Source: Candidatus Omnitrophota bacterium (lineage in GTDB: Bacteria > Omnitrophota > Gorgyraeia > Zapsychrales > JBDRMG01). From it: a stretch of DNA of 64,000 bases. The DNA is taken from positions 1,516-65,515 of the forward strand of contig JBDRMG010000008.1 in NCBI GenBank assembly GCA_043812495.1, written 5' to 3'. Of this stretch, positions 1 through 64,000 are shown piece by piece; positions within the stretch are counted from its first letter, which is position 1; the number at the start of each line of letters is the position of its first letter. Below the pieces are notes generated by a model. The model made no database searches. It had not been told where the DNA came from and was given only the letters and a program-made list of their open reading frames with translations. The translations under genes and the position numbers were made by a program.

Positions 1-656
1 TCAAAATCGGAGAAAATATCGCTAAGCAATTCGCGAAAGAATTTGAGATGAGCGCCGACACCGAACTCAACGCAAAAGTAGCGCGGATCGGCCGTCGCCT
101 TACCGATATTTGCGACCGCAAAGAACTGGTCTATATCTTTCGGGTTATCAATGAAGACAAAGTGAATGCCGTGAGCCTGCCCGGCGGCTTTATTTACGTC
201 TTTCAAGGACTCATCGACCACGTGGAGACGGATGATGAACTGGCCTCTGTCATGGCTCATGAAATCGGGCATATCACAGCCAGACATGCCATAAAAAAGC
301 TGCAGAGCCTCTATGGCTATACGTTCTTAAAGCTTCTTACGATTCAGACACAAAGCGCGGCACTTTCCCAGGGCCTAGACGCCGCGTTTGCAACAGCCTT
401 CACGGAATATTCTCTGGAAGACGAATTTCTTGCCGATAAACTTGCGGTTAAATATCTTCAAGAAGCAGGGTATGATCCTCGGGCGGTCGTGACCTTCTTA
501 GCGAAATTAAGAGAGATACAACAAAAAGAACCTTCCAGGCCATTGAGCTATTGGCGGACCCATCCTTATATCACCCAGAGAATTTCTGCGGCCAATCAGG
601 TCCTGACCGGCCGATTAGAATTTAAAGATTATATTAACCTTATGGGGGAACAATGA
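1..656 (+). CDS. M48-family zinc metallopeptidase (BepA/YfgC-like), 5'-truncated at the window edge
   Basis: Frame 3 is open from position 3 to the listed ORF. HEIGH zinc motif (AHEIGHITARH). Stop at 654-656. Confidence 0.8.
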   Translation, partial: KIGENIAKQFAKEFEMSADTELNAKVARIGRRLTDICDRKELVYIFRVINEDKVNAVSLPGGFIYVFQGLIDHVETDDELASVMAHEIGHITARHAIKKLQSLYGYTFLKLLTIQTQSAALSQGLDAAFATAFTEYSLEDEFLADKLAVKYLQEAGYDPRAVVTFLAKLREIQQKEPSRPLSYWRTHPYITQRISAANQVLTGRLEFKDYINLMGEQ

Positions 657-1114
657 TGAGCCAATCGATTTGTCAACGAACAATCGTCGCAAGTTTATGC
701 CTTTTGATCCTTACGTCTTGCCATAAGGCCACAGAAAGCACGAATCGGGTATGTTTGGGGGGCCGTTGCTTTGAAGTGGAACTCGCTAGAAAACCAAAAG
801 ACATGATACGCGGTCTGCAGTTTCGAACATCCTTAGGGGGAAATGAAGGCATGCTTTTCATCTTTCCGACAGAAGGGGTTCATGAATTCTGGATGAAAGA
901 TACGCTGATTCCTCTGGACATGGTTTGGTTGGATAAGAACAAAAGGGTGATCGAAGTGGTTCGCGATCGCCCGCCTTGTTTGAAAGAACCTTGCCCTGTG
1001 TTCGGACCACGGGCTTATTCGAAATATGTCCTTGAAGTGAACGCAGGAACCATGCAGCCCTTGGGCGTAGAATCGGGCGACCAGGCTGTCTTTCATCTGA
1101 AGGACGGCGAATAG
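653..1114 (+). CDS. DUF192 (COG1430) domain protein, secreted or lipoprotein-like
   Basis: Signal/lipobox-like N-terminus (LCLLILTSC). Conserved DUF192 core (LARKPKDMIRGLQFR...MLFIFP...EFWMKDTLIPLDMVWLD). ATGA start overlaps the upstream stop. Confidence 0.7.
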   Translation: MMSQSICQRTIVASLCLLILTSCHKATESTNRVCLGGRCFEVELARKPKDMIRGLQFRTSLGGNEGMLFIFPTEGVHEFWMKDTLIPLDMVWLDKNKRVIEVVRDRPPCLKEPCPVFGPRAYSKYVLEVNAGTMQPLGVESGDQAVFHLKDGE

Positions 1115-1201
1115 GGTGTTTGTTTTGTGCGCATCCTGCTATCTGAGCAAAATGATGCTTTAAATGGTAGAATCGACTCGGTGTCAATGTTAGAATAAAT
1201 C

Positions 1202-2695
1202 ATGACTATCCGCCTCGACATTTTTAATTACCATCATTATACGTTTAATCCTTATTTCACCCCGCCTTTTCTTGTTGCCTGCCTTGTTTTGTGTTTGGGT
1301 TTCTTTATACTGAGTCTTGAAAAGAAATCCCCTTTAAACCGATCGTTTCTTTATTTTTGTTTGAGCACCGCCTTGTATCTTCTCGGGCAGTCTTTTGTTT
1401 TGTGCACAAAGTTTTTTCCAGCGATTCTTTTTTGGTCCCATGTGATGTATACGGGGCTTATTTTTATGTCTGTAACGATTTTCCATGTTTCCGTAGCCCA
1501 CACCGATCGCTTTGACTGGGAGAAGCGCTCCGTTATTTTACTTTATTGTCTGGCTTTACTTCTCTGGATTCTTCTTTTGGGCGGAAGGTGCATGACGGGT
1601 TTTCGCCAATATCCATGTGGTTATTGCGTTGATGCCCCCTGTATTTTGTCTGTGCTTCTGGTGTTTCTCTTGCTTGCCTTGACGCTGGGTATTATAAATC
1701 TGATCAGTTATTATCGATATGCGACAACTAGACGGGCACAAAAAAGAACAGTCAATTTGATGGTGATTTTTGTTTTTGCGGGTTTGAGTAGCGTTGATGT
1801 TTTGCAAAGTTACGGGATTAAAATTTATCCCCTGGGGTATGTTGCCATTTTATGCGTTGTGTTTGGCATCACCTATTCGATTGTTAAATATCATGCCTTG
1901 ATGTCAGAGCGCTACGCAAAGGAGCTCAAACGAGAAGTGGATAAAAAGACCCAAGAATTATCACAAACGATTGCGCAGCTCAAAGCGACGCAGGTTCGCC
2001 TTTTGGAAACGGGAAAAATATCCGCCATGGCCTCTTTAAGTGCAGGGATTTTGCATCAGATCACCCAGCCGATTACGGCCATCCACGGGCTTGTCAAATT
2101 CATGAGAAAAGAGATGAAGGAGACGGACCCCTTTTTGAAGCCAGTCAAAATCATGGACGAACAGACCGCTTACTTAAAGGATATGCTGGAAGATTTGATG
2201 GAGTTGATTCGCCATAGACAGATCAAAAAAGGCACCGTGGATGTCAACTTTTGTCTTAAGAAGACGCTGGAACTTTTGGCGGATGAATTGAGGATTCGCC
2301 GCGTCGATCTGCAGGTCACTATGGCAGACCATCTGCCGCCTGTTTATGCTGACGCTATTCATTTGCAGCAAATTTTTATGAATATCGTGGTCAATGCCAT
2401 TCAGGCTTTGGGGACATTGCCCAAAGGAGAGACACGTCGGCTCCTTATCGTCTCCCGTATTGATCGCAATGACGGTCAGATCATGGTGGCTTTTAAAGAC
2501 ACGGCGGGCGGCTTAAGTGAAGAGGACCGACAAAGTATTTTTGAACCGTTTTTCTCCACGAAAACAAAAGGCTCAGGAATTGGTCTGGCCCTATGCGAAG
2601 ATCTTATTGCGGAACACGGAGGAACGATTGATGTGCAAAACAAGCTTGGAGAAGGGGCAACGTTTATCGTAAAACTTCCTCCGAAAAAAGAGTAA
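1202..2695 (+). CDS. Sensor histidine kinase with N-terminal polytopic (7TM-like) membrane domain, HisKA and HATPase_c
   Basis: About 230 aa hydrophobic N-terminus, then a coiled coil, an H-box region, and N/G1/G2 boxes (GSGIGLALCEDLIAEHGG). Confidence 0.85.
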   Translation: MTIRLDIFNYHHYTFNPYFTPPFLVACLVLCLGFFILSLEKKSPLNRSFLYFCLSTALYLLGQSFVLCTKFFPAILFWSHVMYTGLIFMSVTIFHVSVAHTDRFDWEKRSVILLYCLALLLWILLLGGRCMTGFRQYPCGYCVDAPCILSVLLVFLLLALTLGIINLISYYRYATTRRAQKRTVNLMVIFVFAGLSSVDVLQSYGIKIYPLGYVAILCVVFGITYSIVKYHALMSERYAKELKREVDKKTQELSQTIAQLKATQVRLLETGKISAMASLSAGILHQITQPITAIHGLVKFMRKEMKETDPFLKPVKIMDEQTAYLKDMLEDLMELIRHRQIKKGTVDVNFCLKKTLELLADELRIRRVDLQVTMADHLPPVYADAIHLQQIFMNIVVNAIQALGTLPKGETRRLLIVSRIDRNDGQIMVAFKDTAGGLSEEDRQSIFEPFFSTKTKGSGIGLALCEDLIAEHGGTIDVQNKLGEGATFIVKLPPKKE

Positions 2696-2767
2696 AATAT
2701 CGAATAAATTCATTTTTTATTTTATAATATTTATGGAAATATTATTATTTCATTTGCTTAATTCCTC

Positions 2768-2874
2768 GCCCCGCTGCTTTCTTGCGAAAGCAGAAAGCGG
2801 GGCGAGGTCAATTCGGCCATGCACTTATGTTCTGCCGACTAATCGTCGGCATCCATAAGTGCAGGCCTCATTGA
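2768..2874 (+). repeat. Modular palindromic intergenic element, copy A (GC hairpin; 5' arm GGTCAATTCGGCCATGCACTTATG; variable inner hairpin; 3' arm CATAAGTGCAGGCCTCATTGA)
   Basis: Seen directly. The arms form a bulged stem of about 22 bp. The element ends 20 nt before the receiver start codon. Four related copies occur elsewhere in the window. Confidence 0.85.
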
Positions 2875-2894
2875 TCAAGAGGAACGAGGAAAGT

Positions 2895-3269
2895 ATGGCG
2901 GACAAGCTTAAGATATTAGTAGTGGATGATAAAAAAGTCATTGGTGATCTTTTTGACTATACCCTGGGCTATCGGGGTCACGAAATCACTGTGGTGGACA
3001 ATGTCCAGAAGACGCTAGAGGCCATCAAAAAAGAAAAGTACGATATTGTTTTCTTAGATATTGTCATTCCGGACACCGATGGCGTCGAAATATTCAAAAA
3101 AATAAAAGAAGTCGCTCCCGACCTTCCGATTGTTATGATGAGCGGTTATTCGGTTGAAGAGAGAAGGAAAGAAGCGATTGAAATGGGCGCTGTTGCCTGC
3201 TTGGTCAAGCCTTTTGAGATGGAGGAAGTCAGAAGAATTATCAAGGGAGTATTAGCGAAAGAAGTTTAA
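2895..3269 (+). CDS. Single-domain response regulator receiver (CheY-like)
   Basis: LKILVVDD...DIVFLDIVIPDTDG...MMSGY...K receiver motifs. RBS GAGGAA upstream. Start ATG 2895 preferred over 2859. Confidence 0.85.
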   Translation: MADKLKILVVDDKKVIGDLFDYTLGYRGHEITVVDNVQKTLEAIKKEKYDIVFLDIVIPDTDGVEIFKKIKEVAPDLPIVMMSGYSVEERRKEAIEMGAVACLVKPFEMEEVRRIIKGVLAKEV

Positions 3270-3282
3270 ATTCTGATTAATC

Positions 3283-3318
3283 AAAAACCCTGCATGATTC
3301 CTCTCTGCAGGGTTTTTG
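3283..3318. terminator. Bidirectional Rho-independent terminator between convergent genes
   Basis: AAAACCCTGCA-(11 nt)-TGCAGGGTTTTT. The hairpin has A-run and T-run flanks on both sides. Confidence 0.7.
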
Positions 3319-3340
3319 CTTTGGACCAAAACAAGGCGTT

Positions 3341-4747
3341 TTATTGATAAAAATTCAGAGCCGCTTCGCCAATCGTTTCCGAAAGCGTCGGATGCGGATA
3401 AATACTTGAGGCAATATCGGACACTTTGAGTCCCTGATCGACGGCGATGACGCCCTGCGCGATCAACTCGCCGGCGCCCACCCCGACAATACCCATTCCT
3501 AAGATTTTCTCTGATTGAGGATCCACAATAATTTTCGTTAAGCCGTCATTGCGCTTAAGCGTTGTGGCGCGTCCCGAGGCCATCCATGAGAATTTTTCTA
3601 TTTTAACTGGACGATTTTCTTTTTTAGCTTGAGTTTCAGATAAGCCGCAGGTCGCGATTTCGGGATCCGTAAAGACAACCGCCGGAATAGTTCGAATCCG
3701 TGCAACGTTGGTCTGACCGGCGATCACTTCGACGGCCATGCGCGCTTCAGCCGATGCTTTGTGGGCAAGCATGGGCGGACCTGTAACGTCACCAATCGCA
3801 AAAATAGAAGGGTCGTCGGTTTGGCATTTCTCGTTGGCTTTGATAAATCCGTCTTCATCCATTTGTGCTTGCGTGTTTTCTAATCCACAATGCTCCGTGT
3901 TGGGTTGCCGACCGACCGCCATCAATATTTTCTCGAACTCTTCTTCTGTCGTTTCTTTTTTCTCATTTTCCCATTTGGCACAAAGGCTGTTGTCTTTCTT
4001 ATGAATATCAATGAGTTTTGCTTGAAGATGTAGCGTTTTAAAAGTTTTATGTAAGCGTTTTTGTAAAACAGCCATCAAATCGGAATCTATACCGGCTAAC
4101 CATTGGCCGGTCATTTCTATAATCGTGACTTGCGATCCCAGGCGGGCATAAACGGTCCCGAGCTCAAGACCGATATAGCCGCCGCCTACAACCAGAAGGG
4201 TACGGGGAATATCATTGAGCTGCAAGGCTGATTGAGAATCAAGTAGGCAAGAAGAATCCCTTTTGATCCAAGAAGGCATGATTGGACGGGAACCTGTAGC
4301 GATAATGGCTTTGTCGAATGAAAGTTTTTCTTCGCACCCATCAGATTTTCTAATGAGAAGTGAAGACGAATCAAGAAAAGAGGCCTCCCCTTGGATGAGC
4401 GAGATACCCTGTTTTTTGATCAAATGATGAAGTCCGGCATATAATTTCTGAATGACGCTTTGGTTCCAGCTTCTGAGCTTTGCCCAATCGAGCTTTGCAG
4501 AGAATTCAATTCCAAAATCATTCGCCTCTTTAGATTCTGAAAGTAATTTGGCCACATGCAGTAAGGCCTTGGAGGGAATGCAGCCTTCATGAAGACAGAT
4601 GCCCCCGACCTTTTGGGCTTCAATCAGTGTGACATCGACTCCAAATTTGGCTGCTTGCAAAGCCGCTGTGACGCCGCCTGGGCCGCTTCCGATAATCGCA
4701 CAAGATGTTGTTTTTTTCTGCATCGTCTTGATGAATTTTTTAACCAC
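3341..4747 (-). CDS. lpdA: Dihydrolipoyl dehydrogenase-like class I pyridine nucleotide-disulfide oxidoreductase
   Basis: GxGxxG FAD motif (IIGSGPGG). Redox-active disulfide GGICLHEGCIPSK. NAD-binding GGGYIGLE. C-terminal dimerisation His-Pro region. Confidence 0.75.
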   Translation of the reverse strand: MVKKFIKTMQKKTTSCAIIGSGPGGVTAALQAAKFGVDVTLIEAQKVGGICLHEGCIPSKALLHVAKLLSESKEANDFGIEFSAKLDWAKLRSWNQSVIQKLYAGLHHLIKKQGISLIQGEASFLDSSSLLIRKSDGCEEKLSFDKAIIATGSRPIMPSWIKRDSSCLLDSQSALQLNDIPRTLLVVGGGYIGLELGTVYARLGSQVTIIEMTGQWLAGIDSDLMAVLQKRLHKTFKTLHLQAKLIDIHKKDNSLCAKWENEKKETTEEEFEKILMAVGRQPNTEHCGLENTQAQMDEDGFIKANEKCQTDDPSIFAIGDVTGPPMLAHKASAEARMAVEVIAGQTNVARIRTIPAVVFTDPEIATCGLSETQAKKENRPVKIEKFSWMASGRATTLKRNDGLTKIIVDPQSEKILGMGIVGVGAGELIAQGVIAVDQGLKVSDIASSIYPHPTLSETIGEAALNFYQ

Positions 4748-4876
4748 GAACTAAGTTTGAGAATATTGTATTACGCGTATGAACCAAGCGCAAGGATAAT
4801 TTGGCTATCCTGTTACATTTTTTATATTCAGCGTCTTGTTGAACCCCTTCGGGAAACATGATAGAATTTGAATACT

Positions 4877-5574
4877 ATGAAATCCATTGTCGTGACGCCC
4901 ACCTATAATGAACGGGACAATATCCAATCTTTCATTGAAGAAATTCTCAAAGTCAGCCCCGAATGCCATGTGTGCATTGTGGATGATCGATCTCCGGATG
5001 GAACAGGGCAGCTTGTTGAGGAGCTTTCCAAGAACGACGGACGAGTTCATGTGATTCACCGCACGGGAGAGCGCGGAAGAGGATTAGCGGATTTTGACGG
5101 TATCAGATTTGCGGTTGAGAACAATTTTGATTTTATTATTTCTATGGATGCCGATTTTTCTCATCAACCTTTTTTATTCCAAAGTTTCTAGAAGCGATCG
5201 AACATCATGACATTGTGATTGGTTCAAGGTTGATCCCCGGAGGAAAGATCGCGGGCCGAGGGCTTGGGCGCAATATCGTTACGCAGATGGCCAATCTTTA
5301 TATTCGCCTCATTCTCGGACTAAAAGCCAAAGATTGCACGTCAGGTTTTCGATGTTATAAAAAAGAAGTTTTGAATTCGATTCCTCTAAAGCATATGATT
5401 TCCAAAGGACCGTCCTCTTTAGAAGAGATACTCTACGCGTGCCAGAAAAAAGGTTTTAATATTTATGAAATTCCTATTACGTTTGTTGATCGAAGAAAAG
5501 GAAAATCCAAATTAGACCTTAAAGAACTCCTGAAAGTATTTTGGTCGATTCTAAGAATCCGATTTCAATCATGA
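4877..5574 (+). CDS. GT2 polyprenol-phosphate glycosyltransferase (Dpm1/Ppm1-like), interrupted by an apparent 1-nt frameshift in a T6 run (5170-5175)
   Basis: Frame 2 gives ...VVTPTYNE...VDDRSPDGT...DADFSHQP then a stop. Frame 1 continues with the canonical IPKFLEAIEHHDIVIGSR...GFRCY. One extra T in the homopolymer restores a single ORF of about 232 aa. Confidence 0.7.
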
Positions 5575-7301
5575 AGAAAAGCATGTCTTTCTCAAGCTTG
5601 AGTAACGGCTGGCTCATTGCCCTATTGGTTTTGGCAACATGCTTGGCTTACGGGCGATTTTTGGATAATCAATTTATTTGGGATGATTATCTTGTGCTTA
5701 AAAAGAATTCCTTTGTCCATTCTTGGAAGAATTTTCCTAAACTTTTCAGTCCCGAGTACATTACATCCCCCTCTCAGGTCTATGATGTTGGCAAGAAAGA
5801 TATCGGAGCCGGAGAACTGACCTACCGTCCCGTTTCGACGTTAACGTATTTTATTGAGTTTTCCTTTTGGCAGAAAAACCCCCTTGGGTATCATTTAACC
5901 AATCTTTTTCTACATATCTTAAATGTACTTTTAGTGTTTTGGTTCGTTCGTTTATTAAGCAAGGAACGAATGATTTCATTCGTCGCAGCCCTCATCTTTG
6001 CCCTTCATCCGGTTGGCTCAGAAGTTGTTTACAATATTTCTTTTCGGGAAGATCTCCTCGCATGCTTTTTTTGCCTGTTATCCTTTATTTTCTATATTCG
6101 CCTTGATTTGAAAGAAGGCCTTAAGAAAACGTTTTTCTATTCCCTATCTGTTCTGTTTTATTTTCTAGGCATTTTTTCTAAAGAAATGGCGATCACCTTG
6201 CCTATTCTACTTGTTGTTCACGATATCTATATTGCATTGCCGGGCGGGCGGACTCAATTATTCCAACGGATAAAATCGCGCTATTTCGGCTATATCCTGG
6301 TGACTTTATTTTATCTTTGGGTTTGGTTCTTTCCCATGGCGCGTCATCCGGAAGAAATGATTACTTATCCCTGCGAAAGCCTTTTTCTTAATATCCTAAC
6401 TATGATAAAGGTGTTTGCCAATTATGTATATTGGCTTTTCTTGCCCTTCACGGTTCACGCGACCATTCCTGATGGGGCCTATTTTGTGCGGACAGTTTTT
6501 GCATGGGATGTTCTTCTATCCTTTTTGGTCATCATTCTTTCTTTGATTTATGCGGTCCAAACATTCAAGACAAATCGTACGATTTGTTTCGGTTTGACAT
6601 GGTTTTTCATCGTACTTCTGCCGGTTTCCAATATTCTTCCTATCCAGAATATTATTGCGGCGAGGTATCTTTATCTTCCTATGGTCGGATTTTGTCTCGT
6701 GATCAGTTATTTCTTCTTCGGGATTCTCCTCAAGAGCCAATTTTTGGGAAGAAGTATTTATAAGACAACCATCAAGAGTTCATTGATAGGCCTTATGGTT
6801 TGTTATGTGTTGCTGACCTTTGCCAGAGGCTATACGTGGAGAAATGATATTACGCTATGGAAGGAAATTGTTCGTTTCTATCCTCAGAGTATTAGGGCTC
6901 ATAAGAGCTTGGCCTTTATCTATGCCAATGAGGGTTTTAAGGACAAAGCGATTCAAGAGTATTCTCAAGCCAAGAAATTGAACCCCAATGATGTTGAAGC
7001 CCGCTATGCATTAGGCCAGCTTTTTCTTTTTCAGGGAATCTTAGATAAGGCTCAAGAAGAGTTTCAGGCCGTTATTGAGCGTGATAAAAAAATGGACATT
7101 GCTTATAATAATTACTGCATGGCATTGTATTATAATCAAAGGCAGGATGAATCGATCACGTGTTTCCTCAAGATGATTGAGGAGCATCCGGGCTCTGCAA
7201 AGCCATATGAGAATCTTGGGATGATTTATGAAAAGATGGGTAAGGCCCAAGAAGCCCGAAAGATGCGGGATAAAGCCCGCCAGATAGAAGAGAATAATTG
7301 A
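5571..7301 (+). CDS. Polytopic membrane protein, GT-C/PMT-like, with C-terminal TPR repeats
   Basis: About 11 predicted TM helices, then TPR-like repeats (AHKSLAFIYANEGFKDKAIQEYSQAKKLNPND...). Follows the Dpm1-like GT2. Confidence 0.6.
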   Translation: MKKSMSFSSLSNGWLIALLVLATCLAYGRFLDNQFIWDDYLVLKKNSFVHSWKNFPKLFSPEYITSPSQVYDVGKKDIGAGELTYRPVSTLTYFIEFSFWQKNPLGYHLTNLFLHILNVLLVFWFVRLLSKERMISFVAALIFALHPVGSEVVYNISFREDLLACFFCLLSFIFYIRLDLKEGLKKTFFYSLSVLFYFLGIFSKEMAITLPILLVVHDIYIALPGGRTQLFQRIKSRYFGYILVTLFYLWVWFFPMARHPEEMITYPCESLFLNILTMIKVFANYVYWLFLPFTVHATIPDGAYFVRTVFAWDVLLSFLVIILSLIYAVQTFKTNRTICFGLTWFFIVLLPVSNILPIQNIIAARYLYLPMVGFCLVISYFFFGILLKSQFLGRSIYKTTIKSSLIGLMVCYVLLTFARGYTWRNDITLWKEIVRFYPQSIRAHKSLAFIYANEGFKDKAIQEYSQAKKLNPNDVEARYALGQLFLFQGILDKAQEEFQAVIERDKKMDIAYNNYCMALYYNQRQDESITCFLKMIEEHPGSAKPYENLGMIYEKMGKAQEARKMRDKARQIEENN

Positions 7302-7353
7302 TTTTGAGAATCGATTTACTTTTGAATTTTATGCGGAAGGAGAGATTTGCCTG

Positions 7354-7424
7354 CCTCATCCGCCAATTCTGCCAAAGGCAGAATTGGCGGATGGGTGAGG
7401 TCTCGCCCCGCCTTAGGCGGGGCG
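7354..7424. repeat. Two adjacent GC-rich hairpins between convergent genes (a 17 bp perfect palindrome ATCCGCCAATTCTGCC/GGCAGAATTGGCGGAT and CGCCCCGCC-ttag-GCGGGGCG)
   Basis: Seen directly. Neither hairpin has a canonical U-tract on either strand. Confidence 0.6.
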
Positions 7425-7443
7425 GAAACTCTTTAGAAAAAAA

Positions 7444-7527
7444 TGCCGAAGGTGGGACTCGAACCCACATGGCCGCGAAGCCACACGCCCCTGAAACGTG
7501 CGTGTCTACCAATTTCACCACTTCGGC
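7444..7527 (-). tRNA. tRNA-Leu (anticodon CAG), class II with long variable arm, CCA not encoded
   Basis: Manual fold of the reverse complement: acceptor GCCGAAG/CTTCGGC; D-arm GTG-AAATTGGTAGA-CAC; anticodon stem CACGT/GCGTG with loop TTCAGGG; variable arm of 16 nt; T-arm TGGG-TTCGAGT-CCCA; discriminator A. Confidence 0.85.
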
Positions 7528-7624
7528 TCGTCTTCGCAAAACAGCTTTAGCTCAGTATTTAAAAATTCCGTCTCAGTATACCCGCAAATTATTTTTCTGT
7601 CAATATGGCGTTCTGTCAAACGGA

Positions 7625-7652
7625 TTGCCATCAAATCACTTTATGATATAAT
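7625..7652 (+). promoter_or_regulatory. Sigma70-type promoter candidate (TTGCCA-16-TATAAT) for the AEC transporter gene
   Basis: Hexamers read directly, 12 nt upstream of the ATG at 7664. Confidence 0.45.
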
Positions 7653-7663
7653 ACGACCTAGCC

Positions 7664-8611
7664 ATGTTGCCTATTTCTTTTCAAACACTCTCGGCGGCTA
7701 TTCTGCAAATTCTTTTAATGGGCGCCTGCGGTTATATGCTGTTTAAAAAACGGCTCATCGATGAGGCGGGGTTGGATCTTCTGACGCGGCTTTTGATGAA
7801 TTTCTTCCTGCCGATCTTTATGTTTTATCAGCTGACCCAAAGGTTTCGGTTTTCCGTTTATCCGGATTGGTGGCTGTATCCGGTCTTGAGTTTTATCATT
7901 ACAGCGGTGGCCTTGGTGCTTAGCCGTTTGGTTCTTGCACTTAGCCAAAAAGTGAAATGCCCAAAGGAATTTATCAGCCTTTGTGTCTTCCAGAATTCCG
8001 GTTATATTCCTTTAATTTTAGTAGCGACTCTTTTTGAAGGACAACAGGCGGAAGATTTATTTGTCTATATTTTTCTATTTCTCATCGGCTTTAATCTGAC
8101 GATGTGGTCCCTGGGAACGTGGTTTGTCGCAAGTCAGAAAACGTCAAGATTTCAGATAAGAGAATTCTTTAATCCGCCTCTAATCGCCCTCTTGATCGCA
8201 TTTGGCTTGATTGCCTTAGGGTGGCAGCGTTTTGTGCCGCCGTTAATTCTGAAGCCCATGAAATTATTCAGTCAGTGTGTTTTTCCTCTGGCGATGATTA
8301 TGGTCGGAGGAAATCTGGGGCGCATACAAGTAAACGATATCCGCCCCAAAGAGATCATTCCGTTGGTGCTAACAAAATTGATCTTGCTTCCGCTTTGTGG
8401 CCTAGGAATAATTCTTCTTTTTCGTCTTCAGGGTCCCATGGCGTTTATTCTCATCCTGGAAACAGCCGTTCCGAGCGCGATTTCTTTGTCGATTATTTCC
8501 CGCCATTATCAAGTGGAGGAGTGCCTGATTAATCAGGGATTGCTGTTCACGCATTTAGCGAGCATTGTGACCATCCCTACGTTTCTCTCAATCTATAATT
8601 TGCTCCAATAA
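7664..8611 (+). CDS. AEC (auxin efflux carrier) family membrane transporter
   Basis: Ten-TM architecture. The N-terminal and C-terminal halves are typical of PF03547. Confidence 0.7.
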   Translation: MLPISFQTLSAAILQILLMGACGYMLFKKRLIDEAGLDLLTRLLMNFFLPIFMFYQLTQRFRFSVYPDWWLYPVLSFIITAVALVLSRLVLALSQKVKCPKEFISLCVFQNSGYIPLILVATLFEGQQAEDLFVYIFLFLIGFNLTMWSLGTWFVASQKTSRFQIREFFNPPLIALLIAFGLIALGWQRFVPPLILKPMKLFSQCVFPLAMIMVGGNLGRIQVNDIRPKEIIPLVLTKLILLPLCGLGIILLFRLQGPMAFILILETAVPSAISLSIISRHYQVEECLINQGLLFTHLASIVTIPTFLSIYNLLQ

Positions 8612-8613
8612 AT

Positions 8614-9075
8614 ATGGACCCAAAAAAAATAGCGACGAACAAAAAGGCCTTTCGTGATTATTTTTTTAGCGAAAAATGGGAGTGCGGCCTTGAACTCAAA
8701 GGAAGCGAGGTCAAATCTCTGCGGGCAAGTGAGGTGAGCTTTACCGATAGCTTTGCGCGCGTCGAACAGGGCCAGGTGATTCTTTACAATCTGCATATTG
8801 CTCCGTATCAACAGGGCAGTTATTTTAATCTGGAACCGACTCGACCGCGTCGGCTTCTTTTGCATAAAAAAGAAATCATGAGAATCGAAACTCATATGTC
8901 CCAAAAAGGACTGGCCCTGATTCCGACACGTATTTATTTCAACAGACGTGGCCTTGCCAAAGTGGAGCTGGCCTTGGGCCGCGGCAAGAAGCTTTTTGAC
9001 AAGCGGGAAGACATCAAGAAAAGAGATGTCGACCGCGAGATCAAACGCGCCGTACGGCATCAGCGCAAGCGTTAG
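8614..9075 (+). CDS. smpB: SsrA-binding protein SmpB
   Basis: Conserved SmpB core (NKKAFRDYF...GLELKGSEVKSLR...LYNLHIAPY...RPRRLLLHKKEI...RGLAKVELALGRGKKLFDKR). The tmRNA gene lies immediately downstream. Confidence 0.9.
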   Translation: MDPKKIATNKKAFRDYFFSEKWECGLELKGSEVKSLRASEVSFTDSFARVEQGQVILYNLHIAPYQQGSYFNLEPTRPRRLLLHKKEIMRIETHMSQKGLALIPTRIYFNRRGLAKVELALGRGKKLFDKREDIKKRDVDREIKRAVRHQRKR

Positions 9076-9189
9076 CCCCTCCAAAAGTATTTTTGCATAC
9101 CTGCCTTTCTTCGAGTATAATTACCATAGAAAATAAACTCCTATCCTGCTCTTTTCTATACGCTCAACGCTATACGCTTTACGCTAAGT

Positions 9190-9335
9190 TCGGGGGTGAC
9201 AAGGTCTCGACTCTGCTTCGCCCAAATGTTTTCACGTTGGGCTTCGCAGAGTCTTCACAGGCAATAATAGGCGAAGCAGCCCTACGAAGCTCCCAAACGA
9301 AAGTTTTGGAGCGAAGTGGGGTAAATATAGACTTT
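9190..9335 (+). repeat. Degenerate duplicate of the ssrA 5' end (GGGGGTGACAAGGTCTCGAC) fused to a copy of the ssrA 3'-flank hairpin element
   Basis: 9192-9212 matches the tmRNA 5' end (9354-9375) at about 20 of 23 positions. 9209-9330 aligns with 9754-9860 (CTTCGCCCAAATGTTTTC vs CTTCGCTCAAATGTTTC; CCCTACGAAGCTCCCAAACGAAAG vs GCTCTACGAAGCCAAACGCGAAGG). Confidence 0.65.
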
Positions 9336-9353
9336 TATTGTTCTTTAAAATTT

Positions 9354-9753
9354 GGGGGTGAAAAGGGTTCGACTTAGGTTCGACAGCGTATAAGTGGCAT
9401 GCGGAGGAAGCTTGGTAGGCCTCCTTAATCATCCAAGCACCAAATAAACGCAAAAGAAAACGCGTTATTACTAGCGAAAGCTAGCTCCATTGTTGAGCCT
9501 GTTTTCGCTGGCGAAACAGTCTCAGTTATTCGATAACTGAGCCCTCTTATCAGCAATGCCTGTGGGCTGATAAAAGGTCGCAAGCAGGCTGGTTTCGCCG
9601 GTTGCTTTCACTGGCGGAATAAGACTTAAGAAAGCTGGTCCTGACTACGTTTGTCTGTTTAGAAGGCCAGGATGAGATTCAAAAAATAGACTAAGCATGT
9701 AGAGGCTTATACACTGTAACCCAAGGACGCGAGTTCGATTCTCGCCACCTCCA
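9354..9753 (+). ncRNA. ssrA: tmRNA (ssrA)
   Basis: 5' GGGGGTGAAAAGGGTTCGAC and 3' ...GACTAAGCATGTAG...GGACGCGAGTTCGATTCTCGCCACCTCCA match the conserved tRNA-like ends of tmRNA (compare E. coli GGGGCUGAUUCUGGAUUCGAC ... GACUAAGCAUGUAG ... GGGUUCAACUCCCGCCAGCUCCA). Acceptor pairing GGGGGTG/CACCTCC. Immediately downstream of smpB. Confidence 0.85.
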
Positions 9754-9945
9754 TTCTTCTTCGCTCAAATGTTTCGTCTCCCTTCGGTCGACTGCACGTT
9801 TGAGCTTCGAAGAATAAATTCTGCCGAAGAAGAATGCTCTACGAAGCCAAACGCGAAGGACCCCGATGATATATCGGGGACGAAGCATTTTGGCGTAGTA
9901 GAGCACTATTCCTTTTCAATTCTTTCCATAAGACATAGTTACTTT

Positions 9946-10188
9946 ATGTTCATCGTCTACATCATCACAAGTTTAAAAGACCCTTCTAAACATTACGTTG
10001 GCTTTACGAAAGACTTAGATAGACGTCTTATAGCCCATAATGCTCGAAAATCACTCTTTTCTAGAAAGTACTCTCCCTGGAAGATCGAATCTTATATTAC
10101 CTTTACCGATGAGAGGAAAGCTATAGCATTTGAGAAGTACCTTAAGAAAGGCTCTGGCCACGCCTTCCTTACGAAACACCTTATCTAA
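9946..10188 (+). CDS. Small GIY-YIG nuclease superfamily protein (COG2827-like)
   Basis: MFIVYIITS...HYVGFTKDLDRRLIAHN...FTDERKAIAFEKYLK matches GIY-YIG plus the downstream conserved Arg/Glu. The longer ORF from 9769 overlaps the ssrA flank, so the start at 9946 is preferred. Confidence 0.65.
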   Translation: MFIVYIITSLKDPSKHYVGFTKDLDRRLIAHNARKSLFSRKYSPWKIESYITFTDERKAIAFEKYLKKGSGHAFLTKHLI

Positions 10189-10395
10189 TCTACATCGCTC
10201 AAACAATTTGATTTCTATAAGGTTACAGCAAATTAATTTTAAGAAAATACATTCCACTTCCCTCCCTCTTCGCAAAAAAATCACACCCAGATTCTTAATT
10301 TTCGATATATAATTGAAGGAACTTTTTAGAACTAATATTGGTCTAAATATATAGATATCAAATTAAAAGTCTTATTTCCAAAGGATCCTCAGAAT

Positions 10396-13300
10396 ATGCT
10401 TGAGAAATTTGTACAATATTTTGTCAAACGCCATCTGGTGACCAATCTCATTTTTCTCACAGTCTTTGTCGGGGGAATTTTCTCTTGGCAACAGATCAAG
10501 AAAGAAGAGATGCCGGATGTGACCTTTGACCGGGTAAGTATTTCCGCAAGCTATCCGGGCGCAACCGCCGAAGAGGTCGAACATTTTGTCACCCGCCCTA
10601 TCGAAGAAGCCGTTGAAGGTTTAGACGGTGTGTACCGCGTCACCAGCTCCGCAAGCGAAGGCTCCACAAACGTATCCGTTGAAATCGAGCAGGATTACCC
10701 CAATAAGGACGAAGTTATTACGGAAATCCGTAATGCTGTGTTGGATGTGGATTTACCCGAAGATGTCCGCGATGATCCTTCTGTGCATGTTTTTAAAACC
10801 ACCAAAAGGGCCATTATTGACGTGGCTCTTATTCATACCGGCGTCCATCTTTTGGATGTAAAAACTCGTCAGACTCTGCAGGAATATGGTCATTCCCTTG
10901 AGAATCAATTAGTGAATTTGCCTCAGATCAATAGCGTTAATAGATCCGGATATCTCAAAGAAGAAATTCAAATCAAGGTTGATCCTCAAAAGTTGATCGA
11001 ATACGACATTCCCTTAAGCCAGGTGATCAATGAGGTCAAGAATAATCATGTGCGCCAACCGGCCGGAAATATTGAGGCCAAAAATGAACCCAAAGTCACT
11101 TTGAATGCTCAGTTAGATGACCGGGAGAAGCTTAACAATCTGATTATCCAGGCCGGTTTTGAAGGGATGGCCATTCCTCTCAAAGACATAGCGACTGTTG
11201 AGCGGGGATTTAACCAAAACAAAGAAATTATTAAAGTTGATGGCCATGAGGCGATTATATTCAATGTCGTTAAGAACAGTTCTTATGGTATTCTTGATTC
11301 GATTCATGCCGTTGACCAATTGACTCAACAATATGCGAAACAGCAATTGTCAGGTACCCCCATCAAGATTGTCGTCTTGGATGACGAATCCATTGATGTG
11401 CGCAACCGTTTATCCATCATTGCGTATAACGGCGGAATCGGATTTACCCTTATTCTTTTGACTTTGTTTATTTTTCTCGATAAACGCTCAGGGCTTTGGG
11501 TCGGAATGGGGATTCCTTTTACGATTTGTTTCACTTTGCTTGCCGCAACCATGATCGGGTATTCCATTAATAATATCACCCTTGCCGCGGTCATCATTGT
11601 CATGGGGATGGTTGTGGACGATGCGATTGTTGTGGCTGAAAATATTTCCCGCTTACGAGCGCAAGGAGTCAGTCCTTATGAAGCAACGGTGAAGGGAACA
11701 GCCCAGGTCTTTTTACCTATCGTCGCGAGTATTCTAACGACCTGTATTGCTTTTGTGCCGTTATTCTTCTTTTCGGGCCGGTTCGGCCAGCTCAATAAGT
11801 TTATTCCGACCATCATTTTTCTGATGCTGGGTGCAAGCCTTTTTGAATCTTTAGTTATTCTGCCCGGGCATATGCTCCTTGAGCTTCCCAAATTCAATAA
11901 CCATTTCAGGAAAAAAGAAGTAAGTCTACCAATATCCAAAGCCCATTGGTTCGAGGCCGTTGAAGAGCGCTATGGCCGCTTTTTGAGCCGTGTGTTGCCG
12001 CGTAAACATTTTGTTTTTCTGGCTTTTATTATTTTGCTTGTTGCCTGCGGTTTGATCGCCAAAGCGAAAATGAAATTTAGTATGTTTCCCAACGAGGAGA
12101 CCAGAGAAGTCAGCATTTCCGCTTACGCACCTGAACAGGCAGATCGTTATGAAACAGCAGACTTAACAAGAAAGATCGAAGACGTGATTCGTCCGTTTGT
12201 TGGAAAAGAAGTCGTCGGGATCCGAACGGAGATCGCCCGCAGCCGCCGGGGAGGGGCCGTTGAGGAAAACCGATTTCGTATGAGCGTAGAGATCGTTCCC
12301 AAAGAAAAACGCAGGAAATCCGCGGATCAACTCATTGCTCTATGGAAGAAAGACATCGACCAGATCGAAGGGCTTAATAAGTTAATCATCCAAAAAAGCC
12401 GATGGGGCCAATCGAGCGGTAGCGCCATAGAGATTATCGTTCAGGAAAACGACGATGCCTTGCGGGAGAAGGCCGCAGACACGCTGGCTTCTCTTATGAA
12501 AGAAAATCCAGCCCTGATCAATGTGGAGATTGAACGTCCGATCAAAATTCCGGAATATAAAATCAGCTTGAAACGCGAGAGAGTCAAGCGGTTATCCATC
12601 AGTCCATTGGATATTTCATCGGCCTTTCGCGCGAGCCTGGAAGGAAACGTTCTCTACGAAATACCCAAAGGTGATGAGGAAATCGACGTACGCTTAACCA
12701 TTATTGATGAGGCGAAAACGGATATAGAGAATATTCTGGATGTTCCTGTTGAAAACAGGAATGATTATCTTGTTCCCTTGCGTGATGTCGTTGACATCGA
12801 AGAGACACAGACGCCCAATGCAATTTCCAGGAGAGATGCCAAACGCACAACCGCTGTGTATGCCGATATCAATCCTAAAGCCAAAAAGACGCCGCTCGAG
12901 ATTGCGGTGACACTTGAGCGGGATGTTTTTCCCAAAGTCATTGCTAAGCAGCCGACGACCACGTTGTCATTCGGCGGCGAAATCCAGGATACCAGAGAAT
13001 CCGGGGGTGATTTTAAAAACGCGATCATTCTGGTTTTGTTTTTGATCTTTGCCGTTTTGGCGGTTCTCTTTAATTCTCTGTCGCGACCTTTGATTATCAT
13101 GCTCGCCATTCCTTTTGGCTTGGTCGGCGTGATTTTGGCGTTTTTGTTGCACGGAAAGCTTCTGTTTGGATTTTTTGCGGCCATCGGGGCCTTGGGGCTG
13201 GCGGGCGTTGTCATTAATGATTCCATTGTCATGATTGCCAAGTTGGATAAGGAATTGGCAAACCGGCAGGGCAGAATCTCAAACGAAGAGATCGCCGGTA

Positions 13301-13533
13301 TTGCTCAAACGCGTTTACGCGCGGTGATCTTGACGACCGTAACAACGGTTGTCGGTGTTTTGCCCACGGCTTATGGCTTGGCAGGGTATGATGCGATGCT
13401 CTCCGAAATGATGTTGGCCCTGGCGTGGGGGCTGACTTTTGGGACATTGATTACACTTTTGCTTGTTCCGTGCATCTACAGCTTCATGGAAGATATGCGG
13501 TTTAAAATTCGACAGGTGGTGAGCGCGATATGA
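10396..13533 (+). CDS. RND-superfamily inner-membrane efflux transporter (AcrB/HAE1-like), 1045 aa
   Basis: 12-TM layout with two large periplasmic loops. Conserved TM4 region (VVDDAIVVAENI). Confidence 0.85.
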   Translation: MLEKFVQYFVKRHLVTNLIFLTVFVGGIFSWQQIKKEEMPDVTFDRVSISASYPGATAEEVEHFVTRPIEEAVEGLDGVYRVTSSASEGSTNVSVEIEQDYPNKDEVITEIRNAVLDVDLPEDVRDDPSVHVFKTTKRAIIDVALIHTGVHLLDVKTRQTLQEYGHSLENQLVNLPQINSVNRSGYLKEEIQIKVDPQKLIEYDIPLSQVINEVKNNHVRQPAGNIEAKNEPKVTLNAQLDDREKLNNLIIQAGFEGMAIPLKDIATVERGFNQNKEIIKVDGHEAIIFNVVKNSSYGILDSIHAVDQLTQQYAKQQLSGTPIKIVVLDDESIDVRNRLSIIAYNGGIGFTLILLTLFIFLDKRSGLWVGMGIPFTICFTLLAATMIGYSINNITLAAVIIVMGMVVDDAIVVAENISRLRAQGVSPYEATVKGTAQVFLPIVASILTTCIAFVPLFFFSGRFGQLNKFIPTIIFLMLGASLFESLVILPGHMLLELPKFNNHFRKKEVSLPISKAHWFEAVEERYGRFLSRVLPRKHFVFLAFIILLVACGLIAKAKMKFSMFPNEETREVSISAYAPEQADRYETADLTRKIEDVIRPFVGKEVVGIRTEIARSRRGGAVEENRFRMSVEIVPKEKRRKSADQLIALWKKDIDQIEGLNKLIIQKSRWGQSSGSAIEIIVQENDDALREKAADTLASLMKENPALINVEIERPIKIPEYKISLKRERVKRLSISPLDISSAFRASLEGNVLYEIPKGDEEIDVRLTIIDEAKTDIENILDVPVENRNDYLVPLRDVVDIEETQTPNAISRRDAKRTTAVYADINPKAKKTPLEIAVTLERDVFPKVIAKQPTTTLSFGGEIQDTRESGGDFKNAIILVLFLIFAVLAVLFNSLSRPLIIMLAIPFGLVGVILAFLLHGKLLFGFFAAIGALGLAGVVINDSIVMIAKLDKELANRQGRISNEEIAGIAQTRLRAVILTTVTTVVGVLPTAYGLAGYDAMLSEMMLALAWGLTFGTLITLLLVPCIYSFMEDMRFKIRQVVSAI

Positions 13534-14960
13534 AGAAACGGCCTCTTTTGCTAATTTTTCTTTGTGTTTTTGCGACAGCTAGCCTTGTTACTTACTCTTA
13601 TGTTTCTGCCCAAAATTCATCCGTACAACAAGAAAATGAAAAAAACCTATCTATCCAAGACTTCATTACCCTCGCGACAAAGAATGATACGGCATTTGAA
13701 GAAATTCTTATCGATGCCTTGAAGCTCAATTACCGCAAAGACCTAAACCTGCCGGCCCGTGATCTTGTTTTATCCGTTAAGGGGCAATATGATTTCTTTC
13801 TCAGCCAGGACAGGGAAGACCCGGCAGTCAGCGTATCGTTAAGCAAGCTTTTTCCCTTTACGGGAACGGAAGTCGAAACTTCTTATGGCCTTACTCCTTC
13901 GGCAAGCTCAGATTCAAGGACATCAGAATTTAACCTTCTCATTTCCCAGCCTATTGCCCAGAACGCCTTCGGGGCGGCCACGCGCCTTCAGGACAAAATT
14001 ATCGGCGTTGAAATCGATGTCATACGCTATCAAATCATAGAGGCTTATGAAGATTATTTGGCGACTTTGATTAATACTTATTACAACTGGTACTCGGCGT
14101 ATGAAAATTTAAAGATCAGCGAATCTTCCTATGAGCAAAATGAGAAACTGCTTGAGAATATGAACAAAAGGGCTGAAAGCAAGATTGCCCTGCCCGTTGA
14201 TGTCAATAAAGTCAAGCTGCTTGTTATCGGCAAGCAAGAAAATGTCATTGAGCTAGAAGAAGTTTATAAGAATTCGCTCAATCTTATTTACAAGGCTATT
14301 CGCTACGAAGGCGGTGATGAGCTGATTCCACAGGATCCGTCTGGCTTCCATTTATTTGACATTGATTTTGAGAACGATTACCAAAAGTTTAATCAAGGAA
14401 GCCGTACCTATGAAATCCTAAATCTATTAGAGAAGAAGAGCACTCTGGAAGTTAGCAAGAATGCCGACGGCTTGCTTGTCTCAACAAAACTTTTATTCGG
14501 CTATCAAGTCGAAGGCGATGAATGGCCGATCAAAAACGAAGACAATATGGTTTACGCAGGGATTTCCGTGGAATGGCCGTTTCCCGACCAAGTCGAACGG
14601 GCACAATACGAAACAGCAAAAATTGAACAAGACAAAAGACGTCTGACCAATCAAAACACCTACCTGGAGCTTTATACAACGCTTAAGAATATCCATTTAC
14701 AAATTCAAAGGGAAAAGGCCCTGATCAAGCTCGCCGATGAGAAAATCGGTTTGGCTGAAGCAGTTCTCAAAGACGAATCTCGGAACTATTCCTTTGGGAA
14801 GATTACGCTGAATGACTATATTGATGCCGTGAATAAGGTGGATACCAACAAATTCAATAAGATTCTCCATACCGTCCAGCTCAAGAAACTTCTTTTGGAA
14901 TGGCTTAGGCTAACCGATTCTCTTGTTGATAGAAGCATCCTCAAGAGCTCATCCCGTTAA
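13530..14960 (+). CDS. Outer-membrane efflux protein (TolC/OEP family)
   Basis: Signal peptide. Two OEP-like repeats with coiled-coil heptads. ATGA start overlaps the RND stop. Confidence 0.75.
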   Translation: MKKRPLLLIFLCVFATASLVTYSYVSAQNSSVQQENEKNLSIQDFITLATKNDTAFEEILIDALKLNYRKDLNLPARDLVLSVKGQYDFFLSQDREDPAVSVSLSKLFPFTGTEVETSYGLTPSASSDSRTSEFNLLISQPIAQNAFGAATRLQDKIIGVEIDVIRYQIIEAYEDYLATLINTYYNWYSAYENLKISESSYEQNEKLLENMNKRAESKIALPVDVNKVKLLVIGKQENVIELEEVYKNSLNLIYKAIRYEGGDELIPQDPSGFHLFDIDFENDYQKFNQGSRTYEILNLLEKKSTLEVSKNADGLLVSTKLLFGYQVEGDEWPIKNEDNMVYAGISVEWPFPDQVERAQYETAKIEQDKRRLTNQNTYLELYTTLKNIHLQIQREKALIKLADEKIGLAEAVLKDESRNYSFGKITLNDYIDAVNKVDTNKFNKILHTVQLKKLLLEWLRLTDSLVDRSILKSSSR

Positions 14961-15021
14961 AGAGAATTCCCTCCTTTAGCGATTCAATAAAAAGTTCTCT
15001 AAGAACGTTATAAGAAAAGAC

Positions 15022-15058
15022 TTGACAAATTCCTCAACTGAGACTATATTAGTCTCAG
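15022..15058 (+). promoter_or_regulatory. Sigma70 promoter (TTGACA-17-TATATT) with an overlapping 8 bp inverted repeat CTGAGACT-atatt-AGTCTCAG, a candidate Rrf2/NsrR operator
   Basis: Read directly. The palindrome spans the -10 element, 13 nt upstream of the Rrf2 GTG start. Confidence 0.65.
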
Positions 15059-15070
15059 AAAGGGGAAACA

Positions 15071-15529
15071 GTGGTGAAGCTTATAACCAAGAATACAGAT
15101 TATGCCATCCGGGCTCTTGTGGCGCTGGGTCAGGTGGGCGATGATTATATATCGGCGCGCGATCTTTCTCTTAAGCAGTCCATACCCTATGAATATTTGA
15201 GAAAAATCCTGCAGGTGCTTATTGGTGATGATTTGGTGGAATCTAAGGAAGGCGGAAGCGGCGGCTTCAAGCTGAATCCCAAGGCTCTCAAAATAAAAGT
15301 GACGGATGTCATGCGTATTTTCCAGGGCGATATTCAGCTTTCCGCATGTATGTTCAGAAAGAAATTATGCCCGCATCGCGATCAGTGCGCTCTGCGGGAC
15401 AATATTCAACAGATTGAACGCTCCGTAATCAGGCAATTCGGAAATTTAACCGTTGAGATCTTGATCCAACAAACAAAGAGGAAAGGCTATGAAAAGAAAA
15501 GTGATCAAAATCGACGAAGAAAAATGTAA
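15071..15529 (+). CDS. Rrf2-family transcriptional regulator (NsrR/IscR-like, with three Cys ligands)
   Basis: N-terminal wHTH (YAIRALVAL...ISARDLS). C-x6-C-x5-C cluster (CMFRKKLCPHRDQC). GTG start. Upstream of hcp. Confidence 0.8.
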   Translation: MVKLITKNTDYAIRALVALGQVGDDYISARDLSLKQSIPYEYLRKILQVLIGDDLVESKEGGSGGFKLNPKALKIKVTDVMRIFQGDIQLSACMFRKKLCPHRDQCALRDNIQQIERSVIRQFGNLTVEILIQQTKRKGYEKKSDQNRRRKM

Positions 15530-16205
15530 CGGGTGCGGCGAGTGCATACCCGATTGTCCGGAAGGGGCCTTAAAGATCGTCGACGGAAAAGTTAAACTCA
15601 TGAGCGAATCCCTCTGCGACGGACTCGGCGCTTGTGTGGGGCGGTGCCCGGTGGGCGCATTAACTATTGAAGAAAGAGACGCCGAGGAATTTGACGAAGA
15701 AAAGGCTCAGGACAATATGGAAAAAATGCACAGCGATCCCTCTCATCAGACGTCACAAGCCCATCAGGGTTGTCCCGGGATGATGGCTCGTCAGTGGCAG
15801 GACAACAAATCGCAAGCCACCGCTACCGTCCAAGGCGGTTCCGCGTTACGCCAGTGGCCGATTCAGCTGAAATTATTGAATCCGCACGCACCCTATTTTC
15901 AGGACGCGGAGTTAGTGATTGCGGCCGATTGCGTTCCGTTCAGTTTTGCCAATTTCCACGAACGGTTTCTCAAAGGTAAAATCTTAATCATTTTCTGCCC
16001 CAAGCTTGATTTTGCCCATGAGGAGTATGTCCAAAAATTAACGGAAATCATCAAAAGCAACAACATTAAATCCCTGACGACCGTCCATATGGAAGTTCCC
16101 TGTTGTAACGGCACAACGGTCTTGGCCGAAGAGGCCCTAAAAAGTTCCGGGAAAAACTTAATTCTCAAAGATTACACCATATCTCTTCAGGGGGAGATTA
16201 TCTAA
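15489..16205 (+). CDS. 2x[4Fe-4S] ferredoxin-domain protein with a C-terminal Cys-containing domain of unknown function
   Basis: [12 protein letters not shown] and [12 protein letters not shown] ferredoxin motifs. C-terminal CPKL...VPCCNG. Confidence 0.6.
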
Positions 16206-16215
16206 AGGAAATTCT

Positions 16216-17853
16216 ATGAGCATGTTTTGTAACCAATGCCAGGAAACAGCAAAGAATACAGGATGCACCGTCAAAGGAATATGCGGAAAGGATGAGCGTA
16301 CATCCAATTTGATGGATTTGCTCACTTTTACTCTAACGGGTTTATCGCTTTATGCGGAGGAATCCGAAAAGCCGTTAGACCGTAAGTATGGTATTTTTGT
16401 CACGCAAGCACTGTTTGCCTCAATCACCAATGTCAATTTTGACGAAGAGAGGATTATCGCACTTATCCAGAAATCGTTGTTTTTGAGGGAAGAGCTTAAA
16501 AATCAAATCCTATGGACTCATAAAAATGAGCTTCTCCCGCCAGCCACGTGGACTGCTAAGTCGAAAGACGAATTCTTAAAGAAAGCAAAAGAAGTCAGCC
16601 CTATGTCTTTTGATCAAGATGAAGATGCGCGCTCCTTAAAATCCTTAATTCTCTATGGCTTAAGAGGGATAGCCGCATATGCAGATCACGCGGCTATCCT
16701 TGGGTTTTATAATGACCAAATTTTCTCCTTTTTCTTTAAGGCCTTAGCTGCCTTGCCCAAAACAATTCCCATCGATGAATTAACGAAAATGGTCCTTGAA
16801 ACCGGGGATATTGCCGTTAAGGCCATGGCTCTTTTGGACGAAGCCAACACATCGACCTACGGCCACCCGGAAATCACAAAAGTCAATATCGGCGTGCGCA
16901 AAAATCCAGGAATACTAATTTCCGGTCATGACTTAAAAGATATGGAAGAGCTCTTGAAGCAGACCGAAGGAACGGGTGTGGATGTGTACACGCACAGCGA
17001 GATGCTTCCGGCCAATTATTATCCGGCCTTTAAAAAGTATAAACACTTTATAAGCAATTACGGAAGCTCATGGTGGAATCAAAACAAAGAATTTGAATCC
17101 TTCCATGGGCCGATTTTAATGACAACCAATTGTATTACACCGGTCAAAGAATCCTACAAGCATCGTATTTTCTCAACGGGAATGGCCGGTTATCCGGGCG
17201 TCAAACATATCCTTGATCGAGAGGACGGAAAACAAAAAGATTTCTCAGAAATCATTGCGCTGGCAAAGACTTGTCCACCGCCTCAAGAATTAGAACAGGG
17301 AGAAATCGTCGGAGGATTTGCCCATCATCAAGTTTTGCAATTGGCGGATGACATTGTTCGGGCCGTTCAATCGGGGGCTATTAAACGGTTTGTCGTCATG
17401 GCCGGTTGCGATGGCCGTCACGCAACGAGAAATTATTTTTCTGAGGTTGCTCAAGGATTGCCCAAAGATGCGGTGATTTTAACCGCAGGATGCGCCAAGT
17501 ATCGTTATAATAAACTTAATTTGGGACATATCAACGGTATCCCGAGGGTCCTGGACGCCGGACAATGCAATGATTCTTATTCCCTAGCCCTTATTGCTTT
17601 AAAATTAAAAGAAGTGTTTGGTGTTAACGATATTAATGAGTTACCCATTTCTTTTGATATTGCGTGGTATGAGCAAAAGGCGGTCTGCGTACTTTTGGCT
17701 TTGCTCTCGCTGGGTTTTAAAGGAATCCGATTGGGTCCGACATTACCGGCCTTTGTATCGCCAAATGTATTGAAGGTTTTAGTAGAAAAGTTTGACATAA
17801 AACCCATACATAATGCTCGAGAGGACGTCGAGGCTATAATGGCGGGACGTTAA
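16216..17853 (+). CDS. hcp: Hydroxylamine reductase / hybrid-cluster protein
   Basis: N-terminal [23 protein letters not shown] Cys motif typical of Hcp. Length 545 aa. Conserved hybrid-cluster Cys/His/Glu positions towards the C-terminus. Confidence 0.85.
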
Positions 17854-17932
17854 GTTTTTTTCTAAAGGAAGTTATCTGGCCGAAAGAGGCGGCCGTACAA
17901 GTACCCATAGGATCAAAACAACAAGGAGGTTA

Positions 17933-18397
17933 TTGATGAAACGGATTTTTATTATTGGTTTAGCTATTTTGTTTATTAGCGGTTTCCCTCCTTTTATCAT
18001 GGCACAGAATGATGACAGTCCAATGAAGGATCAGGGCATGATGATGGTCCCTATGACGAGCGGCGCAGGTATGATGGGTGAACAGGGCATGATGGGGCAG
18101 AAGAAGATAAAAGGAATGCACCCGATGGCCGGCATGATGATGAAGGCCATGACGGAAAAAACCCTTGTCCCAACCGAAGATGGAGGCGTTATCGTTTTAG
18201 TGGGCAATAAGTTAACGAAATATGACAAGAATCTTAATCTTGTCAAGGAAGTCGAAATAAAAGTCGATACCGAAGCCATGCGTCAGAATATGATGGATAT
18301 GATAAAAAACTGCCCCATGATGAAGGGCATGATGATGAATGAAAGCGCAACATCCGATCAGCCCGGTGATGAAGGGGCGCCGACAACCGGCAAATAA
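17933..18397 (+). CDS. Secreted methionine-rich protein (Met-rich repeats; possible Cu(I)/Ag(I)-binding or oxidant-sink periplasmic protein)
   Basis: Signal peptide. About 25% Met in clusters (GMMMVPM, GAGMMGEQGMMGQ, MHPMAGMMMKAM, CPMMKGMMMNE). Strong RBS AAGGAGG. Confidence 0.6.
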   Translation: MMKRIFIIGLAILFISGFPPFIMAQNDDSPMKDQGMMMVPMTSGAGMMGEQGMMGQKKIKGMHPMAGMMMKAMTEKTLVPTEDGGVIVLVGNKLTKYDKNLNLVKEVEIKVDTEAMRQNMMDMIKNCPMMKGMMMNESATSDQPGDEGAPTTGK

Positions 18398-18414
18398 TAA
18401 GAATTATAGCGATC

Positions 18415-18443
18415 CCTGCCTGTGAACAGGCAGGGATTTTTTT
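18415..18443 (+). terminator. Rho-independent terminator (CCCTGCCTG-tgaa-CAGGCAGGG followed by T7)
   Basis: Read directly after the Met-rich gene stop. Confidence 0.8.
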
Positions 18444-18497
18444 ATTGGAAGTATGCAAAAAAGAAAGCTAGAATGATAGAAATATCTCAGCTGGAAT

Positions 18498-18686
18498 TTT
18501 CGGATATTATTCTACTTTGCATAAGCAATGAAAATGATGGTATATGTCCTTCTTCGTCCGCCATTGTTTCGTTGGCGGACTCCGAAGGATTCCTCCATAG
18601 CCTTGGCGAAGGAGAACTTCGTAGAATATTCTCGTTGGAGTAATTTTCCGAAGCCTATACCGTTGCTTGCTATTGGTAAGGCGAAG
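18498..18686 (+). repeat. Structured intergenic repeat family 'R', copy 1 (contains an internal partial tandem duplication)
   Basis: Shares TATTCTACTTTGCATAA..CTTCGTAGAATATTCTC..CCGAAGCCT.TACC..GGCGAAGGAGAATA with 52932-53050. Copy 1 has an extra unit of about 70 nt. Confidence 0.8.
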
Positions 18687-18735
18687 GAGAATAGGATAAG
18701 TTCAAGTAATCTATGCAGATCCATAAGGGGGTTTT

Positions 18736-19479
18736 ATGAAGAAGTTCATGACCTGGCAGGTCGGTTTAGGGTTGGGTTTGATCGCACTTTCGGCAACGGT
18801 TTATTTCATTCATTACCTTATTTTCAGAGACGCCCACCATATTTTTATTTATCTCGTTGGAGATATTGCCTTTGTATTCTTAGAAGTTTTAATGGTGGCG
18901 CTCGTGATTCACGAATTGCTTATCCATCGGGAAAAGCAGTCTTTGCTTCATAAACTTAACATGGTCATCGGAGTATTTTTTAGTGAAGTCGGAACGCATT
19001 TGCTCAAAACCATAACAGGTTTTATGGCTGAATCTTTTCAGGCGGATAAAGATTTGATTGTAACCAAGGACTGGTCAGAAAAAGATTTTTACAAGAAGAC
19101 CAAGCAATTTAGAGACTATGCTTTTCCGATCAAAAGCGAACACGGCGATTTGATATCCTTAAGAGATTTTTTGATAGAAAAAAGGCCGCTTTTGGTCAAT
19201 CTCTTGGAAAATCCGAATCTTTTAGAGCATGAATCTTTCACGGATTGCCTATGGGCGGTGTTCCATTTGGCCGAAGAACTCTCCTTCAGAAAAGATTTCG
19301 GACAATTACCCGAAACAGATTATCAGCACCTCTCCGGAGACATTCAAAGAGTCTATAGGGTCCTGATTGTCCAGTGGTTGTCCTATATGAAACATCTCAA
19401 GGACGATTATCCGTATCTGTTTTCCCTTGCCGCGAGGAGAAATCCTTTTGACAGAAATGCTTCGATTGTTATTCATTAA
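18736..19479 (+). CDS. Hypothetical membrane-anchored protein (2 N-terminal TM helices plus a soluble domain)
   Basis: ORF with RBS-like GGGGG upstream. I recognise no motif. Confidence 0.5.
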   Translation: MKKFMTWQVGLGLGLIALSATVYFIHYLIFRDAHHIFIYLVGDIAFVFLEVLMVALVIHELLIHREKQSLLHKLNMVIGVFFSEVGTHLLKTITGFMAESFQADKDLIVTKDWSEKDFYKKTKQFRDYAFPIKSEHGDLISLRDFLIEKRPLLVNLLENPNLLEHESFTDCLWAVFHLAEELSFRKDFGQLPETDYQHLSGDIQRVYRVLIVQWLSYMKHLKDDYPYLFSLAARRNPFDRNASIVIH

Positions 19480-19483
19480 CTTT

Positions 19484-19570
19484 TCAATGAGGCCTGCGCT
19501 TATGGATGCCGCGCCCGCCATTGATTCAGTGGCGGGCGGGGCAGAACATAAGTGCATGGCCGAATTGACC
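19484..19570 (-). repeat. Modular palindromic intergenic element, copy B (minus orientation; inner hairpin carries the CCCGCCCGCCA/TGGCGGGCG module)
   Basis: The reverse complement reads GGTCAATTCGGCCATGCACTTATG-ttc-[hairpin]-tc-CATAAGCGCAGGCCTCATTGA. Confidence 0.8.
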
Positions 19571-19617
19571 CAGCACTAATTTTGTAATCCTATTGACATG
19601 CAAAAATTAGTGCTGGG
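19569..19617 (+). promoter_or_regulatory. Perfect 15 bp inverted repeat CCCAGCACTAATTTT/AAAATTAGTGCTGGG whose 19 nt loop contains TTGACA; candidate operator/promoter for the MarC-family gene
   Basis: Read directly. A related half-site motif, CGCTAAATTTT-aga-AAAATTAGCG, lies inside element copy C (44503-44525). Confidence 0.5.
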
Positions 19618-19708
19618 ATAAAACAAATGCTATTATTATTTCCTTATTTACTTAAAAAATAATGATTAAAAAGCTAATGCATAAGACAAACGAAAGGATG
19701 AGATTACG

Positions 19709-20293
19709 ATGACAAACATTTTTCTAGCCTTTATTCCCATTTTTGTCGCGGTTGACGCCATCGGCGTTCTGCCGATTTTTATTAGCCTGACACAGGGATA
19801 CCAGCCTGAAGAAAAACAAAAAGTGATCCGACAATCTTTGTATACGGCTGTGGCCCTTGCTTTTGGTTTCATTTTCTTGGGAAAAATAATCTTTCGTTTT
19901 CTCGGTATTACCATGAGCGATTTTATGGTGGCGGGAGGATTAATTCTTTTTTGTATCGCTATACTCGATTTGCTGAGACCCGGCAAACAAAGACGCATGC
20001 CTCCCAAAGAACTGGGTGCTGTTCCTATCGGAACACCTTTGATTGTGGGACCGGCGGTTCTGACGACATCTCTGATGATTGTCGACCAATATGGCGTGAC
20101 GGCGACCTTGATTTCCGTTTTGTGCAATATTTTCTTAGCCGGGCTGATTTTTCAAATGTCCGAAAAGCTTATAAAATTTTTGGGTCAGGCCGGCGCAAGA
20201 GCTTTATCCAAAGTCACCATGCTTCTTCTGGCTGCGATTGCTGTGATGATGATTCGTAAAGGGATCTTCGGCATCTTGAATGCCGGCGGTTAG
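19709..20293 (+). CDS. MarC-family (UPF0056) integral membrane protein
   Basis: Six-TM profile. N-terminal FIPIFVAVDAIGVLPIF is typical of the MarC family. Confidence 0.7.
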   Translation: MTNIFLAFIPIFVAVDAIGVLPIFISLTQGYQPEEKQKVIRQSLYTAVALAFGFIFLGKIIFRFLGITMSDFMVAGGLILFCIAILDLLRPGKQRRMPPKELGAVPIGTPLIVGPAVLTTSLMIVDQYGVTATLISVLCNIFLAGLIFQMSEKLIKFLGQAGARALSKVTMLLLAAIAVMMIRKGIFGILNAGG

Positions 20294-20436
20294 AGCATAT
20301 TCTGATCAAGTAAGATTTTAAATAAAGATTTAAATCTAGGAATACCTTTTCAACCTTTTATCTTGTTTTGAAGCATTTACGGAGTTAAAATAAAATATAG
20401 TTATTTTTGTAGATATCAAAGAAAGGGACAAAAATC

Positions 20437-21501
20437 ATGGTTCGACCTATCAAGATGATCTCCAAAACGCTTGGGTTACCGCCCGGAACACCTGTTTTGG
20501 TTGGAAATGAAAGAATCGGAAAAGCAAAAATTACGGTTTTTGACTATGATGCGGCCAATGTCGAGGAGAAAGAAGCCAAAACCGTCGAAGAATGCTTTCC
20601 CTTTAAGGACAAGCCCAGTGTGACCTGGATCAATGTGGATGGAATCGGAGATGTGGAGACGATTGAAAAAGTGAATGAGCATTTCGGCATTCATCCTCTT
20701 GTCTTGGAAGACATTCTGAACACTACACAGCGTCCGAAAATGGAAGACTTCGAGGATTATATTTTTATTGTCCTGAAGATGATCCATTTTGAAGGCAAGA
20801 CAGATGAAGTTATTTCCGAGCAAGTCTGTTTGATCGTTGGTCCAAATTATGTGATTTCTTTTCAAGAAACTGAAGGGGATCTCTTTGATCTTATACGGGA
20901 CCGTATCCGGCAAAACAAGGGCCGTATTAGAAAAATGGGTGCGGATTATTTGGCTTATTCCCTCATTGATGCGATCGTGGATGGTTATTTTGTCATCCTT
21001 GAGAAACAAGGCGATGAGATCGAGAATTTGGAAGAAGAATTACTCAAAGGAGCCGAGCCCAAGATGCCTCAGGAGATTCATCAACTGAAACGGGAAATGA
21101 TTTTTTTGCGCAAACACATCTGGCCGTTGCGTGAAGTGATTAACGGGCTTCAGAAAAGCGAAGTCGAACTCATCAAGAAGGCGACAAGTTTTTATTTACG
21201 CGATGTCTATGATCACACAATTCAGATCATTGACACGGTTGAATCATTTCGCGATATGCTCTCCGGCATGCTCGATATTTATCTTTCCAGCATCAGCAAC
21301 CGCATGAACGAAGTCATGAAAGTCTTAACGATTATAGCCACCATCTTTATTCCGCTGACCTTCATCGCCGGTGTTTATGGGATGAATTTTAAATATATGC
21401 CTGAGCTAGAGTGGCGCTGGGGTTATTTTGGTGCCTTAGGCCTGATGGCTCTTGTCGGGATTCTCATGCTCAATTTTTTCAGAAGGAAAAAGTGGTTGTA
21501 G
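20437..21501 (+). CDS. corA: CorA-family Mg2+/Co2+ transporter
   Basis: C-terminal two TM helices with YGMNF signature (GVYGMNFKYMPEL). Cytoplasmic N-terminal domain. Confidence 0.85.
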   Translation: MVRPIKMISKTLGLPPGTPVLVGNERIGKAKITVFDYDAANVEEKEAKTVEECFPFKDKPSVTWINVDGIGDVETIEKVNEHFGIHPLVLEDILNTTQRPKMEDFEDYIFIVLKMIHFEGKTDEVISEQVCLIVGPNYVISFQETEGDLFDLIRDRIRQNKGRIRKMGADYLAYSLIDAIVDGYFVILEKQGDEIENLEEELLKGAEPKMPQEIHQLKREMIFLRKHIWPLREVINGLQKSEVELIKKATSFYLRDVYDHTIQIIDTVESFRDMLSGMLDIYLSSISNRMNEVMKVLTIIATIFIPLTFIAGVYGMNFKYMPELEWRWGYFGALGLMALVGILMLNFFRRKKWL

Positions 21502-21615
21502 GAAAATCTTAGTGTTATCCCTTCCTTAAAGTTTTCTCCGATTCACCCCTTTCGACAACAGATATATTGTGACCCCTTAGAACACTGATGTCGTTTTTTT
21601 GCCATCAAGTTATAG

Positions 21616-21714
21616 CTAGTGCCGCCCCAACTAAATATGCTGAATATGCTCTATCTGATCTAAAGGCAGGAGGAGAGATGAATAATACGCAAAAGAAAGT
21701 TGGGGCGGCACTAG
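21616..21714. repeat. Perfect 17 bp inverted repeat (CTAGTGCCGCCCCAACT/AGTTGGGGCGGCACTAG) enclosing 65 bp
   Basis: Read directly. The loop carries a 15-codon micro-ORF with a good RBS (AGGAGGAGAG-ATG). Confidence 0.7.
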
Positions 21715-21800
21715 CCGTTGATTGATCTTATTTTAGCTTTATTTTACTTGATTTTAAGCTTATAATAATCTCAAAATCTTGTTAATATTAATATGAATTT

Positions 21801-23663
21801 ATGAAATCTGCCAAAAATCAGAAAAATTTCTGGGTCATCTTTCTTGCTTTAACCATCCTTTTTTTCCTTATCAAATACCAGGGACCGCAGGTTATTCGCA
21901 CCCTCTATCAAAACAATTCCTTCCAGACCCTTGACAGACTCACCAGAGCCAAGGGCCCCCACTCCCTGGATTATTATTTGGGTCGGACGGATGATGTTTT
22001 GTTTGGTCCATTAAGTTCTCTGGTTTCCGGCCTAGTTCTTTTGGGTTTCTCTCTCGCGTATCTGCAAAAATCTCAAGCTTTAAAATTTGCACTCGCCATT
22101 TTCGCTTATCTTCTAATTACCCGCCCAGAAATTCTTTTTTACCCTCCTTATGGGGATGCTGTCACGGGAATATTTTTTGACGTGATATGGATTGCCCGGC
22201 ATTCGTTTGATTACATCGGGTTATTCCATCAAAATAATTTCGGCGTCGGCGCGCCCCAGGCGTATCCTATTTCTCTTTTTCCGAGTTTTCTGGCCTTCCT
22301 GATGCAAGTAACCCCAACAACAAAAACTTTTCTTATAACAACACACTTAGTTATTTTTTTGATGGCCGCAGGCGCCGTATCCTCTTTTCGAGAAGTCTTG
22401 CGAAAAACATTTGATGAAACGATTGCCATTTTTGGTTCGATGATTCTTTTGGCGCTTCCGCTTTTTCAATGCATGGCCGAATTGATCAACCAGGAAGTGG
22501 CCTGCCTTTTTTTTGCTATTCTTGCCGTTTACTTTCTGTTTCTAAGAAGTTTGGGAAGAGCCATGCTGTTTTCGGCCCTATCGTTGCTTGTTAAAGCGCC
22601 CGGGGGAATAACTTGTTTTGCGATGTCCTGGGCGGGCATCCTTATGTTTTTAACGGAAAAAGACAACAAGGGTCGTATGAAAACTTTGCTGTGGGCCATC
22701 GGAGCAGCTGTTTTTGTTATGACCATGTTTCTTATCAGGCGATGGCGGACCGGAGAACACATGATTGATACAACCAATGTGACGGGATTTCTCATTGGCT
22801 GGAAGAATATTTCAGGTTTAGTGACATTTTGGATTTTTCTCGCCGTGGTTGTCTTTTTTATCATTCAGAGCATTATGGAGTGGCGAAAACGACCTGACAA
22901 TCAAAGGAGACTTGCCTCTTTTATCCATGAGCATCAGCCTGTTTTGATTGTCGGTTCGGTTGTCATTCTTTGGTTTGGTCTTTATGTTAATTTCCTGGTG
23001 ATGATTGACCGATACAAGTTGTTATTGGCGCCGTTTTATATAGTTTTCTTGATGTATGTTTTTACGCCTGTCATTAAAGATCAGAAAAGAATTCAGAAGA
23101 TTTTAATGGCTGTCATTGTTATTTTTCTTCTTTCTTCCCACGGTCATATCGGACAAAGGACCTTCGCTAACGGCTATTACAGCGGTTTTGAACGCAGCCT
23201 GGAATACCGTAACAATCTCAAAATGGCCATGCGGGTTACAAAGGAGATCGAGAACAATTATTATCCGGGGTATACGATTGCCGCGCCGTTTGTCATTGCG
23301 CATATGCTTAATTTTTCCGAGATTGGTTATGTAGATCAACCGCTCAATGTCGTTATGTACGGGATGAACAGCCATTTTAAAGGCATTGATATCTTTAAAG
23401 GTTTAAGCCTCATGAATATTGAAAAGACCGTTTGGATTGGATTCCCGGATTATTTTCTCAATGAACAAATCCCATATCCGATCGGTCCCGGCGACCAGAT
23501 AATCAAAGAAATAGAAGTCGGGGATCGGAAAGTGGCACTTTTTAAAGGCGGTTATGCCATCGAAAGGATGAGATTGCTGGTTATGCTCAAGCAGAGAGGC
23601 GTGTTAGATAAATTTATCCAGAGAGCGAAAGAACATCAAGCAAAATCAAAAGGAACCCGATGA
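21801..23663 (+). CDS. Large polytopic membrane protein (about 13 TM), possibly a GT-C-type glycosyltransferase
   Basis: Hydrophobicity pattern only. The genomic context is sugar-nucleotide genes. The function call is weak. Confidence 0.45.
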   Translation: MKSAKNQKNFWVIFLALTILFFLIKYQGPQVIRTLYQNNSFQTLDRLTRAKGPHSLDYYLGRTDDVLFGPLSSLVSGLVLLGFSLAYLQKSQALKFALAIFAYLLITRPEILFYPPYGDAVTGIFFDVIWIARHSFDYIGLFHQNNFGVGAPQAYPISLFPSFLAFLMQVTPTTKTFLITTHLVIFLMAAGAVSSFREVLRKTFDETIAIFGSMILLALPLFQCMAELINQEVACLFFAILAVYFLFLRSLGRAMLFSALSLLVKAPGGITCFAMSWAGILMFLTEKDNKGRMKTLLWAIGAAVFVMTMFLIRRWRTGEHMIDTTNVTGFLIGWKNISGLVTFWIFLAVVVFFIIQSIMEWRKRPDNQRRLASFIHEHQPVLIVGSVVILWFGLYVNFLVMIDRYKLLLAPFYIVFLMYVFTPVIKDQKRIQKILMAVIVIFLLSSHGHIGQRTFANGYYSGFERSLEYRNNLKMAMRVTKEIENNYYPGYTIAAPFVIAHMLNFSEIGYVDQPLNVVMYGMNSHFKGIDIFKGLSLMNIEKTVWIGFPDYFLNEQIPYPIGPGDQIIKEIEVGDRKVALFKGGYAIERMRLLVMLKQRGVLDKFIQRAKEHQAKSKGTR

Positions 23664-24670
23664 ATAAAACCGAGAAGAAAATATGCGTGACGGGTGGGGC
23701 AGGTTTTATCGGCAGCCATTTGGTCGAACGATTGATCTTATCGAATCATCATGTCATTGTGGTCGATAACTTTTCAACAGGTCGTTATGAGAATTTACCA
23801 TTTCGGAAAAACTGTAAAAACCTATCAATCATCAATGCGGATGTGGCAGATCCTGACAAAATGATTAATTGTTTTAAGGGTGTAGAAATTGTTTTTCATT
23901 GCGCGGCGTTGGCCGATATTGTTCCTTCGATCGTTCATCCCGATCGTTATTACCGGTCCAACGTGACCGGGACTTTTTGCGTGGCTGAGGCCGCGAGAAA
24001 GGCGCAAGTCAAGAAATTTATTTATACAGCCAGCTCCTCTTGCTATGGGATCGCAACAAATTTACCGACGAAAGAGAGTGATCCGATCGATCCTCAATAT
24101 CCTTATGCGCTAACCAAATATTTGGGCGAGCAAATTACATTTCATTGGGGAAAGGTCTATGGACTGCCGGTTGTTTCTTTACGGCTTTTTAATGTGTACG
24201 GTCCGCGTTCGCGAACCTCCGGAACCTATGGCGCTGTGTCCGGAGTTTTTCTGGCTCAGAAACTGGCCGGAAAGCCCTATACGGTCGTGGGGGACGGAAC
24301 ACAAACGAGAGACTTTATCTATGTCTCTGATGTCGTCGAAGCATTTCTTGCGGCCGCTTTTTCTGATATCAAAAATGAAATTTTCAATGTTGGCTGCGGA
24401 AATCCTCAAAGCGTTAATACGCTTGTATCGCTTTTGGGCGGAGAGAAAGTCCATATTCCCAAACGGCCGGGTGAGCCTGATTGCACGTGGGCCGATATCG
24501 CTAAAATTAAAAATAAGCTGGATTGGCAACCCAAAATTTCTTTTGAGGAAGGTATCGGGAATATTCTTCAGCATATTCAGGATTGGCGCAGTGCTCCGGT
24601 TTGGACGCCGGAGAAAATCGAAGAAGCCACCAAAGATTGGTTTACATACCTAGCAAAGGAAAAGCCATGA
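23660..24670 (+). CDS. NAD-dependent sugar-nucleotide epimerase/dehydratase (SDR family)
   Basis: GGAGFIGSHL Rossmann motif. YxxxK (YALTKYLGE). ATGA overlap with the upstream stop. Confidence 0.8.
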   Translation: MNKTEKKICVTGGAGFIGSHLVERLILSNHHVIVVDNFSTGRYENLPFRKNCKNLSIINADVADPDKMINCFKGVEIVFHCAALADIVPSIVHPDRYYRSNVTGTFCVAEAARKAQVKKFIYTASSSCYGIATNLPTKESDPIDPQYPYALTKYLGEQITFHWGKVYGLPVVSLRLFNVYGPRSRTSGTYGAVSGVFLAQKLAGKPYTVVGDGTQTRDFIYVSDVVEAFLAAAFSDIKNEIFNVGCGNPQSVNTLVSLLGGEKVHIPKRPGEPDCTWADIAKIKNKLDWQPKISFEEGIGNILQHIQDWRSAPVWTPEKIEEATKDWFTYLAKEKP

Positions 24671-26202
24671 ATAAAGATGTCTTAAAAAAGATTAAAAAAA
24701 TTCAGCAGCTGGCGGATATCGTCGCCCATTGCAAACGGCAAGGCAAGAAAGTTGTTCACTGTCATGGGGTGTTTGATCTCTTGCACCCTGGGCACTTAAA
24801 ACATTTTGAGTCCGCCAAGAAAAAAGGCGATGTATTGGTTGTCACCGTGACGCCGGATGAGCATGTCAACCGGGGGCCGGGACGGCCGATTTTTAATCAG
24901 GATCTGCGCGCCGAAAGCATTGCCCATCTGGCCTGTGTCGATTTTGTGGCGATTAATGAATGGCCTACAGCGGTTGAGGCCATCAAAACCATACGGCCCG
25001 ATTTTTATATTAAGGGCAGCGAATACGCGATCAAAGAAGATGACGTCACGGGGAAAATCTTTGATGAAGAGGAAGCCGTCAAAAAAGTCGGCGGGCAATT
25101 GGATTTTACCGATGATATCACGTTCAGCTCCACATCGATTATCAATGATCTTTTGGCTCCCTATCCGGAGGAAGCCCAGGATTTCCTCAAAAGTCTAAAA
25201 AAACGCTACAGTACCGAAGATATTATACGTTATTTGCAGGGTGTTCGATCAGTTAAAGTGCTTGTGATCGGTGATGTGATTATCGACGAATATCATTATT
25301 GCGTCGGCATGGCCAAGACACAGAAAGACAATATCATCGCGACTCGTTTTATTTCAGCCGAACAGTTTGCCGGCGGCGTCTTGGCGGCGGCCAATCATAT
25401 TGCCGGTTTTTGTAAAGACGTAACGCTTTTAAGCTGTATCGGGACAGGGGAGAATTACCAACCCTTTATTACCGATCGCCTGAAACCCAACATACAGACA
25501 AAGTTTTATCAACGCAAAGATGCCCCGACGGTCGTTAAACGCCGTTTTGTAGATAAGAATTTCTTAACAAAACTTTTTGAAATATGTTATTTGGACGATC
25601 TGACGATGCTGCCCACTTCTGTAGAAAATAAAATCTGCGATTATCTTCGCAAGAATCTCAAGAAATTCGACATGGTTCTTGTGGCGGATTTTGGCCACGG
25701 AATGATCACGCCTAAGATCATTAAAATTTTATGCGAAAAGGCAAAGTTTTTAGCTCTCAATGTCCAGACCAATAGCTCCAATATCGGGTTTAATCTTGTG
25801 CCGAAATTTCCTCGTGCCGATTATATCTGTATTGATGAACCTGAATTGCGCTTTGCCTGCCATGACCGGTTTTCCAAACCGGAAGATTTGGTTCTGAAGA
25901 TCACAAAAAAAATGAAATGCGATCACATGATCATTACACGGGGACACCGGGGCGCGCTGACGTATTCCAAGAAAAAAGGATTTTCGCAGATCCCTGTTTT
26001 TTCAAAAGAAGTCATCGACCGCATTGGGGCCGGAGACGCTTTTTTCTCGATTACTTCGCCATGTATTTTTAAGGGTGTGCCTACAGAGGTTGTGGGCGTT
26101 ATCGGAAATGCGGTAGGAGCCATGAAAGTTCTTATCGTGGGTAATCGGGCCAGCGTTGAACCGGCCCCGTTACTCAAATACATAGGGACATTATTGAAAT
26201 GA
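24666..26202 (+). CDS. Bifunctional heptose 1-phosphate adenylyltransferase (N-terminal) / PfkB-family heptose 7-phosphate kinase (C-terminal), HldE-like with swapped domain order
   Basis: N-terminal HxGH nucleotidyltransferase motif (VVHCHGVFDLLHPGHLKHF). C-terminal ribokinase-like domain with DRIGAGDAF. Start ATG 24666 overlaps the epimerase stop. Confidence 0.7.
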
Positions 26203-26768
26203 ATTATTTTAAAGAGCTCATCGATTTATGTCAGCATATTACGATCAATGATCAGAAGGGGAGGCCCTTGTTGATCGAAAAGGCCTTTGACAGAACAGTC
26301 CAGATGATTATGGACCACAAAAATAAAGGCAAAGTTTTTTTGATAGGAAACGGCGGCAGCGCGGCCATTGCCAGCCACACCATGACGGATTTTATCCGTA
26401 ATGCGAAGATTCCGGCCATGGCTTTTAATGACGCCGCTCTTTTGACATGCATGTCCAATGATTATGGATACGAAAAGGTTTACGAAAAGCCCATTGAAGT
26501 TGTCGTCAAAAGAGGAGACGTGCTGATTGCGATCAGTAGCTCGGGAAAATCGAAAAATATTATCCGGGCCGTCAGAGCCGCACAGAAGAATAAGGCGCGC
26601 GTTATTACTCTTTCGGGGTTCAACCGGAACAACTATTTGAGCAAGCTCGGGGAAATCAACTTCTACGTTCCTTCCAGCTCTTACGGGTTCGTCGAGTCCA
26701 TACACTTTCTCATCTGCCACTGCATTGTTGATACTTTGATAGCGAAAAAGAAAAGAAAAAATGGATAA
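26199..26768 (+). CDS. gmhA: Phosphoheptose isomerase (SIS domain)
   Basis: LIGNGGSAAIASHTMTDF and AISSSGKSKNI SIS motifs. Confidence 0.8.
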   Translation: MNYFKELIDLCQHITINDQKGRPLLIEKAFDRTVQMIMDHKNKGKVFLIGNGGSAAIASHTMTDFIRNAKIPAMAFNDAALLTCMSNDYGYEKVYEKPIEVVVKRGDVLIAISSSGKSKNIIRAVRAAQKNKARVITLSGFNRNNYLSKLGEINFYVPSSSYGFVESIHFLICHCIVDTLIAKKKRKNG

Positions 26769-27828
26769 GTTCAGAATCGACAGCCATAAGCTCACGTATC
26801 ATGTCCAGCGCGTCCATGATTGGTTGAATGGAAAAAACATTTATCCGGTGTATATAGAAATCAGCCCTACGGGCGCGTGCAACCACCGCTGTATTTTCTG
26901 CGGTTTAGACTTTATGGAATACAAAGCCCGGTCGCTTGATACGGCCCTATTGAAAGAACGTTTAAAAGAATTGGGCGAACTTGGCGTCAAAAGCATCATG
27001 TACGCCGGCGAAGGTGAGCCTTTCTTGCATCGAGACATCGTCGAGATCATTCAGCATACGAAAAATTCCGGAATAGATGTCGCGGTCACAACCAACGGCG
27101 TTTTATTTTCAAAAGAAAAAGCCGAAAACTCACTTGGGTATATGGAATGGATTAAGATCGGCATCGATGCCGGAACTAAAGAAACCTACGCGAAAATTCA
27201 TCGATGCCGAGAACAAGACTTCGATCGCCTCATTGAAAATATGAAAGAGGCTGTCCGGATTAAACGCAAAAGCGGTTACTCTTGCGCGATCGGCGCTCAG
27301 GCTTTGCTTTTACCCGACAATCAAAAGGAGATGGTGGGTCTCGCCAAGCTTATCAAAGATATTGGATTAGACTATCTTGTCGTCAAACCCTATTCTCAGC
27401 ATCCGCAGAGCAAAACCAAACAATATAGTGAGATTAAATATGACGACTATGGCGGGCTCGAAGAACAATTATCTCAGCTTAAGTCGGACAAGTTTCAAGT
27501 GATCGTGCGTATCCATACCATGAGAAAATGGGATGATAAGAAAAAAGAATATGAATGCTGTCTCGCACTTCCGTTTTGGTCGTATATTGATGCGGGGGGA
27601 AATGTCTGGGGCTGCAGCGTATATTTAGGGGATGAACGCTTCTTTTACGGCAATATCAATGAGCAGTCTTTTAAAGAAATATGGGAATCACAAAAACGTG
27701 TTGATTCACTACGCTTTGTTCAAGAGAAGCTCAACGCCTCAACGTGCCGAGTGAATTGCCGCATGGATGAAGTGAATCGTTATTTGTGGGAGCTAAAAAA
27801 CCCTCCCGACCATGTGAATTTTATATAA
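26761..27828 (+). CDS. Radical SAM enzyme with C-terminal Cys-rich auxiliary-cluster (SPASM/twitch-like) domain; paralog of 34473-35771
   Basis: CNHRCIFC (Cx3Cx2C). C-terminal Cys pairs (ECCLALP...GCSVY...STCRVNCRMD). Shared terminal motif KNPPDHVNFI. Confidence 0.75.
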   Translation: MDKFRIDSHKLTYHVQRVHDWLNGKNIYPVYIEISPTGACNHRCIFCGLDFMEYKARSLDTALLKERLKELGELGVKSIMYAGEGEPFLHRDIVEIIQHTKNSGIDVAVTTNGVLFSKEKAENSLGYMEWIKIGIDAGTKETYAKIHRCREQDFDRLIENMKEAVRIKRKSGYSCAIGAQALLLPDNQKEMVGLAKLIKDIGLDYLVVKPYSQHPQSKTKQYSEIKYDDYGGLEEQLSQLKSDKFQVIVRIHTMRKWDDKKKEYECCLALPFWSYIDAGGNVWGCSVYLGDERFFYGNINEQSFKEIWESQKRVDSLRFVQEKLNASTCRVNCRMDEVNRYLWELKNPPDHVNFI

Positions 27829-27844
27829 GAGTAAATGAAAATTG

Positions 27845-27992
27845 TTTTGGTTCTGGTGAGTTGGTAACGTTGGAGTCTTGTTGTGGTTATGGTTTTAGGT
27901 GTCGTTTAGAACAGAAATAATGATTTTAACCAAAACAACAACTAAAACGACAACGAAACACCAACGTTACCGATACCAAAAACGAAAACAAC
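27845..27992. repeat. Long imperfect palindrome: a GT-rich arm of about 63 nt and an AC-rich arm of about 65 nt around a 20 nt centre
   Basis: The arms are about 75% reverse-complementary and share a GGTAACGTTGG/CCAACGTTACC core. Strongly strand-asymmetric in composition. Confidence 0.7.
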
Positions 27993-28024
27993 TTTATAGG
28001 TTTTTGGAAAACCCTTGAATTTGA

Positions 28025-28543
28025 TTGGAGGAAAAAATGAAGAGAGCTGTCATTATTACAGCCACAAATTTTCAGGATGAGGAATTTACCTATCCGTATT
28101 ATCGATTACTGGAAGAGGGTTTTGCGGTTGATGTGGCCACGCCGGATAAAGCGCCGGTTTGCGGCAAATACGGCGTCCCGGCCCGACCCAACAAAGATAC
28201 AAAAGAATTGAAGGTCTCCGATTACGATCTTGTCATTCTTCCCGGCGGATTTGAAGCTCCGGATCGCCTGCGTATTCGTCCGGAAGTTTTGGCCTTCGTC
28301 AAAGAGATGTTTGAGACCAAAAAGATTGTGGCGGCCATCTGCCACGGACCCTGGATTTGTATTTCCGCGGGAATCCTCAAAGGGAAGAAGGCAACGGGGT
28401 ATATGTCCATCGCCGATGATATCAAAAATGCCGGCGCGACTTATATGGAAGAGGATGTTGTGATTGACGGAAATCTGATTACATCTCCGCACTATCGCAA
28501 TAACGGCGATTTTATGAAAGCCGTTCTCAAAACCATCAAATAA
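28025..28543 (+). CDS. DJ-1/PfpI-family protein (class I glutamine amidotransferase-like fold)
   Basis: Nucleophile elbow AAICHGPW. Confidence 0.8.
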   Translation: MEEKMKRAVIITATNFQDEEFTYPYYRLLEEGFAVDVATPDKAPVCGKYGVPARPNKDTKELKVSDYDLVILPGGFEAPDRLRIRPEVLAFVKEMFETKKIVAAICHGPWICISAGILKGKKATGYMSIADDIKNAGATYMEEDVVIDGNLITSPHYRNNGDFMKAVLKTIK

Positions 28544-28546
28544 ATG

Positions 28547-28700
28547 AGCCCCAAGGGAATTTCTATCGATGGGGCTCACCCTGAGCAAGCCCAAAGGGCG
28601 AGCCGAAGGGTCTCTTACTAGGGATCCTTCGACTCCGCTCCGACTAGGGTCGGAGCTTCGCTCAGGATTTCGGGGTCGAAACACCACGACCCCTCAAATA
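28547..28700 (+). other. GC-rich multi-hairpin intergenic segment (candidate structured leader or ncRNA)
   Basis: Nested stems: GAGCCCC/GGGGCTC; CCTGAGCAAGC/GCTTCGCTCAGG; CCGAC-tag-GGTCGG; GGGGTCG/CGACCCC. Local GC is much higher than in the flanks. Confidence 0.4.
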
Positions 28701-28701
28701 A

Positions 28702-31380
28702 ATGATCTATTTGTTATCTAATAAAGGGACGAAAACAAAGTACCAAGCCAAGAAGCGCAAGGTCAAGGATTCGCGCGTTGATGCGTTCGACGACACCCAA
28801 ATCCCGCCCTTTAGGGCGGGGAAACGGGCGCCGCTCAGCATCAACCCTGAGCAAATCCCGGCCTTTAGGCCGGGGTGCGTCGAACGGGTTGATTACTCCA
28901 AGGTGATTGTCAAAAAACCCTGGGGCTATGAGTATTTGGTTTTTCAAAATGATTATGTGGCGATATGGATGCTGCAAATTATTCCGCAGCGTCGAACATC
29001 CATGCACTGCCACCCAGCCAAAAAGACCGGCCTCATTGTGTTATCCGGAAAAGCCAAACTCCATCATGTGGACGGCGCCCTTGAGCTCGACACCCTAGAT
29101 GGCGTCATGATCGACCCCGGAGTATTTCATTGCACCGAGGCCTTCAATCCTTATCCTTTAACACCTCAATCGGAAAACGGGATCTGGGTTATGGAAATTG
29201 AATCACCACCCATGAAAAGCGATTTGATCCGCCTGGACGATGCTTATGGCCGCAAAAATGAATCCTACGAAGGCCAAAAACATATGGTGCATGAACCGGC
29301 CAAGCGGCTTGAGTTTTCTGTTCCATCAAAGACAAAAATTAGCCATAAGAAATTTTTTAATTGTGATTTCAGTATTCGCCAAGGGTCCTTTAAGACAGAG
29401 CGTCCGCGCGACCATGCCCTTATTTCTGTGATCGGGAAAAATGCACGCGCCAAAAGCAATAATCCTTACTTAAAAATCGGCGCTTTAACAACATTCAAGG
29501 AGTTTGAGAATAAGACACGCCAGGAGGATTTAGGTTCTTATACTTTTCTTGTGATCGAAAGAAAAGAGCAGGTGATGAAGGTTGCGGATTATGTTTTTTC
29601 ATCCATCGCCGAGCTTGGCATCAAACAGGTTTTTGCTGTTTCAGGCGGGGGCGCGATGCATCTTGTGGATTCGCTCGGCCGCCATCCCAAATTGGAATAT
29701 ATTGCAACCTATCATGAGCAAGCGGCCGCGATGGCGGCTGAAGCTTACGCTCGCCTGTCTGATACACCAGGGGCTGCACTTGTGACATCAGGCCCCGGCG
29801 GAACAAATACCATCACCGGTGTTTGTGGGGCGTGGATTGATTCGATCCCTACGATTTTTATCTCGGGGCAGGTGACAACAGATACGCTTTTGCGGAAAAT
29901 GGGCCTGCGTCAATTCGGCATCCAGGAGGCGGATATTGTCAGTCTTGTAAAGCCAATCACAAAATATGCCGTAACGGTGACCGATCCAAAAACAATTAAA
30001 TATCATGTGCAAAAAGCTATTCATCTGGCGACGAGCGGCCGGCCCGGTCCGGTGTGGTTAGATATTCCGCTTGATGTGCAAAGTAAACTCCTTAACATTG
30101 ATGAACTGAAATCCTTTACGCCAAAGAAAGACACGCTGTCTTTGCAAGGCAAACAACTCAAAAAAGAAACCGCCAAAGCGCTGGCCCTTTTGAAAAAAGC
30201 CAAGCGGCCCGTTCTTATTAGCGGCTACGGTGTCCGCCTGGCTAAGGCAACAAATGAATTTCAAAAGCTTTTGACATTACTCAATATTCCCCTTGTGTCA
30301 TCGTGGACGTCGAGCGATCTTGTAGATACAAAACATCGGCTTTATGTGGGTCGAGGCGGCATTATGGGTGAGAGAGCCGCGAATTTTGCCGTGCAGAATG
30401 CCGATGTGCTTTTGATTATTGGCTCAAGGATGTCCATTCCTCAAGTAGGCTATAATTATCGCGCCTTTGCCCGCGAAGCCAAAAAGATTGTTGTGGATAT
30501 CGACAGTGTTGAATTAAAAAAGAAATCTCTGAAACCCGATCTTGCGATTCGTACCGATGCCAAAGATTTTATTGCGGAGTTAACACGTCAGTTTCAAAGT
30601 ACGCGCGTAAAACTTGGAAACAACCAATGGCGCGCAAAATGCCAAGGATGGAAAAAACGCTATCCGGTCGTTTTACCGGAGTATCGACAAAATAAAAAAG
30701 GTGTGAACTCATTTTATTTTATCGATGTCCTTTCGAAAAAATTAAAAAAGGACGCCATTGTGGTCACCGACATGGGAACAAGTTTTACCTGCACCATGCA
30801 GACCTTTAAGGTGAAAAAGGGCCAGCGTCTTTTTACCTCAAGCGGACACGCCTCCATGGGATTCGGACTTCCCGGGGCGATCGGGGCTTGCTTCGGCAGC
30901 GGTCGAAAAAAGGTCATTTGCGTGAGCGGAGACGGCGGTTTACAGATGAATATTCAGGAATTACAAACCCTTATTCATTATCGCCTGCCCGTCATTTTAT
31001 TCGTCTTGAACAACCAAGGATATCTGACGATCAAGCTGATGCAGCAAAATCATTTTGGGCGATATGTGGGTTCGGATGCCGGAAGCGGTGTGAGTTTTCC
31101 TGATATCGTCAAAGTGGCGCGGGCCTATGGTATCCGTGCGACAAAGATCAGTAATCAAAAACAATTACGCGGAAAGATCGACAGAATATTGGCCGAACGC
31201 GGACCGTTTGTCTGCGAAATTGTTATGCCCGAAGATCAACCGTTGATTCCAAGGGTCTCATCGCTCAAGAAACCAGACGGCACGATTATCTCACGGCCCC
31301 TGGAGGATCTCTACCCGTTTTTGAGCCGCGAAGAATTTGCGAAAAATATGATAGTCAAACCTTTTGAACCACTCAAATGA
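28702..31380 (+). CDS. Fusion protein: N-terminal cupin domain and C-terminal thiamine-diphosphate-dependent enzyme (acetolactate-synthase/YerE-like fold)
   Basis: Cupin core (WGYEYLVF...MHCHP...GLIVLSGKAKL). TPP-enzyme N-terminal domain (VFAVSGGGAMHLVDSL). TPP-binding GDGG...NN motif (VSGDGGLQMNIQELQT...VLNNQGY). The real start is probably near 28880, not 28702. Confidence 0.7.
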   Translation: MIYLLSNKGTKTKYQAKKRKVKDSRVDAFDDTQIPPFRAGKRAPLSINPEQIPAFRPGCVERVDYSKVIVKKPWGYEYLVFQNDYVAIWMLQIIPQRRTSMHCHPAKKTGLIVLSGKAKLHHVDGALELDTLDGVMIDPGVFHCTEAFNPYPLTPQSENGIWVMEIESPPMKSDLIRLDDAYGRKNESYEGQKHMVHEPAKRLEFSVPSKTKISHKKFFNCDFSIRQGSFKTERPRDHALISVIGKNARAKSNNPYLKIGALTTFKEFENKTRQEDLGSYTFLVIERKEQVMKVADYVFSSIAELGIKQVFAVSGGGAMHLVDSLGRHPKLEYIATYHEQAAAMAAEAYARLSDTPGAALVTSGPGGTNTITGVCGAWIDSIPTIFISGQVTTDTLLRKMGLRQFGIQEADIVSLVKPITKYAVTVTDPKTIKYHVQKAIHLATSGRPGPVWLDIPLDVQSKLLNIDELKSFTPKKDTLSLQGKQLKKETAKALALLKKAKRPVLISGYGVRLAKATNEFQKLLTLLNIPLVSSWTSSDLVDTKHRLYVGRGGIMGERAANFAVQNADVLLIIGSRMSIPQVGYNYRAFAREAKKIVVDIDSVELKKKSLKPDLAIRTDAKDFIAELTRQFQSTRVKLGNNQWRAKCQGWKKRYPVVLPEYRQNKKGVNSFYFIDVLSKKLKKDAIVVTDMGTSFTCTMQTFKVKKGQRLFTSSGHASMGFGLPGAIGACFGSGRKKVICVSGDGGLQMNIQELQTLIHYRLPVILFVLNNQGYLTIKLMQQNHFGRYVGSDAGSGVSFPDIVKVARAYGIRATKISNQKQLRGKIDRILAERGPFVCEIVMPEDQPLIPRVSSLKKPDGTIISRPLEDLYPFLSREEFAKNMIVKPFEPLK
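28797..28875 (+). repeat. Two tandem 24 nt hairpin repeats CAAATCCCG(C/G)CCTTTAGG(G/C)CGGGG separated by 30 nt, upstream of the cupin domain
   Basis: Read directly. They lie inside the annotated 5' extension of the 28702 ORF and are probably leader sequence rather than coding. Confidence 0.6.
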
Positions 31381-32945
31381 GACACTCTATGAAATATAAG
31401 AAACGAAAATTCGATAGTGTTTGTTTGGTGATGAACTTAAAGTCGGACCAGGTCGCGATTGCCAAAGAAGATATTGCGTCCGGCAGCATTCTTATTCATG
31501 AGGGCCGGACCGTCAAAATAAAAAAAGATATTAAAAAGGGCCATCGCTTGGCTATGAAAGAAATTCCCAAAGGAGAGTATGTACGGCAATACGGCCATCC
31601 TTTTGGATGCTCCAAGGGTATTCAAAGCGGAGAGCCCATTACGATTGCGAATATCAAAAACGTTTTGCCGAGACAAAATCTAAAGGATTTTAAGAAACCC
31701 GCACAAACACGATACCAAAAGGATCTTGTGAAAAAGGCCTTTGCGGGGTATGTAAGAAAAAACGGTGCGGTTGGAACACGCAATTATTATTTGATTGTTC
31801 CCACGTCAATGTGCGCGAGTGAAACAGCGCTTCAAGTGGCGCTCACGTTACAGGCGGATAAGCGAATTTCAAAAAAGCATTCCTCGTTTGACGGAATTGT
31901 GGCGATTCCTCATACAGAAGGGTGCGGGTGCGATTCAGGGTTGTCGATCGAGAGGCTCCTGCGTGTTCTCAAAACTTATATCGCGCATCCCAATGTCGGC
32001 GGTTGTCTCATCATGGATTTGGGATGCGAGCAGACCAATTATGAAAAGGTTCACCCTTACCTTAAAAAACTTGTTAGCCAAAAGATCAAGCCGATTGATT
32101 GGGTCAGTATTGAGGAGTCCGGCGGGATTACGGCCGCGCGAAAAAAAGCCGAAACGCTTATTCGAAAACGTCTCCCCCAGGTTATACGACAAAAGCGCCA
32201 GGCGTGTTCTCTCGGAAAATTAATTGTCGGAACCGAATGCGGCGCCTCCGATACGTTTTCCGGAATCACGGCCAATCCCCTGATTGGGTATGCGGTCGAT
32301 CAAATCATATACGCCAAAGGCTCAGCCATTCTCTCGGAGATTCCGGAAATGGTGGGAACGTTTGACATGTTATGGCCGCGCTTTCGCAGCCTGAAAGCGG
32401 CGCGTAAATTTCAGAAGATCATGAGTTGGTATGTGACATTGGCCAAAAAGCTGGGAACAACACTTGAGGCCAATTTGGTCCCCAAAAATGTCGAAGTAGG
32501 GCTCATCAATAATTATATCAAAAGTTTGGGAGCCGTGATCAAAGGAGGCACAACGGTTATAGAAGATGTTCTTGAGTATGCAGAACCCCTAACGAAACGA
32601 GGCCTTCATATTATGCAAGGTCCGGGCAATGACCTTGAATCCGTTACGGGAATCGTTGCTTCGGGGGCTAACCTCGTATGTTTCTCGACCGGCCAAGGGA
32701 CACCGACCGGTAGCGCGATTTGTCCTGTCATCAAAATTGCATCGACGAATTCTATTTTTAAAAAACTTTCCAAGGATATTGATTTCAATGCAGGTCAATT
32801 GCTTCAAACAAAACCAAATTTGGAAACTTTAGGGTGCGAGTTGCTTTCTTTGATGATTAAAGTCGCCTCCGGTCAGAAGACATGCAGTGAAAAATTAGGA
32901 CAACGACAATTTCAAATATGGACAGCCGGCAAGTTGCCGCTGTAA
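31377..32945 (+). CDS. SAF-domain sugar-acid dehydratase family protein (UxaA/GarD-like)
   Basis: N-terminal SAF-like beta-clip (DQVAIAKEDIASGSIL...GHRLAMKEI). C-terminal dehydratase-like domain. The exact substrate cannot be assigned. Confidence 0.55.
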   Translation: MRHSMKYKKRKFDSVCLVMNLKSDQVAIAKEDIASGSILIHEGRTVKIKKDIKKGHRLAMKEIPKGEYVRQYGHPFGCSKGIQSGEPITIANIKNVLPRQNLKDFKKPAQTRYQKDLVKKAFAGYVRKNGAVGTRNYYLIVPTSMCASETALQVALTLQADKRISKKHSSFDGIVAIPHTEGCGCDSGLSIERLLRVLKTYIAHPNVGGCLIMDLGCEQTNYEKVHPYLKKLVSQKIKPIDWVSIEESGGITAARKKAETLIRKRLPQVIRQKRQACSLGKLIVGTECGASDTFSGITANPLIGYAVDQIIYAKGSAILSEIPEMVGTFDMLWPRFRSLKAARKFQKIMSWYVTLAKKLGTTLEANLVPKNVEVGLINNYIKSLGAVIKGGTTVIEDVLEYAEPLTKRGLHIMQGPGNDLESVTGIVASGANLVCFSTGQGTPTGSAICPVIKIASTNSIFKKLSKDIDFNAGQLLQTKPNLETLGCELLSLMIKVASGQKTCSEKLGQRQFQIWTAGKLPL

Positions 32946-33047
32946 CGGAAGAAGGAATCAATACAAAGGTCATCACTCCTCTGAGCTTCTCAAATTGAAT
33001 CATCTTTTCAGAGAGAGTTCACCAAACTTAAAATACCTTTTCTATTC

Positions 33048-34457
33048 ATGAAAATATTGTTCACGAACTCACCTTTACATTTCAGCCACGGACATACGTT
33101 TACTCAACCGGATTGGCAAACCCTCGTCTTGCCGCTTTTAGCGGCGATTGCCGGTGATGAACATGAAATCAAACTTTTTGATAACAACGCATTATTTTTT
33201 GAATCCAACAGAATTCTCTGTGAAATAAAAGAGATGTGTCCTGATGTTGTCGGATTTAGTATCATTGCGGCCAGAGATGTATTCAATACCCTCCAAATCA
33301 TCCAAGAGGTTCGCAAAGAGTATCCAGAATTAAAACTCATTGCAGGCGGACAAGCCGCAACATTTTACGGTCGATTGTTGCTTGAGAGCGGAATTGATTT
33401 TGTAGTTCACGGTGAAGGAGAGATAACGCTCAAAGAACTCATTGGGGCCATTTCTGAGAATGCGCCTGATTATTCAGGGATCCAGGGGATTTCTTATTGT
33501 CGTGAAGGAAATGTTTATAAGACCGCGGATCGTTCCAAGATCAAAAATCTTGATGATTCTCCTTTTCCGGCTATCCATCTGATGCCGCTTCGAAAGTCAA
33601 AATGGTTTCCCGGACGCTTTACCGGTTCAATTGAGACATCACGTGGGTGTCCGTTTGATTGCAATTTTTGCGCCATTACGTCCTTTTGGGACAGAACGTT
33701 CCGCGAAAAATCAAATGAGCGCATTCTCGATGAGATGAAATTTCTTGTTGAAAGCGGACGGTCTCATTTTTATATGGCGGATGATAACTTCGGGATGAAC
33801 ATCAAAAAGCATATTGATCTCTTTGAAAGGATTTTGAAAGAGGGCCTCGATATCCGATTCTTTGCGCAGATGAGAACCGATACTATCGGCCTGCATCCCG
33901 ACATGGTTTCGATCGCGGCCCGGGCAGGGCTATATGGTGCGTTAATCGGTTTTGACACCTATGATCCGGAGACATTTCACCATGTGACAAAAGCAGGAAG
34001 CGTTGAATTAAATATACAGTGCGCAGAGGTGATGAGGAAAAACAAGATCATGATTTTTGGTTCGCATATTTACGGTCTTCCGACGCAGAAAAAACCGCTC
34101 GATTTTGCAAAGACATTTTGGATGGGGCGCAGAAACTCAGATTTGTTTCGCATGCCGCGATTTTCTTTGCTTCCCGGAACAAAAGCGTATGGTCAGATGA
34201 TCACTCAAGAGATGATTGACAGCAAAACCGGCAGCGGAGATTTTAGGTTATTTATTCGACCCGCAAAAGAACAAAAGAAATTTCAGCGCTGGTATGCGCT
34301 CTTTAATTTCCTGAATATATTCCTTCCGGATGAGATTCTCAAAGCCTTTTTTCATCCGAATCGCAATATCAGAAAAATAAAACAGTATGGATATATCAGC
34401 ATTGTGCGGCATAATTTTTATCGGATGTTAAGAACGCTGTGTTTATGCGATATTTAA
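33048..34457 (+). CDS. Cobalamin-binding radical SAM protein (class B, COG1032-like)
   Basis: N-terminal B12-binding Rossmann-like segment. SRGCPFDCNFCAI Cx3Cx2C motif. Confidence 0.75.
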   Translation: MKILFTNSPLHFSHGHTFTQPDWQTLVLPLLAAIAGDEHEIKLFDNNALFFESNRILCEIKEMCPDVVGFSIIAARDVFNTLQIIQEVRKEYPELKLIAGGQAATFYGRLLLESGIDFVVHGEGEITLKELIGAISENAPDYSGIQGISYCREGNVYKTADRSKIKNLDDSPFPAIHLMPLRKSKWFPGRFTGSIETSRGCPFDCNFCAITSFWDRTFREKSNERILDEMKFLVESGRSHFYMADDNFGMNIKKHIDLFERILKEGLDIRFFAQMRTDTIGLHPDMVSIAARAGLYGALIGFDTYDPETFHHVTKAGSVELNIQCAEVMRKNKIMIFGSHIYGLPTQKKPLDFAKTFWMGRRNSDLFRMPRFSLLPGTKAYGQMITQEMIDSKTGSGDFRLFIRPAKEQKKFQRWYALFNFLNIFLPDEILKAFFHPNRNIRKIKQYGYISIVRHNFYRMLRTLCLCDI

Positions 34458-34472
34458 TAAACGGAGAAATCA

Positions 34473-35771
34473 ATGGCACAAAAGAAATCAAAAGCCCCTA
34501 CGCATAAAAAGGGAAAGATCGTCAAAATTCCTCAAAAGATGAAAACCCTCAAGCACGGCGGGCATGTTCTTCGTACAGGCAAACAAATTGTTGACCGCGC
34601 CAAGCTTAATCAAATCAAAGCTAAGTCGAAAACAAGCGCCAAGCAGCCCAACCAATATACGGGCCATACATTTCTCAATAAACCTTTACGATTCCGTTTG
34701 GACAGCCATAAGTTGTTGCATCATCTGGATCGGGTGCTCGCCTGGCAGCGTGGCGAACGGATTACTCCGATCCATATCGACATGGGATTGACAAAATTCT
34801 GTAACGTCGGTTGCATATACTGTATCGGCGTTACGCAGATTATGACTAAAGGAGAGCTGATCGCACGTGAGGCTTTGCTTCGATTAATCGATGATTGCGC
34901 GCGCCTTGGGGTGCGCAGCCTTGCCTTTATCGGCGACGGTGAGCCAACGCTGAACCCCGCTATGTATGATGCCGTTGTGCGCGCAAAGAGTTTAGGGATC
35001 GATGTCGGCATGGCCACCAATGGCATTCTCATCAAAATGGACCGTGCGCACGATCTTTTACGCGATTTGACGTTCTTGCGGATTAATTTAAGCGCGGCTG
35101 AACCCAAGAGTTTTGAAAGAATTCATCAAGCGCCGGGCCGGCAGCTCGACCTTCTGATGGACAAGCTAAAGGCCATGGTGAAAATACGCAAAGAAAACGG
35201 ATACACCTGCACTCTTGGGATTCAGATGGTCTTAATACCGGAAAATTTTGATCAGATCATTAAGCTCACCGAGCTCGGCCGGGACATCGGTGTTGATTAT
35301 TTTCAGATTAAACAATGCTCCGATACGGAATATAAAGAAATCGGCGTTGATTACGGCCAATATCGTAAGGCCGAAAAAGATCTTAAAAGAGCCGAACAGC
35401 TAAGCACAGACAGTTATTTTGTTCAGGTCAAATGGAACAAAATTAACATTGCAGGTGAGACAAATGTGTATAAAGGCGGAATACGCAAATACGATATCTG
35501 CTATGGCACGCCGTTTCTCGGTCAAATCAGCGGGAACGGAAAAGTTTATCCATGTGGCCCATTTTTCTCAAAGGAACGTTTCTTAATGGGCGATATTCAC
35601 AAACAGTCTTATTATGATATCGTCAAAAGCGATCGCTATTGGCAAGTGCACCAGGATATCATCGACAACGTTGACGTTCACTGCGACTGCACCGTGGGAT
35701 GCCGGCAGGACTATATCAATAAATTTTTGTGGGATATTAAAAATCCTCCACAACATGTCAATTTCATTTAG
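34473..35771 (+). CDS. Radical SAM enzyme with C-terminal auxiliary-cluster domain and Lys-rich N-terminal extension; paralog of 26761-27828
   Basis: CNVGCIYC. C-terminal CDCTVGC. Shared motifs DSHKL.HH..RV..W and KNPPQHVNFI. Confidence 0.75.
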   Translation: MAQKKSKAPTHKKGKIVKIPQKMKTLKHGGHVLRTGKQIVDRAKLNQIKAKSKTSAKQPNQYTGHTFLNKPLRFRLDSHKLLHHLDRVLAWQRGERITPIHIDMGLTKFCNVGCIYCIGVTQIMTKGELIAREALLRLIDDCARLGVRSLAFIGDGEPTLNPAMYDAVVRAKSLGIDVGMATNGILIKMDRAHDLLRDLTFLRINLSAAEPKSFERIHQAPGRQLDLLMDKLKAMVKIRKENGYTCTLGIQMVLIPENFDQIIKLTELGRDIGVDYFQIKQCSDTEYKEIGVDYGQYRKAEKDLKRAEQLSTDSYFVQVKWNKINIAGETNVYKGGIRKYDICYGTPFLGQISGNGKVYPCGPFFSKERFLMGDIHKQSYYDIVKSDRYWQVHQDIIDNVDVHCDCTVGCRQDYINKFLWDIKNPPQHVNFI

Positions 35772-35780
35772 CGCACAATA

Positions 35781-37361
35781 ATGGTTTACCGGAACCTAGA
35801 TAATATCCAAACCACAGTTCGCACACCAAAAGTTCTTCTTTTAAATCCACCTGACGATGAGCATTCCTATAAGTTGTTTCGTGCATCGTTTCCGCTAGGA
35901 TTATGTTACCTGGGTACCTATCTTAAAAAAGAGAAATATCAGGTAAAGATTGTTGATGCGAAGGTAGGAAACATTAAGAGAGTCCCATTAGAAAAAGAAG
36001 GAATGGTTAGGGTTGGACTTTCCTTAAATGAGATAGAAAATATTATTAATGATTTTTCACCAGATGTTCTTGGCCTTTCCTGTATTTTTCACACAAATTT
36101 TAATCCTACTTTAGATATCGCGAAATTGGCAAAAACCAAATGCCATATTCCTTATGTTGTAGCAGGAGGGAGCTATGCCTCGGTGGTTCCAAAGAAGATC
36201 ATGGAGTCTCCCTATATTGATTATTTAGTTCTTGGAGAAGGGGAGGTAACATTTGAGAAATTATTACAAAAGTTGTTTAATCCCACAGGCAATCAAGAGT
36301 TGGGCGATTTAGATGGAGTCGTATTGAGGGATAACGACGGCAAAGTTTGTGTAAAAAATAGGACTGAATACATCTCTTCAGATGAGTTTTTTACCCCCAA
36401 TAGAGATTTTCTCCCAGTTGAAAAGTATATAAAGTTTCGAAGCCCTCACAATATCTTATCCCGAGGGCATCGGGCGTTAGAAGTTATCACTTCACGAGGG
36501 TGTAATGCGCGTTGCACATTTTGTTCAGCCCCGTTGTTATGGGGTAAATTCAGAATGAGAAGCGTAAAGGGTATTATCGATGAATTGAAATTTCTCAAAG
36601 AGAAGTACCATATTGATGAGGTTCAGTTCATTGATGATAATCTGACCTTCGATAAAAAAAGAGCGGAAGATCTCTTCCAGCGTATGATAGATGACAAATT
36701 GAACCTTAAGTGGTGCGCTCCCAATGGCATTGCGATACATACTCTCGATGAAAATTTGATACGCTTAATGAAAGAAAGCGGCTGTTATTTGGTTACATTG
36801 GCCATTGAAAGTGGGAGTCAACGCGTACTGACTGAATTAATAAAGAAGCCTTTGTTGTTGGAGAAGGTACACGCAACAGTTAAGCTGTTAAAGAAATACA
36901 AGCTCGCCGCAGAAGCTTTCTTTGTTATCGGAATGCCAGGGGAGACATTTGAAGAGATTAAAAAAACATTTGATCTTGCATTTAAGCTGGGTATATTCAG
37001 GGCACACTTCAGCTATATTACTCCTATTCCGTCGACACCAGTTTACAAGACATATCTAGAACTGAAAAGGCATAATGCATCTGATAGCAGCACTACTGAT
37101 CTTATTGATGAAAGCTGTTTCGATTTTAGATTTCCTGCGATATCAACGAAAGAATGGACTAACAAGCAGCTTAAAAGATATACTTCTATTCTGTCATTTA
37201 AATTTTATTTGAAATTCTTAATTTTAAAACCGCATATTTTTATTAAAGAAGTCAGCCTTATTATTAGCCGTCCAAAGCTCCTTTTGGGATTAATGGTTAT
37301 TTTTAAGGATGTTATTTTAGGAAATCTATTATCTAAAGAAAAGGTCACTGTCAATGAATAA
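35781..37361 (+). CDS. Cobalamin-binding radical SAM protein (class B)
   Basis: B12-binding N-terminal domain. SRGCNARCTFCSA motif. Confidence 0.75.
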   Translation: MVYRNLDNIQTTVRTPKVLLLNPPDDEHSYKLFRASFPLGLCYLGTYLKKEKYQVKIVDAKVGNIKRVPLEKEGMVRVGLSLNEIENIINDFSPDVLGLSCIFHTNFNPTLDIAKLAKTKCHIPYVVAGGSYASVVPKKIMESPYIDYLVLGEGEVTFEKLLQKLFNPTGNQELGDLDGVVLRDNDGKVCVKNRTEYISSDEFFTPNRDFLPVEKYIKFRSPHNILSRGHRALEVITSRGCNARCTFCSAPLLWGKFRMRSVKGIIDELKFLKEKYHIDEVQFIDDNLTFDKKRAEDLFQRMIDDKLNLKWCAPNGIAIHTLDENLIRLMKESGCYLVTLAIESGSQRVLTELIKKPLLLEKVHATVKLLKKYKLAAEAFFVIGMPGETFEEIKKTFDLAFKLGIFRAHFSYITPIPSTPVYKTYLELKRHNASDSSTTDLIDESCFDFRFPAISTKEWTNKQLKRYTSILSFKFYLKFLILKPHIFIKEVSLIISRPKLLLGLMVIFKDVILGNLLSKEKVTVNE

Positions 37362-38148
37362 TACAAACATAAAAGTTTCCGTCATTACGCCAGCTTTGAA
37401 TGAAGAAAAGAATATTAGATTTACGATTGATCGCATTCTGGATGTTTTTGAAAGATGCAATATTTCTGGTGAGATCATTGTCGTCAATGATGGCAGTACG
37501 GATAGGACAGAGGAGCTGGTGGAGGATTTTATCCAAAGCGACTCCCGGGTCAAGGTACTCAAACACGAAACACCGCAAGGCATGGGGGCCTCCTTCTGGG
37601 ATGGCTTCGACCATGCTAAGGGTGAAATCATTGTCGTGATTCCCGGCGATAACGAGAATGATCCGTGGGAAATCCTGCGGTATTACTCTTTGTTAGAGCA
37701 TGTCGATATCGTTATTCCCTTTATTTTTAATCGTGAAGTGAGGCCTTTTTTGCGCAACATCCTTTCTTTGCTTTTTCGCTTGATTATCAATTCAACTTTT
37801 GTTGTCAATTTTAATTACACGAATGGGACAATACTTTACCGGAAGGATATTATTCAGGATGTAAAGTATCGAAGCAGCAGCTTTTTCTTTCAGACAGACA
37901 TTTTGATACGACTTGTTAAAAAAGGATATTTATTTGCCGAAGTTCCCTTTCGTTTAGACATCAGAGAGCAAGGCCGCTCAAAGGCTGTTTCTTTTCCTTC
38001 TCTGTTGCAGGTGATGAAGGGGTATTTTCGCTTAATCCGCGATCTTTATTTTGCCAAAGAAAGTAAGATTAAGGTACGTTTCTCACAAAAATCTGCAACA
38101 GCCAAAAGGCGACAAAATAATTTGATCCAACAGAATCGTAATCAATGA
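37354..38148 (+). CDS. Family 2 glycosyltransferase
   Basis: VSVITPALNEEKNI...VVNDGSTDRTEEL...D-x-D-like GDNEND region. Confidence 0.8.
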   Translation: MNNTNIKVSVITPALNEEKNIRFTIDRILDVFERCNISGEIIVVNDGSTDRTEELVEDFIQSDSRVKVLKHETPQGMGASFWDGFDHAKGEIIVVIPGDNENDPWEILRYYSLLEHVDIVIPFIFNREVRPFLRNILSLLFRLIINSTFVVNFNYTNGTILYRKDIIQDVKYRSSSFFFQTDILIRLVKKGYLFAEVPFRLDIREQGRSKAVSFPSLLQVMKGYFRLIRDLYFAKESKIKVRFSQKSATAKRRQNNLIQQNRNQ

Positions 38149-39641
38149 TATTAATTAATCCCGGTTATAATCGAGAACAAAAACTTGGCGCTTTTTCCCG
38201 ATATGTCCCTTTAAGTGTTCCTATGGGCATTGGATATCTTGCGGCCTATCTGAAAAAGCACGATTGCAAGGTTCAAATAATCGATGAAGAAGTGACGCCT
38301 TTGTCGGATGCGCTTCTTTGTGAATATACAAAAAACCTCGAACGTCCTTATATTTTCGGTATATCCGCGTTAACGGCAGGAATCGAGCGTGCCTACCGTG
38401 TTGCCGATATCCTCAAAGAAAAGTATCCCGAGTGCAAGGTTCTATTTGGTAATGTGCATCCCACTGTTTTGCCAGAAGAAGTTTTAAGCCATCAAAGTGT
38501 TGATCTTGTTGTTCGAGGGGAAGCCGAAGAGATCTTGACCGAACTATACTATCGAATGAAAAACCATCAGGATTATCAAGATATTAAAGGAATCTCATTT
38601 CGCAAAAATGGCCAAATCGTTCACAATGAACCTTCTCCCTTGCCAGATCTTAAAAAAATTCCTCCATTTCCTTATCATCTATTTGAACAGTTCGCCGGTC
38701 AATATGATTTTGGATTTGTAGCGAGCTCTCGCGGCTGTCCGTTTAACTGTATTTTCTGCTCCCAGCGCAGTATTTCGGGCCGACAGTATCGATTTTTTCC
38801 TGCGGACGTTGTTGTCCATTCCATGGAGGAAATTATCTTGAAATACAAACGTTCCTATATTGGTTTTGTCGATGATTTATTCATTATTAATAAAGCCAGG
38901 GTTTTTGAACTTTGCGAAATGATTCGAAAGAAAGGTCTACACAAAAAAGGAATGTTTGACTGTCAGGCACGAGGGGATTTTGTGGATGAAGAGATTCTGA
39001 CCACTCTTAAAGCGTCGGGCTTTCGAACGCTGCATTTTGGCATTGAGACGGCCTCCGAACGCCTGATGAAACTGATCAACAAAAAAGAAACCGTGGCACA
39101 GGTGGTCGGAGGAATTAAACTGGCCAAGAAAATTGGCCTCAGGGTGTCCGGGACTTTTATTTTGGGTCTTCCTACAGAAACTAGAGAAGAGAGACGGGCC
39201 GCTTATCGATTGGCTAAAGAATTGTCCTTGGATTATGTACGTTTTAATAACGCCACACCTTATCCCGGGACGGAATTGTACAATATTGCCGTTAAGGAAA
39301 ATCGTCTCAATCCTGGCAAGAACTGGGAAAATCTTAATGCTTGCGGAACGCTTGTGGAATCACCTTTTAAGGAAAACCCTTTGGCGTACGTGCCACTCGG
39401 CACATCTGAAAGAGTTTTGCGATGCGATATCTTAAAGTATAATCTGTTTTATTCGTTTCGCTTACAGAGCATTATCAAAATCTTAAGAGAAAGAATTGCC
39501 GCCGGCGCCTGGCTGACGCTTCCGGAAAAATGGTATTTTAAGATTGAAGAATGGATCTATTTAATCAAGTTTGCTTTTCGAATTCTATTCTCATTTGGAA
39601 AGGTTTTTCTGTATAGTATTCTGACTATGTTTGAAAGGTAA
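38145..39641 (+). CDS. Cobalamin-binding radical SAM protein (class B)
   Basis: B12-binding N-terminal domain. SSRGCPFNCIFCSQ motif. Confidence 0.75.
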   Translation: MILINPGYNREQKLGAFSRYVPLSVPMGIGYLAAYLKKHDCKVQIIDEEVTPLSDALLCEYTKNLERPYIFGISALTAGIERAYRVADILKEKYPECKVLFGNVHPTVLPEEVLSHQSVDLVVRGEAEEILTELYYRMKNHQDYQDIKGISFRKNGQIVHNEPSPLPDLKKIPPFPYHLFEQFAGQYDFGFVASSRGCPFNCIFCSQRSISGRQYRFFPADVVVHSMEEIILKYKRSYIGFVDDLFIINKARVFELCEMIRKKGLHKKGMFDCQARGDFVDEEILTTLKASGFRTLHFGIETASERLMKLINKKETVAQVVGGIKLAKKIGLRVSGTFILGLPTETREERRAAYRLAKELSLDYVRFNNATPYPGTELYNIAVKENRLNPGKNWENLNACGTLVESPFKENPLAYVPLGTSERVLRCDILKYNLFYSFRLQSIIKILRERIAAGAWLTLPEKWYFKIEEWIYLIKFAFRILFSFGKVFLYSILTMFER

Positions 39642-39645
39642 GAAG

Positions 39646-40170
39646 ATGAGTGTCTTTTTATATGGACTACTGTTGTTTGGTTTGAGTGTTTGTGTGCATT
39701 TTTGTATCTGGAAAATTCACGCGCCAAAAAATCATGCGCGGGCACTCGTTTGGATATTTGTGGGTGTATATTTCATTTCGATACTTCTATTTCTTTGCTG
39801 TCGCGGCACGATGACTCTTTTTGGGGTCGTTTTACCTCAAACAATCCTTAGATATACACAATTTTCTTTTTTGTTTTCTTCTTTGGCTGTTTTTTATGTC
39901 GCCAATTATCCCTCGATCGAAGTAGATAGTCCTTCGATGGTGATGATTCTCGCTATCGCTCAAAAAGGACGTGAGGGACTTGATAAGAAAACTTTTGAAC
40001 AGGACATGAATGATGACATTCTTGTTGTTCCGCGCGTGTATGATCTTCACAAAGGCGGCATGACCTATTTAGAGGACAATCGGTATAAACTCACAACAAG
40101 CGGAAAGTTGATTGCCCGTTTGTTTGTATTTCAGCGGATGCTTTTAGGCAAGAAAGAAAAGGGTGGTTAA
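39646..40170 (+). CDS. Small membrane protein (4 TM plus a C-terminal soluble domain), hypothetical
   Basis: The listed ORF begins with TTG at 39631. The first ATG is at 39646. Architecture is similar to the next gene. Confidence 0.5.
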   Translation: MSVFLYGLLLFGLSVCVHFCIWKIHAPKNHARALVWIFVGVYFISILLFLCCRGTMTLFGVVLPQTILRYTQFSFLFSSLAVFYVANYPSIEVDSPSMVMILAIAQKGREGLDKKTFEQDMNDDILVVPRVYDLHKGGMTYLEDNRYKLTTSGKLIARLFVFQRMLLGKKEKGG

Positions 40171-40176
40171 CGGCTC

Positions 40177-40692
40177 ATGGGAATTGTTCGATATATATAC
40201 TCACCTTTCTTCGGCTTGGCTGTGAGCATTATTGTTCAGGTGCTGATCCTCCGCTTCAACAGCCGTTTTAGCCTCTTGAAATCCATGGTGATTGGGTTTT
40301 TTTGTGGGTTTGCCGGTCTTATGATAATCGACATCGGATATAATGTATCCACCGCTTCAAGAGGAGAGCTCTTATTAAACCTGAATCTCTTTATTTATTG
40401 TCTGTGGGCCAATGTTTATTTTCATTTTGTGAATATGGGGGAAACGGCGCGGCGCATAAGAATTTTAAGAGAGCTTTATGAAGCTTCAGGCGGCCTGACT
40501 TTGGATGAGCTTCTTGAACGCTATAATGCCAAGGGGATCATTGAAAAAAGAATCGAACGATTAGTGCACAATGATCAGATTATTTTTAAGGAAGGGAAAT
40601 ATTATATTAAGAATCGATTATTATGGCTGGTCGCAAAGATGATTATTTCAATGAAGTTCATCTTTCTTGGTAAAAGAAGCGAATTTGATTAG
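40177..40692 (+). CDS. Small membrane protein (4 TM plus a C-terminal soluble domain), hypothetical
   Basis: ORF only. Architecture resembles the preceding gene. Confidence 0.5.
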   Translation: MGIVRYIYSPFFGLAVSIIVQVLILRFNSRFSLLKSMVIGFFCGFAGLMIIDIGYNVSTASRGELLLNLNLFIYCLWANVYFHFVNMGETARRIRILRELYEASGGLTLDELLERYNAKGIIEKRIERLVHNDQIIFKEGKYYIKNRLLWLVAKMIISMKFIFLGKRSEFD

Positions 40693-40705
40693 GCAATAAA
40701 AGAAA

Positions 40706-40765
40706 TCATTTGTCAGCAATAAATTTCAACCAAATCTGCCGGGTTCTCGGTCCGTCAAACTCCAT
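40706..40765 (-). pseudogene. Diverged duplicate of the last 19 codons of yjbQ (encodes MEFDGPRTRQIWLKFIADK* versus the true MEFDGPRTREVWLKFISD*)
   Basis: About 85% nucleotide identity to 40842-40895. The two copies are separated by the 73 nt hairpin element. Confidence 0.7.
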
Positions 40766-40838
40766 TCTTCTTCGCTCTCATGTTTTCACATGAGAGCTCC
40801 GAAGCAATTTCAAACTTTAGAGCGAAGCAGAACCTTTT
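40766..40838. repeat. Hairpin element of the TTCTTCTTCGCTC family, inserted between the true and duplicated yjbQ 3' ends
   Basis: TTCTTCTTCGCTCT...AGAGCGAAGCAGAA outer stem. Inner hairpin GCTCTCATG-ttttca-CATGAGAGC. The 18-mer CTCCATTCTTCTTCGCTC (40760-40777) is identical to 9749-9766 at the ssrA 3' end. Confidence 0.7.
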
Positions 40839-41234
40839 TCAATCTGAAATAAATTTTAACCAAACTTCTCTGGTTCTCGGTCCGTCAAACTCCATCAAAA
40901 AGATCCCTTGCCATGTTCCCAACTGCAGATTTCCGTTCTCCACGATAAAAGTCTGAGAAAAACCCATGAGGCTGCCCTTGATATGGGCATCGGCGTTATC
41001 TTCCGCATGATTAAATCCGAAATCTTGCGGCACGGTTTTCTTCAAGAAATAATGGATGTCCCGCTTGACATCGGGATCCGCGTTCTCATTGACCGTTAAG
41101 GCTGCCGTGGTATGAGGAGAGTAGACGACTAAAATCCCTGAGTCGCATTTTTCCTTGCGAAGATAGTCTTTGATGTCAGGTGTTAAGTCAATAATTTGCT
41201 CTCTTTGGGTTGTTGGAACGTTGAACTTATACAT
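40839..41234 (-). CDS. YjbQ/UPF0047-family protein
   Basis: Conserved UPF0047 segments (GILVVYSPHTTAALTVNEN...DAHIKGSLMG...LGTWQGIFLMEFDGPR). Confidence 0.8.
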   Translation of the reverse strand: MYKFNVPTTQREQIIDLTPDIKDYLRKEKCDSGILVVYSPHTTAALTVNENADPDVKRDIHYFLKKTVPQDFGFNHAEDNADAHIKGSLMGFSQTFIVENGNLQLGTWQGIFLMEFDGPRTREVWLKFISD

Positions 41235-41409
41235 AAATTAATTATATACCTTTTTGAGTAGTCCAAAAAGTTATTTCATAAACTCACAAAAGGTTTAAGA
41301 TGACTATCGGGCATTGTCGGCAGAGGCATCGAATCCGACAAATTCCAATAAAAATATTCAACTTCATGCAAATTTTATATTCGCATTCATCATTTAGTAG
41401 TATAATTTC

Positions 41410-42639
41410 ATGGAATCGAGTACGATTAACGACATGACTCTTATTTCCAGAAAATGTAATTTTGCGATCCTGTCCGTTGTCCTTGTGATCATTGGCTGCC
41501 TTGGCATTGCTGAGAGCGTGATACGCATTCATAATGCCTTTGAGAAGAAAAGAAGAAAAATTTGGATTCCGGATCCTTTCATCGGTTACGTCCACGCGCC
41601 CAACAATGAATTTGTTTGGGAGAATAAATCTCTTGAAGAATTCTCGGTGCACCATAAAACAAATTCCTTAGGCCTCCTGGGCGATGAGATTTCCATTCAA
41701 AAACCTGCCCATGTTTTCCGTATCATCATGCTTGGTGATTCCTTCACAGAGGCCCTGCAGATTGAAAAAGGTAAGAGTTTTTGTAAAAGACTTGAGAAGC
41801 TGCTGAATGAAAATATGGCACCAGGCACGGAAAGGTTTGAAGTTCTTAATGCGGGTGTTTCGGGTTATTCCCCTATCATGCAATACCAATATTATAAAAG
41901 GAAATTGTCAAGGCTTAATCCAGATCTTGTCATTTTGCAAATGTGGACCAATGATGTTTTTGAGGACTACAAGGTCGCTGCGATGAGCGTCTTAGACAAA
42001 GAGGGCCTTCCCACAAAAATCAATCTATTTTTTAATAAGAAGTATATTAATCATTCCGAATCCGCTATCAAAAATTTAAGATTCATCTCGTTCGTTTACG
42101 ATTTAAACAACTTCCTGATGGATCATAGCCGTTTTTATGAATACATGTATGGTCTTTTTGTCAGGCTGAATAAGAATAGTCCGTATAATAAGAAAATGAC
42201 AAGCCAGGTCGAATATGACGACGGTTATCAGTTTTCCGTTATCATGTCCTCTTGTCTTGGAAATCATACCCAAAGAGCCCTTGCCAATACGGAAAAATAT
42301 ATTTTGGCCTTGAAAAGGATCGTCGAGGAGAACGGAAGCCGTTTTTTTGTTTTTTATATTCCTCACGAGGCACAACTTGCACTCGACCATTACAGTAGCC
42401 ACACAACCAGGTATTTTAGCCAATTGCCGGCCGATACCTGTATCGATGATTTTCTTAAAGAAGAAAGCCAAAAACAAAAATTTGAGTTTTTCGATTTACT
42501 AGACACCTTCGAGACTAATAAACAGAAAAAAATGTTTATCGATTATGACGGCCACTTAAATGAAGTGGGGCACGAAGTGGTTGCGCAGGCGTTGTTTAAT
42601 TTTTACCAGGAGCGTGGAAAGGGTTTAGGCGAGAAATAA
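41410..42639 (+). CDS. SGNH/GDSL-hydrolase-family protein with N-terminal membrane anchor
   Basis: GDSF (block I, IIMLGDSFTEAL). Catalytic DxxH near the C-terminus (DYDGHLNEVGH). Confidence 0.65.
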   Translation: MESSTINDMTLISRKCNFAILSVVLVIIGCLGIAESVIRIHNAFEKKRRKIWIPDPFIGYVHAPNNEFVWENKSLEEFSVHHKTNSLGLLGDEISIQKPAHVFRIIMLGDSFTEALQIEKGKSFCKRLEKLLNENMAPGTERFEVLNAGVSGYSPIMQYQYYKRKLSRLNPDLVILQMWTNDVFEDYKVAAMSVLDKEGLPTKINLFFNKKYINHSESAIKNLRFISFVYDLNNFLMDHSRFYEYMYGLFVRLNKNSPYNKKMTSQVEYDDGYQFSVIMSSCLGNHTQRALANTEKYILALKRIVEENGSRFFVFYIPHEAQLALDHYSSHTTRYFSQLPADTCIDDFLKEESQKQKFEFFDLLDTFETNKQKKMFIDYDGHLNEVGHEVVAQALFNFYQERGKGLGEK

Positions 42640-42675
42640 ACAGACCATAGCATTGTGTCCAAAGGAAAAGCTACA

Positions 42676-42712
42676 GGCAACTTGAGAGCAACTTGAGTTG
42701 CCTTATTTTTTT
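42676..42712 (+). terminator. Rho-independent terminator (GGCAACT...AGTTGCC followed by a T-run)
   Basis: Read directly after the SGNH gene stop. Confidence 0.7.
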
Positions 42713-42732
42713 GACCCTAGAAAAGATAGTGC

Positions 42733-42762
42733 TTGACATACCCCAAGGGGGTATGCTATACA
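42733..42762 (+). promoter_or_regulatory. Sigma70 promoter (TTGACA-18-TATACA) with the GC-rich palindrome ATACCCC-aag-GGGGTAT in the spacer; candidate CsoR operator
   Basis: Read directly. The palindrome type matches known CsoR operators (ATACCC...GGGTAT-like). Lies 23 nt upstream of the csoR start. Confidence 0.65.
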
Positions 42763-42784
42763 AGAAGGGAAGGAGGATTGAGCA

Positions 42785-43072
42785 ATGAAAAAACACAGCT
42801 ACCCGGACCATGCCGCGCAGATTGTCTCTTTGAGGCGCATCGAAGGGCAGATCCGGGGGATTCAGAAAATGATTGAGGACAAACGGTATTGCGTCGATGT
42901 TCTCATCCAGCTTCGTTCTGTCGTTAAAGCCATTGGTAGCGTGAGAGAGAAAATATTACGCCGGCATTTGGAACATTGCGTCAAAGATGCCCTTCAAGGA
43001 AAATCCGAAGCCGAGCGGCAGAAGAAAATTGACGAGGTTATCAACCTGTTAAGCAGACACAACGGAGATTGA
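42785..43072 (+). CDS. csoR: CsoR/RcnR-family (DUF156) metal-sensing transcriptional repressor
   Basis: LRRIEGQIRGIQKMIEDKRYCVDVLIQL...HLEHCV. The x-Y-x-C ... H ... C arrangement fits a Cu(I)-type CsoR. Confidence 0.8.
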   Translation: MKKHSYPDHAAQIVSLRRIEGQIRGIQKMIEDKRYCVDVLIQLRSVVKAIGSVREKILRRHLEHCVKDALQGKSEAERQKKIDEVINLLSRHNGD

Positions 43073-43073
43073 G

Positions 43074-44339
43074 ATGAAGAATAAATTATTGCTTCCTATC
43101 TTTTTATGCATGGGCGTTCTTTTTGTTTCTTCGCTGTCCTTCGCTCAAGGGGAGCAACAAGATATTTTAGGAGGATTTGTTCAAGAAGCGCTGGAACATA
43201 ATCCTCGAATCCAAGCAGCGCTTAATCGCTGGGAAGCTGCTCAGTATGCTATCGGACGTGTCCAAGGCCTTCCTGACCCTGTCGCTAGCTACGGGTATTT
43301 CGGGGAAAACGTTCAAACGAAGACAGGTCCCCAAGAGCAGAAATTCGGTTTTTCTCAAAAGATTCCATTCCCGGGTAAGCTCAATCTCAAAGGAAAAGCT
43401 CAAGGTAAACAAGCGCAAATATTGAAGGAACAATATGAAGGAACCCGGCGCGAAGTGATCAAAGAGGTCAAGCTAACCTTTTATGATCTTTATTGGATTG
43501 ATCAAGCTATCCGGGTAACGGATGAAGAAAAGGGCATCCTCGAAAACCTTGAGAGGGTTTCCCGCCGAAAGTATGAAACCAATCTGGCGAATCAACAAGA
43601 TGTCATTAAAGCCCAGGTCGAATTGTCTAAACTCGTCGATAAATTGTACCTTCTTAAGCAAAATCGGCAAAGTCTTCAAGCAAAAATGAAAAGTCTTCTC
43701 AACCGAACAGAGAATTTATCACTCGAAAATATTTCTCAGATTAAGGAACGGGATTACTCGTATACTCTCGATACATTAATGGCTTGGGCTGAGGAAACTA
43801 GACCGGAATTGTTGAGCGCGAATCTGGCGACGGAAAAAGCCCAATTTGAGAAATCATTGGCCCGCATGGATTACCTTCCCGATTTTACGTTTGGCGTAGA
43901 ATATATCGATATCGGCGGAGGCACAACGGCGCTTGCGGATGATGGCCAAGATGCCTGGATGGGTATGGTTTCCGTAAACATTCCTCTTTGGTTTGGCCGA
44001 TTAAATACGCAGCTCAATGAAAAAAAGGCAGATTTGAGAGCCGCGCAGAATTACGCTGACAACGTTAAGAATAGCGTGACATACGAAGTGCAGGATATTC
44101 ATTTTAAAATCCTCGCTTATCAAGATATCGTCACCTTATATGAAACGACCCTTATCCCTCAGGCCCAACAGGCTTTTGATGGCGCGAAAACAGGATATGA
44201 ACGCGGCCGGATCGATTTCCTGAATTGGCTGGATGCGCAGAGAACACTTTTACAGACGTGGCTTGCCTATTATAAGGCCGTGGCGGACTATCATAAATCG
44301 ATTGCTTTCTTAGAAAGAATCGTGGGTCGGGATTTATAA
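43074..44339 (+). CDS. Outer-membrane factor of heavy-metal efflux system (CusC/CzcC-like)
   Basis: Signal peptide. Duplicated OEP repeats. ATGA overlap with the csoR stop. Confidence 0.75.
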   Translation: MKNKLLLPIFLCMGVLFVSSLSFAQGEQQDILGGFVQEALEHNPRIQAALNRWEAAQYAIGRVQGLPDPVASYGYFGENVQTKTGPQEQKFGFSQKIPFPGKLNLKGKAQGKQAQILKEQYEGTRREVIKEVKLTFYDLYWIDQAIRVTDEEKGILENLERVSRRKYETNLANQQDVIKAQVELSKLVDKLYLLKQNRQSLQAKMKSLLNRTENLSLENISQIKERDYSYTLDTLMAWAEETRPELLSANLATEKAQFEKSLARMDYLPDFTFGVEYIDIGGGTTALADDGQDAWMGMVSVNIPLWFGRLNTQLNEKKADLRAAQNYADNVKNSVTYEVQDIHFKILAYQDIVTLYETTLIPQAQQAFDGAKTGYERGRIDFLNWLDAQRTLLQTWLAYYKAVADYHKSIAFLERIVGRDL

Positions 44340-44405
44340 GTTTTTATTGATTACAATGGATCGGAAGGATAATAAGAGAATTATCATCATTTAATTTGCT
44401 TACTT

Positions 44406-44559
44406 CCCCTCGTCCGCCATCGATTTTAGCAGTGGACTCGGGGTCAATTCGGCCATGCACTTATGTTTCCGTCAATTCGATAGAATCGAATTGACGAGAC
44501 CTCGCTAAATTTTAGAAAATTAGCGGACATTATCATTCCATAAGTGCAGGCCTCATGGA
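44406..44559 (+). repeat. Modular palindromic intergenic element, copy C (longest; inner hairpin GTCAATTCGAT/ATCGAATTGAC plus inserted CGCTAAATTTT/AAAATTAGCG module)
   Basis: 5' arm 44442-44465. 3' arm 44538-44559 (CATAAGTGCAGGCCTCATgGA). Ends 14 nt before the cusB-like start. Confidence 0.85.
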
Positions 44560-44573
44560 AAGGAGTATGAACC

Positions 44574-45839
44574 ATGAAGACAAAAGTGATTGTTTTGATT
44601 TTGCTTTGCGGACTCATGACGATGGCACTCTATGGAACAAAGGCGACGGCTGAAAATCCCGAAATCAATTACTATACCTGCGGTATGCATCCCAGCGTGA
44701 AGGTATCCCTCGAAGATTATAATAGAGGAAATCAAAGTTGCCCCATTTGCCATATGAATTTGACACCGGTCTATCAAGAAGCGAGGGTCATGCCGTCGAA
44801 AAAAGAACGGAAAGTTCTTTTTTACCGAAATCCGATGAACCCGAGCATCACGTCCAAGGTCCCGGCCAAGGATGAAATGGGCATGGATTATATTCCTGTC
44901 TACGAAGAAGGGGCACAAGAGACATCGACCCCACAAGCTTACATCGAACGTGTTATGGTTAAAGCTGATCAGGCAAAGTTAGCCGGCATTCAAACAGAAC
45001 CCGTAAGAAAATATCATCTTTTCAAAGAAATCCGAACCGTTGGGACCGTGGCCTACGACCCAGAAATGGCGGTGGCACAGGATGAATTTATTTCGGCTGT
45101 AGCGACCCTGGAAAAAATTCGGCAAGGAAAAATTTCCGATATTACCGAGCGGGCCGAAGCCCTGGTGAAATCCTCAGAAAGAAAGTTGCGTCTGCTTGGA
45201 TTAAACCAGTCCCAAATCGATGAATTGGCGCAGACACGAAGCATTCAAGAAAACCTGATTCTTCCAGAGGAAAAAATGTGGGTCTACGCAGAGGTCTATG
45301 AATACGATTTGCCGTGGATCAGCGAAGGAAACAAGATTACGATGACAACGGCTAGTCTACCTGGAGAAGAATTCTACGGCGTTGTGACATCCGTCAATCC
45401 CGTTGTAAATCCGAAAACCCGCTCCGTGACTCTTCGCGCGCAAGTTGATAATCCGGATTTAAAACTTAAACCCGATATGTATGTTGATGTCGTCGTAAAA
45501 AGCATGTACAAGGGGCCGCAAGGCGAAGAGATGATCCTGGCCGTACCCAAAGAAGCTGTTTTAGATACGGGAACAAGAAAGATCGTTTGGGTCGATGACG
45601 GTAATGGAACCTATGAAGGCCGGGAAGTGATCATCGGCCCGGAAGCTATCGCCATGACAGAGAAGAAAGAAATGGAGGCCTATCCCGTTCTGCAAGGTCT
45701 TCAAGAGGGCGATCAGGTTGTCACAAAAGGAAATTTCCTGATTGATTCGCAAAGCCAGATTACGGGAGTGGCGGCTTCGGCTTACAGCGGGGCGTTGGAT
45801 TCACAAAAGGAAAAGATAGCTCCGGCGCATCAACATTGA
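44574..45839 (+). CDS. RND efflux membrane fusion protein (CusB/CzcB-like) with N-terminal metal-binding motif
   Basis: N-terminal YTCGMHP...CPICHMNL Cys/His motif, then the HlyD-like lipoyl/beta-barrel region. Confidence 0.8.
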   Translation: MKTKVIVLILLCGLMTMALYGTKATAENPEINYYTCGMHPSVKVSLEDYNRGNQSCPICHMNLTPVYQEARVMPSKKERKVLFYRNPMNPSITSKVPAKDEMGMDYIPVYEEGAQETSTPQAYIERVMVKADQAKLAGIQTEPVRKYHLFKEIRTVGTVAYDPEMAVAQDEFISAVATLEKIRQGKISDITERAEALVKSSERKLRLLGLNQSQIDELAQTRSIQENLILPEEKMWVYAEVYEYDLPWISEGNKITMTTASLPGEEFYGVVTSVNPVVNPKTRSVTLRAQVDNPDLKLKPDMYVDVVVKSMYKGPQGEEMILAVPKEAVLDTGTRKIVWVDDGNGTYEGREVIIGPEAIAMTEKKEMEAYPVLQGLQEGDQVVTKGNFLIDSQSQITGVAASAYSGALDSQKEKIAPAHQH

Positions 45840-45880
45840 TTAATAAAGAAAAGGAAATATTATAGCTGCATTTGCTTAAT

Positions 45881-45982
45881 CCCCGCCCGCCATTGATTCA
45901 GTGGCGGGCGGGGTCAATTCGGCCATGCACTTATGTTCTCCGCCATAATTCGTGGCGGATCCATAAGCGCAGGCCTCATTGA
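45881..45982 (+). repeat. Modular palindromic intergenic element, copy D (GC hairpin CCCCGCCCGCCA-ttgattcag-TGGCGGGCGGGG plus arms)
   Basis: 5' arm 45912-45935. 3' arm 45961-45982. Ends 14 nt before the ATG at 45997. Confidence 0.85.
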
Positions 45983-45996
45983 GAGAAAGAATCTTC

Positions 45997-48900
45997 ATGA
46001 TTCATAAAATCATCGAAGCGTGTCTAAAAAATAGATTTTTGGTCATCGCCGCCTTTGTCTTTCTTATCCTCTGGGGTTACTCGTCGATGAGAAATACTCC
46101 CGTTGATGCCATCCCTGATATCGGAGAACTCCAGGTGATTGTTTATGCCGACTGGCCGGGACGCAGCCCGCGGGACGTGGAGGACCAGGTGATTTATCCT
46201 CTCACGACGGGTCTGATGGGGACACCCGGCGTGAAGGTTGTGCGCTCCAGTTCAGCATTTGGATTTGGCCTGGTGAATATGATTTTTAACGAAGGCACAG
46301 ACTACTACTGGGCCAGGACAAGAGTTTTGGAAAGGCTGGATTTTGCCAAAAAAGGCTTGCCGGAAAATGCCGCGGTGACGCTCGGTCCCGATGCGACCGC
46401 CTTGGGCCAAATATTCTGGTATACGGTAGAGGGCGAGGGATACGATTTAGACCAACTGCGTTCCATTCAAGATTGGTATGTGCGCTATCAGCTCAACGCG
46501 GTTCAGGGCGTTTCCGAAGTGGCTTCTGTCGGCGGATACGTCAAACAGTACCAAATCGATATCGACCCGAATAAATTACTTGCCTATAACATCAAGATCA
46601 ATGACGTAATCAATGCCGTCCAAAGGTCTAATATTGACGTGGGGGCGAAGGTTTTTGAAGAAGGGGGCATCGAGTTTATCGTCCGCGGTGTCGGTTTTAT
46701 TAAAAAGTTGAAAGATATCGAAGATATTGTTGTCGGTTCGCAAGCCGGAACCCCCGTTTATATCAAAAATATCTCGACCGTAACTATTGGTTCGGATTTT
46801 CGCCGGGGCGCTCTTGACAAAGAAGGCCAGGAAGTGACCGGCGGTGTTGTATTGATGCGTTACGGAGAAAATCCGTTGAAGGTCATTGAGCGCATCAAAA
46901 ACAAGATCGCGGAACTATCCGTCGGATTACCGCCCGGCGTGAAAATCGTTCCCTTTTACGACCGCACTGGATTGATCCTGCGTTCCATTGGCACATTAAA
47001 GACGGCGCTGATTCAGGAAACTCTGATTACGGTTTTTGTTATTGTCGTCTTTCTTTTGCATTTCTGGGGGAGCGTTATCATATCGATTGTTCTTCCCATC
47101 GGCATCTTGATCGCTTTTATCTTCATGAGGCAGTTTGGGGTGGACGCGAATATCATGTCGTTGGGCGGACTCGCGATTGCCATTGGCGTCATGGTCGATT
47201 CAGGATGCATTTTGGTCGAAAATATTTACAGGCGCATCGCCACAAGGCGTCACGAATTAGGCGTTGAGAAGCTTACCCCCGAGGAGCGGCTGGATGTCTG
47301 CATCGATGCGTCTTCGGAAGTGGGTAAGCCAGTTTTGTTTGCCCTTCTGACGACAATCATCGGATTTATTCCTGTTTTTGTTCTGACGGGCCAAGCCGGA
47401 AAACTTTTTAGACCCCTGGCTTTCACGAAGACCTTTGCCATGGTCGCGGCCGCCTTGATTGCCCTTACGCTTTTGCCGACCCTGTCCTATTATCTCCTGC
47501 GGGGAAAATTGAAACTTGTCGAAGACAATAGGACCACCCGGTTTCTTCATGGGGTGTATCGTCCCTTGATCAGCTGGTCTTTAAAAAACAAGAAGCTCGT
47601 TATTTTTTTCTTTGTCGGCATCATTTTTATCGGTTTGTTATGCGGTTTTCTGATGAAGCAGGAATTCATGCCGCCTTTAGATGAAGGCGATCTTCTTTTT
47701 ATGCCGGTTCTTCTTCCGGGGGCTTCCTTGACACAAGTCATGGATGTGATGAGAAAACAGGACATTATTATCAAAGATGAATTTCCTGAAGTCGAATGGG
47801 CCGTGGGCAAGCTTGGGCGCGCCGAAACATCCACGGACCCCGCGCCCGTCGTCATGATCGAAACCATCATTCATCTTAAAGATAAGAAATTCTGGCGTAA
47901 AGGCATGACGCGGGAAAAACTGATTACACAGATTCAGGAAAAGACGCGGATGCCCGGCGTCAGTCCCATCATGACTCAGCCTATCCGCAACCGCATCGAT
48001 ATGTTGGCGACCGGCATACAGACACCGGTGGGCATCAAGGTTTTCGGGCCCGATTTAAATAAAACCGTCGAGATTGCTATTCAAATCGAGAAAATCGTCA
48101 GCCAGGTGGAAGGGGCCGTTAGTCCCTATGCGGAGAGGATATCCAATAGGCCCTATTATGAGATTGAAATCGACCGGGAAAAAGCGGCTCGTTACGGTAT
48201 TAAGGTCGCGGATATTCAACAGGTGATTATGACAGCCATCGGAGGCATGAATTTGACGACGACCGTCGAAGGACGGGAACGATACCCCGTACGCGTCCGT
48301 TATCTTAGAGAATTACGAGACAGTCCCGAAGCCATGGAGAGAATATTTATTCCGACACAAAGCGGAGCCCAGATTCCATTGGCGCAGGTGGCCACGCTCA
48401 AGAAAACGCCCGGGCCTGCGGTGATCAATGCTGAAAATACGCTGACGTATGCCCGCATTTTTATTAATGTGAATCAGGCCAAAGTCGGCTTGATTGATTT
48501 TGTTGAAAACGCCCAAAAAGCGGTCAAGGACAAAATTGATCAAGGGGAGCTGACGCTGCCGTCAGGCTATTTTGTTTCTTGGTCCGGCCAATTCGAATCC
48601 GAAACGGAATCACGGCAAAGGCTGATTCCTTCGCTTTTGATAGCCCTGGCTGTCATTCTTCTTTTATTATATATGGCTTTCAAAAATTTCAGTTCTTTAC
48701 TTATCCTAGCGACAGGGATTCCCACGTCTCTGATGGGTGGCATTATTTTATTGTTCCTGCTGAGATTCAAATTTTCAACAGCTGTTTGGGTAGGTTTTAT
48801 CGCCCTCTTCGGAGTTGCGACCGACAATGCCGTTGTTTTGCTTTCGACGCTGGACGGATTATTTGGAAAGAAGATTCCTCAAAACGTCGAAGAGATACGG

Positions 48901-49146
48901 CGGACCGTCATCGAAGGCGGATTGCTTAGGGTCCGGCCTGCGATGATGACAACAATGACGACTATTATCGCCCTTTTGCCGGTCATGTTCTCTCGTGGCG
49001 CAGGTTCCGAGATCATGAAACCCATGGCTTCACCGACGGTCGGCGGCCTGGTGACGGCGACATTAGCCAATCTGATCCTTGTTCCGGTTTTATACTGCTG
49101 GATCAAAGAAAGACAATTTAAGCTCATCCAAAGAGAATCCAAATAA
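45997..49146 (+). CDS. Heavy-metal efflux RND transporter (CusA/CzcA-like, HME family)
   Basis: MIHKIIEACLKNRFLVIAAF N-terminus is typical of CusA/CzcA. 12-TM layout with large periplasmic loops. The listed ORF starts at TTG 45979; ATG 45997 is preferred. Confidence 0.85.
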   Translation: MIHKIIEACLKNRFLVIAAFVFLILWGYSSMRNTPVDAIPDIGELQVIVYADWPGRSPRDVEDQVIYPLTTGLMGTPGVKVVRSSSAFGFGLVNMIFNEGTDYYWARTRVLERLDFAKKGLPENAAVTLGPDATALGQIFWYTVEGEGYDLDQLRSIQDWYVRYQLNAVQGVSEVASVGGYVKQYQIDIDPNKLLAYNIKINDVINAVQRSNIDVGAKVFEEGGIEFIVRGVGFIKKLKDIEDIVVGSQAGTPVYIKNISTVTIGSDFRRGALDKEGQEVTGGVVLMRYGENPLKVIERIKNKIAELSVGLPPGVKIVPFYDRTGLILRSIGTLKTALIQETLITVFVIVVFLLHFWGSVIISIVLPIGILIAFIFMRQFGVDANIMSLGGLAIAIGVMVDSGCILVENIYRRIATRRHELGVEKLTPEERLDVCIDASSEVGKPVLFALLTTIIGFIPVFVLTGQAGKLFRPLAFTKTFAMVAAALIALTLLPTLSYYLLRGKLKLVEDNRTTRFLHGVYRPLISWSLKNKKLVIFFFVGIIFIGLLCGFLMKQEFMPPLDEGDLLFMPVLLPGASLTQVMDVMRKQDIIIKDEFPEVEWAVGKLGRAETSTDPAPVVMIETIIHLKDKKFWRKGMTREKLITQIQEKTRMPGVSPIMTQPIRNRIDMLATGIQTPVGIKVFGPDLNKTVEIAIQIEKIVSQVEGAVSPYAERISNRPYYEIEIDREKAARYGIKVADIQQVIMTAIGGMNLTTTVEGRERYPVRVRYLRELRDSPEAMERIFIPTQSGAQIPLAQVATLKKTPGPAVINAENTLTYARIFINVNQAKVGLIDFVENAQKAVKDKIDQGELTLPSGYFVSWSGQFESETESRQRLIPSLLIALAVILLLLYMAFKNFSSLLILATGIPTSLMGGIILLFLLRFKFSTAVWVGFIALFGVATDNAVVLLSTLDGLFGKKIPQNVEEIRRTVIEGGLLRVRPAMMTTMTTIIALLPVMFSRGAGSEIMKPMASPTVGGLVTATLANLILVPVLYCWIKERQFKLIQRESK

Positions 49147-49295
49147 GGATTATTTTCGCAAGAGCGCTTCTTTGCTGTGAATGATCTCCAACTCAAACTT
49201 CATAAGTTGAATGAAATGATGGACACTTTCTTTGTCGCAAGTTAGAATAATTAACTAACAACTCATTTATTGGTCTTTTCCTTATTAATGGAACA

Positions 49296-49378
49296 GTCAA
49301 TAATATTCTCTCTATACGAGAAAGAAGACCTAATATTGACTTCCACCGTTCCTTTAATAAAGAGAAAGTCAATAATAT
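49296..49378 (+). promoter_or_regulatory. Three copies of an operator-like motif (GTCAATAATAT direct at 49296 and 49368; inverted AATATTGAC at 49332)
   Basis: Read directly. The strong RBS CACAAGGAGGG follows. Confidence 0.5.
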
Positions 49379-49454
49379 CCACAAGGAGGGCAGAATAATG
49401 TGCAAAGAAACACCGGACAACGACAAGAAAAAAGGAAAAAATATTTTTGGCAGA

Positions 49455-49550
49455 ATGATGGACAAGCTTGATAAGAAGATGGAAGAAAAGGCCAAGACGT
49501 CCTGCTGCGGCAAGAAAGATAATTCCCAGGGACCTTCATGCTGCAAATAG
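49455..49550 (+). CDS. Cys-rich micro-ORF ([31 protein letters not shown]), translationally coupled to the permease
   Basis: 31 codons. The stop overlaps the permease ATG. An upstream 19-codon ORF starting at 49399 with the strong RBS would fuse to it with a 1-nt change in an A-run, giving a peptide of about 50 aa. Confidence 0.35.
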
Positions 49551-50500
49551 CTACAGACTGGTTGGTGTATTCTGTCTTTCGCCTGGATCCCGCTTCGAGG
49601 CTGGGGGCGAGCATCAATTTCTTTGTTTACGACTCGATTAAAATCCTCTTATTGCTTTTTGTGATGATCGCCTTTGTCGGTTTCTTGAGGTCTTTTTTGT
49701 CCCAAAAAAAAGTAAGGGGCTGGTTGAGTGAGAAGAAATCATTCGGAAACCTTTACGCGTCTTTATTCGGCGCTGTTACGCCCTTTTGTTCTTGTTCGTC
49801 GATTCCCATTTTTCTGAGTTTCTTGAAGGCCGGCGTTCCTCTTGGCATCACTTTTTCTTTTTTGATCACGTCGCCTTTAATCAATGAATACTTGGCTGTT
49901 TTGATGCTCGGCTTTTTTGGATGGAAGATTACCATTATGTACATTATCAGTGGAATTTGCATCGGTGTTTTGGCCGGTCTAATCCTGGGAAGAATGAACC
50001 TTAACCGGTACATTGTCAAAGATATGGTCGCTGCCAATGATCAAGTTGAGGATGGGATGGAATTCAAAGGTTTCTTGCAAAGGATTGCTTTCGGTATGTC
50101 AGAGGCCCGAGATATCGTCAGAAAATTATGGATATGGATTTTGGTGGGTGTTGGCATCGGCGCTCTTATCCATAATTATATTCCCGACCAAGCCGTTCAG
50201 TCGATTATCAGTAAAACGGGAATTTTTTCTGTGCCGCTTGCAACCATTTTAGGCGTTCCGATGTATGGGAGCTGCGCCGCGATTGTTCCCATTGCTGTTG
50301 TTTTATTCCAGAAAGGAATACCTCTGGGAACGGCCCTGGCCTTTATGATGGCAACCGCGGCCCTCAGTCTGCCGGAAGCTATTCTCTTAAGGCGCGCGAT
50401 GAAGATTCAGCTCATCGGGATCTTTTTCGGGATTACAACCTTGGGAATCATCTTCACGGGATATTGTTTTAATTTTCTGCAAAGACTTTTGGTTTATTAA
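49538..50500 (+). CDS. COG0701/DUF318-family permease
   Basis: Two-repeat membrane topology. Conserved FCSCSSIP motif. This family commonly neighbours small CxxC redox proteins. Confidence 0.7.
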
Positions 50501-50501
50501 G

Positions 50502-50870
50502 ATGGGTAAAAATAAGAAGATATTGATTATTGACGACAACGAACAAGACCAAAAGGCTATGACGGTTGCTCTCCGCAAAGCAGGTTATGGTGATATTGCA
50601 TCGGCTCAAAATCAACAGGAGGGAATTCAAAAGACCGCCTCCCTTTGCCCCGCCATTATATTTATTGACGTTGTTTTGGGCAGCGTCGATGGATTCGATG
50701 TCTGCCGGCAGATTAAATCCTTAAACGGTTGCCAGGCGAAAATCATTATGGTCACAGGTCACTTAGATGCCGTTGAAGCATCCAAAGCCAAGGCCTCCGG
50801 GGCCGATGAAATTATTGAGAAGACATTTGGCTTCGCGAATCTGTCCAAAACGATTGAAAGTATCCTCTGA
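50502..50870 (+). CDS. Single-domain response regulator receiver
   Basis: ILIIDD...IFIDVVLGSVDG...MVTGH...K receiver signature. Confidence 0.8.
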   Translation: MGKNKKILIIDDNEQDQKAMTVALRKAGYGDIASAQNQQEGIQKTASLCPAIIFIDVVLGSVDGFDVCRQIKSLNGCQAKIIMVTGHLDAVEASKAKASGADEIIEKTFGFANLSKTIESIL

Positions 50871-50899
50871 TTTTTTTAAAGAATTTATGGTAAATCCAT

Positions 50900-50933
50900 A
50901 GGCAATTCACCAATGTGAATTGCCTTTCATTTT
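50900..50933 (+). terminator. Rho-independent terminator (AGGCAATTCAC-caat-GTGAATTGCCT followed by a T-rich tail)
   Basis: Read directly. Confidence 0.7.
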
Positions 50934-50959
50934 AGAGGTAGAAAGAATTAGGATATTTT

Positions 50960-50988
50960 TTGTATAAAAAAGTCGAAATTGTTATAAT
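50960..50988 (+). promoter_or_regulatory. Sigma70 promoter candidate TTGTAT-17-TATAAT with extended -10 TG
   Basis: Read directly, 30 nt upstream of the kinase ATG. Confidence 0.55.
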
Positions 50989-51018
50989 AGACTAACTAGC
51001 AAAACTTATGAGTCATCC

Positions 51019-52947
51019 ATGACGGGTAAAACAGTCCATAAACTCCGGTTCAAAAATTTCAAGATTCGCCAAAAGCTCATCCTGATCCTGTTGGTCATTT
51101 CTTTGATTCCGCTTTTGGCCGTCAGCATCTATAATTTCTACTACGCAAAATCAGAACTTGAAAAGAAGGCCATTGACCGACTGAAGGCCGTAACCCTGGC
51201 GCGGGAAGCCCATATCAATCACTTCATCCAATTGCGGCAGGAGCAAGCCAAGCAAATTGCCGGCGGTTTTTTGCCTCGTCAGTTAAGAGAATCCGGCCTC
51301 AATGATCCGGAAATTGTTCGCGGTATCCAGGCTGATATTAATGCCGCTTTCTACGATTTAAATCTGGAACCCTCCGGATATTACAAAAATATCGATCAGA
51401 AGACAGACATTGAAATCATCGGCATATGGGATGTTCTCGGGACGATCATCGCCAATACCAACAGAGACCTGATCGGGAAAAAAATGCCCATTGAATATAT
51501 GCAGAATGTCTATAAACAGGGGACATTTTTCGGAGGGCTTGAGAAGGATCCTCTGACCGGAAAGAATTTCTTAATTATCTTAGAACTGATCCGCAATTGG
51601 AGAACAAATGAAATCGTGGGGGCTGTTTCATTAAAGATCAGAGCCAAGACGCTTAATGAAATCACAACCGCCGGAGAAGGCTTAGGCCAGACCGGCGAAA
51701 GCTATATTGTCGATAAGCATTACCGTATGATCACGCCGTCGCGTTTTGCGGATAATGCAATTCTCAAGCTTAGCGTTAAAACCGAAGGGACCCGGGCCTG
51801 CTTTCGGCAAACCAAAGCACCCACCCTCTACAAGAATTATCGGGATACCTTAGTCTTGGGCGTCCAAAGATATCTGCCGGATGAGGATTGGTGTCTTGTA
51901 ACGGAAATTAATGCCAACGAGGCCTTTGCGACGACAGAGGCCCTGCGTAACCGGACGCTCGTGATCGGAGGGCTTTTTCTTTTTGTTATTTTATTCTTGA
52001 CCTATAAAGCCACAGAGTCTTTTGTCCAGCCTATTATCAAACTGCGCAATGCCTCGAGTCAGGTGGCCCAGGGCGATTATGATGTTGTGCTTCATGAAGA
52101 TAGCCAGGATGAAATCGGAGAGCTCTCTAAAGTGTTCAATGAAATGGCCAAAAATCTAACCGCTTTCAAGTCGGAATTGGAAGAAAAAAACAAAGAGCTT
52201 TTTAAGAGCCTTGCGGTATCCACTCAACAGAAGAAGGAATTAAAGAAAGTCAACCAGGAGCTGGATAGTTTCGTTTATACGGCCAGTCATGATCTTCGCG
52301 CACCTTTGCGCGGCATTGCTTCCTTCGCCACTTTCTTAGAAGAAGATTACAAGAACAAACTTGACGATGAAGGGAAAGGCTATATTGACGAAATTCGAAA
52401 AGGCGCGACCAAAATGAACGCCCTCATCGAGGACTTGCTGTCCTTGTCCCGTATTTCCCGCATCAAGAATCCTTACGAAGATGTGCCGATCAGGCCATTG
52501 ATTGATTCCGTCTTGGAGCGCATCAAAGTCGATATCCAAAAGGAAAAAGTCCGCTTGATCATTGCGGAGAATTTGCCGACCGTTTACTGCGACCGCATTA
52601 AGATGGCCGAGGTGTTCTTGAATCTCATTAACAATGCGATCAAATTTTCCTCAAAAAACAACAAAGACCATCCTCAGGTGGAAATTGGCTATATGGCTGA
52701 GGATGACCATCATAAATTTTTCGTAAAAGACAACGGTATCGGGATTGATCCCAAATACCATGAACAAATATTCGGTATCTTTAAACGCTTACATACGGAC
52801 AAGGAATATGAAGGAACGGGAGCGGGTTTAAGCATTATTAAACGCGTAATCGATGATCACCACGGCAAAATTTGGATCGAATCGAAACTCGGACAGGGCG
52901 CCGCGTTCTTTTTTACGATCCCCAAGAATTTATTCTACTTTGCATAA
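51019..52947 (+). CDS. Sensor histidine kinase with periplasmic Cache-like domain, HAMP, HisKA and HATPase_c
   Basis: Two TM helices flank a periplasmic domain of about 270 aa. H-box SHDLRAPL. N, G1 and G2 boxes. Confidence 0.85.
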   Translation: MTGKTVHKLRFKNFKIRQKLILILLVISLIPLLAVSIYNFYYAKSELEKKAIDRLKAVTLAREAHINHFIQLRQEQAKQIAGGFLPRQLRESGLNDPEIVRGIQADINAAFYDLNLEPSGYYKNIDQKTDIEIIGIWDVLGTIIANTNRDLIGKKMPIEYMQNVYKQGTFFGGLEKDPLTGKNFLIILELIRNWRTNEIVGAVSLKIRAKTLNEITTAGEGLGQTGESYIVDKHYRMITPSRFADNAILKLSVKTEGTRACFRQTKAPTLYKNYRDTLVLGVQRYLPDEDWCLVTEINANEAFATTEALRNRTLVIGGLFLFVILFLTYKATESFVQPIIKLRNASSQVAQGDYDVVLHEDSQDEIGELSKVFNEMAKNLTAFKSELEEKNKELFKSLAVSTQQKKELKKVNQELDSFVYTASHDLRAPLRGIASFATFLEEDYKNKLDDEGKGYIDEIRKGATKMNALIEDLLSLSRISRIKNPYEDVPIRPLIDSVLERIKVDIQKEKVRLIIAENLPTVYCDRIKMAEVFLNLINNAIKFSSKNNKDHPQVEIGYMAEDDHHKFFVKDNGIGIDPKYHEQIFGIFKRLHTDKEYEGTGAGLSIIKRVIDDHHGKIWIESKLGQGAAFFFTIPKNLFYFA

Positions 52948-53050
52948 CCAATGGAAATAATAGTATCTGCTTCGTAGAATATTCTCCTCGGAATAATTCT
53001 CCGAAGCCTGTACCATTATGTTCCATTAGTAAGGCGAAGGAGAATAAAGG
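52932..53050 (+). repeat. Structured intergenic repeat family 'R', copy 2
   Basis: Aligns with 18498-18686 apart from a deletion of about 70 nt. The first 16 nt overlap the last codons and stop of the kinase gene. Confidence 0.8.
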
Positions 53051-53106
53051 AAAAAGAGAAGCATACTGAAGAGAATCCTTCATCATAAAAATAAGAAAAT
53101 TGTCTT

Positions 53107-53583
53107 ATGACCCCAGACGCAAACAAGGAACCGATAAAAGATTTTCCCCTGGACATTCTCCTGGTGGAGGATAGTGAAGCGGATATCATCATCACCAAAA
53201 GGGCTTTTAAGAACGCAAAATTAAAGAATAACCTTTTCATTGTCGGCAATGGCCAAGAGTGTCTTGACTTTGTCCGCCATGGGGGCGCTTATCAAGACAA
53301 ACAAAAATATCCGCGACCGGACCTTATTTTTCTCGATGTCAATATGCCCAAGATAGATGGGTTTAGCGTCTTAGAGGTCCTCAAAGAAGAAGAACGAACC
53401 AGGACGATTCCCATCATTATGCTGACAGGATCAAAAAATGAAAGCGATATTATGAAAAGCTATATGCTGGGCGCCAACAGTTTCATTCAGAAGCCCGTAA
53501 CTTATGAAGAATTTGTCGAGATCATCGATGGATTCAACTTTTATTGGCATAGAATTAACCGATTACCTCAGAAAAATCAATAA
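53107..53583 (+). CDS. Single-domain response regulator receiver (158 aa)
   Basis: ILLVEDSEAD...LIFLDVNMPKIDG...MLTGS...K. Confidence 0.8.
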   Translation: MTPDANKEPIKDFPLDILLVEDSEADIIITKRAFKNAKLKNNLFIVGNGQECLDFVRHGGAYQDKQKYPRPDLIFLDVNMPKIDGFSVLEVLKEEERTRTIPIIMLTGSKNESDIMKSYMLGANSFIQKPVTYEEFVEIIDGFNFYWHRINRLPQKNQ

Positions 53584-53594
53584 GAGGCGAAACG

Positions 53595-53960
53595 ATGGCC
53601 GGAAAAATATTACTTATTGATGACAACGAACAAGATCTCAAAATCATGAAAAGGTATCTGAGCCCCCTTGGTTTCGATGAAATCTTAATGGCCGAAACCG
53701 GAGAGCAGGGCCTTGAGCTGGCCAAGACCGAGCAACCGGACATTGTCATCACGGATACGCAAATGCCGGGGGTGGACGGATTCGAGGTCTGTCAGAAAAT
53801 CAAGGAAGCCGGTTTAGAAAGCAAAGTGATCATCATCACCGGACACATTGATGCCGTGGATGCGGTCAAAGCCATAAAAATGGGAGCCGCCGATTATTGC
53901 GTTAAAACAGATGATTACGATTTTCTCTTACAAGCTGTTAAAGGACAAATGTCCGCGTAA
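53595..53960 (+). CDS. Single-domain response regulator receiver
   Basis: ILLIDD...IVITDTQMPGVDG...IITGH...K. Confidence 0.8.
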   Translation: MAGKILLIDDNEQDLKIMKRYLSPLGFDEILMAETGEQGLELAKTEQPDIVITDTQMPGVDGFEVCQKIKEAGLESKVIIITGHIDAVDAVKAIKMGAADYCVKTDDYDFLLQAVKGQMSA

Positions 53961-54007
53961 ATTTTACAAGACTTTAAAGAAGAAATAGTTAATTCTTATT
54001 TGCTGTA

Positions 54008-54044
54008 CCCAGCCCGCCGTTGAATCAATGGCGGGCCTCATTGA
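54008..54044 (+). repeat. Modular palindromic intergenic element, truncated copy E (GC hairpin GCCCGCC-gttgaatcaat-GGCGGGC plus the terminal CTCATTGA)
   Basis: Shares the hairpin module and the 3' terminus of copies A-D. Ends 12 nt before the receiver ATG. Confidence 0.65.
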
Positions 54045-54056
54045 AAGGACAAAACG

Positions 54057-54422
54057 ATGATTAAAAAAATTCTCATTGTCGAAGATAATGAAGTGGATCG
54101 AAAATTGATGCTGCGAGCCTTGATCAGCGCCGGTTATGCGAATGATATCTACGTAGCTGACTCCGGAGAGAAGGGAGTCGAACGATTTAAGGACAATAAG
54201 CCGGATGTCGTCGTTTTGGATACGGTTTTGCCGGGCATGGATGGCTTCGAAACCTGCAAAAGGATTAAAGATATCGATCAGAACGCGAACATCATCATCT
54301 TGACCGGTGAGATGGGCGCATTAAACCGTGAAAAAGCCAAAGAAGCCGGCGCCAATGAATATATCGCCAAAGGCTTGAACTATGCCGCCCTCAAAGATGT
54401 TTTCTGTAAAATCAATCAGTAA
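54057..54422 (+). CDS. Single-domain response regulator receiver
   Basis: ILIVEDNEVD...VVVLDTVLPGMDG...ILTGE...K. Confidence 0.8.
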   Translation: MIKKILIVEDNEVDRKLMLRALISAGYANDIYVADSGEKGVERFKDNKPDVVVLDTVLPGMDGFETCKRIKDIDQNANIIILTGEMGALNREKAKEAGANEYIAKGLNYAALKDVFCKINQ

Positions 54423-54677
54423 TTTTACCTTCAAGATTATCAGCTTGTTCCCGCCTTATTATTTATATTGATTGTCCCAAGATTTGCCTAACTGTCTGCC
54501 CTACTAAAAGAAGGCAAATTTTATTCAAAAAGAAAAAATGGAAATTTTTGGCATTATATTCTATAATACTAATTCTTATATTGATTTATAGAGATCATAA
54601 TGTTTATTCCTAACTTCATAAGTGGCAATATGTTTAAGCTTTAGAGAAAATATACTAAATAATCGGGAAGATGCAAA

Positions 54678-56810
54678 ATGGCCAAGAAAGCTGAAAAAGA
54701 ACAAACCTTTGAAAAGATCAATCCGCATCATCAAGTCAGCATCGAGAATGTCAGTCCACAAGTCGATCATGGCAGGTTTCCGGCGAAACGCGTTGTGGGT
54801 GAAAAAGTCACGGTTCAGGCCGATATTTTTGTAGGCGGTCATGATGAGGTTAGCGCGCGATTGCTGTATCGCAAGGCAGATGAAAAAGACTGGCATATTG
54901 TGCCTATGACGTTTCTTTCAAATGATATATGGCAGGGAGAATTTACTATCGAAGAGCAACTTTCCTATTGTTTTACCGTGCAAGGATGGGTGGATCATTT
55001 TCAGACGTGGCAAAAGGATTTGCGCAAAAGGTTTGAAGCCCATCAAGATCTCAAGGTCGAGCTTCTGATCGGCATAAAAATATTGGAAGAACTGATCCGG
55101 GATCATAAGGGAGACGGTCCGGGAAAGATCAGGAAATTTGTTAAAGCTATCCAGGATGCTAAGGATATATCCAAGGCCGCATCTTTAGCTCTTGAGAGGG
55201 AACTGCTTGATTTTGCTAGAAGCATTCCGGATGAAAAAAGCCTTGTGACTTATGGAAAAACACTCGAAATCATTGTTGACCGACCCAAAGCCCTCTTTAG
55301 CACGTGGTATGAGTTTTTTCCTCGCTCCTTCGGGACGGACGGACGGCATGGAACATTTAAAGATACTGAAAAAATTTTGCCCGAAATTGCCCGCATGGGT
55401 TTTGACGTTGTCTATTTGCCCCCGATCCATCCGATCGGAAAAACGCATCGAAAAGGCAAGAATAACTCACCCTCTTGCTTGCCTCAAGATCCGGGAAGCC
55501 CCTGGGCGATTGGCTCAAAAGAAGGCGGCCATAAAGCCATTCATTCTCAATTAGGGACTATGAAGGATTTTCTGCATTTTGTTGACCGCGCGAAAAGTTT
55601 TAATCTTGAAGTGGCTATGGACCTGGCCTTTCAATGTTCTGCGGACCATCCGTATGTAAAAGAACATCCCGAATGGTTTAAGAGGCGGCCGGACGGAACT
55701 ATTCAATTTGCCGAGAATCCGCCCAAAAAATACGAAGATATTTATCCTTTGAATTTTGATACGCAAGATTGGGAATCGCTTTGGCAAGAGCTCAAGAGTA
55801 TTGTGGTGTTCTGGCTTGAGAAAGGCGTGCGTATTTTTCGCGTTGATAATCCGCACACCAAACCCTTTGCCTTTTGGTCATGGTTGATCAAGGAAATAAC
55901 GAAAGACTATCCTGACGTGATTTTTCTCTCCGAGGCCTTTACGCGGCCCAAGGTCATGCAGCAGCTGGCCAAGCTGGGTTTTCATCAATCGTATACTTAT
56001 TTTACTTGGCGTACGTCTAAATGGGATTTCACCCAGTACATGAACGAATTGACAAAAACAGAAATAGCCGATTATTTCCGACCCAATTTCTGGACCAACA
56101 CACCCGATATCTTGGCCTATCATTTTCAGTATGCGGGCAGGCCTATGTTTGTCGTTCGCTTTCTTCTCGCCGCGACTTTGTCATCCAACTATGGTCTCTA
56201 TGGACCGGCCTTTGAGCTCTGCGTGAACGAGCCCGTCGGAGGCAAAGAAGAATACCTTTATTCAGAGAAATACGAGCTTAAGAAATGGAATTGGGATCAA
56301 GAGGGAAATCTAAAAGATCTTATCGCGCACATTAATCAAATCCGAAAAGAGAATCCGGCCTTACAGCAGACGTGCAATATTCAATTTTGTGAGATTCCTA
56401 ACGGTGCCCTTTTGTGTTATCTCAAGAGCGATGATAAAAAAGAGAATCTTCTTCTGATCGCCATCAATTTGGATTGTTATTGCACGCAATCGGGTTGGGT
56501 GCGAATTCCTCTGAGTGAATACGGATTAGATGCGTCCAAGTCCTATAAAGTCGTAGATCTCATCACAAAAGATAAATACATCTGGCACGGAGAATGGAAT
56601 TATATTCAGCTCAATCCCTTTATCATGCCGGCCCATATTTTTCGTATAGGAAGAATACAGAAGAATAATAGAAGGACATTAACGTGCCTTATCGAGATTC
56701 AAAACTCAGCGATGATCCCCAATGGTATAAAGATGCCGTTATTTACCAGACGCATGTCAAATGCTTTTATGACAGCAACGGGGACGGTATCGGAGACTTC
56801 AAAGGTCTAA
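54678..56810 (+). CDS. glgE: Alpha-1,4-glucan:maltose-1-phosphate maltosyltransferase GlgE (GH13_3); 3' end uncertain
   Basis: N-terminal domain typical of GlgE (VSPQVDHGRFPAKRVVGEKV). GH13 catalytic regions (FRVDNPHTKP, EAFTRPK). The last 40 or so residues are non-conserved and overlap the treS start by 127 nt. Confidence 0.75.
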   Translation: MAKKAEKEQTFEKINPHHQVSIENVSPQVDHGRFPAKRVVGEKVTVQADIFVGGHDEVSARLLYRKADEKDWHIVPMTFLSNDIWQGEFTIEEQLSYCFTVQGWVDHFQTWQKDLRKRFEAHQDLKVELLIGIKILEELIRDHKGDGPGKIRKFVKAIQDAKDISKAASLALERELLDFARSIPDEKSLVTYGKTLEIIVDRPKALFSTWYEFFPRSFGTDGRHGTFKDTEKILPEIARMGFDVVYLPPIHPIGKTHRKGKNNSPSCLPQDPGSPWAIGSKEGGHKAIHSQLGTMKDFLHFVDRAKSFNLEVAMDLAFQCSADHPYVKEHPEWFKRRPDGTIQFAENPPKKYEDIYPLNFDTQDWESLWQELKSIVVFWLEKGVRIFRVDNPHTKPFAFWSWLIKEITKDYPDVIFLSEAFTRPKVMQQLAKLGFHQSYTYFTWRTSKWDFTQYMNELTKTEIADYFRPNFWTNTPDILAYHFQYAGRPMFVVRFLLAATLSSNYGLYGPAFELCVNEPVGGKEEYLYSEKYELKKWNWDQEGNLKDLIAHINQIRKENPALQQTCNIQFCEIPNGALLCYLKSDDKKENLLLIAINLDCYCTQSGWVRIPLSEYGLDASKSYKVVDLITKDKYIWHGEWNYIQLNPFIMPAHIFRIGRIQKNNRRTLTCLIEIQNSAMIPNGIKMPLFTRRMSNAFMTATGTVSETSKV

Positions 56811-59800
56811 CCGAGAAACTCGATTACTTAGAGAGCCTCGGCATCAATGCCCTTTGGCTTCTTCCTTTTTATCCGTCGCCGCTGAAAGATGATGGCTATG
56901 ATATCGCGGATTACTTCAATGTTCATCCGCAGTATGGAACACTGCGCGATTTTAAGGAATTCCTCAGAGCGGCCCATAAACGCGGGATTCGCGTCATCAC
57001 CGAACTCGTCATCAATCATACGTCTGACCAGCATGCGTGGTTTGCGCGCGCCCGGACCTCAAAACCCAATTCCTCTTTCCGCAATTACTATGTCTGGAGC
57101 AACACGCCGACCAAATTCAAGGATGCGCGGATTATTTTTAAAGATTTCGAGAAGTCCAATTGGACATGGGATCCCGTGGCCAAGGCCTATTTCTGGCACC
57201 GGTTTTATTCTCACCAGCCCGATCTAAACTTTGATAATCCTCAAGTGCAAAAAGAAATTTGTCGCATGGCCGATTTCTGGCTGGGGATGGGTGTCGATGG
57301 GCTGCGCTTAGACGCGGTGCCTTATCTTTTTGAACGCGAAGGAACGAATTGCGAGAATCTTCCCGAGACGTATGAGTTCTTAAGAAAGCTTCGTGCGCAC
57401 ATCGATCGGAAATTCAAAAACAAAATGCTCTTGGCTGAGGCCAATCAATGGCCGGAAGACGCGAGCGCCTACTTTGGAGCTGGCGATATCTGCCACATGG
57501 CCTTTCATTTTCCTTTGATGCCCCGCATGTTTATGAGCATGCAGATGGAAGACCGTTTTCCGATCGTTGATATTTTGGAGCAGACCCCGCAAATATCCCC
57601 CACAAACCAATGGGCGATTTTCTTAAGAAATCACGATGAGCTGACGCTCGAGATGGTCACCGACGAAGAAAGAGACTACATGTACCGTGTCTACGCCAAG
57701 GACCCTTTGACCAAAATTAATTTAGGTATTCGCCGGCGCCTGGTTCCCCTTTTGGGGAATAACCGCAAGAAAGTAGAGCTGATGAATATCCTTTTATTTT
57801 CTCTTGTGGGCAGCCCTATTATTTATTACGGCGATGAAATCGGTATGGGAGATAATTATTATTTGGGTGACCGCAACGGTGTGCGCACACCCATGCAGTG
57901 GAGCCCGGATAAAAATGCGGGTTTCTCCAAGGTCAATCCGCAGAGTCTCTATTTGCCCGTCGTGATCGATCCCGAGTATCGCCATGAGGCCGTCAACGTT
58001 GAGACGCAAGAAAGCAATTTGTCGTCTTTGTTATGGTGGATGCGCCGCGTGATTGGTATCCGTAAAAAATTCAAGGCGTTTAGCCGGGGAAGCTTGGAGT
58101 TTCTTTTTCCGGATAATCCCAAGATTTTAGCCTTTATCCGCAAGCACGAGGAAGAGACAATTCTTGTTGTCATCAATCTATCGCGCTTTTCGCAGGTGGC
58201 TGAGTTTGATCTTTCGTCCTACGCCGGTTTTGTGCCCCAAGAAATCGTCAGCAATAATAAATTTCCAGTGATCCGCAAAACGCCTTATGTGCTCACCTTT
58301 GGTCCGTATGATCATTTTTGGCTGACCCTCAAGAAAGAAAAGCGCGTGGCCTCCAATCATAAGAAGGCCGACATTCCGACATTGAAAGTGAAAGGCGAAT
58401 GGAAGAATCTTTTTAAAGATCCTCTCATCAATAAGCTGACCGACGATGTCCTGCCGCAATACCTTAAAAAATGCCGATGGTTCAGCCGAAAGGCCAGCAC
58501 CATCCGCAGCATTCGCATTGTGGAGAAGATTCCCTTAAGCGGACTCGACAGCTTTTTGCTGTTGCTTCGCGTCAGTTTTAATGAAGGCCTTCAGGACCAA
58601 TACTTTCTGCCGATTTCTTTTCTGCCGAAAGAAAAATTTACTTCGATGATGCATGAAGCGCCCCAAAGCGTTATCGTTCAGTTGCAGGCAGATACGCAAG
58701 AGGGAATTTTATGTGATGCGATTTATCATGAAGAATTCCGCAAGAGACTTTTAACATTGATCTTGCAGAAAAGAAAAGTCAGAACAGATTTCGGTGAACT
58801 CATTTTTTATCCGGGAAAGAAAACAGCCGGCCTTTCGCCGGAGCAAATCCTTCAGGAACCCTCTCAATTGGTCAAGGCCGAACAAAGCAATACGTCCGTT
58901 ATTTATGGCACGTCATTGATTCTCAAGCTTTATCGGCGTATCGAAGAAGGTGTTAATCCCGATTTAGAAATCACCCGTTATCTGACGGAAAAGACAAAAA
59001 TTTCTCATATTTCACCTTTTTTGGGAGCCATCGAGTACCGCACGAATAGTTCACAGCCTATGCTCATCGGGCTCTTAAGCGGATTTGTCGTAAATCATGG
59101 CGAAGGGTGGACCTATGCCCTGGATGAGTTGGGACGTTATTATGAACGTTTGTTGTCTTTGGGTGAGAAGATCAATGAATGTCCTGCGCTTCCCTTGTCT
59201 TTGCTGGATGGCGATTTGAGTCAGCTGTCGCAACTTTTTGCGCAATCTGTCGATGCTATGTATCTGGAGATGATCCGACTTCTGGGGCGTCGCACGAGAG
59301 AGCTCCATGATGCCTTAGGGGCTGAAACGTCAGATAGTTATTTCACGCCCGAAAATTTCTCGACATTATATCAGCGTTCGGTTTATCAATCGATGCGTTC
59401 TCAGGCGAGACGGGCCTTTCAGACATTATCCCAAAGTCTTAAGATGATCCCTAAAGATTTGCGCAAAGAAGCCAGCGACCTTCTCCCGTTAGAAAAAGAT
59501 GTCATGCGCTGTTTCCAGAGAATTCTTCAAAAGAAGATCGGCGTTCAGAAAATCCGTATTCATGGCGATTATCATCTGGGCCAGGTTCTGTTTACCGGAA
59601 AAGATTTTACCATTATCGATTTTGAGGGAGAGCCGATTCGCTCTCTGAGCGAGCGACGGCTCAAAAGAACGTGTTTTCGCGATATCGCGGGCATGATCCG
59701 CTCGTTTCATTATGCGGCCTATAGCGCCCTTTACCTTCGCTTTCATAACAGCCCCAAGGATATTGAACTTCTCAAGCCTTGGGCCGAAGTGTGGTATTTT

Positions 59801-60031
59801 TATGTGAGCGCCGTATTCTTACAAGCCTATCTGGAGAATGCCGAACAGACAAGCTTTTTGCCTAAAGACAAAAATGACACGGAAACATTATTATCGTTGT
59901 TTCTTTTGGATAAAGCTATTTATGAATTGAATTACGAGCTCAATAATCGTCCGGATTGGATCATGTTGCCGATTGAAGGAATCCGACGACTGGTTGGGAA
60001 CTTCCTTGCCAAGGAACAACTTACGAAATAA
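56684..60031 (+). CDS. treS: Trehalose synthase fused to maltokinase (TreS-Pep2/Mak)
   Basis: N-terminal GH13 TreS regions ([29 protein letters not shown]; [10 protein letters not shown]; EANQWPED). C-terminal kinase with [10 protein letters not shown] and [14 protein letters not shown] start with GAAGGA RBS. Confidence 0.8.
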
Positions 60032-60048
60032 ACGAAAGGAATCGCTTT

Positions 60049-62043
60049 ATGGCTAAGTCAGCAAAGAATAGAGAAAATCCGAAAGATCAGACCCAAATCC
60101 TTGATCCTGTCATTTACGGCAAAAGCCTTATTAATGAACATGATATTTATCTCTTCAAGGAGGGCAGTCACTTTGAGCTTTATAACCATTTGGGCGCTCA
60201 TGTGACATCGTTTGATGGGATCAAAGGAACCTATTTTGCTGTCTGGGCCCCCAATGCCGAAAGCGTTTCTGTCATTGGTGATTTCAACGGATGGAATCGG
60301 GATTCGCATAAACTAGGCGCGCGATGGGATTCCTCAGGTATTTGGGAAGGTTTTATTCCTACCATCGGCAAAGAACAGATTTATAAGTATTTTATCAAAT
60401 CCAACCATAACGGATTCCAGGTGGAAAAAAGAGACCCGTTTGCTTTTTACAGCGAAATTCCGCCGAAAACAGCTTCTGTAACCTGGGATTTGGAGTACTC
60501 TTGGGGCGACGAAGAATGGATGAAGAATCGCCATAAATACAATGCGCTCAATGCCCCTATTTCCGTCTATGAAGTTCATTTGGGTTCATGGCGACGCGTT
60601 ATCGAAGAAGGAAACCGCTCCTTAACGTACCGGGAGCTCGCCAAGCATCTTGTGGATTATGTCAAAAAAATGGGATTTACCCATGTGGAATTTTTACCCG
60701 TGATGGAACATCCGTTTTATGGATCATGGGGATATCAAAGCATCGGATATTTTTCTCCGACCTGCCGCTATGGCAATCCTCAGGATTTTATGTATCTGGT
60801 TGACCTTTTGCATCAAAACGGCATCGGTGTTTTCTTAGACTGGGTTCCGTCGCACTTTCCGTCAGATGAGCATGGCCTTGTGTATTTTGACGGCACGCAT
60901 CTCTTTGAGCACGCGGATCCCAAGCAAGGATTTCATCCTGATTGGAATAGCTATATCTTCAATCATGGGCGCAAGGAAGTGAGAGAGTTTCTCATTTCAA
61001 GCGCGTTTTTCTGGCTGGATAAATTCCATGCGGATGGATTAAGGGTCGATGCGGTCGCGTCCATGCTTTATTTGGATTATTCACGCAAAGAAGGGGAATG
61101 GATTCCCAATCAGTACGGAGGCCGAGAAAATCTGGAAGCGATGGAGTTCTTAAAAAGATTAAATACGTCTGTGTATGAGCGGTTTCCCGATGTCCTCATG
61201 ACGGCTGAGGAATCCACCGCTTGGATGGGAGTTTCGCGTCCGACCTATCTCGGTGGGCTTGGCTTTGGCATGAAATGGAATATGGGATGGATGCATGATA
61301 CCCTCAAATATTTTGGCGAAGACCCGGTTCATAGAAAATATCACCACAATGAATTGACGTTTAGCTTTATCTATATGTTTACGGAAAATTTCTTGATTTC
61401 CCTGTCTCATGATGAAGTGGTTCACGGAAAAGGCTCGCTCTATGGAAAAATGTCAGGAGACAGTTGGCAGAAATTTGCTAATTTGCGTCTTTTGATGGGC
61501 TATATGTACGGCCATCCTGGAAAGAAATTGTTGTTTATGGGCGGAGAAATCGCGCAATGGTCCGAATGGAACCATGAGGGGAGTCTCGATTGGCATGTCT
61601 TGGATTATTTATTTCATCGGGGGCATCAAAAATGGATGCAGGATCTGAACCATCTGCTGCGAAGTGAAAATGCTCTACACGAATATGATTTCTCATTCCA
61701 GGGATTCCATTGCGTCGATTCCAGTGACTGGGAACAGAGTGTCATCACGTTCTTGCGCAAAGGCAAAGATCCGGACGATCAAATATTGGTTGTTTGTAAT
61801 TTCACCCCTATGGTGCGCCATCGTTACCGCATCGGCGTTCCCCAGGCAGGCTACTGGAAAGAATTGCTCAATAGCGATGCGATCGAATACGGAGGAAGCG
61901 GAGTCGGCAATATGGGCGGCCAAGAGACCTTACCGGTGCCGTCACACGGATTTTATTATTCCGTTTCTTTGACATTGCCGCCCTTAGGCATTATTTTCTT
62001 AAAGCGGTCCAATCCTAAAAATAAGATGGAGATCATCGCGTGA
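60049..62043 (+). CDS. glgB: 1,4-alpha-glucan branching enzyme (GH13_9)
   Basis: CBM48 N-terminal region ([21 protein letters not shown]). GH13 regions ([12 protein letters not shown]; catalytic EESTAW). Confidence 0.85.
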
Positions 62044-64000
62044 ACAAATACATCTGTATCCACGGCCATTTTTATCAGCCCCCTCGAGAAAATCCCTGGC
62101 TCAATGAAGTCGAGCCACAAATGTCGGCGTATCCTTATCATGATTGGAACGAGCGCATTTCGGCGGAATGTTATGCGCGCAATACCGCCTCCAGAATCCT
62201 GGATGCGGAGAATAAAATCGTTGATATTGTGATCAACTACTCCAAGATCAGTTTTAATTTTGGACCGTCGCTTCTCTCCTGGATGCAGCGTAAAGATCCG
62301 AAAATTTATGAAGCCATTTTAGATGCTGACCGCATTAGTCAAAAGAATTTCTCCGGACACGGATCGGCCCTCGCTCAGGTGTACAGTCATCTGATTATGC
62401 CTTTGGCCAGCAGCCGGGATAAGCGTACGCAAGTTTTGTGGGGCATCAAGGATTTTGAATACCGTTTCAAACGCTTCCCCGAGGGTATGTGGGCAGCTGA
62501 AACAGCCATAGACTTAGAAACCCTTGATCTGATGGCTGAGTACGGAATTAAGTTTACGATCCTTGCGCCTCATCAAGCCAAACGGTTTCGGATCATCAAT
62601 GATGCTAAATGGACAACTTGTGATGGCCATGCCATTGATACGCACCGGCCCTATTTGTGCCGGCTCCCTTCCGGCAAGACGATTTCGATTTTCTTTTATC
62701 ATGGTCCGATTTCTATCGCTGTTGCGTTTGAAGGACTCTTAAGAAACGGAGCGGATTTTGCCCATAGAATTATCGGAAGCCTGGACCACGAACCCAAAGA
62801 ACCGCAATTGGCGCACATTGCGACTGACGGCGAGTCTTACGGCCACCATCATAGATTCGGGGATATGGCCTTGGCCTACTGCCTTCATCATATTGAATCC
62901 AAGCATCTGGCCCGCGTCACTATTTATGGGGAATATCTGGAGAAATTTCCGCCGACCCATGAAGTGGAAATTTACGAAAATAGTTCATGGAGCTGTGCGC
63001 ATGGGGTGGAACGCTGGAGAAGTGATTGCGGGTGCAATGTGGGCTCCCATCCGCGATGGAATCAAAAATGGAGAGGGCCCCTGCGCGAAGCCTTGGATTA
63101 CCTGCGGGACCAGCTGATTACTCTTTTTGAAAAGGAAATAAGTTCCTACACAAAAGAGCCTTGGCATTTACGCGATAGTTATATCGATGTGGCCTTGGAT
63201 CGCAGCACGGAAAATGTCGAGCAGTTTCTGTTAAGAAGCACGCATCGGGGGATTTCTGAGGATGAAAAGATCAAGGTCTTAAAGCTTCTGGAAATGCAGT
63301 ACAACGCCATTTTAATGTATACGAGCTGCGGTTGGTTTTTTGATGATATTTCCGGTATTGAGTCTAAGCAAATCATTCTCTATGCCGCCCGCGCTCTTCA
63401 ACTGGCCAGGGAAATCACAGGCATCGATCTGGAACCGGATTTTCTAAAGATTCTGAAAAAAGCCCAAAGCAACGTTCCCGATTTAAAAAATGGGGCTTTG
63501 ATTTACGAAAATTATATTCGGCCCTCGCAGGTTGATCTTTTGCGTGTGGGCGCCCATTATGCGGTGACCGCTTTGTACGAGGAATATCCTGAAAACACCA
63601 AGATGTATTGCTATACGGCCAAAAGCGATCATTACGACCATCGGGAGGCGGGACGATTGGAAATGTCCCTTGGCCAGGCGATGATCAAATCCGATGTCAC
63701 CTGGGAGAAGCAGCATATTTATTTTGTAGCTCTGCATTTCGGGGATCATAATTTTATCTGCGGGGTCGAATATTTTAAATCCCAGGAAATCTTTACTGAT
63801 TTAAAAGAAAAGATTATGGCGACTTTTCTCGCAAGCAACGTGCCGGAGACGATCAATCTCATCAGCCAGCATTTCGGCCCGCATATTTATTCCCTGCGGC
63901 ATTTGTTTAAGGAAGAACAGCAAAAAGTACTCAATAAGGCTCTGGAATCAACGATGAGCGAGATTGAAGCGTCGTTTCGGCAGATTTACGAGCATCACTA
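62040..64000 (+). CDS. Glycoside hydrolase family 57 protein, 3'-truncated at the window edge
   Basis: Frame 3 is open from GTG 62040 to the window end and is not in the supplied ORF list. GH57 region I, HGHFYQP. Catalytic-nucleophile region [13 protein letters not shown]. Confidence 0.7.

Follow-up and report, generated by a model that had tools for sequence, protein, structure and literature searches.

A dispersed hairpin-doublet repeat at the tmRNA gene and at other gene ends of an Omnitrophota bacterium

Introduction

Why should an intact tmRNA gene (ssrA) be preceded by a copy of its own first nucleotides, and lie between two segments that fold into similar hairpins? The question is raised by a locus of a Candidatus Omnitrophota bacterium, contained in a 64-kb stretch of DNA that was analysed as a whole (hereafter, the window). 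A first-pass annotation regarded the short upstream copy as the scar of an ssrA gene that had lost its interior, and proposed that integration, excision or tandem duplication had taken place there. Here, we examine the locus together with the other occurrences of the same hairpins, in the window and in related sources.

Results and discussion

The ssrA locus

The ssrA gene is intact and in one piece (9354-9753, forward strand), as indicated by ARAGORN and by Rfam RF00023 (170.5 bits, full length 1-374), and its probable tag is AKENALLLAKASSIVEPVFAGETVSVIR, coded at 9450-9536. The ORF upstream is smpB (8614-9075, forward strand), whose product is 100% identical to the SmpB of an Omnitrophota MAG at NCBI (P0001), and the order tRNA-Leu, Mem_trans, smpB, ssrA represents a conserved synteny. 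A sigma-70-like promoter (TTGCAT-17-TATAAT, 10/12 match) is located at 9092-9121 on the forward strand. It is probably the native ssrA promoter, and about 230 nt now separate it from the mature 5' end downstream: in locus L112, TTTGCAT...TATACT is found directly after smpB, in the same position as in the window, and in L015 and L084 TATAAT is found about 40 nt upstream of the tmRNA.

The 5' stub (9186-9211, forward strand) is composed of 6 nt of leader and of tmRNA nt 1-20. The first-pass annotation had placed a copy of the tmRNA 5' end at 9192-9212, and this was confirmed for the 20-mer GGGGGTGACAAGGTCTCGAC at 9192-9211. The segment 9186-9220 matches the tmRNA 5' end (9348-9382) at 27/35 positions, with a local alignment score of 19 compared with a mean of 8.4 (sd 1.5) for dinucleotide shuffles (z=7.2), a score reached by none of 1000 shuffles. 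The stub retains G1-G7, GG and TCGAC of the tmRNA 5' end, and its variant GGTCTCGAC is the form present in the functional tmRNAs of the relatives L081 and L084. The right-hand copy (9326-9373, forward strand) consists of the leader, ending in GTTCTTTAAAATTT, and of tmRNA nt 1-20, and runs without a break into the functional gene. Part of this leader, the motif GTTCTTTAAAA(A)TTT, is also conserved upstream of the tmRNA in L015, L084 and L109. A two-piece (permuted) tmRNA was rejected, because the permuted model scored 16 bits, below its gathering threshold of 47. A second ssrA gene was rejected as well, given a single standard full-length tmRNA and a stub of only 20 nt; the stub is not a decayed second ssrA.

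After the copy of tmRNA nt 20 comes a hairpin doublet, E1 (9212-9325, forward strand), and directly after the tmRNA discriminator base comes another, E2 (9754-9904, forward strand), both recognized by covariance-model matches. E1 is made up of a module at 9207-9255 (+, 64.8 bits) and an inverted module at 9276-9325 (-, 33.6 bits); its predicted RNA fold has an energy of -51.3 kcal/mol (z=-5.1), and the insert has no ORF. In E2, the first module (9750-9818, +, 53.9 bits) has a loop insert of about 20 nt, and the inverted one (9833-9907, -, 32.9 bits) a nested hairpin. No terminator-like site was found in E1 or E2. The earlier observation that the stretch following the stub (9209-9330) resembles the ssrA 3' flank also holds: 9206-9231 matches 9749-9774 at 85%, and the gapped alignment of 9206-9300 with 9749-9853 scores 24, compared with 11.2 for shuffles (sd 1.7, z=7.4, 0/1000). 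The long-range hairpins described for the two flanks are present as well, CTGCTTCGCC (9213-9222) pairing with GGCGAAGCAG (9270-9279) at 10/10 positions with 47 nt between them in E1, and CATTCTTCTTCG (9752-9763) with CGAAGAAGAATG (9825-9836) at 12/12 positions with 61 nt between them in E2. The actual repeat modules are the shorter, local hairpins of both flanks.

Both doublets have orthologues in L109, that of E1 at the same tmRNA position and that of E2 with the same loop insert. Each of them is nearer to its L109 counterpart than to the other, although a rough tmRNA tree does not place the window and L109 as sisters. E1 and E2 may thus be anciently retained, and hence have a function. E1 is polymorphic between lineages, being missing in L081, L084, L028, L004 and L112; a degenerate module follows the tmRNA 3' end in L004. 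Comparison with related genomes, which the first-pass annotation had suggested, revealed the 5' duplicate, or any similarity between upstream and downstream flanks, in none of the 41 testable tmRNA loci of relatives (z≤2.3); the closest SmpB among the smpB-ssrA loci of relatives is 75% identical. The small GIY-YIG gene that had been pointed out downstream of ssrA is a real ORF next to E2 (9946-10188, forward strand, 80 aa; PF01541, E=9e-14), but is not generally associated with the element. By tblastn, a homologue is found downstream of the tmRNA in L052 only and none near other arrays, so that the gene was discarded as a general mobilizer or partner.

A family of hairpin doublets

The module of the family is a hairpin of about 50 nt. 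Its outer stem is variable and is separated from the inner stem, CYCNAA/TTNGRG, by a symmetric internal loop, CTTCG/CTTCG; the loop closed by the inner stem is TGTTTTCACG. Two modules in inverted orientation form the usual unit, a doublet of 105-160 nt with the constant termini TTCTNCTTCG...CGAAGNAGA, which recur at independent junctions; doublet sizes range overall from 66 to 160 nt. This '+-' doublet is the dominant form of the arrays and is identical on both strands, so that the orientation of a module with respect to the adjacent RNA gene is uninformative.

In the window, nhmmer and the covariance model detected five arrays with about 11 modules, all of them intergenic. They include, besides E1 and E2, a third copy, E3, at 40.7 kb, which shares an 18/18 match, E4 (52929-53048), between a histidine kinase and a response regulator gene, and E5 (18543-18695), an intergenic array of three modules (+ - -); E4 and E5 have no flanking repeat. 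An exact-pattern scan found the family in 29 metagenome contigs, and the covariance model found 91 modules in 36 related sources. Thus, ssrA is indeed bracketed by two related elements, as originally proposed, but these belong to a dispersed family rather than to a flank specific to ssrA. The same model gave only six weak matches in 80 other Omnitrophota smpB loci. Most smpB/ssrA loci of the phylum essentially lack the family, so that tmRNA and tRNA do not need it in order to mature.

The stems covary, both sides changing in 10 of the 18 pairs, and no shuffle out of 500 equalled the observed score; in the stem alignment, 86.5% of the cells are paired, compared with 28-50% for slid partners. 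The core sequence is almost invariant over many contigs, and one doublet is nested within the loop of another module. No Rfam family corresponded to the hairpin element, either at gathering or at E≤10, and our literature searches, on Omnitrophota repeats and on small elements duplicating the ends of tRNA or tmRNA genes, gave no description of it. The hairpin doublets are a lineage-specific dispersed repeat of an undescribed family in Omnitrophota, REPIN- or MITE-like in form.

The arrays show a marked preference for the ends of stable-RNA genes. Of the 34 non-redundant arrays, ten are found at 25 nt or less from the end of a tRNA or tmRNA gene, where 1.1 would be expected, and the arrays of L092 and L095 abut the 16S 3' end. 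Modules begin at the 16S 3' end and, for tRNA and tmRNA, at the discriminator base or the CCA, and they end at +1 of tRNA-Leu; at about 13 loci, the end of the element and that of the mature RNA meet with single-nucleotide precision. Such an exact abutment could point instead to a host function in RNA processing or RNA stability. Many copies, among them E3, E4, E5 and those of about 20 metagenome arrays, have ordinary protein-coding genes as neighbours.

Direct repeats of gene ends

Direct repeats of the adjacent gene end flank six independent arrays (z=5.9-26). The repeated ends are the tmRNA 5' end in the window and in L109, a tRNA-Leu 5' end, a tRNA-Arg 3' end, a tRNA-Glu 3' end and the last 19 codons of yjbQ. 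In L109, the leader and tmRNA nt 1-20 are repeated at 36/37 positions around the E1 orthologue, which is inserted after the same GAC|T; in L089, tRNA-Leu nt 1-20 are repeated at 20/20; in L100 and L102, which are separate assemblies, the tRNA-Glu repeat is an identical 15/15; and L090 carries a tandem arrangement in which three repeats alternate with two doublets. The tRNA-Arg and tRNA-Glu repeats span the T-arm to the 3' end. The lengths of the flanking repeats are 13-15, 15, 20, 27-35, 37 and about 57 nt, and to our knowledge no characterized transposase chemistry explains a spread from 13 to about 57 nt. Since about 28 of the 34 arrays have no flanking repeat, duplication is not obligatory for insertion.

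The longest repeat is that at yjbQ (UPF0047; 40839-41234, reverse strand). A displaced yjbQ end (40695-40765, reverse strand; z=17.8), comprising the last ~19 codons, MEFDGPRTRQIWLKFIADK, and the stop, lies at a distance of 13 nt from the stop codon of a convergent ORF (40177-40692). It is followed by the short doublet E3 (40766-40831, forward strand), with a module at 40761-40810 (+, 60 bits) and a weak inverted module at 40791-40836 (-), and then by the present 3' end of the gene (40839-40896), which ends in MEFDGPRTREVWLKFISD and the stop and represents the other copy of the duplication. All the differences between the two copies are synonymous or conservative (P~1e-4 for random substitutions), and the C-termini from both are within the natural variation of YjbQ. 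In relatives, yjbQ is followed by just 9-42 nt.

The sequences duplicated at E1 and E3 are single-copy in relatives. The diverged repeats at these two sites could in principle come from a strain-chimeric assembly of a single MAG; the layout of a doublet between two copies of a gene end recurs in independent assemblies.

Because gene-end repeats flank six independent arrays, the best interpretation of the stub is a target duplication that arose on insertion of a doublet into ssrA behind nt 20. We consider it probable, at roughly 60%, that the feature at ssrA is a dispersed doublet of mobile type with a target duplication. The upstream copy would have stayed with the native promoter and become the stub, while the downstream copy is the one that runs on into the intact gene.

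Among the Pfam matches listed for the 53 ORFs of the window, for 78 ORFs near arrays (≤1.5 kb) and for 10 adjacent ORFs, there were only housekeeping genes and no transposase, RAYT or integrase. These scans covered genome fragments, namely the 64-kb window and the flanks of the arrays, and Y1_Tnp was not among the families listed, the top 25 for each batch scan.

Alternative explanations

The idea of an ssrA gene with its interior deleted corresponds to a tandem duplication of leader, ssrA and flank element, followed by loss of the upstream ssrA from nt 21 to its 3' end, which would leave stub and E1 ahead of ssrA and E2. The layout at ssrA is formally as this predicts: E1 follows the stub as E2 follows the tmRNA 3' end, CTCGAC|TCTGCTTCG resembles CTCCAT|TCTTCTTCG, and the right-hand repeat includes leader sequence. 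However, this is not the most economical account, because the same order of stub, element and gene is found at tRNA-Leu, tRNA-Arg, tRNA-Glu and a protein gene, and at tRNA-Leu (L089), tRNA-Glu (L100/L102) and yjbQ (E3) there is no element on the far side, so that each site would need an extra deletion. Moreover, E1 and E2 are nearer to their L109 counterparts, with which E2 shares its specific 20-nt loop insert; the duplication would therefore be ancient, yet the L109 repeats are still 36/37 identical. We consider this explanation rather improbable, if still conceivable for the ssrA locus taken alone. As for the suggestion of past events at ssrA, a DNA rearrangement is supported, and a classical island integration is unlikely, since the 5' end is duplicated, the insert is about 115 nt and no integrase was seen in the window or near arrays. 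An integration or excision scar, with the repeats as attL/attR cores and the hairpins as remains of island ends, would suit the standing of tRNA and tmRNA genes as classical integration sites (for ssrA, see PMC3146451), the extent of the tRNA-Arg and tRNA-Glu repeats, which resemble T-loop att sites, and an insert of about 880 nt at the L109 tmRNA 3' end, bounded by a 13-nt repeat. What is duplicated at ssrA, however, is the 5' end with its leader, and random decay of islands would not yield inserts of 105-160 nt that end, at one independent site after another, in identical, precise termini. In addition, integrase genes were seen neither in the window nor near arrays, most arrays have no repeats, and one target is a protein C-terminus. 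A scar of this kind appears very improbable.

The modules might otherwise be host-functional RNA elements, under selection for processing, protection or stability, with the repeats arising as by-products of local duplication or gene conversion. The exact coincidence of modules with stable-RNA ends, their enrichment there, the nearly invariant core with covarying stems, and the persistence of E1 and E2 at orthologous places in diverged lineages would all agree with such a role. Nevertheless, the many copies beside ordinary protein genes, the nesting of one copy in another and the precise flanking target repeats, which are an insertion signature, argue against it, as does the near absence of the family from most Omnitrophota smpB/ssrA loci, and we regard it as unlikely. 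It should be noted that the mobile and the host-functional readings can be compatible, as REP-type elements can be both.

Comparison with known systems

REP sequences, and the REPINs in which REP doublets form hairpins, are mobilized by RAYT transposases, of the Y1/HUH type, whose gene typically lies between such repeats (PMC3116915, PMC3337134). Like them, the present elements are short imperfect palindromes, extragenic and highly repeated, with a unit in which two inverted copies can fold into a single long hairpin; within a lineage the copies are conserved, and some may be retained at orthologous sites. Unlike them, they have a hairpin foot YCTN-CTTCG instead of the GTAG-type head of REP, are strongly tied to the exact ends of tRNA, tmRNA and 16S, and show at some copies gene-end duplications of 13-57 nt, of which there is no mention in the REPIN papers compared; no RAYT was among the matches listed here, which come from partial genomes. 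Bacterial MITEs, such as Correia elements and Rickettsia palindromic elements (reviewed in PMC10969869), are likewise non-coding, dispersed and shorter than 200 nt, with terminal inverted repeats and, in some copies, flanking direct repeats; the doublets, at 66-160 nt, are well below the ~500 bp taken as the upper size of a MITE. Their target duplications are, however, short and fixed for each family, whereas here they range from none to about 57 nt; furthermore, the genome fragments analysed showed no insertion sequence sharing these ends that might be the parent, and the interior consists of two conserved, covarying hairpins.

A parallel for the repeats is the "insertion with long target duplication" of restriction-modification gene units (PMC2853133), which also have no mobility gene and are flanked by long, variable direct repeats; the repeated sequence occurs just once in genomes without the insert and often overlaps a gene 3' end. 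Repeats above the 30 bp that define such events are found at E1 (~35 nt), L109 (37 nt) and E3 (~57 nt). The inserts differ, being kilobase gene cassettes there and non-coding doublets of 66-160 nt with defined termini here, and the targets here include both 5' and 3' ends of RNA genes. For one element with very different target-duplication lengths there is a precedent in IS1549/IS1634, whose insertion gives long direct repeats of 8-514 bp, without a mechanistic model (PMC2266710); these are, however, autonomous elements of 1.5-2 kb with a DDE transposase, and neither such a gene nor matching ends were seen here. Finally, islands at tRNA and tmRNA genes also supply a copy of the gene end that restores the RNA gene, leaving the displaced end as a short direct repeat, and also form tandem arrays, as the doublets do in L090. 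They replace the 3' part of the gene, whereas E1 duplicates the 5' end and leader; they are kilobases long and encode a tyrosine integrase, whereas here non-coding hairpins of 105-160 nt lie between the repeats, and a protein C-terminus is among the targets. Repeats drawn from the 3' portion of an RNA gene, as in an att scar, are found only at tRNA-Arg and tRNA-Glu and not at ssrA, where both in the window and in L109 they comprise leader and nt 1-20.

A possible mechanism

If the doublets are mobile, an enzyme recognizing the hairpin ends may move them in trans, with insertion usually occurring without duplication. When a doublet landed within a gene end, the only survivors would be those in which the end was re-copied, possibly by template switching, gap repair or widely spaced nicks. 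Template switching has no clear support, as the microhomology between repeats and doublet at the junctions is at most 1-2 nt (by eye). Reverse transcription primed by tRNA, suggested by junctions at the RNA 3' end, was put aside because most junctions do not have the mature-tRNA CCA. Such alleles could then spread between relatives through homologous recombination, which would account for the resemblance of the repeat copies of the window to diverged functional alleles. We put forward this combination of trans mobilization, re-copied gene ends and spread by homologous recombination as a tentative scheme, for which the odds are below even. At the locus itself, transcription of ssrA would now start at the old promoter and pass through the stub and E1, and RNase P would trim the transcript.

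Concluding remarks

The family is now defined by a covariance model, by its termini and by about 90 instances, and marks the ends of tRNA, tmRNA and 16S. The doublets might represent an undescribed miniature mobile element that homes to stable-RNA termini and gene 3' ends, supplies a replacement terminus and moves between lineages by recombination through that terminus, although in this specific form the proposal is doubtful. On this reading they would be a non-coding counterpart, of about 100 nt, of the islands that integrate into tRNA genes, and the CTTCG/CTTCG-loop hairpin would be the recognition site of the enzyme involved. If the doublets are mobile, the origin of insertions whose target duplications are long and variable could be studied in them on a small scale. 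If they are host RNA signals, they would point to an unknown step of stable-RNA maturation in Omnitrophota. For genome annotation, gene-end stubs beside these hairpins should not be labelled as pseudogenes, as a second ssrA or as att sites of islands. What appeared as an oddity of one ssrA gene thus becomes a phenomenon that is general and open to testing, in a phylum of which little is known.

Results

The ssrA locus

In the window, which derives from an Omnitrophota MAG, smpB (8614-9075) is followed, after a 278-nt spacer, by a full-length, one-piece tmRNA gene (ssrA) at 9354-9753 (ARAGORN; Rfam RF00023, 170.5 bits, model positions 1-374). The deduced SmpB is identical to the protein of an Omnitrophota MAG at NCBI, and the next-nearest SmpB is 75% identical. 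The first-pass annotation had described a copy of the tmRNA 5' end in the spacer, a following sequence similar to the ssrA 3' flank, a long-range hairpin in each flank and a small GIY-YIG gene downstream, and all of these were borne out. The copy (hereafter the stub, GGGGGTGACAAGGTCTCGAC) occupies 9192-9211, its end differing by one base from that first reported. Positions 9186-9220 and 9348-9382, the latter comprising 6 nt of leader and the 5' end of tmRNA, agree at 27 of 35 sites, with a local score of 19 compared with 8.4 (SD 1.5) for dinucleotide shuffles (z = 7.2); alignment of the stretch following the stub to the tmRNA 3' flank gives a score of 24 compared with 11.2 (SD 1.7; z = 7.4). 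In both comparisons the real alignment exceeded all 1000 shuffles. The two hairpins pair over 10/10 and 12/12 bp, and the GIY-YIG gene is a real ORF (9946-10188, PF01541); a small GIY-YIG gene also lies 3' of the tmRNA gene in contig L052 (2113-2349; 36% identity to that in the 9946-10210 region).

Since a strong promoter-like site (TTGCAT-17-TATAAT, 9092-9121) lies directly 3' of smpB, and contig L112 has TTTGCAT...TATACT at the matching place ahead of an uninterrupted ssrA, the stub is, as judged from these motifs, the original place of the ssrA 5' end with its promoter still attached. The functional ssrA starts with the second copy, which is preceded by a conserved leader motif (GTTCTTTAAAATTT) also present in relatives. 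The stub has kept all the conserved positions of the tmRNA 5' end, and its variant GGTCTCGAC is the form found in functional tmRNAs of relatives. A search for a terminator-like site in E1, the array upstream of ssrA, found none. The ssrA transcript would thus start at the old promoter, include the stub and E1, and then be trimmed at the true 5' end. Between promoter and stub, the old leader contains a 14-nt tandem repeat (9156-9183; CTATACGCTCAACG / CTATACGCTTTACG). It should also be noted that ARAGORN probably proposed the wrong tag peptide (EPSYQQCLW...); a tag like those of relatives, AKENALLLAKASSIVEPVFAGETVSVIR followed by a stop, is encoded in frame 9450-9536.

A dispersed family of hairpin doublets

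The flank element had been regarded as part of the ssrA locus, but it belongs instead to a dispersed family. Comparison of the ssrA flanks with the window (blastn) gave an 18/18 match at 40760, and a small HMM revealed more copies at 52.9 kb and 18.5 kb. An exact pattern of the shared core matched 29 stretches in public metagenome contigs; in this sample, drawn by a pattern fitted to three copies, a 32-nt core (CTTCG-CYCNAA-TGTTTTCACG-TTNGRG-CTTCG) is almost invariant, and the surrounding outer stem is variable in sequence with complementarity always kept. Among 26 distinct copies, 10 of the 18 base pairs have changed on both sides and 86.5% of stem cells pair, compared with 28-50% for slid partners; the observed covariation was reached by 0/500 shuffles. 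A covariance model built from these copies identified 91 modules in the window and 35 contigs and, with filters off, about 11 credible modules in five window arrays, E1, E2 (downstream of ssrA), E3 (at yjbQ), E4 (52.9 kb) and E5 (18.5 kb). The same model gave only six weak matches in 80 other Omnitrophota smpB loci (558 kb), and Rfam contained no family matching the modules, even at E<=10. Just after the GIY-YIG stop codon, 10189-10210 (TCTACATCGCTCAAACAATTTG) resembles a module left arm, with a score under the model threshold.

Each module (about 50 nt) forms a hairpin interrupted by a 3x3 internal loop. The most frequent arrangement is a pair of inverted modules ('+-'), or doublet, of 105-160 nt, whose termini are inverted repeats (TTCTNCTTCG...CGAAGNAGA) and whose fold is far stronger than that of shuffled sequence (z = -2.7 to -5.9).

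The window also contains a second, unrelated family of intergenic palindromic repeats (2717-2874, 19484-19666, 44369-44560, 45853-45982 and 53975-54036), made of nested hairpins around GGCCATGCACTTATG...CCATAAGTGCAGGCCTCAT, with four of the five copies ending right at a start codon. A 158-nt imperfect palindrome (27838-27995), with a GT-rich and an AC-rich arm, lies between ORFs 26761-27828 and 28025-28543.

Location of the doublets and duplicated gene ends

The left end of the doublet directly follows the discriminator base or CCA of tRNA-Arg, -Phe, -Ser, -Tyr, -Ala and -Glu, and also stands directly 3' of 16S rRNA and of tmRNA; E2 (9754-9904) begins with the base following the tmRNA discriminator. 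In three unrelated contigs, the right end adjoins tRNA-Leu at position +1. A tRNA or tmRNA end is found within 25 nt of ten of the 34 non-redundant arrays, compared with 1.1 for random placement in the same loci; the window arrays other than those at ssrA lie between protein-coding genes. On the opposite strand at 7528-7560, directly upstream of the window's tRNA-Leu 5' end, TCGTCTTCGCAAAACAGCTTT resembles a decayed left arm of a module, at the site of the intact doublets of L104, L089 and L111.

Direct repeats (13-57 nt) of the adjacent gene end flank six independent arrays, and about 28 arrays are without them. At E1 the repeat consists of leader plus tmRNA nt 1-20. In L109 it takes in 17 nt of leader as well as tmRNA nt 1-20 (36/37 identical); this element is inserted after the same GAC|T as E1, and aligns with E1 well past the family core. 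The repeat is tRNA-Leu nt 1-20 in L089 (20/20), the last 13 nt of tRNA-Arg in L090/L113, where repeats and doublets alternate in tandem (S-D-S-D-S), and the 3'-terminal 13 nt of tRNA-Glu followed by TT in L100/L102 (15/15, identical in two separate assemblies). At E3, on the minus strand, the last ~19 codons and the stop of yjbQ are repeated around a short doublet (40695-40765 and 40839-40896; z = 17.8). Between the end of the displaced yjbQ copy and the stop of the convergent gene there are 13 nt, a compact spacing like that after yjbQ in relatives (gap of 9-42 nt). The two E3 copies differ at two synonymous codons and by three conservative replacements, so mild a difference having P~1e-4 under random substitution, and both C-termini lie inside natural YjbQ variation.

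Given the features retained by the stub and the mildness of the E3 differences, the window's repeat copies look like diverged functional alleles rather than a live copy paired with a decaying one. Unlike these diverged pairs, the copies elsewhere are identical. The window comes from one MAG assembly, and its diverged pairs could be strain-chimeric, although independent assemblies (L100/L102, L090/L113 and L109) show the same repeat-doublet-repeat layout.

Signs of movement

In L102 (5075-5262; the same in L100), the module directly 3' of tRNA-Glu has a doublet nested in its loop. In a rough neighbour-joining tree of tmRNAs, E1 is missing from the genes nearest the window (L004, L028) and from that nearest L109 (L081). 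L109 also has an E2 orthologue, which shares the unusual 20-nt loop insert of E2 and is separated from the tmRNA by a later insertion of ~880 nt (7279-8170) flanked by a 13-nt repeat of the tmRNA 3' end. This is a separate small insertion, likewise duplicating the tmRNA 3' end; it carries a frameshifted NYN-domain ORF, and its bounding repeat is CCCGGCACCTCCA. L004 has a degenerate module 3' of the tmRNA; in addition, ~790 nt (4450-5236) with two small ORFs are inserted between its smpB and ssrA, the TATAAT-like site after smpB being retained. Pfam scans of the genome fragments, covering the window and the surroundings of the arrays, gave no transposase, RAYT or integrase among the 25 top-ranking families of each batch.

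Discussion

The doublet is structured, conserved and dispersed, and has fixed termini; it is enriched at RNA gene ends, polymorphic in its insertion, sometimes nested, and accompanied by target repeats. We regard it, with a probability of roughly 0.6, as a mobile-type element with target duplication. The first-pass interpretation of the locus is upheld in part. Tandem duplication of ssrA followed by internal deletion, as then proposed, fits the locus taken alone, but would need extra deletions at tRNA-Leu, tRNA-Glu and yjbQ, all three of which lack a second flanking element, and would have to be ancient, yet the L109 repeats are identical at 36 of 37 positions; we consider it unlikely. An att scar left by an island is more improbable still, because the duplicated end is the 5' end, the insert is only ~115 nt with constant termini, and none of the matches listed for the window and the surroundings of the arrays is an integrase. 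A host element for RNA processing or stability is a serious partial alternative, compatible with mobility, in view of the base-exact abutment on mature ends and the retention of E1 and E2 at orthologous sites; as it leaves the copies between protein genes, the nesting, the patchy distribution and the target repeats unexplained, we rate it as rather unlikely.

Among known systems, REP doublets (REPINs, PMC3116915) and MITEs (PMC10969869) are closest in form. However, the matches listed for the window and the array surroundings include neither the RAYT that defines REPINs nor a parent IS, and MITEs have a fixed short target duplication that is absent here. Insertion with long target duplication, which the flanking repeats match, has been described for restriction-modification cassettes (PMC2853133), and their variable length recalls IS1549/IS1634, with repeats of 8-514 bp and a mechanism left without explanation (PMC2266710). 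The gene-restoring logic parallels that of islands integrating at tRNA and tmRNA genes, although the doublets are ~100 nt, without integrase, and at both 5' and 3' ends. In the literature on Omnitrophota repeats and on small elements duplicating tRNA or tmRNA ends, we found no description of this family.

The mobile-type doublet is thus best described as a REPIN/MITE-like family whose long target duplications regenerate gene ends at stable-RNA genes. A specific chain of events can be proposed only tentatively. The doublets would be non-autonomous and moved by a hairpin-recognizing enzyme, as in REPIN/RAYT-type or MITE-type systems, normally without duplication; an insertion inside a gene end would survive only when a further copy of that end is made on its other side, by template switching in repair synthesis or from widely spaced nicks. 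The re-copied alleles would then pass among relatives by homologous recombination through the gene, so that two different alleles of a gene end would come to stand side by side.

Follow-up and report, generated by a model that had tools for sequence, protein, structure and literature searches.

Copper handling in the bacterial periplasm is understood from a few proteobacterial proteins, namely CusF, CopC/PcoC, CopK, PcoE/SilE and CueP. CusF folds into an OB barrel of five strands and binds through His-Met-Met(+Trp), the motifs of PcoE and SilE use both His and Met, and the tetrathioether Cu(I) site of CopK is formed by Met28, Met38, Met44 and Met54. The Met-rich periplasmic proteins CusF, CopK and PcoE have been described as copper buffers or chaperones, CusF taking up periplasmic Cu(I), including that from the CopA pump, and passing it on (PMC4335983). 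Disordered Met-rich segments of PcoE/SilE and CueO are credited with recruiting or buffering Cu(I)/Ag(I) in the periplasm (PMC4335983; PMC11494321), and in CueO the Met-rich domains are described as recruiting Cu(I) (PMC11494321). MrpX, a protein of Azospira suillum, is co-regulated with the periplasmic methionine-sulfoxide reductase YedY/MsrP (PMC4436054).

Here we describe a Met-rich protein encoded in a 64-kb window (the whole stretch of DNA analysed). On balance, sequence comparisons lead us to favour the view that it represents a new family and binds Cu(I)/Ag(I) in the periplasm, and that in this genome it is probably made by read-through from an hcp operon. Its open reading frame spans exactly 17933-18397 on the + strand, with ATG 17936 as the likely start and the stop at 18397, and the product of 153 amino acids is identical to a deposited hypothetical protein from a Candidatus Omnitrophota MAG (P0001). 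A consensus ribosome-binding site, the Shine-Dalgarno sequence AAGGAGG (17923-17929), lies 6 nt before the ATG, and the same heptamer is enriched upstream of the homologues (28 observed against 3.3 expected). Downstream, the intrinsic terminator at 18411..18438 folds with -22.1 kcal/mol (z = -5.4), and equally good folding was seen in 0 of 200 shuffled sequences. We conclude that this is a real gene, because a consensus Shine-Dalgarno sequence and a strong terminator are joined by 92 close homologues and 1,194 cluster representatives (E ≤ 1e-3). No further copy of the family was found elsewhere in the 64-kb window, and a tblastn search against the PLSDB plasmids gave no match.

The gene closes what the preliminary description had called an nsrR-fdx-hcp unit (Table 1). 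An Rrf2-family regulator, a ferredoxin-domain protein and Hcp (819 bits) are indeed present, the last 41 nt of the Rrf2 gene being shared with the ferredoxin-domain gene, but the label nsrR is not borne out: the regulator passes the NCBIfam superfamily model rrf2_super (86 bits against a cut-off of 73) and reaches 37.3 bits against a cut-off of 182 for the NsrR equivalog NF008240. The promoter-like site before the Rrf2 gene is, from its sequence, the probable start of the transcription unit, and the palindrome over its -10 hexamer would probably serve as an Rrf2 auto-operator. This palindrome is unique in the window (chance expectation, 0 matches), and comparable ones stand ahead of hcp-adjoining Rrf2 genes in two other loci (L041 and L051). 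In the spacer between hcp and the Met-rich gene (17854..17935), the hairpin has a folding energy of -10.8 kcal/mol (z = -0.27) and shuffled sequences fold equally well; a search of these 82 nt for a promoter-like site on the + strand or an inverted repeat found none. Since the spacer thus lacks a convincing terminator or promoter and a strong terminator follows the gene, the Met-rich gene is probably read through from the Rrf2-controlled promoter and would be co-transcribed with hcp.

Table 1. Features of the hcp unit and of the Met-rich gene, in positions of the window; residue numbers are those of the Met-rich protein.
Feature	Positions	Strand	Basis or remark
Promoter-like site (TTGACA, 17 nt spacer, TATATT) before Rrf2 gene	15022..15050	+	11/12 consensus matches
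Perfect 9-3-9 palindrome CTGAGACTA-TAT-TAGTCTCAG over -10 hexamer	15038..15058		Sequence
Rrf2-family transcriptional regulator, Cys-x6-Cys-x5-Cys cluster	15071..15529	+	Pfam Rrf2 E=7.6e-26
Ferredoxin-domain protein, 2x[4Fe-4S] N-terminus and Cys-containing C-terminal part	15489..16205	+	Pfam Fer4 families
Hcp, hybrid-cluster protein (hydroxylamine reductase family)	16216..17853	+	Pfam Prismane E=3.8e-169; NCBIfam NF003658 819.5 bits
Spacer between hcp and Met-rich gene, 82 nt	17854..17935	+	Weak hairpin and U7 directly past hcp stop
Signal peptide, residues 1-23 (MKRIFIIGLAILFISGFPPFIMA)	17936..18004	+	n/h/c regions; putative cleavage site
Met/Gly-rich segment, residues 24-72	18005..18151	+	31% Met; disorder predicted as far as about residue 59
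Met-free four-stranded beta-meander, residues 73-109	18152..18262	+	Most conserved part of family
Two Met-rich helices, residues 110-136	18263..18343	+	33% Met; conserved M115, M119, M122, C126-P127-M128-M129
Acidic low-complexity tail, residues 137-153, and stop codon	18344..18397	+	Composition
Intrinsic terminator, end of unit	18411..18438	+	12-bp GC-rich stem, 4-nt loop, T7

The protein starts with a signal peptide, called by inspection, in which MKR is followed by an 18-residue hydrophobic stretch (mean Kyte-Doolittle 2.4) and by I-M-A|Q; across the family, conservation of the Ala at -1 is 90% or higher. These n, h and c regions, with a small residue at -1, are those of a Sec-exported periplasmic protein. 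The preliminary description had noted a signal peptide and clustered Met motifs, both of which we recovered (Sec-type; 10 MM, 3 MMM and 6 MxxM), and had put Met at about 25%, which overstates it: Met accounts for 26 of 153 residues (17.0%), rising to 18.6% in the mature chain if cleavage is placed, as a guess, at residue 24, and reaches 31-33% in two segments only (31% in residues 24-72, 33% in residues 110-136), with 0% in the beta core (73-109) and in the tail. Across the ORFs of the window the mean is 2.6% and the second-richest ORF has 5.8%, so that the enrichment is marked (binomial P 4e-14). The protein contains one His and one Cys only.

In the predicted model, pLDDT stays below 50 at residues 22-59; an MHPM motif and then a helix (63-72) follow, the helix carrying conserved Met residues (M72 93%, M68 79%, M67 78%). 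The beta core is modelled confidently (pLDDT 85-96), and its residues D82, G83, G84, K95, Y96, D97, L100, K104 and E105 are 94-100% conserved, with K95, D97, D82 and L100 at 98-100%. Among the residues of the two C-terminal helices, conservation amounts to 89% for C126, 85% for M115, 84% for M128, 82% for P127 and 80% for M119, and CPxx occurs downstream of the beta core in 146 of 200 family members. Specific Met positions and the CPM(M) motif are conserved in the family, the same Met positions being kept in hundreds of homologues; conservation of Met is positional, not merely compositional. The tail varies across the family and ends in H-x-[SA]-H-H in 45 of 223 relatives.

Queried on its own, the window protein gave no match in Pfam, NCBIfam or the PDB sequences. 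The family, which at 50% identity comprises 1,194 clusters (representatives, E ≤ 1e-3), was previously unnamed: neither Pfam nor NCBIfam has a model for it, and no relative whose function is known could be detected. The reading in the preliminary description would have been contradicted by a homologue characterised for some unrelated function; our searches found no characterised homologue of whatever function. The hosts are mostly Omnitrophota and other PVC bacteria; by phylum, they belong mainly to Omnitrophota, Planctomycetota and Desulfobacterota. Upstream of the homologues, de novo k-mer enrichment yielded only the Shine-Dalgarno and start-codon context and no regulatory motif. Some versions in the family carry the domain two or three times in tandem, P0093 and P0096 being natural tandem proteins, and there is a fusion to cytochrome c.

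We then compared the gene neighbourhoods of 80 species-representative loci, at least 2.5 kb of downstream sequence being available in 66. A P-type ATPase lay within 3 kb of the family gene in 22 of the 80 loci, and in 17 of these 22 it followed that gene immediately and in the same orientation, mostly with gaps of 4-66 bp. This ATPase carries N-terminal YHS and HMBD domains, and 17 of 25 full-length copies contain CPC, YN and MxxSS, which make up the P1B-1 Cu+/Ag+ signature. When the 148 immediate neighbours were counted by Pfam family in an unbiased way, E1-E2_ATPase (18 hits), HMBD (15) and YHS (15) came first, the next family having 4; a Cu(I)-type P1B ATPase is the sole strongly recurrent neighbour of the family in the 80 loci. 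The ATPase often lies within an island that includes multicopper oxidase, MerR, TolC/RND and YHS genes. One such island recurs in L010, L014, L026, L044, L052 and L054, where the order is YHS-DUF2231-TolC-multicopper oxidase-MerR-(ICMT/DUF5676/small CCGGH peptide)-Met-rich gene-ATPase. An ATPase, multicopper oxidase or YHS gene was present within 3 kb in 24 of 80 loci (strict marker set) and the broad set was represented in 35 of 80, while about 56-70% of the 80 loci had no copper gene in the fetched flanks. Membership of copper islands, in the sense of recurrent operonic adjacency to the Cu(I) ATPase or to copper genes, is thus a trait of the family; the 64-kb window holds no P-type ATPase, and the window copy therefore lies outside such an island. 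Because the dominant neighbour is a P1B-1-type ATPase with YHS and HMBD domains, the proposal of a Cu(I)/Ag(I) binder, already made in the preliminary description, gains support across the 80 loci that is independent of composition, and because elsewhere the family often stands directly before a copper-export pump, we read the protein as a probable copper binder and not as part of the NO machinery.

Placement after hcp had struck the first observer as unusual, and so it is: hcp adjoins the Met-rich gene in the window and in 2 of the 80 loci (L041 and L051). The gene order differs in these two, where the Met-rich gene precedes Rrf2-hcp and is separated from them by a terminator-like hairpin and T-run of its own; in L051 it comes after a copper ATPase. 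Given how rare the adjacency is, and given this arrangement, we do not consider hcp linkage to be a property of the family.

The gene, its signal-peptide features and composition, the family and its conserved positions, the predicted fold and the statistics of the neighbourhoods are direct results; that the protein binds metal, by which ligands it does so, that it works with the pump and that it is co-transcribed with hcp are inferences, which may be put as follows. The mature protein, Sec-exported and 130 residues long, would most likely use thioether and thiolate ligands to bind Cu(I) and, by analogy, Ag(I) as well. The ion would be caught by a disordered arm at the N-terminus, rich in Met and Gly, and the folded core, a Met-free meander clamped by three amphipathic helices, would supply one or more defined sites, at which helix Met at i, i+4 and i+7 would adjoin the Cys-Pro-Met motif. 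In many relatives it would be made together with the Cu(I)-exporting P1B-1 ATPase and could buffer the copper delivered by the pump or hand it on, the recipient being a multicopper oxidase or an exporter of the RND/TolC kind, in the manner of CusF in E. coli. In this genome, expression would probably come by read-through from a promoter under an Fe-S-type Rrf2 repressor.

In about a quarter of the sampled species the family is wired directly to a copper pump. The lineages concerned, Omnitrophota, Planctomycetota and Desulfobacterota, are mostly uncultured and largely from anoxic settings, in which Cu(I) is the relevant and most toxic copper species. If binding is confirmed, the family would add a structurally new way of recognising Cu(I) through thioethers, would give a name to a common 'hypothetical protein' and could serve as a copper-stress marker for groundwater and sediment metagenomes. 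The placement after hcp matters only if co-regulation holds, in which case copper defence would be coupled to an Fe-S/NO sensor.

Among the described proteins, CusF offers an analogy of role. It is small, Sec-exported, uses Met ligands and is encoded with copper-export machinery, as we propose for the Met-rich protein, whose role may by analogy be the same. The two differ in that CusF has no Pfam, NCBIfam or PDB sequence match to the Met-rich protein, a crude search of the window for CusF-like motifs found nothing, and the predicted model has, besides a four-stranded meander, a long disordered Met arm and three helices rich in Met, which places it outside the CusF family and its OB barrel; moreover, the usual gene partner is a P1B ATPase, whereas CusF belongs to an RND operon. 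PcoE/SilE and the Met-rich domain of CueO have disordered Met-rich periplasmic segments comparable to residues 24-59 here. Unlike them, the Met-rich protein adds a conserved folded core and a conserved Cys and has a single His, and no sequence similarity to them was found.

The hcp operon suggests a nitrosative-stress role, in which the protein would be a sacrificial Met sink that scavenges periplasmic reactive nitrogen, oxygen or chlorine species through Met oxidation. MrpX sets the precedent, being likewise small, secreted, Met-rich and encoded in a stress operon (PMC4436054). This explanation, which we hold to be quite unlikely, draws on the periplasmic location, on 17% Met with 31-33% in exposed or disordered segments, on the place of the gene at the end of the Rrf2-ferredoxin-hcp unit with no strong terminator between, and on adjacency to Rrf2-hcp in 3 of 81 loci against some 0.2 expected by chance, a rough estimate of our own. 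However, a bulk sink would not be expected to show position-specific Met conservation and a Cys-Pro-Met motif, and the dominant context of the family is copper export, with direct linkage to the copper ATPase. Repair by MsrPQ, which the preliminary description had offered as an option, found no counterpart: neither an Msr family nor Oxidored_molyb was among the families common to at least 2 of the 288 flanking proteins (148 at ±1 and 140 at ±2), and a crude search of the window for MsrA/B motifs found nothing, so that a sacrificial Met peptide of the MrpX/MsrP type is not supported. The arrangement in L041 and L051, described above, also speaks against the sink. Met-rich surfaces, such as those of the SRP54 M domain and Spy, have moreover been proposed to bind unfolded clients, and the flexible Met-lined helices could accordingly belong to a periplasmic stress chaperone or holdase that binds such clients and not metal ions. 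The amphipathic Met-rich helices and disordered arm of the predicted model would suit such a protein, a conserved charged beta-sheet surface (K92, K95, D97, K98, K104, E105, E107) looks like a protein-protein interface, and metal genes are absent from many loci. Yet Pfam, NCBIfam, PDB and fold searches revealed no similarity to known chaperone families, the only strongly recurrent neighbour is the copper ATPase at operonic distance, and the CPM(M)/CPMH motifs resemble CPMH, a motif in the Pfam consensus of the heavy-metal-binding HMBD domain; a holdase is thus highly improbable.

The protein might also be a divergent CopK, that is, a true homologue that, like CopK of Cupriavidus metallidurans, binds Cu(I) at a tetrathioether site and Cu(II) cooperatively. 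CopK is likewise periplasmic, Met-rich and encoded in copper islands, and it has in common with the family the hairpin motif DG..(I/V)..GN....D..L. It was the best PDB sequence match of the family profile (E=0.078), the two aligning as tsDGGvvVl.GNKL.KYD..L and TrDGtkIiMkGNEifRLDeaL; P0048 scores 25.4 bits against the gathering score of 23.8 of PF11525, and hhalign gave E=4.6e-4 over 29 columns. We nevertheless regard the similarity as marginal and such a divergent CopK as very unlikely. PF11525 is passed by 1 of 77 relatives, P0048 itself, and the window protein has no Pfam match at E ≤ 0.1; hhalign against a 14-sequence CopK alignment assigned a probability of 33%, and fold searches with the Met-rich protein did not retrieve CopK. 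M38 of CopK aligns to a conserved Met, M44 to Val and M54 to Leu, at which position 27% of members have Met; M28 lies in the Met-rich part, which is variable, and the tetrathioether set is not conserved. In addition, CopK forms a narrow Cupriavidus-type family of 16 clusters, as against more than 1,000 for the Met-rich family.

Fold comparison of the predicted beta core showed a resemblance only to single beta-propeller blades and to YmzC of B. subtilis (PDB 3kvp). An extended form of the copper-binder reading, built on the model and in our view unlikely, would make the family a single propeller-blade-like meander that self-associates, its helix Met and Cys forming rings or clusters as a copper sponge for the YHS/HMBD-type CopA pumps of anaerobic PVC bacteria and Desulfobacterota. 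In this genome the sponge would be rewired under an Fe-S Rrf2 sensor, so that buffering would come on with the Hcp signal, Fe-S damage by NO or by Cu(I) itself. Self-association is suggested because the family includes the tandem and cytochrome c-fused versions.

Lastly, we considered the other metal-related systems of the window. The CsoR-controlled cus-like system mentioned in the preliminary description does exist, as a CsoR-like gene preceded by a canonical operator, together with TolC, CusB-like and CusA genes, at 42738-50500, about 25 kb from the Met-rich gene; it provides no direct link to that gene. In the whole window the canonical CsoR operator ATACCCCAAGGGGGTAT occurs only ahead of the CsoR gene (42738-42754), and no CsoR-like operator was found within 250 bp upstream of the 80 homologues; CsoR control of the Met-rich gene was rejected. 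The RND pump that directly precedes the unit, at 10396-13533, was also discarded as a Cus-type partner: it scores 474 bits with RND_permease_2 and 267 with CusA/CzcA, both under the cut-off, which points to a pump of the multidrug type.

The Met-rich open reading frame has two candidate starts: a TTG at 17933, just 3 nt from the Shine-Dalgarno sequence, and the likelier ATG at 17936, 6 nt from it, which yields a 153-aa product (MKRIF...TTGK). P0001, deposited as a hypothetical protein from a Candidatus Omnitrophota MAG, is 100% identical to this product. By sequence, the N-terminus is built like a Sec signal peptide: MKR forms a basic n-region, 18 residues form a hydrophobic core (mean Kyte-Doolittle 2.4), and I-M-A stands at the end, before a Gln, the Ala being at least 90% conserved across the family; cleavage would take place after I-M-A. 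Methionine makes up 26 of the 153 residues (17.0%; 18.6% of the mature form, with cleavage guessed at residue 24), against a mean of 2.6% for the long ORFs of the window and 5.8% for the runner-up (binomial probability 4e-14). It is concentrated in residues 24-72 (31%) and 110-136 (33%) and absent from the core (73-109) and the tail. The figure of about 25% Met given in the preliminary description was thus too high for the whole protein and too low for its two Met-rich segments; once the percentage is corrected, the observation of a secreted Met-rich protein is real.

A single-sequence search against Pfam, NCBIfam and PDB returned no match. The protein is not an orphan: the 90%-clustered collection held 92 matches at E≤1e-3 (top non-identical homologue, E = 5.6e-31), and a profile built from 77 of them reached 1,194 cluster representatives (clustering at 50% identity), with E≤1e-10 for 1,005. 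Every named member is a 'hypothetical protein'; the Met-rich protein represents a widespread unannotated family. Its members share a signal peptide, a variable Met/Gly-rich stretch, a conserved core and an acidic tail, with the approximate core consensus MMMK.MMeKs.VATsDGGVvVL.GNKL.KYDKNLNLVKEVEIK.DMEaM.K.M..M..CPMM. Among 214 aligned members, conservation is highest in the beta-core (K95 100%, D97 99%, D82 and L100 98%, G83 97%, E105 96%) and extends to C126 (89%), P127 (82%) and individual methionines (M72 93%, M115 85%, M128 84%, M119 80%, M68 79%). It is thus the positions of the methionines that are conserved, and not their abundance alone (median Met content across the family, 16%). Of 200 members, 146 have a CPxx motif, chiefly CPMM, on the C-terminal side of the core, and 53 have an extra [C/H]PM motif (CPMM or CPMH) ahead of it. 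A C-terminal H-x-[SA]-H-H (HASHH, HESHH and similar), found in 45/223 members and absent from the window protein, may provide another metal site, for Cu(II), Ni or Zn, or serve as a tag for docking to a partner. Among the family proteins P0093-P0097, P0105, P0114 and P0164 the whole Met-helix/beta-core module is repeated in tandem, two or three times, and P0095 contains class I cytochrome c (CASCH) as a further module; this hints at an oligomeric function and perhaps at redox coupling.

AlphaFold2, fed with the family alignment, predicted disorder for residues 22-59 (pLDDT <50), followed by a helix (63-72), an antiparallel four-stranded meander at 76-107 (pLDDT 85-96) and helices at 112-125 and 127-136; an 83-residue trimmed model gave the same architecture (pTM 0.51). 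The conserved methionines are regularly spaced within the helices (64, 68 and 72 in the N-terminal one; 115, 119 and 122, that is i, i+4, i+7, in the next) and, judged by sequence, would therefore share one helical face. The protein thus combines an export signal and a Met-rich disordered arm with conserved Met/Cys helices round a Met-free sheet.

We then analysed the neighbours of the family by scanning one genome per GTDB species, which confirmed 110 loci and left 80 for analysis (by record title, 46 Omnitrophota, 18 labelled Planctomycetia/Planctomycetales/Pirellulales, 6 Phycisphaerae-type, 5 Desulfobacterota-type, 2 Fibrobacterota, 1 Auribacterota and 2 unclassified); ORFs were called and all neighbours clustered. 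The top cluster is a P-type ATPase of ~758 aa (23 loci), located within 3 kb of the Met-rich gene in 22 loci. In 17 it comes directly after that gene, with the same orientation; 66 loci have downstream sequence of 2.5 kb or more. The gaps to the ATPases in this position range from -87 to 66 bp and are mostly 4-22 bp. By Pfam, the ATPases carry E1-E2_ATPase with N-terminal YHS and HMBD domains, and 17 of 25 full-length ones have CPC, YN and MxxSS together, the signature of Cu+/Ag+ exporters among P1B-ATPases. An unbiased Pfam census of 148 proteins at ±1 is led by E1-E2_ATPase (18), HMBD (15) and YHS (15), followed by DUF5676 with just 4; recurrent families at ±2 include ICMT/PEMT (4), ATPase (3) and MerR (2). 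Six loci (L010, L014, L026, L044, L052, L054) share a copper island in the order YHS protein, DUF2231, TolC, multicopper oxidase, MerR, (ICMT, DUF5676 or a small CCGGH peptide), Met-rich gene, ATPase. In many species, then, the family is operonically linked to a Cu(I) ATPase. In 24/80 loci there is a gene for an ATPase, a multicopper oxidase or a YHS protein within 3 kb, and a broader marker set places a metal-related gene anywhere in the fetched flanks in 35/80; loci devoid of metal markers have mixed neighbours (Mla-like ABC systems, sensor proteins, unknowns). Small membrane peptides of 35-85 aa with Gly/Cys-run ends (GGGCCGGH, GGCCCGS) and no Pfam match recur in copper islands between MerR or ATPase and the Met-rich gene (the preceding gene in L010, L044 and L052; L051 2100-2210). 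The second commonest cluster, c2 (20/80 loci, e.g. L005 191-877, L020, L029, L055), is a ~228-aa secreted or membrane sensor-like protein lacking a Pfam match, often multi-copy and adjoining histidine kinases; its frequency may simply mirror its abundance in Omnitrophota genomes.

In the window, Pfam and NCBIfam place an Rrf2-family regulator, a ferredoxin-domain protein and Hcp (NF003658, 819 bits) 5' of the Met-rich gene, recovering the fdx and hcp genes described earlier; the label nsrR is unverified, since the regulator scores 37 bits versus 182 with the NsrR equivalog model and matches at the level of the Rrf2 family only. The palindrome over the -10 hexamer of the Rrf2 gene occurs once in the window; comparable ones precede the hcp-adjoining Rrf2 genes of L041 (TTTAAACTGAT-n11-ATCAGTTTAAA) and L051 (ATATGATACTA-ATA-TAGTATCATAT), and it probably serves this Rrf2 subfamily as its auto-operator. 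The start of the ferredoxin-domain gene precedes the Rrf2 stop by 41 nt (15489-15529), which suggests that the genes overlap and may be translationally coupled; the top NCBIfam match of its product is HgcB-like, far short of the cut-off (42 bits vs 99). The 82 nt that separate the hcp stop (17853) from the Met-rich gene contained no promoter-like site on the + strand and no inverted repeat of at least 8 nt, just a weak hairpin followed by U7 (-10.8 kcal/mol, z = -0.27, same as shuffles). The terminator 3' of the Met-rich gene was equalled by 0/200 shuffles. The simplest reading would be a four-gene unit, Rrf2-ferredoxin-hcp-Met-rich, ending after the Met-rich gene, with presumed read-through from hcp.

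Coordinates of features in the window
Feature	Position	Location	Detail
RND permease, multidrug-like	10396-13533	upstream of Rrf2-hcp unit	
Outer-membrane factor	13530-14960	beside RND permease	
Promoter-like site	15022-15050	5' of Rrf2 gene	TTGACA, 17 nt, TATATT; consensus match
Perfect 9-3-9 palindrome	15038-15058	over -10 hexamer 5' of Rrf2 gene	CTGAGACTA-TAT-TAGTCTCAG
Shine-Dalgarno of Met-rich gene	17923-17929	+ strand	AAGGAGG; from sequence
Met-rich ORF	17933-18397	+ strand	ORF calling
Strong terminator	18411-18438	3' of Met-rich gene	-22.1 kcal/mol, z = -5.4
MarC	19709-20293	downstream of Met-rich gene	synteny in L001, L036
CorA	20437-21501	downstream of Met-rich gene	synteny in L060
CsoR operator	42738-42754	overlapped by TTGACA	ATACCCCAAGGGGGTAT; arrangement 42734-43072
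CsoR-like ORF	42785-43072	after operator	95 aa
TolC-like	43074	directly after CsoR-like ORF	
CusB-like	44574	after TolC-like	CGMHP metal-binding motif
CusA/CzcA-family RND	45979		1,021 bits
SaoE/SO_0444-like permease	49538	after CusA/CzcA-family RND	

The placement after hcp is unusual, as had been remarked: Hcp adjoins the Met-rich gene in just 2 of the 80 other loci, L041 and L051. In both, the order is Met-rich gene, Rrf2, hcp; the Met-rich gene has its own hairpin and T-run on its 3' side, and the Rrf2 gene has a promoter region to itself, which bears a palindrome. In L051 the Met-rich gene comes after genes for a copper ATPase and a small membrane peptide rich in Cys. The closest syntenic relatives (L001, L036, L060) have the downstream genes of the window, MarC or CorA, and lack the hcp operon. 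The hcp link of the Met-rich gene is a local peculiarity. Counting the window, hcp is adjacent in 3/81 loci, above a rough expectation of ~0.2, and a loose neighbourhood relationship of copper islands with Rrf2-hcp may therefore exist, though neither as an operon nor across the family. In L041 (370-470), the Met-rich gene has an in-frame TAG at the very position of the Gln that follows signal-peptide cleavage in relatives such as P0076; the gene may be a pseudogene, or the TAG may be recoded or reflect an error in sequencing.

The copper-binding interpretation has solid comparative support in the operonic Cu(I) ATPase neighbours. The Met-rich protein would bind Cu(I), and probably Ag(I), through thioether and thiolate ligands, and would either buffer copper in the periplasm or accept what the pump expels there, from where the copper might pass to a multicopper oxidase or to export by RND/TolC. 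Regulators of this Rrf2 type use Fe-S clusters, known to be damaged by NO, and Cu(I) under anoxia also damages such clusters. The gene is here probably driven by the Rrf2-controlled promoter, and co-expression with hcp would, speculatively, therefore be sensible. The proposed buffer or acceptor role matches those described for CusF, CopK and PcoE (PMC4335983) and for the Met-rich domains of CueO (PMC11494321). A sacrificial Met sink like MrpX, the Met-rich periplasmic peptide of Azospira suillum (PMC4436054), repaired by MsrPQ as the preliminary description also proposed, is a rival reading; its defining reductase context is absent from the recurrent ±1 and ±2 neighbour families and was not found in a motif search of the window, and it leaves the positional conservation unexplained. 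A chaperone role finds its sole support in the Met-rich amphipathic helices.

True homology to CopK, the Cupriavidus periplasmic copper protein (PF11525), is unproven. CopK is the top PDB sequence match of the family profile (E=0.078), the alignment spanning the hairpin motif (family tsDGGvvVl.GNKL.KYD..L versus CopK TrDGtkIiMkGNEifRLDeaL), and 1 of 77 members passed the Pfam CopK threshold. A CopK family alignment was made from 14 of 16 clusters found; its profile-profile comparison with hhalign gave a probability of 33% over 29 columns, and of the four methionines reported as the Cu(I) ligands of CopK (literature cited in PMC4335983), one alone faces a conserved Met of the family. CopK was never listed in fold searches. 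We therefore did not file the protein under CopK; the two have at most a short hairpin motif in common. The function of the family would be of a known kind, in proteins unrelated, as far as detectable, to characterised families.

Directly past the terminator, 18736-19479 encodes a 247-aa membrane protein with no Pfam/NCBIfam family and no counterpart near the homologues. A search of the 64-kb window for a P-type ATPase motif found none. The RND pump just upstream was considered as a CusA-like partner and proved multidrug-like instead; no periplasmic adaptor gene lies directly upstream of the permease/outer-membrane factor pair (9769-14960), that place being taken by a GIY-YIG-domain ORF (9769-10188). 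The CsoR-controlled cus-like system noted earlier is present, as a set of CsoR, TolC, CusB-like, CusA and SaoE-like genes; it lies 25 kb from the Met-rich gene, and its operator was found at that promoter only, in what looks like a textbook CsoR arrangement.

Follow-up and report, generated by a model that had tools for sequence, protein, structure and literature searches.

Two related repeats lie on the plus strand of the 64,000-nt stretch of Candidatus Omnitrophota DNA analysed here (the window, whose positions are used throughout unless another locus is named). Copy 1 stands upstream of an MJ1433-like gene, while copy 2 overlaps the 3' end of a histidine kinase gene and precedes a response-regulator receiver gene (Table 1). 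A repeat search of the window aligned the two copies in a 77-nt block (18617-18693 and 52970-53046, 84% identity) and a 40-nt block (18507-18546 and 52930-52969, 88% identity). An 18-mer, TTATTCTACTTTGCATAA, and a 12-mer, GGCGAAGGAGAA, were confined to these elements in the window, against a chance expectation of 0.13 and 0.41 matches. The initial annotation had described two related regions, both upstream of plus-strand genes, and this was borne out (gene starts at 18736 and 53107). Its boundaries for copy 1 (18498-18686) needed refinement, the start having been set 10 nt too early and the end 7 nt too short. The ORFs of 73 and 65 aa over the copies, which it had considered unlikely to be coding, are present and differ by indels.

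Table 1. Features at and around the two repeat copies (window positions).
Feature	Position	Strand	Remarks
Terminator-like hairpin with T run (18411-18438), then promoter-like TTGGAA-18-TAGAAT (18445-18474)	18411-18474	+	consensus scan only
Copy 1, long form of the probable MITE	18508-18693	+	186 nt: TA 18508-18509, 182-nt core 18510-18691, TA 18692-18693; covariance-model score 66 bits
Left terminal inverted repeat, copy 1 (TTCTACTTTGC)	18510-18520	+	pairs with 18681-18691
Internal 70-nt module, copy 1 (TCCTTCTTCG-GC hairpin-CTCCGAAGG-spacer-GGCGAAGGAGAA)	18547-18616	+	at 5' arm/central hairpin junction
Conserved central hairpin, copy 1 (CTTCG-TAGAATATTCTC...AATTTTC-CGAAG)	18617-18653	+	
Right terminal inverted repeat, copy 1 (GCGAAGGAGAA)	18681-18691	+	contains Shine-Dalgarno-like GGAG
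MJ1433-like gene (PF27246/PF27232) downstream of copy 1	18736-19479	+	
Histidine kinase gene, 3' end struck by copy 2	51019-52947	+	
Copy 2, canonical form of the probable MITE	52931-53046	+	116 nt: TA 52931-52932, 112-nt core 52933-53044, TA 53045-53046; covariance-model score 136 bits
Left terminal inverted repeat, copy 2	52933-52943	+	encodes the current end of the kinase (F Y F A stop)
Conserved central hairpin, copy 2	52970-53006	+	-10-like TAGAAT inside
Right terminal inverted repeat, copy 2 (GCGAAGGAGAA)	53034-53044	+	
Putative leftover of the C-terminus with which the kinase formerly ended (KEKEKHTEENPSS plus stop)	53047-53088	+	back in frame once 52933-53046 is deleted
Response-regulator receiver gene downstream of copy 2	53107-53583	+	inferred pre-insertion spacer 18 nt

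The fold obtained for copy 2 was one long, imperfect hairpin (plus strand, MFE -45.7 kcal/mol, z = -7.9), and its minus strand proved just as stable (-48.0 kcal/mol, z = -7.7). Copy 1 gave -66.6 kcal/mol (z = -4.1), and here also both strands fold alike. The self-complementary segments noticed earlier are therefore real.

The family was then sought in one genome per species by means of a degenerate pattern, which brought up the element in several MAGs, and in metagenomes by means of the 17-nt left terminus, which brought up more. A covariance model made from ten canonical copies was used to sort true members from about 30 chance 17-mers; the model that scored the window copies was built on copies from other genomes. 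Pattern scans and covariance model together gave 43 unique insertion sites in Omnitrophota MAGs and metagenomes. Of the 66 metagenome matches to the 17-mer terminus, about 30 were discarded as chance, their interiors being unrelated, and the single pattern match in viral contigs was not recognised by the covariance model. At least five copies occur in one MAG, and three lie within 8 kb of one locus (L056). The initial annotation had held that a model search finding no additional copies would count against a repeat family; the search instead found these 43 sites, in a transposon-like pattern.

The flanks of the 43 sites are unrelated and could not be aligned. The element was the sole sequence common to the window and other genomes at 85-97% identity, with the tmRNA at 75% and orthologous kinases at 62-68%. 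Either window copy resembled copies from other genomes more than it resembled its partner. In one metagenome, two different copies (L057:43-160 and L060:215-332) have different 5' flanks and an identical 40-nt 3' flank, which could reflect recombination between copies, an assembly chimera at a repeat site, or a second adjoining repeat.

Members of the uncultured phylum Omnitrophota are often very small and may be predators or symbionts; to our knowledge, their mobile DNA is almost undescribed. One MAG titled 'uncultured Planctomycetales bacterium' (CAZUJQ01) carries six copies (L004, L024, L025, L027, L036 and L038). However, the named best matches of its LL-diaminopimelate aminotransferase (DapL) were all Candidatus Omnitrophota (65-70% identity), so the label is probably wrong and the genome that of an omnitrophote. 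A spread across phyla was rejected on these grounds and, since this MAG is by its DapL almost certainly from Omnitrophota, the family is regarded as Omnitrophota-specific.

The canonical core has 112 nt and consists of 11-nt terminal inverted repeats, two semi-variable arms and an AT-rich, highly conserved central hairpin. With the flanking dinucleotides, the order is TA, TTCTACTTCGC-ATAA-5' arm-CTTCG-TAGAATATTCTC-loop-GGAATAATTCT-CCGAAGCC-3' arm-TAAG-GCGAAGGAGAA, TA. The terminal inverted repeats (TTCTACTTCGC and GCGAAGGAGAA) are complementary at 10 of 11 positions and were found in all copies; the terminal helix (helix 1) was 98% paired over 39 copies. Termini and central hairpin are nearly invariant, and the arms are variable. 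Core lengths range from 81 to 206 nt with a mode of 112: short variants lack the arms (L012, L029), others have the 3' arm replaced by a GC hairpin (L010, L026), and long variants of 166-206 nt carry a module at the junction of 5' arm and central hairpin (copy 1 of the window, L037, L047, L017). The G+C content is roughly 0.32-0.44, mostly 0.35-0.40, that of the host loci being 0.36-0.50. In most copies, reading frames that enter the element reach a stop after 4-10 codons.

Copy 1 had been thought to carry an extra related unit of about 70 nt that arose by internal tandem duplication. A related unit is indeed present, but its similarity to the adjacent unit was only distant (alignment z about 8). 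It was higher to the modules at the same junction in L037 and L047, two loci of one MAG (z about 11), so we consider the extra unit to be a related module and not a recent tandem duplication. A module at the same internal junction was also seen in L017, and the copy 1 module resembles a free-standing 73-nt element at 40763-40835. The long form differs by one small additional module, which follows the motif grammar of the element and occupies a fixed junction inside it.

Some copies harbour a 20-nt GC palindrome, CCTGCCTGCCGGCAGGCAGG, nested within them (L056:12680-12817, L100:7838-7975, L106:7189-7328 and L056:4832-4950). It occupies three different internal positions in different copies, which hints at another palindrome, far smaller than the MITE and itself mobile or REP-like. 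A similar stem, CCTGCC...GGCAGG, is found in the terminator-like hairpin before copy 1 (18411-18438).

The kinase locus shows what copy 2 has done to its host sequence. The kinase ORF ends ...TIPKNLFYFA and stops within copy 2, as the initial annotation had recognised from the overlap with the last codons. When we removed the core together with one TA (52933-53046), the kinase tail became ...TIPKNLKEKEKHTEENPSS in frame, with its stop 18 nt before the receiver ATG. The restored tail fits what is seen in the orthologues, where TIPK[DN]L[KEHR] leads into a hydrophilic tail. Removal of both TAs, in contrast, left a kinase ending ...TIPKN, without the L-K that is conserved in all orthologues. The order receiver-kinase-receiver is kept in three relatives (L048-L050), whose kinase-receiver spacers are 76, 36 and 15 nt long; the covariance model found the element in none of these three spacers. 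We conclude that copy 2 interrupted the last codons of the kinase, which accounts for its odd C-terminus. Through this insertion the kinase lost a 13-residue hydrophilic tail and gained FYFA and a stop codon, and a hairpin of -45 kcal/mol now sits in the spacer of the kinase-receiver operon.

We also examined the sites in general. A flanking TA was present at 27 of 29 5' ends and 28 of 29 3' ends. At 8 of 39 sites, an ORF of 100 or more codons has a stop codon that starts with the reconstructed TA; 2.5 such sites would be expected with equal probability for every TA within 100 nt (P about 0.002). Among the eight, the L004 site probably involves a spurious antisense ORF, so that the count is 7-8 of 39. 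ORFs at these sites now end in extensions encoded by the element, for example YSPSPY. The surplus of stop-codon and gene-boundary sites may reflect a preference for T-TA-R targets, and may equally reflect the survival of harmless insertions only. The TA at both ends could formally be the element's own rather than a duplication; we read it as a target-site duplication because of the restored kinase frame and the stop-codon sites.

At copy 1, the terminator-like and promoter-like sites upstream would place the element in the 5' UTR of the gene at 18736, which it probably lengthens by a structured segment of 186 nt. The upstream spacers measure 55 and 61 nt in homologues of the MJ1433-like gene, which lack the element there and have different neighbours. 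A further filled site (L004) could be paired with an empty one (L120), the flanks aligning on both sides. The spacer between stop codon and terminator is 29 nt in L120, and 28 nt in L004 after removal of the element and one TA. The nearest empty sites belong to relatives with about 65-79% protein identity. A 154-aa ORF (17933-18397) that immediately precedes copy 1 has a signal-peptide-like start and is extremely rich in methionine, with runs such as GMMMVPM, GMMGEQGMMGQ and MMDMIKNCPMMKGMMMNE.

Taken together, the element is small and non-coding, has terminal inverted repeats, occurs as dispersed copies in either orientation with unrelated flanks, and is present or absent at orthologous sites (the kinase locus in L048-L050, and L004 against L120). 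We therefore put a probability of roughly 85% on both repeats being members of a MITE family, a non-autonomous DNA transposon with TA as its insertion site, which is scattered through Omnitrophota genomes. As a hairpin-shaped non-coding MITE, it would be ordinary selfish DNA rather than a new regulatory RNA. We envisage that a transposase supplied in trans would bind the inverted repeats, and that the element would integrate at a TA, which would become duplicated. TA duplication is the hallmark of elements of the IS630/Tc1-mariner type, and the putative assignment to this type is drawn from the apparent TA duplication alone. In 0.9 Mb of sequence, we found no transposase-like ORF enclosed by an inverted pair of the element's termini with 0.4-4 kb between them, as would mark an autonomous partner. 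One lead for such a partner, in L106, was rejected as an ordinary Shine-Dalgarno match, and the other matches were due to chance or were likewise ordinary Shine-Dalgarno sequences.

Bacterial MITEs are about 100-200 bp long, with inverted repeats, a target-site duplication, 5'-TA-3' termini and long stem-loops; they are mostly intergenic and sometimes fused to ORFs (Delihas, PMC2229807). A literature search for a MITE of Omnitrophota or Planctomycetes returned nothing specific, and the family, undescribed in Rfam and in the literature found, would belong to this known class. The element behaves most like RUP, Correia and ERIC, with which it has no sequence in common. RUP (repeat unit of pneumococcus), a MITE of 107 bp from Streptococcus pneumoniae that IS630-Spn1 presumably mobilises, is similar in its length (about 110 nt here), terminal inverted repeats, TA insertion and TA termini, long stem-loop, stops in the reading frames and many intergenic copies (PMC2229807). 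However, RUP is unrelated in sequence, belongs to another host phylum and has a cognate IS with matching ends, whereas no such IS was found here in 0.9 Mb.

The Correia (NEMIS) elements of Neisseria share the inverted repeats, the TA termini with duplication, two size classes set apart by an internal segment, and a position beside or fused to ORFs, and their transcripts form hairpins that affect neighbouring mRNAs (PMC2229807). They differ in having inverted repeats of 24-26 bp and an unrelated sequence, and are confined to Neisseria. Correia elements also carry promoter-like hexamers; the Omnitrophota element has TAGAAT in its core. The ERIC (IRU) elements of enterobacteria are likewise imperfect palindromes of about 120 nt, intergenic and in regions that are probably transcribed (PMC2229807). 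Their sequence is unrelated, their inverted repeats measure only about 7 bp, and their effects on mRNA stability depend on orientation. Wilson and Sharp reportedly found in 2006 that longer ERIC variants owe their size to insertions of about 70 nt, which occupy fixed positions within the element. The module of the long form parallels the size variants of both ERIC and Correia elements. The Rickettsia palindromic elements (RPE) are also palindromic and MITE-like, and can lie within ORFs and add residues to proteins (PMC2229807), as FYFA and YSPSPY do here. RPEs, however, are in frame and translated through, whereas the Omnitrophota element has early stops and only clips or extends C-termini.

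A different explanation is that the repeats are structured cis-regulatory RNAs or sRNAs, in which the terminal stem sequesters the GGAG at the 3' end and thereby controls the downstream gene. We consider this improbable. The hairpin is strong (z about -8) and both window copies lie upstream of same-strand genes, but the minus strand folds as well as the plus strand, and the window start codons lie 42 and 60 nt downstream of the copies, each with its own context. Between co-directional ORFs the element was more often antisense (18 copies) than sense (8 copies); five further copies lie between divergent and three between convergent genes. The right end GCGAAGGAGAA does resemble a Shine-Dalgarno sequence (GGAG), with a start codon 0-14 nt beyond it in several sense copies (L004, L037, L027, L062, L067, L010, L024 and L106), although these short distances are partly an artefact, since the ORF caller begins each ORF at the first start codon that follows a stop. 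The element is also missing at orthologous loci, and the neighbouring genes are functionally unrelated. When the window and six loci were searched against Rfam 15, no family reached the gathering threshold, and the E-value mode gave only sub-threshold microRNA-precursor hairpins.

The pattern of base changes was evaluated for the same purpose. About 89% of the stem cells in the 39-copy alignment were paired. The non-Watson-Crick cells comprised 55 G·U and 56 A·C (one conserved loop-closing pair set aside), and since the two are equally frequent, the RNA of neither strand is favoured. Compensatory changes, which the initial annotation had looked to as support for an RNA, appeared as a modest covariation signal over the 39 copies (0.074, against 0.060 in a shuffle control that is inflated by relatedness). 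They did not extend to the arms, where cognate duplexes had no advantage over non-cognate ones (-10.4 and -9.4 kcal/mol). One extra base pair of the central stem was C-G in four copies and G-C in four, which points to selection for hairpin formation. As the centre and the ends are much more conserved than the arms, and a modest covariation signal exists besides, we infer some constraint on hairpin formation beyond simple neutral decay. Neither a fixed orientation, nor conservation at orthologous loci, nor strand-specific conservation of structure was seen. Thus, among the candidates first listed for these repeats (sRNA, leader, riboregulator or MITE), the dispersed copies in both orientations favour the MITE, and the excess of antisense copies, the equal G·U and A·C counts, the empty orthologous loci and the lack of an Rfam match speak against the RNAs.

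Very improbable, in our estimation, is a REP/BIME-like palindrome spread by a RAYT (an IS200/IS605-type Y1 transposase) or by recombination, without target-site duplication and with the TA belonging to the element itself. REPs are GC-rich palindromes of 20-40 nt with a GTAG or CGTC tag, and are associated with RAYTs. The mosaic, modular architecture, the small GC palindromes nested in some copies and the small related modules elsewhere in the window would suit such an origin, and so would a GTAG directly before the central palindrome (CTTCGTAGAATATT), which is reminiscent of the GTAG-tagged REPs. However, the element is 112-206 nt long and AT-rich, with clear terminal inverted repeats and TA flanks. 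Deletion with both TAs moreover yields ...TIPKN, whereas deletion with a single TA restores the conserved L-K, and long ORFs run exactly to the TA at 7-8 sites. An immobile repeat, generated by segmental duplication or gene conversion within the genome, would agree with there being only two copies in the 64-kb window, but is effectively refuted by the unrelated flanks of the 43 sites, by copies in many host genomes that are otherwise not alignable, and by the closer likeness of each window copy to copies of other genomes than to its partner.

With the MITE as the preferred reading, regulatory side effects are predicted to be possible, because the right-end GGAG lies near start codons in some copies and a -10-like TAGAAT is found in the core. 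A bolder version, which we think unlikely, is that of an Omnitrophota-wide MITE preferentially tolerated at, or targeted to, stop codons (T-TA-R), with host-adapted ends, that works as a portable switch of translation or mRNA stability. The strongly conserved central hairpin, with its extra C-G or G-C pair, would in that case be a recognition site for a protein or RNase and not a transposition signal. The host-adapted ends would be seen in the in-frame stops in both entry directions, the Shine-Dalgarno sequence held in the terminal stem, and the conserved TAGAAT. If this were so, sense insertions just upstream of starts could act as switches.

For annotation, the element should be masked, since the 65-73-aa ORFs and the FYFA and YSPSPY tails are not genuine, and such hairpins should not be taken for riboswitch-like RNAs. 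The MITE family may also serve as a marker for strain typing and for mis-joined MAG contigs, and as a handle towards its transposase.

Small structured modules with the motif grammar of the MITE were seen at 9206-9322 and 9750-9895, which flank the tmRNA (9354-9756), and at 40763-40835. Their layout is TTCTnCTTCGC, hairpin, CTCCGAAGC, spacer, GCGAAGnAGAA, and one of them starts exactly at the 3' end of the tmRNA gene. The small modules matched the covariance model of the family weakly (E = 0.35 and 0.93). The module at 40763-40835 is flanked by 53-nt direct repeats (40713-40765 and 40843-40895, 85% identical), each of which encodes the ORF start MEFDGPRTR(Q/E)(I/V)WLKFI on the minus strand. 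As both repeats encode this start, the 5' end of a gene has seemingly been duplicated around the module.

The window contains a second repeat family, at 2735-2877 (+), 19472-19574 (-), 44377-44571 (+), 45853-45985 (+) and, in part, 54001-54040 (+). It consists of a long palindrome, TCAATTCGGCCATGCACTTATG ... CATAAGTGCAGGCCTCATTGA, with variable GC-rich hairpins such as GCCCGCCATTGATTCAGTGGCGGGC, one of which resembles a hairpin in the copy 1 module (18555-18581). The palindrome is often followed by a Shine-Dalgarno sequence and ATG, and one copy lies antisense at the 3' end of a gene. No Rfam match was obtained for this palindrome family. The same motif was seen in another Omnitrophota MAG, in the flank of L010 just after position 7863, beside a variant of the MITE family. 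Finally, two GC-rich stretches with CGAAG/CTTCG, at 28583-28641 and 28827-28892, are 80-82% identical to L029 at about 6607-6668 and 925-991, and possibly represent a further repeat family. The first stands just upstream of the ORF at 28702 and the second inside it.
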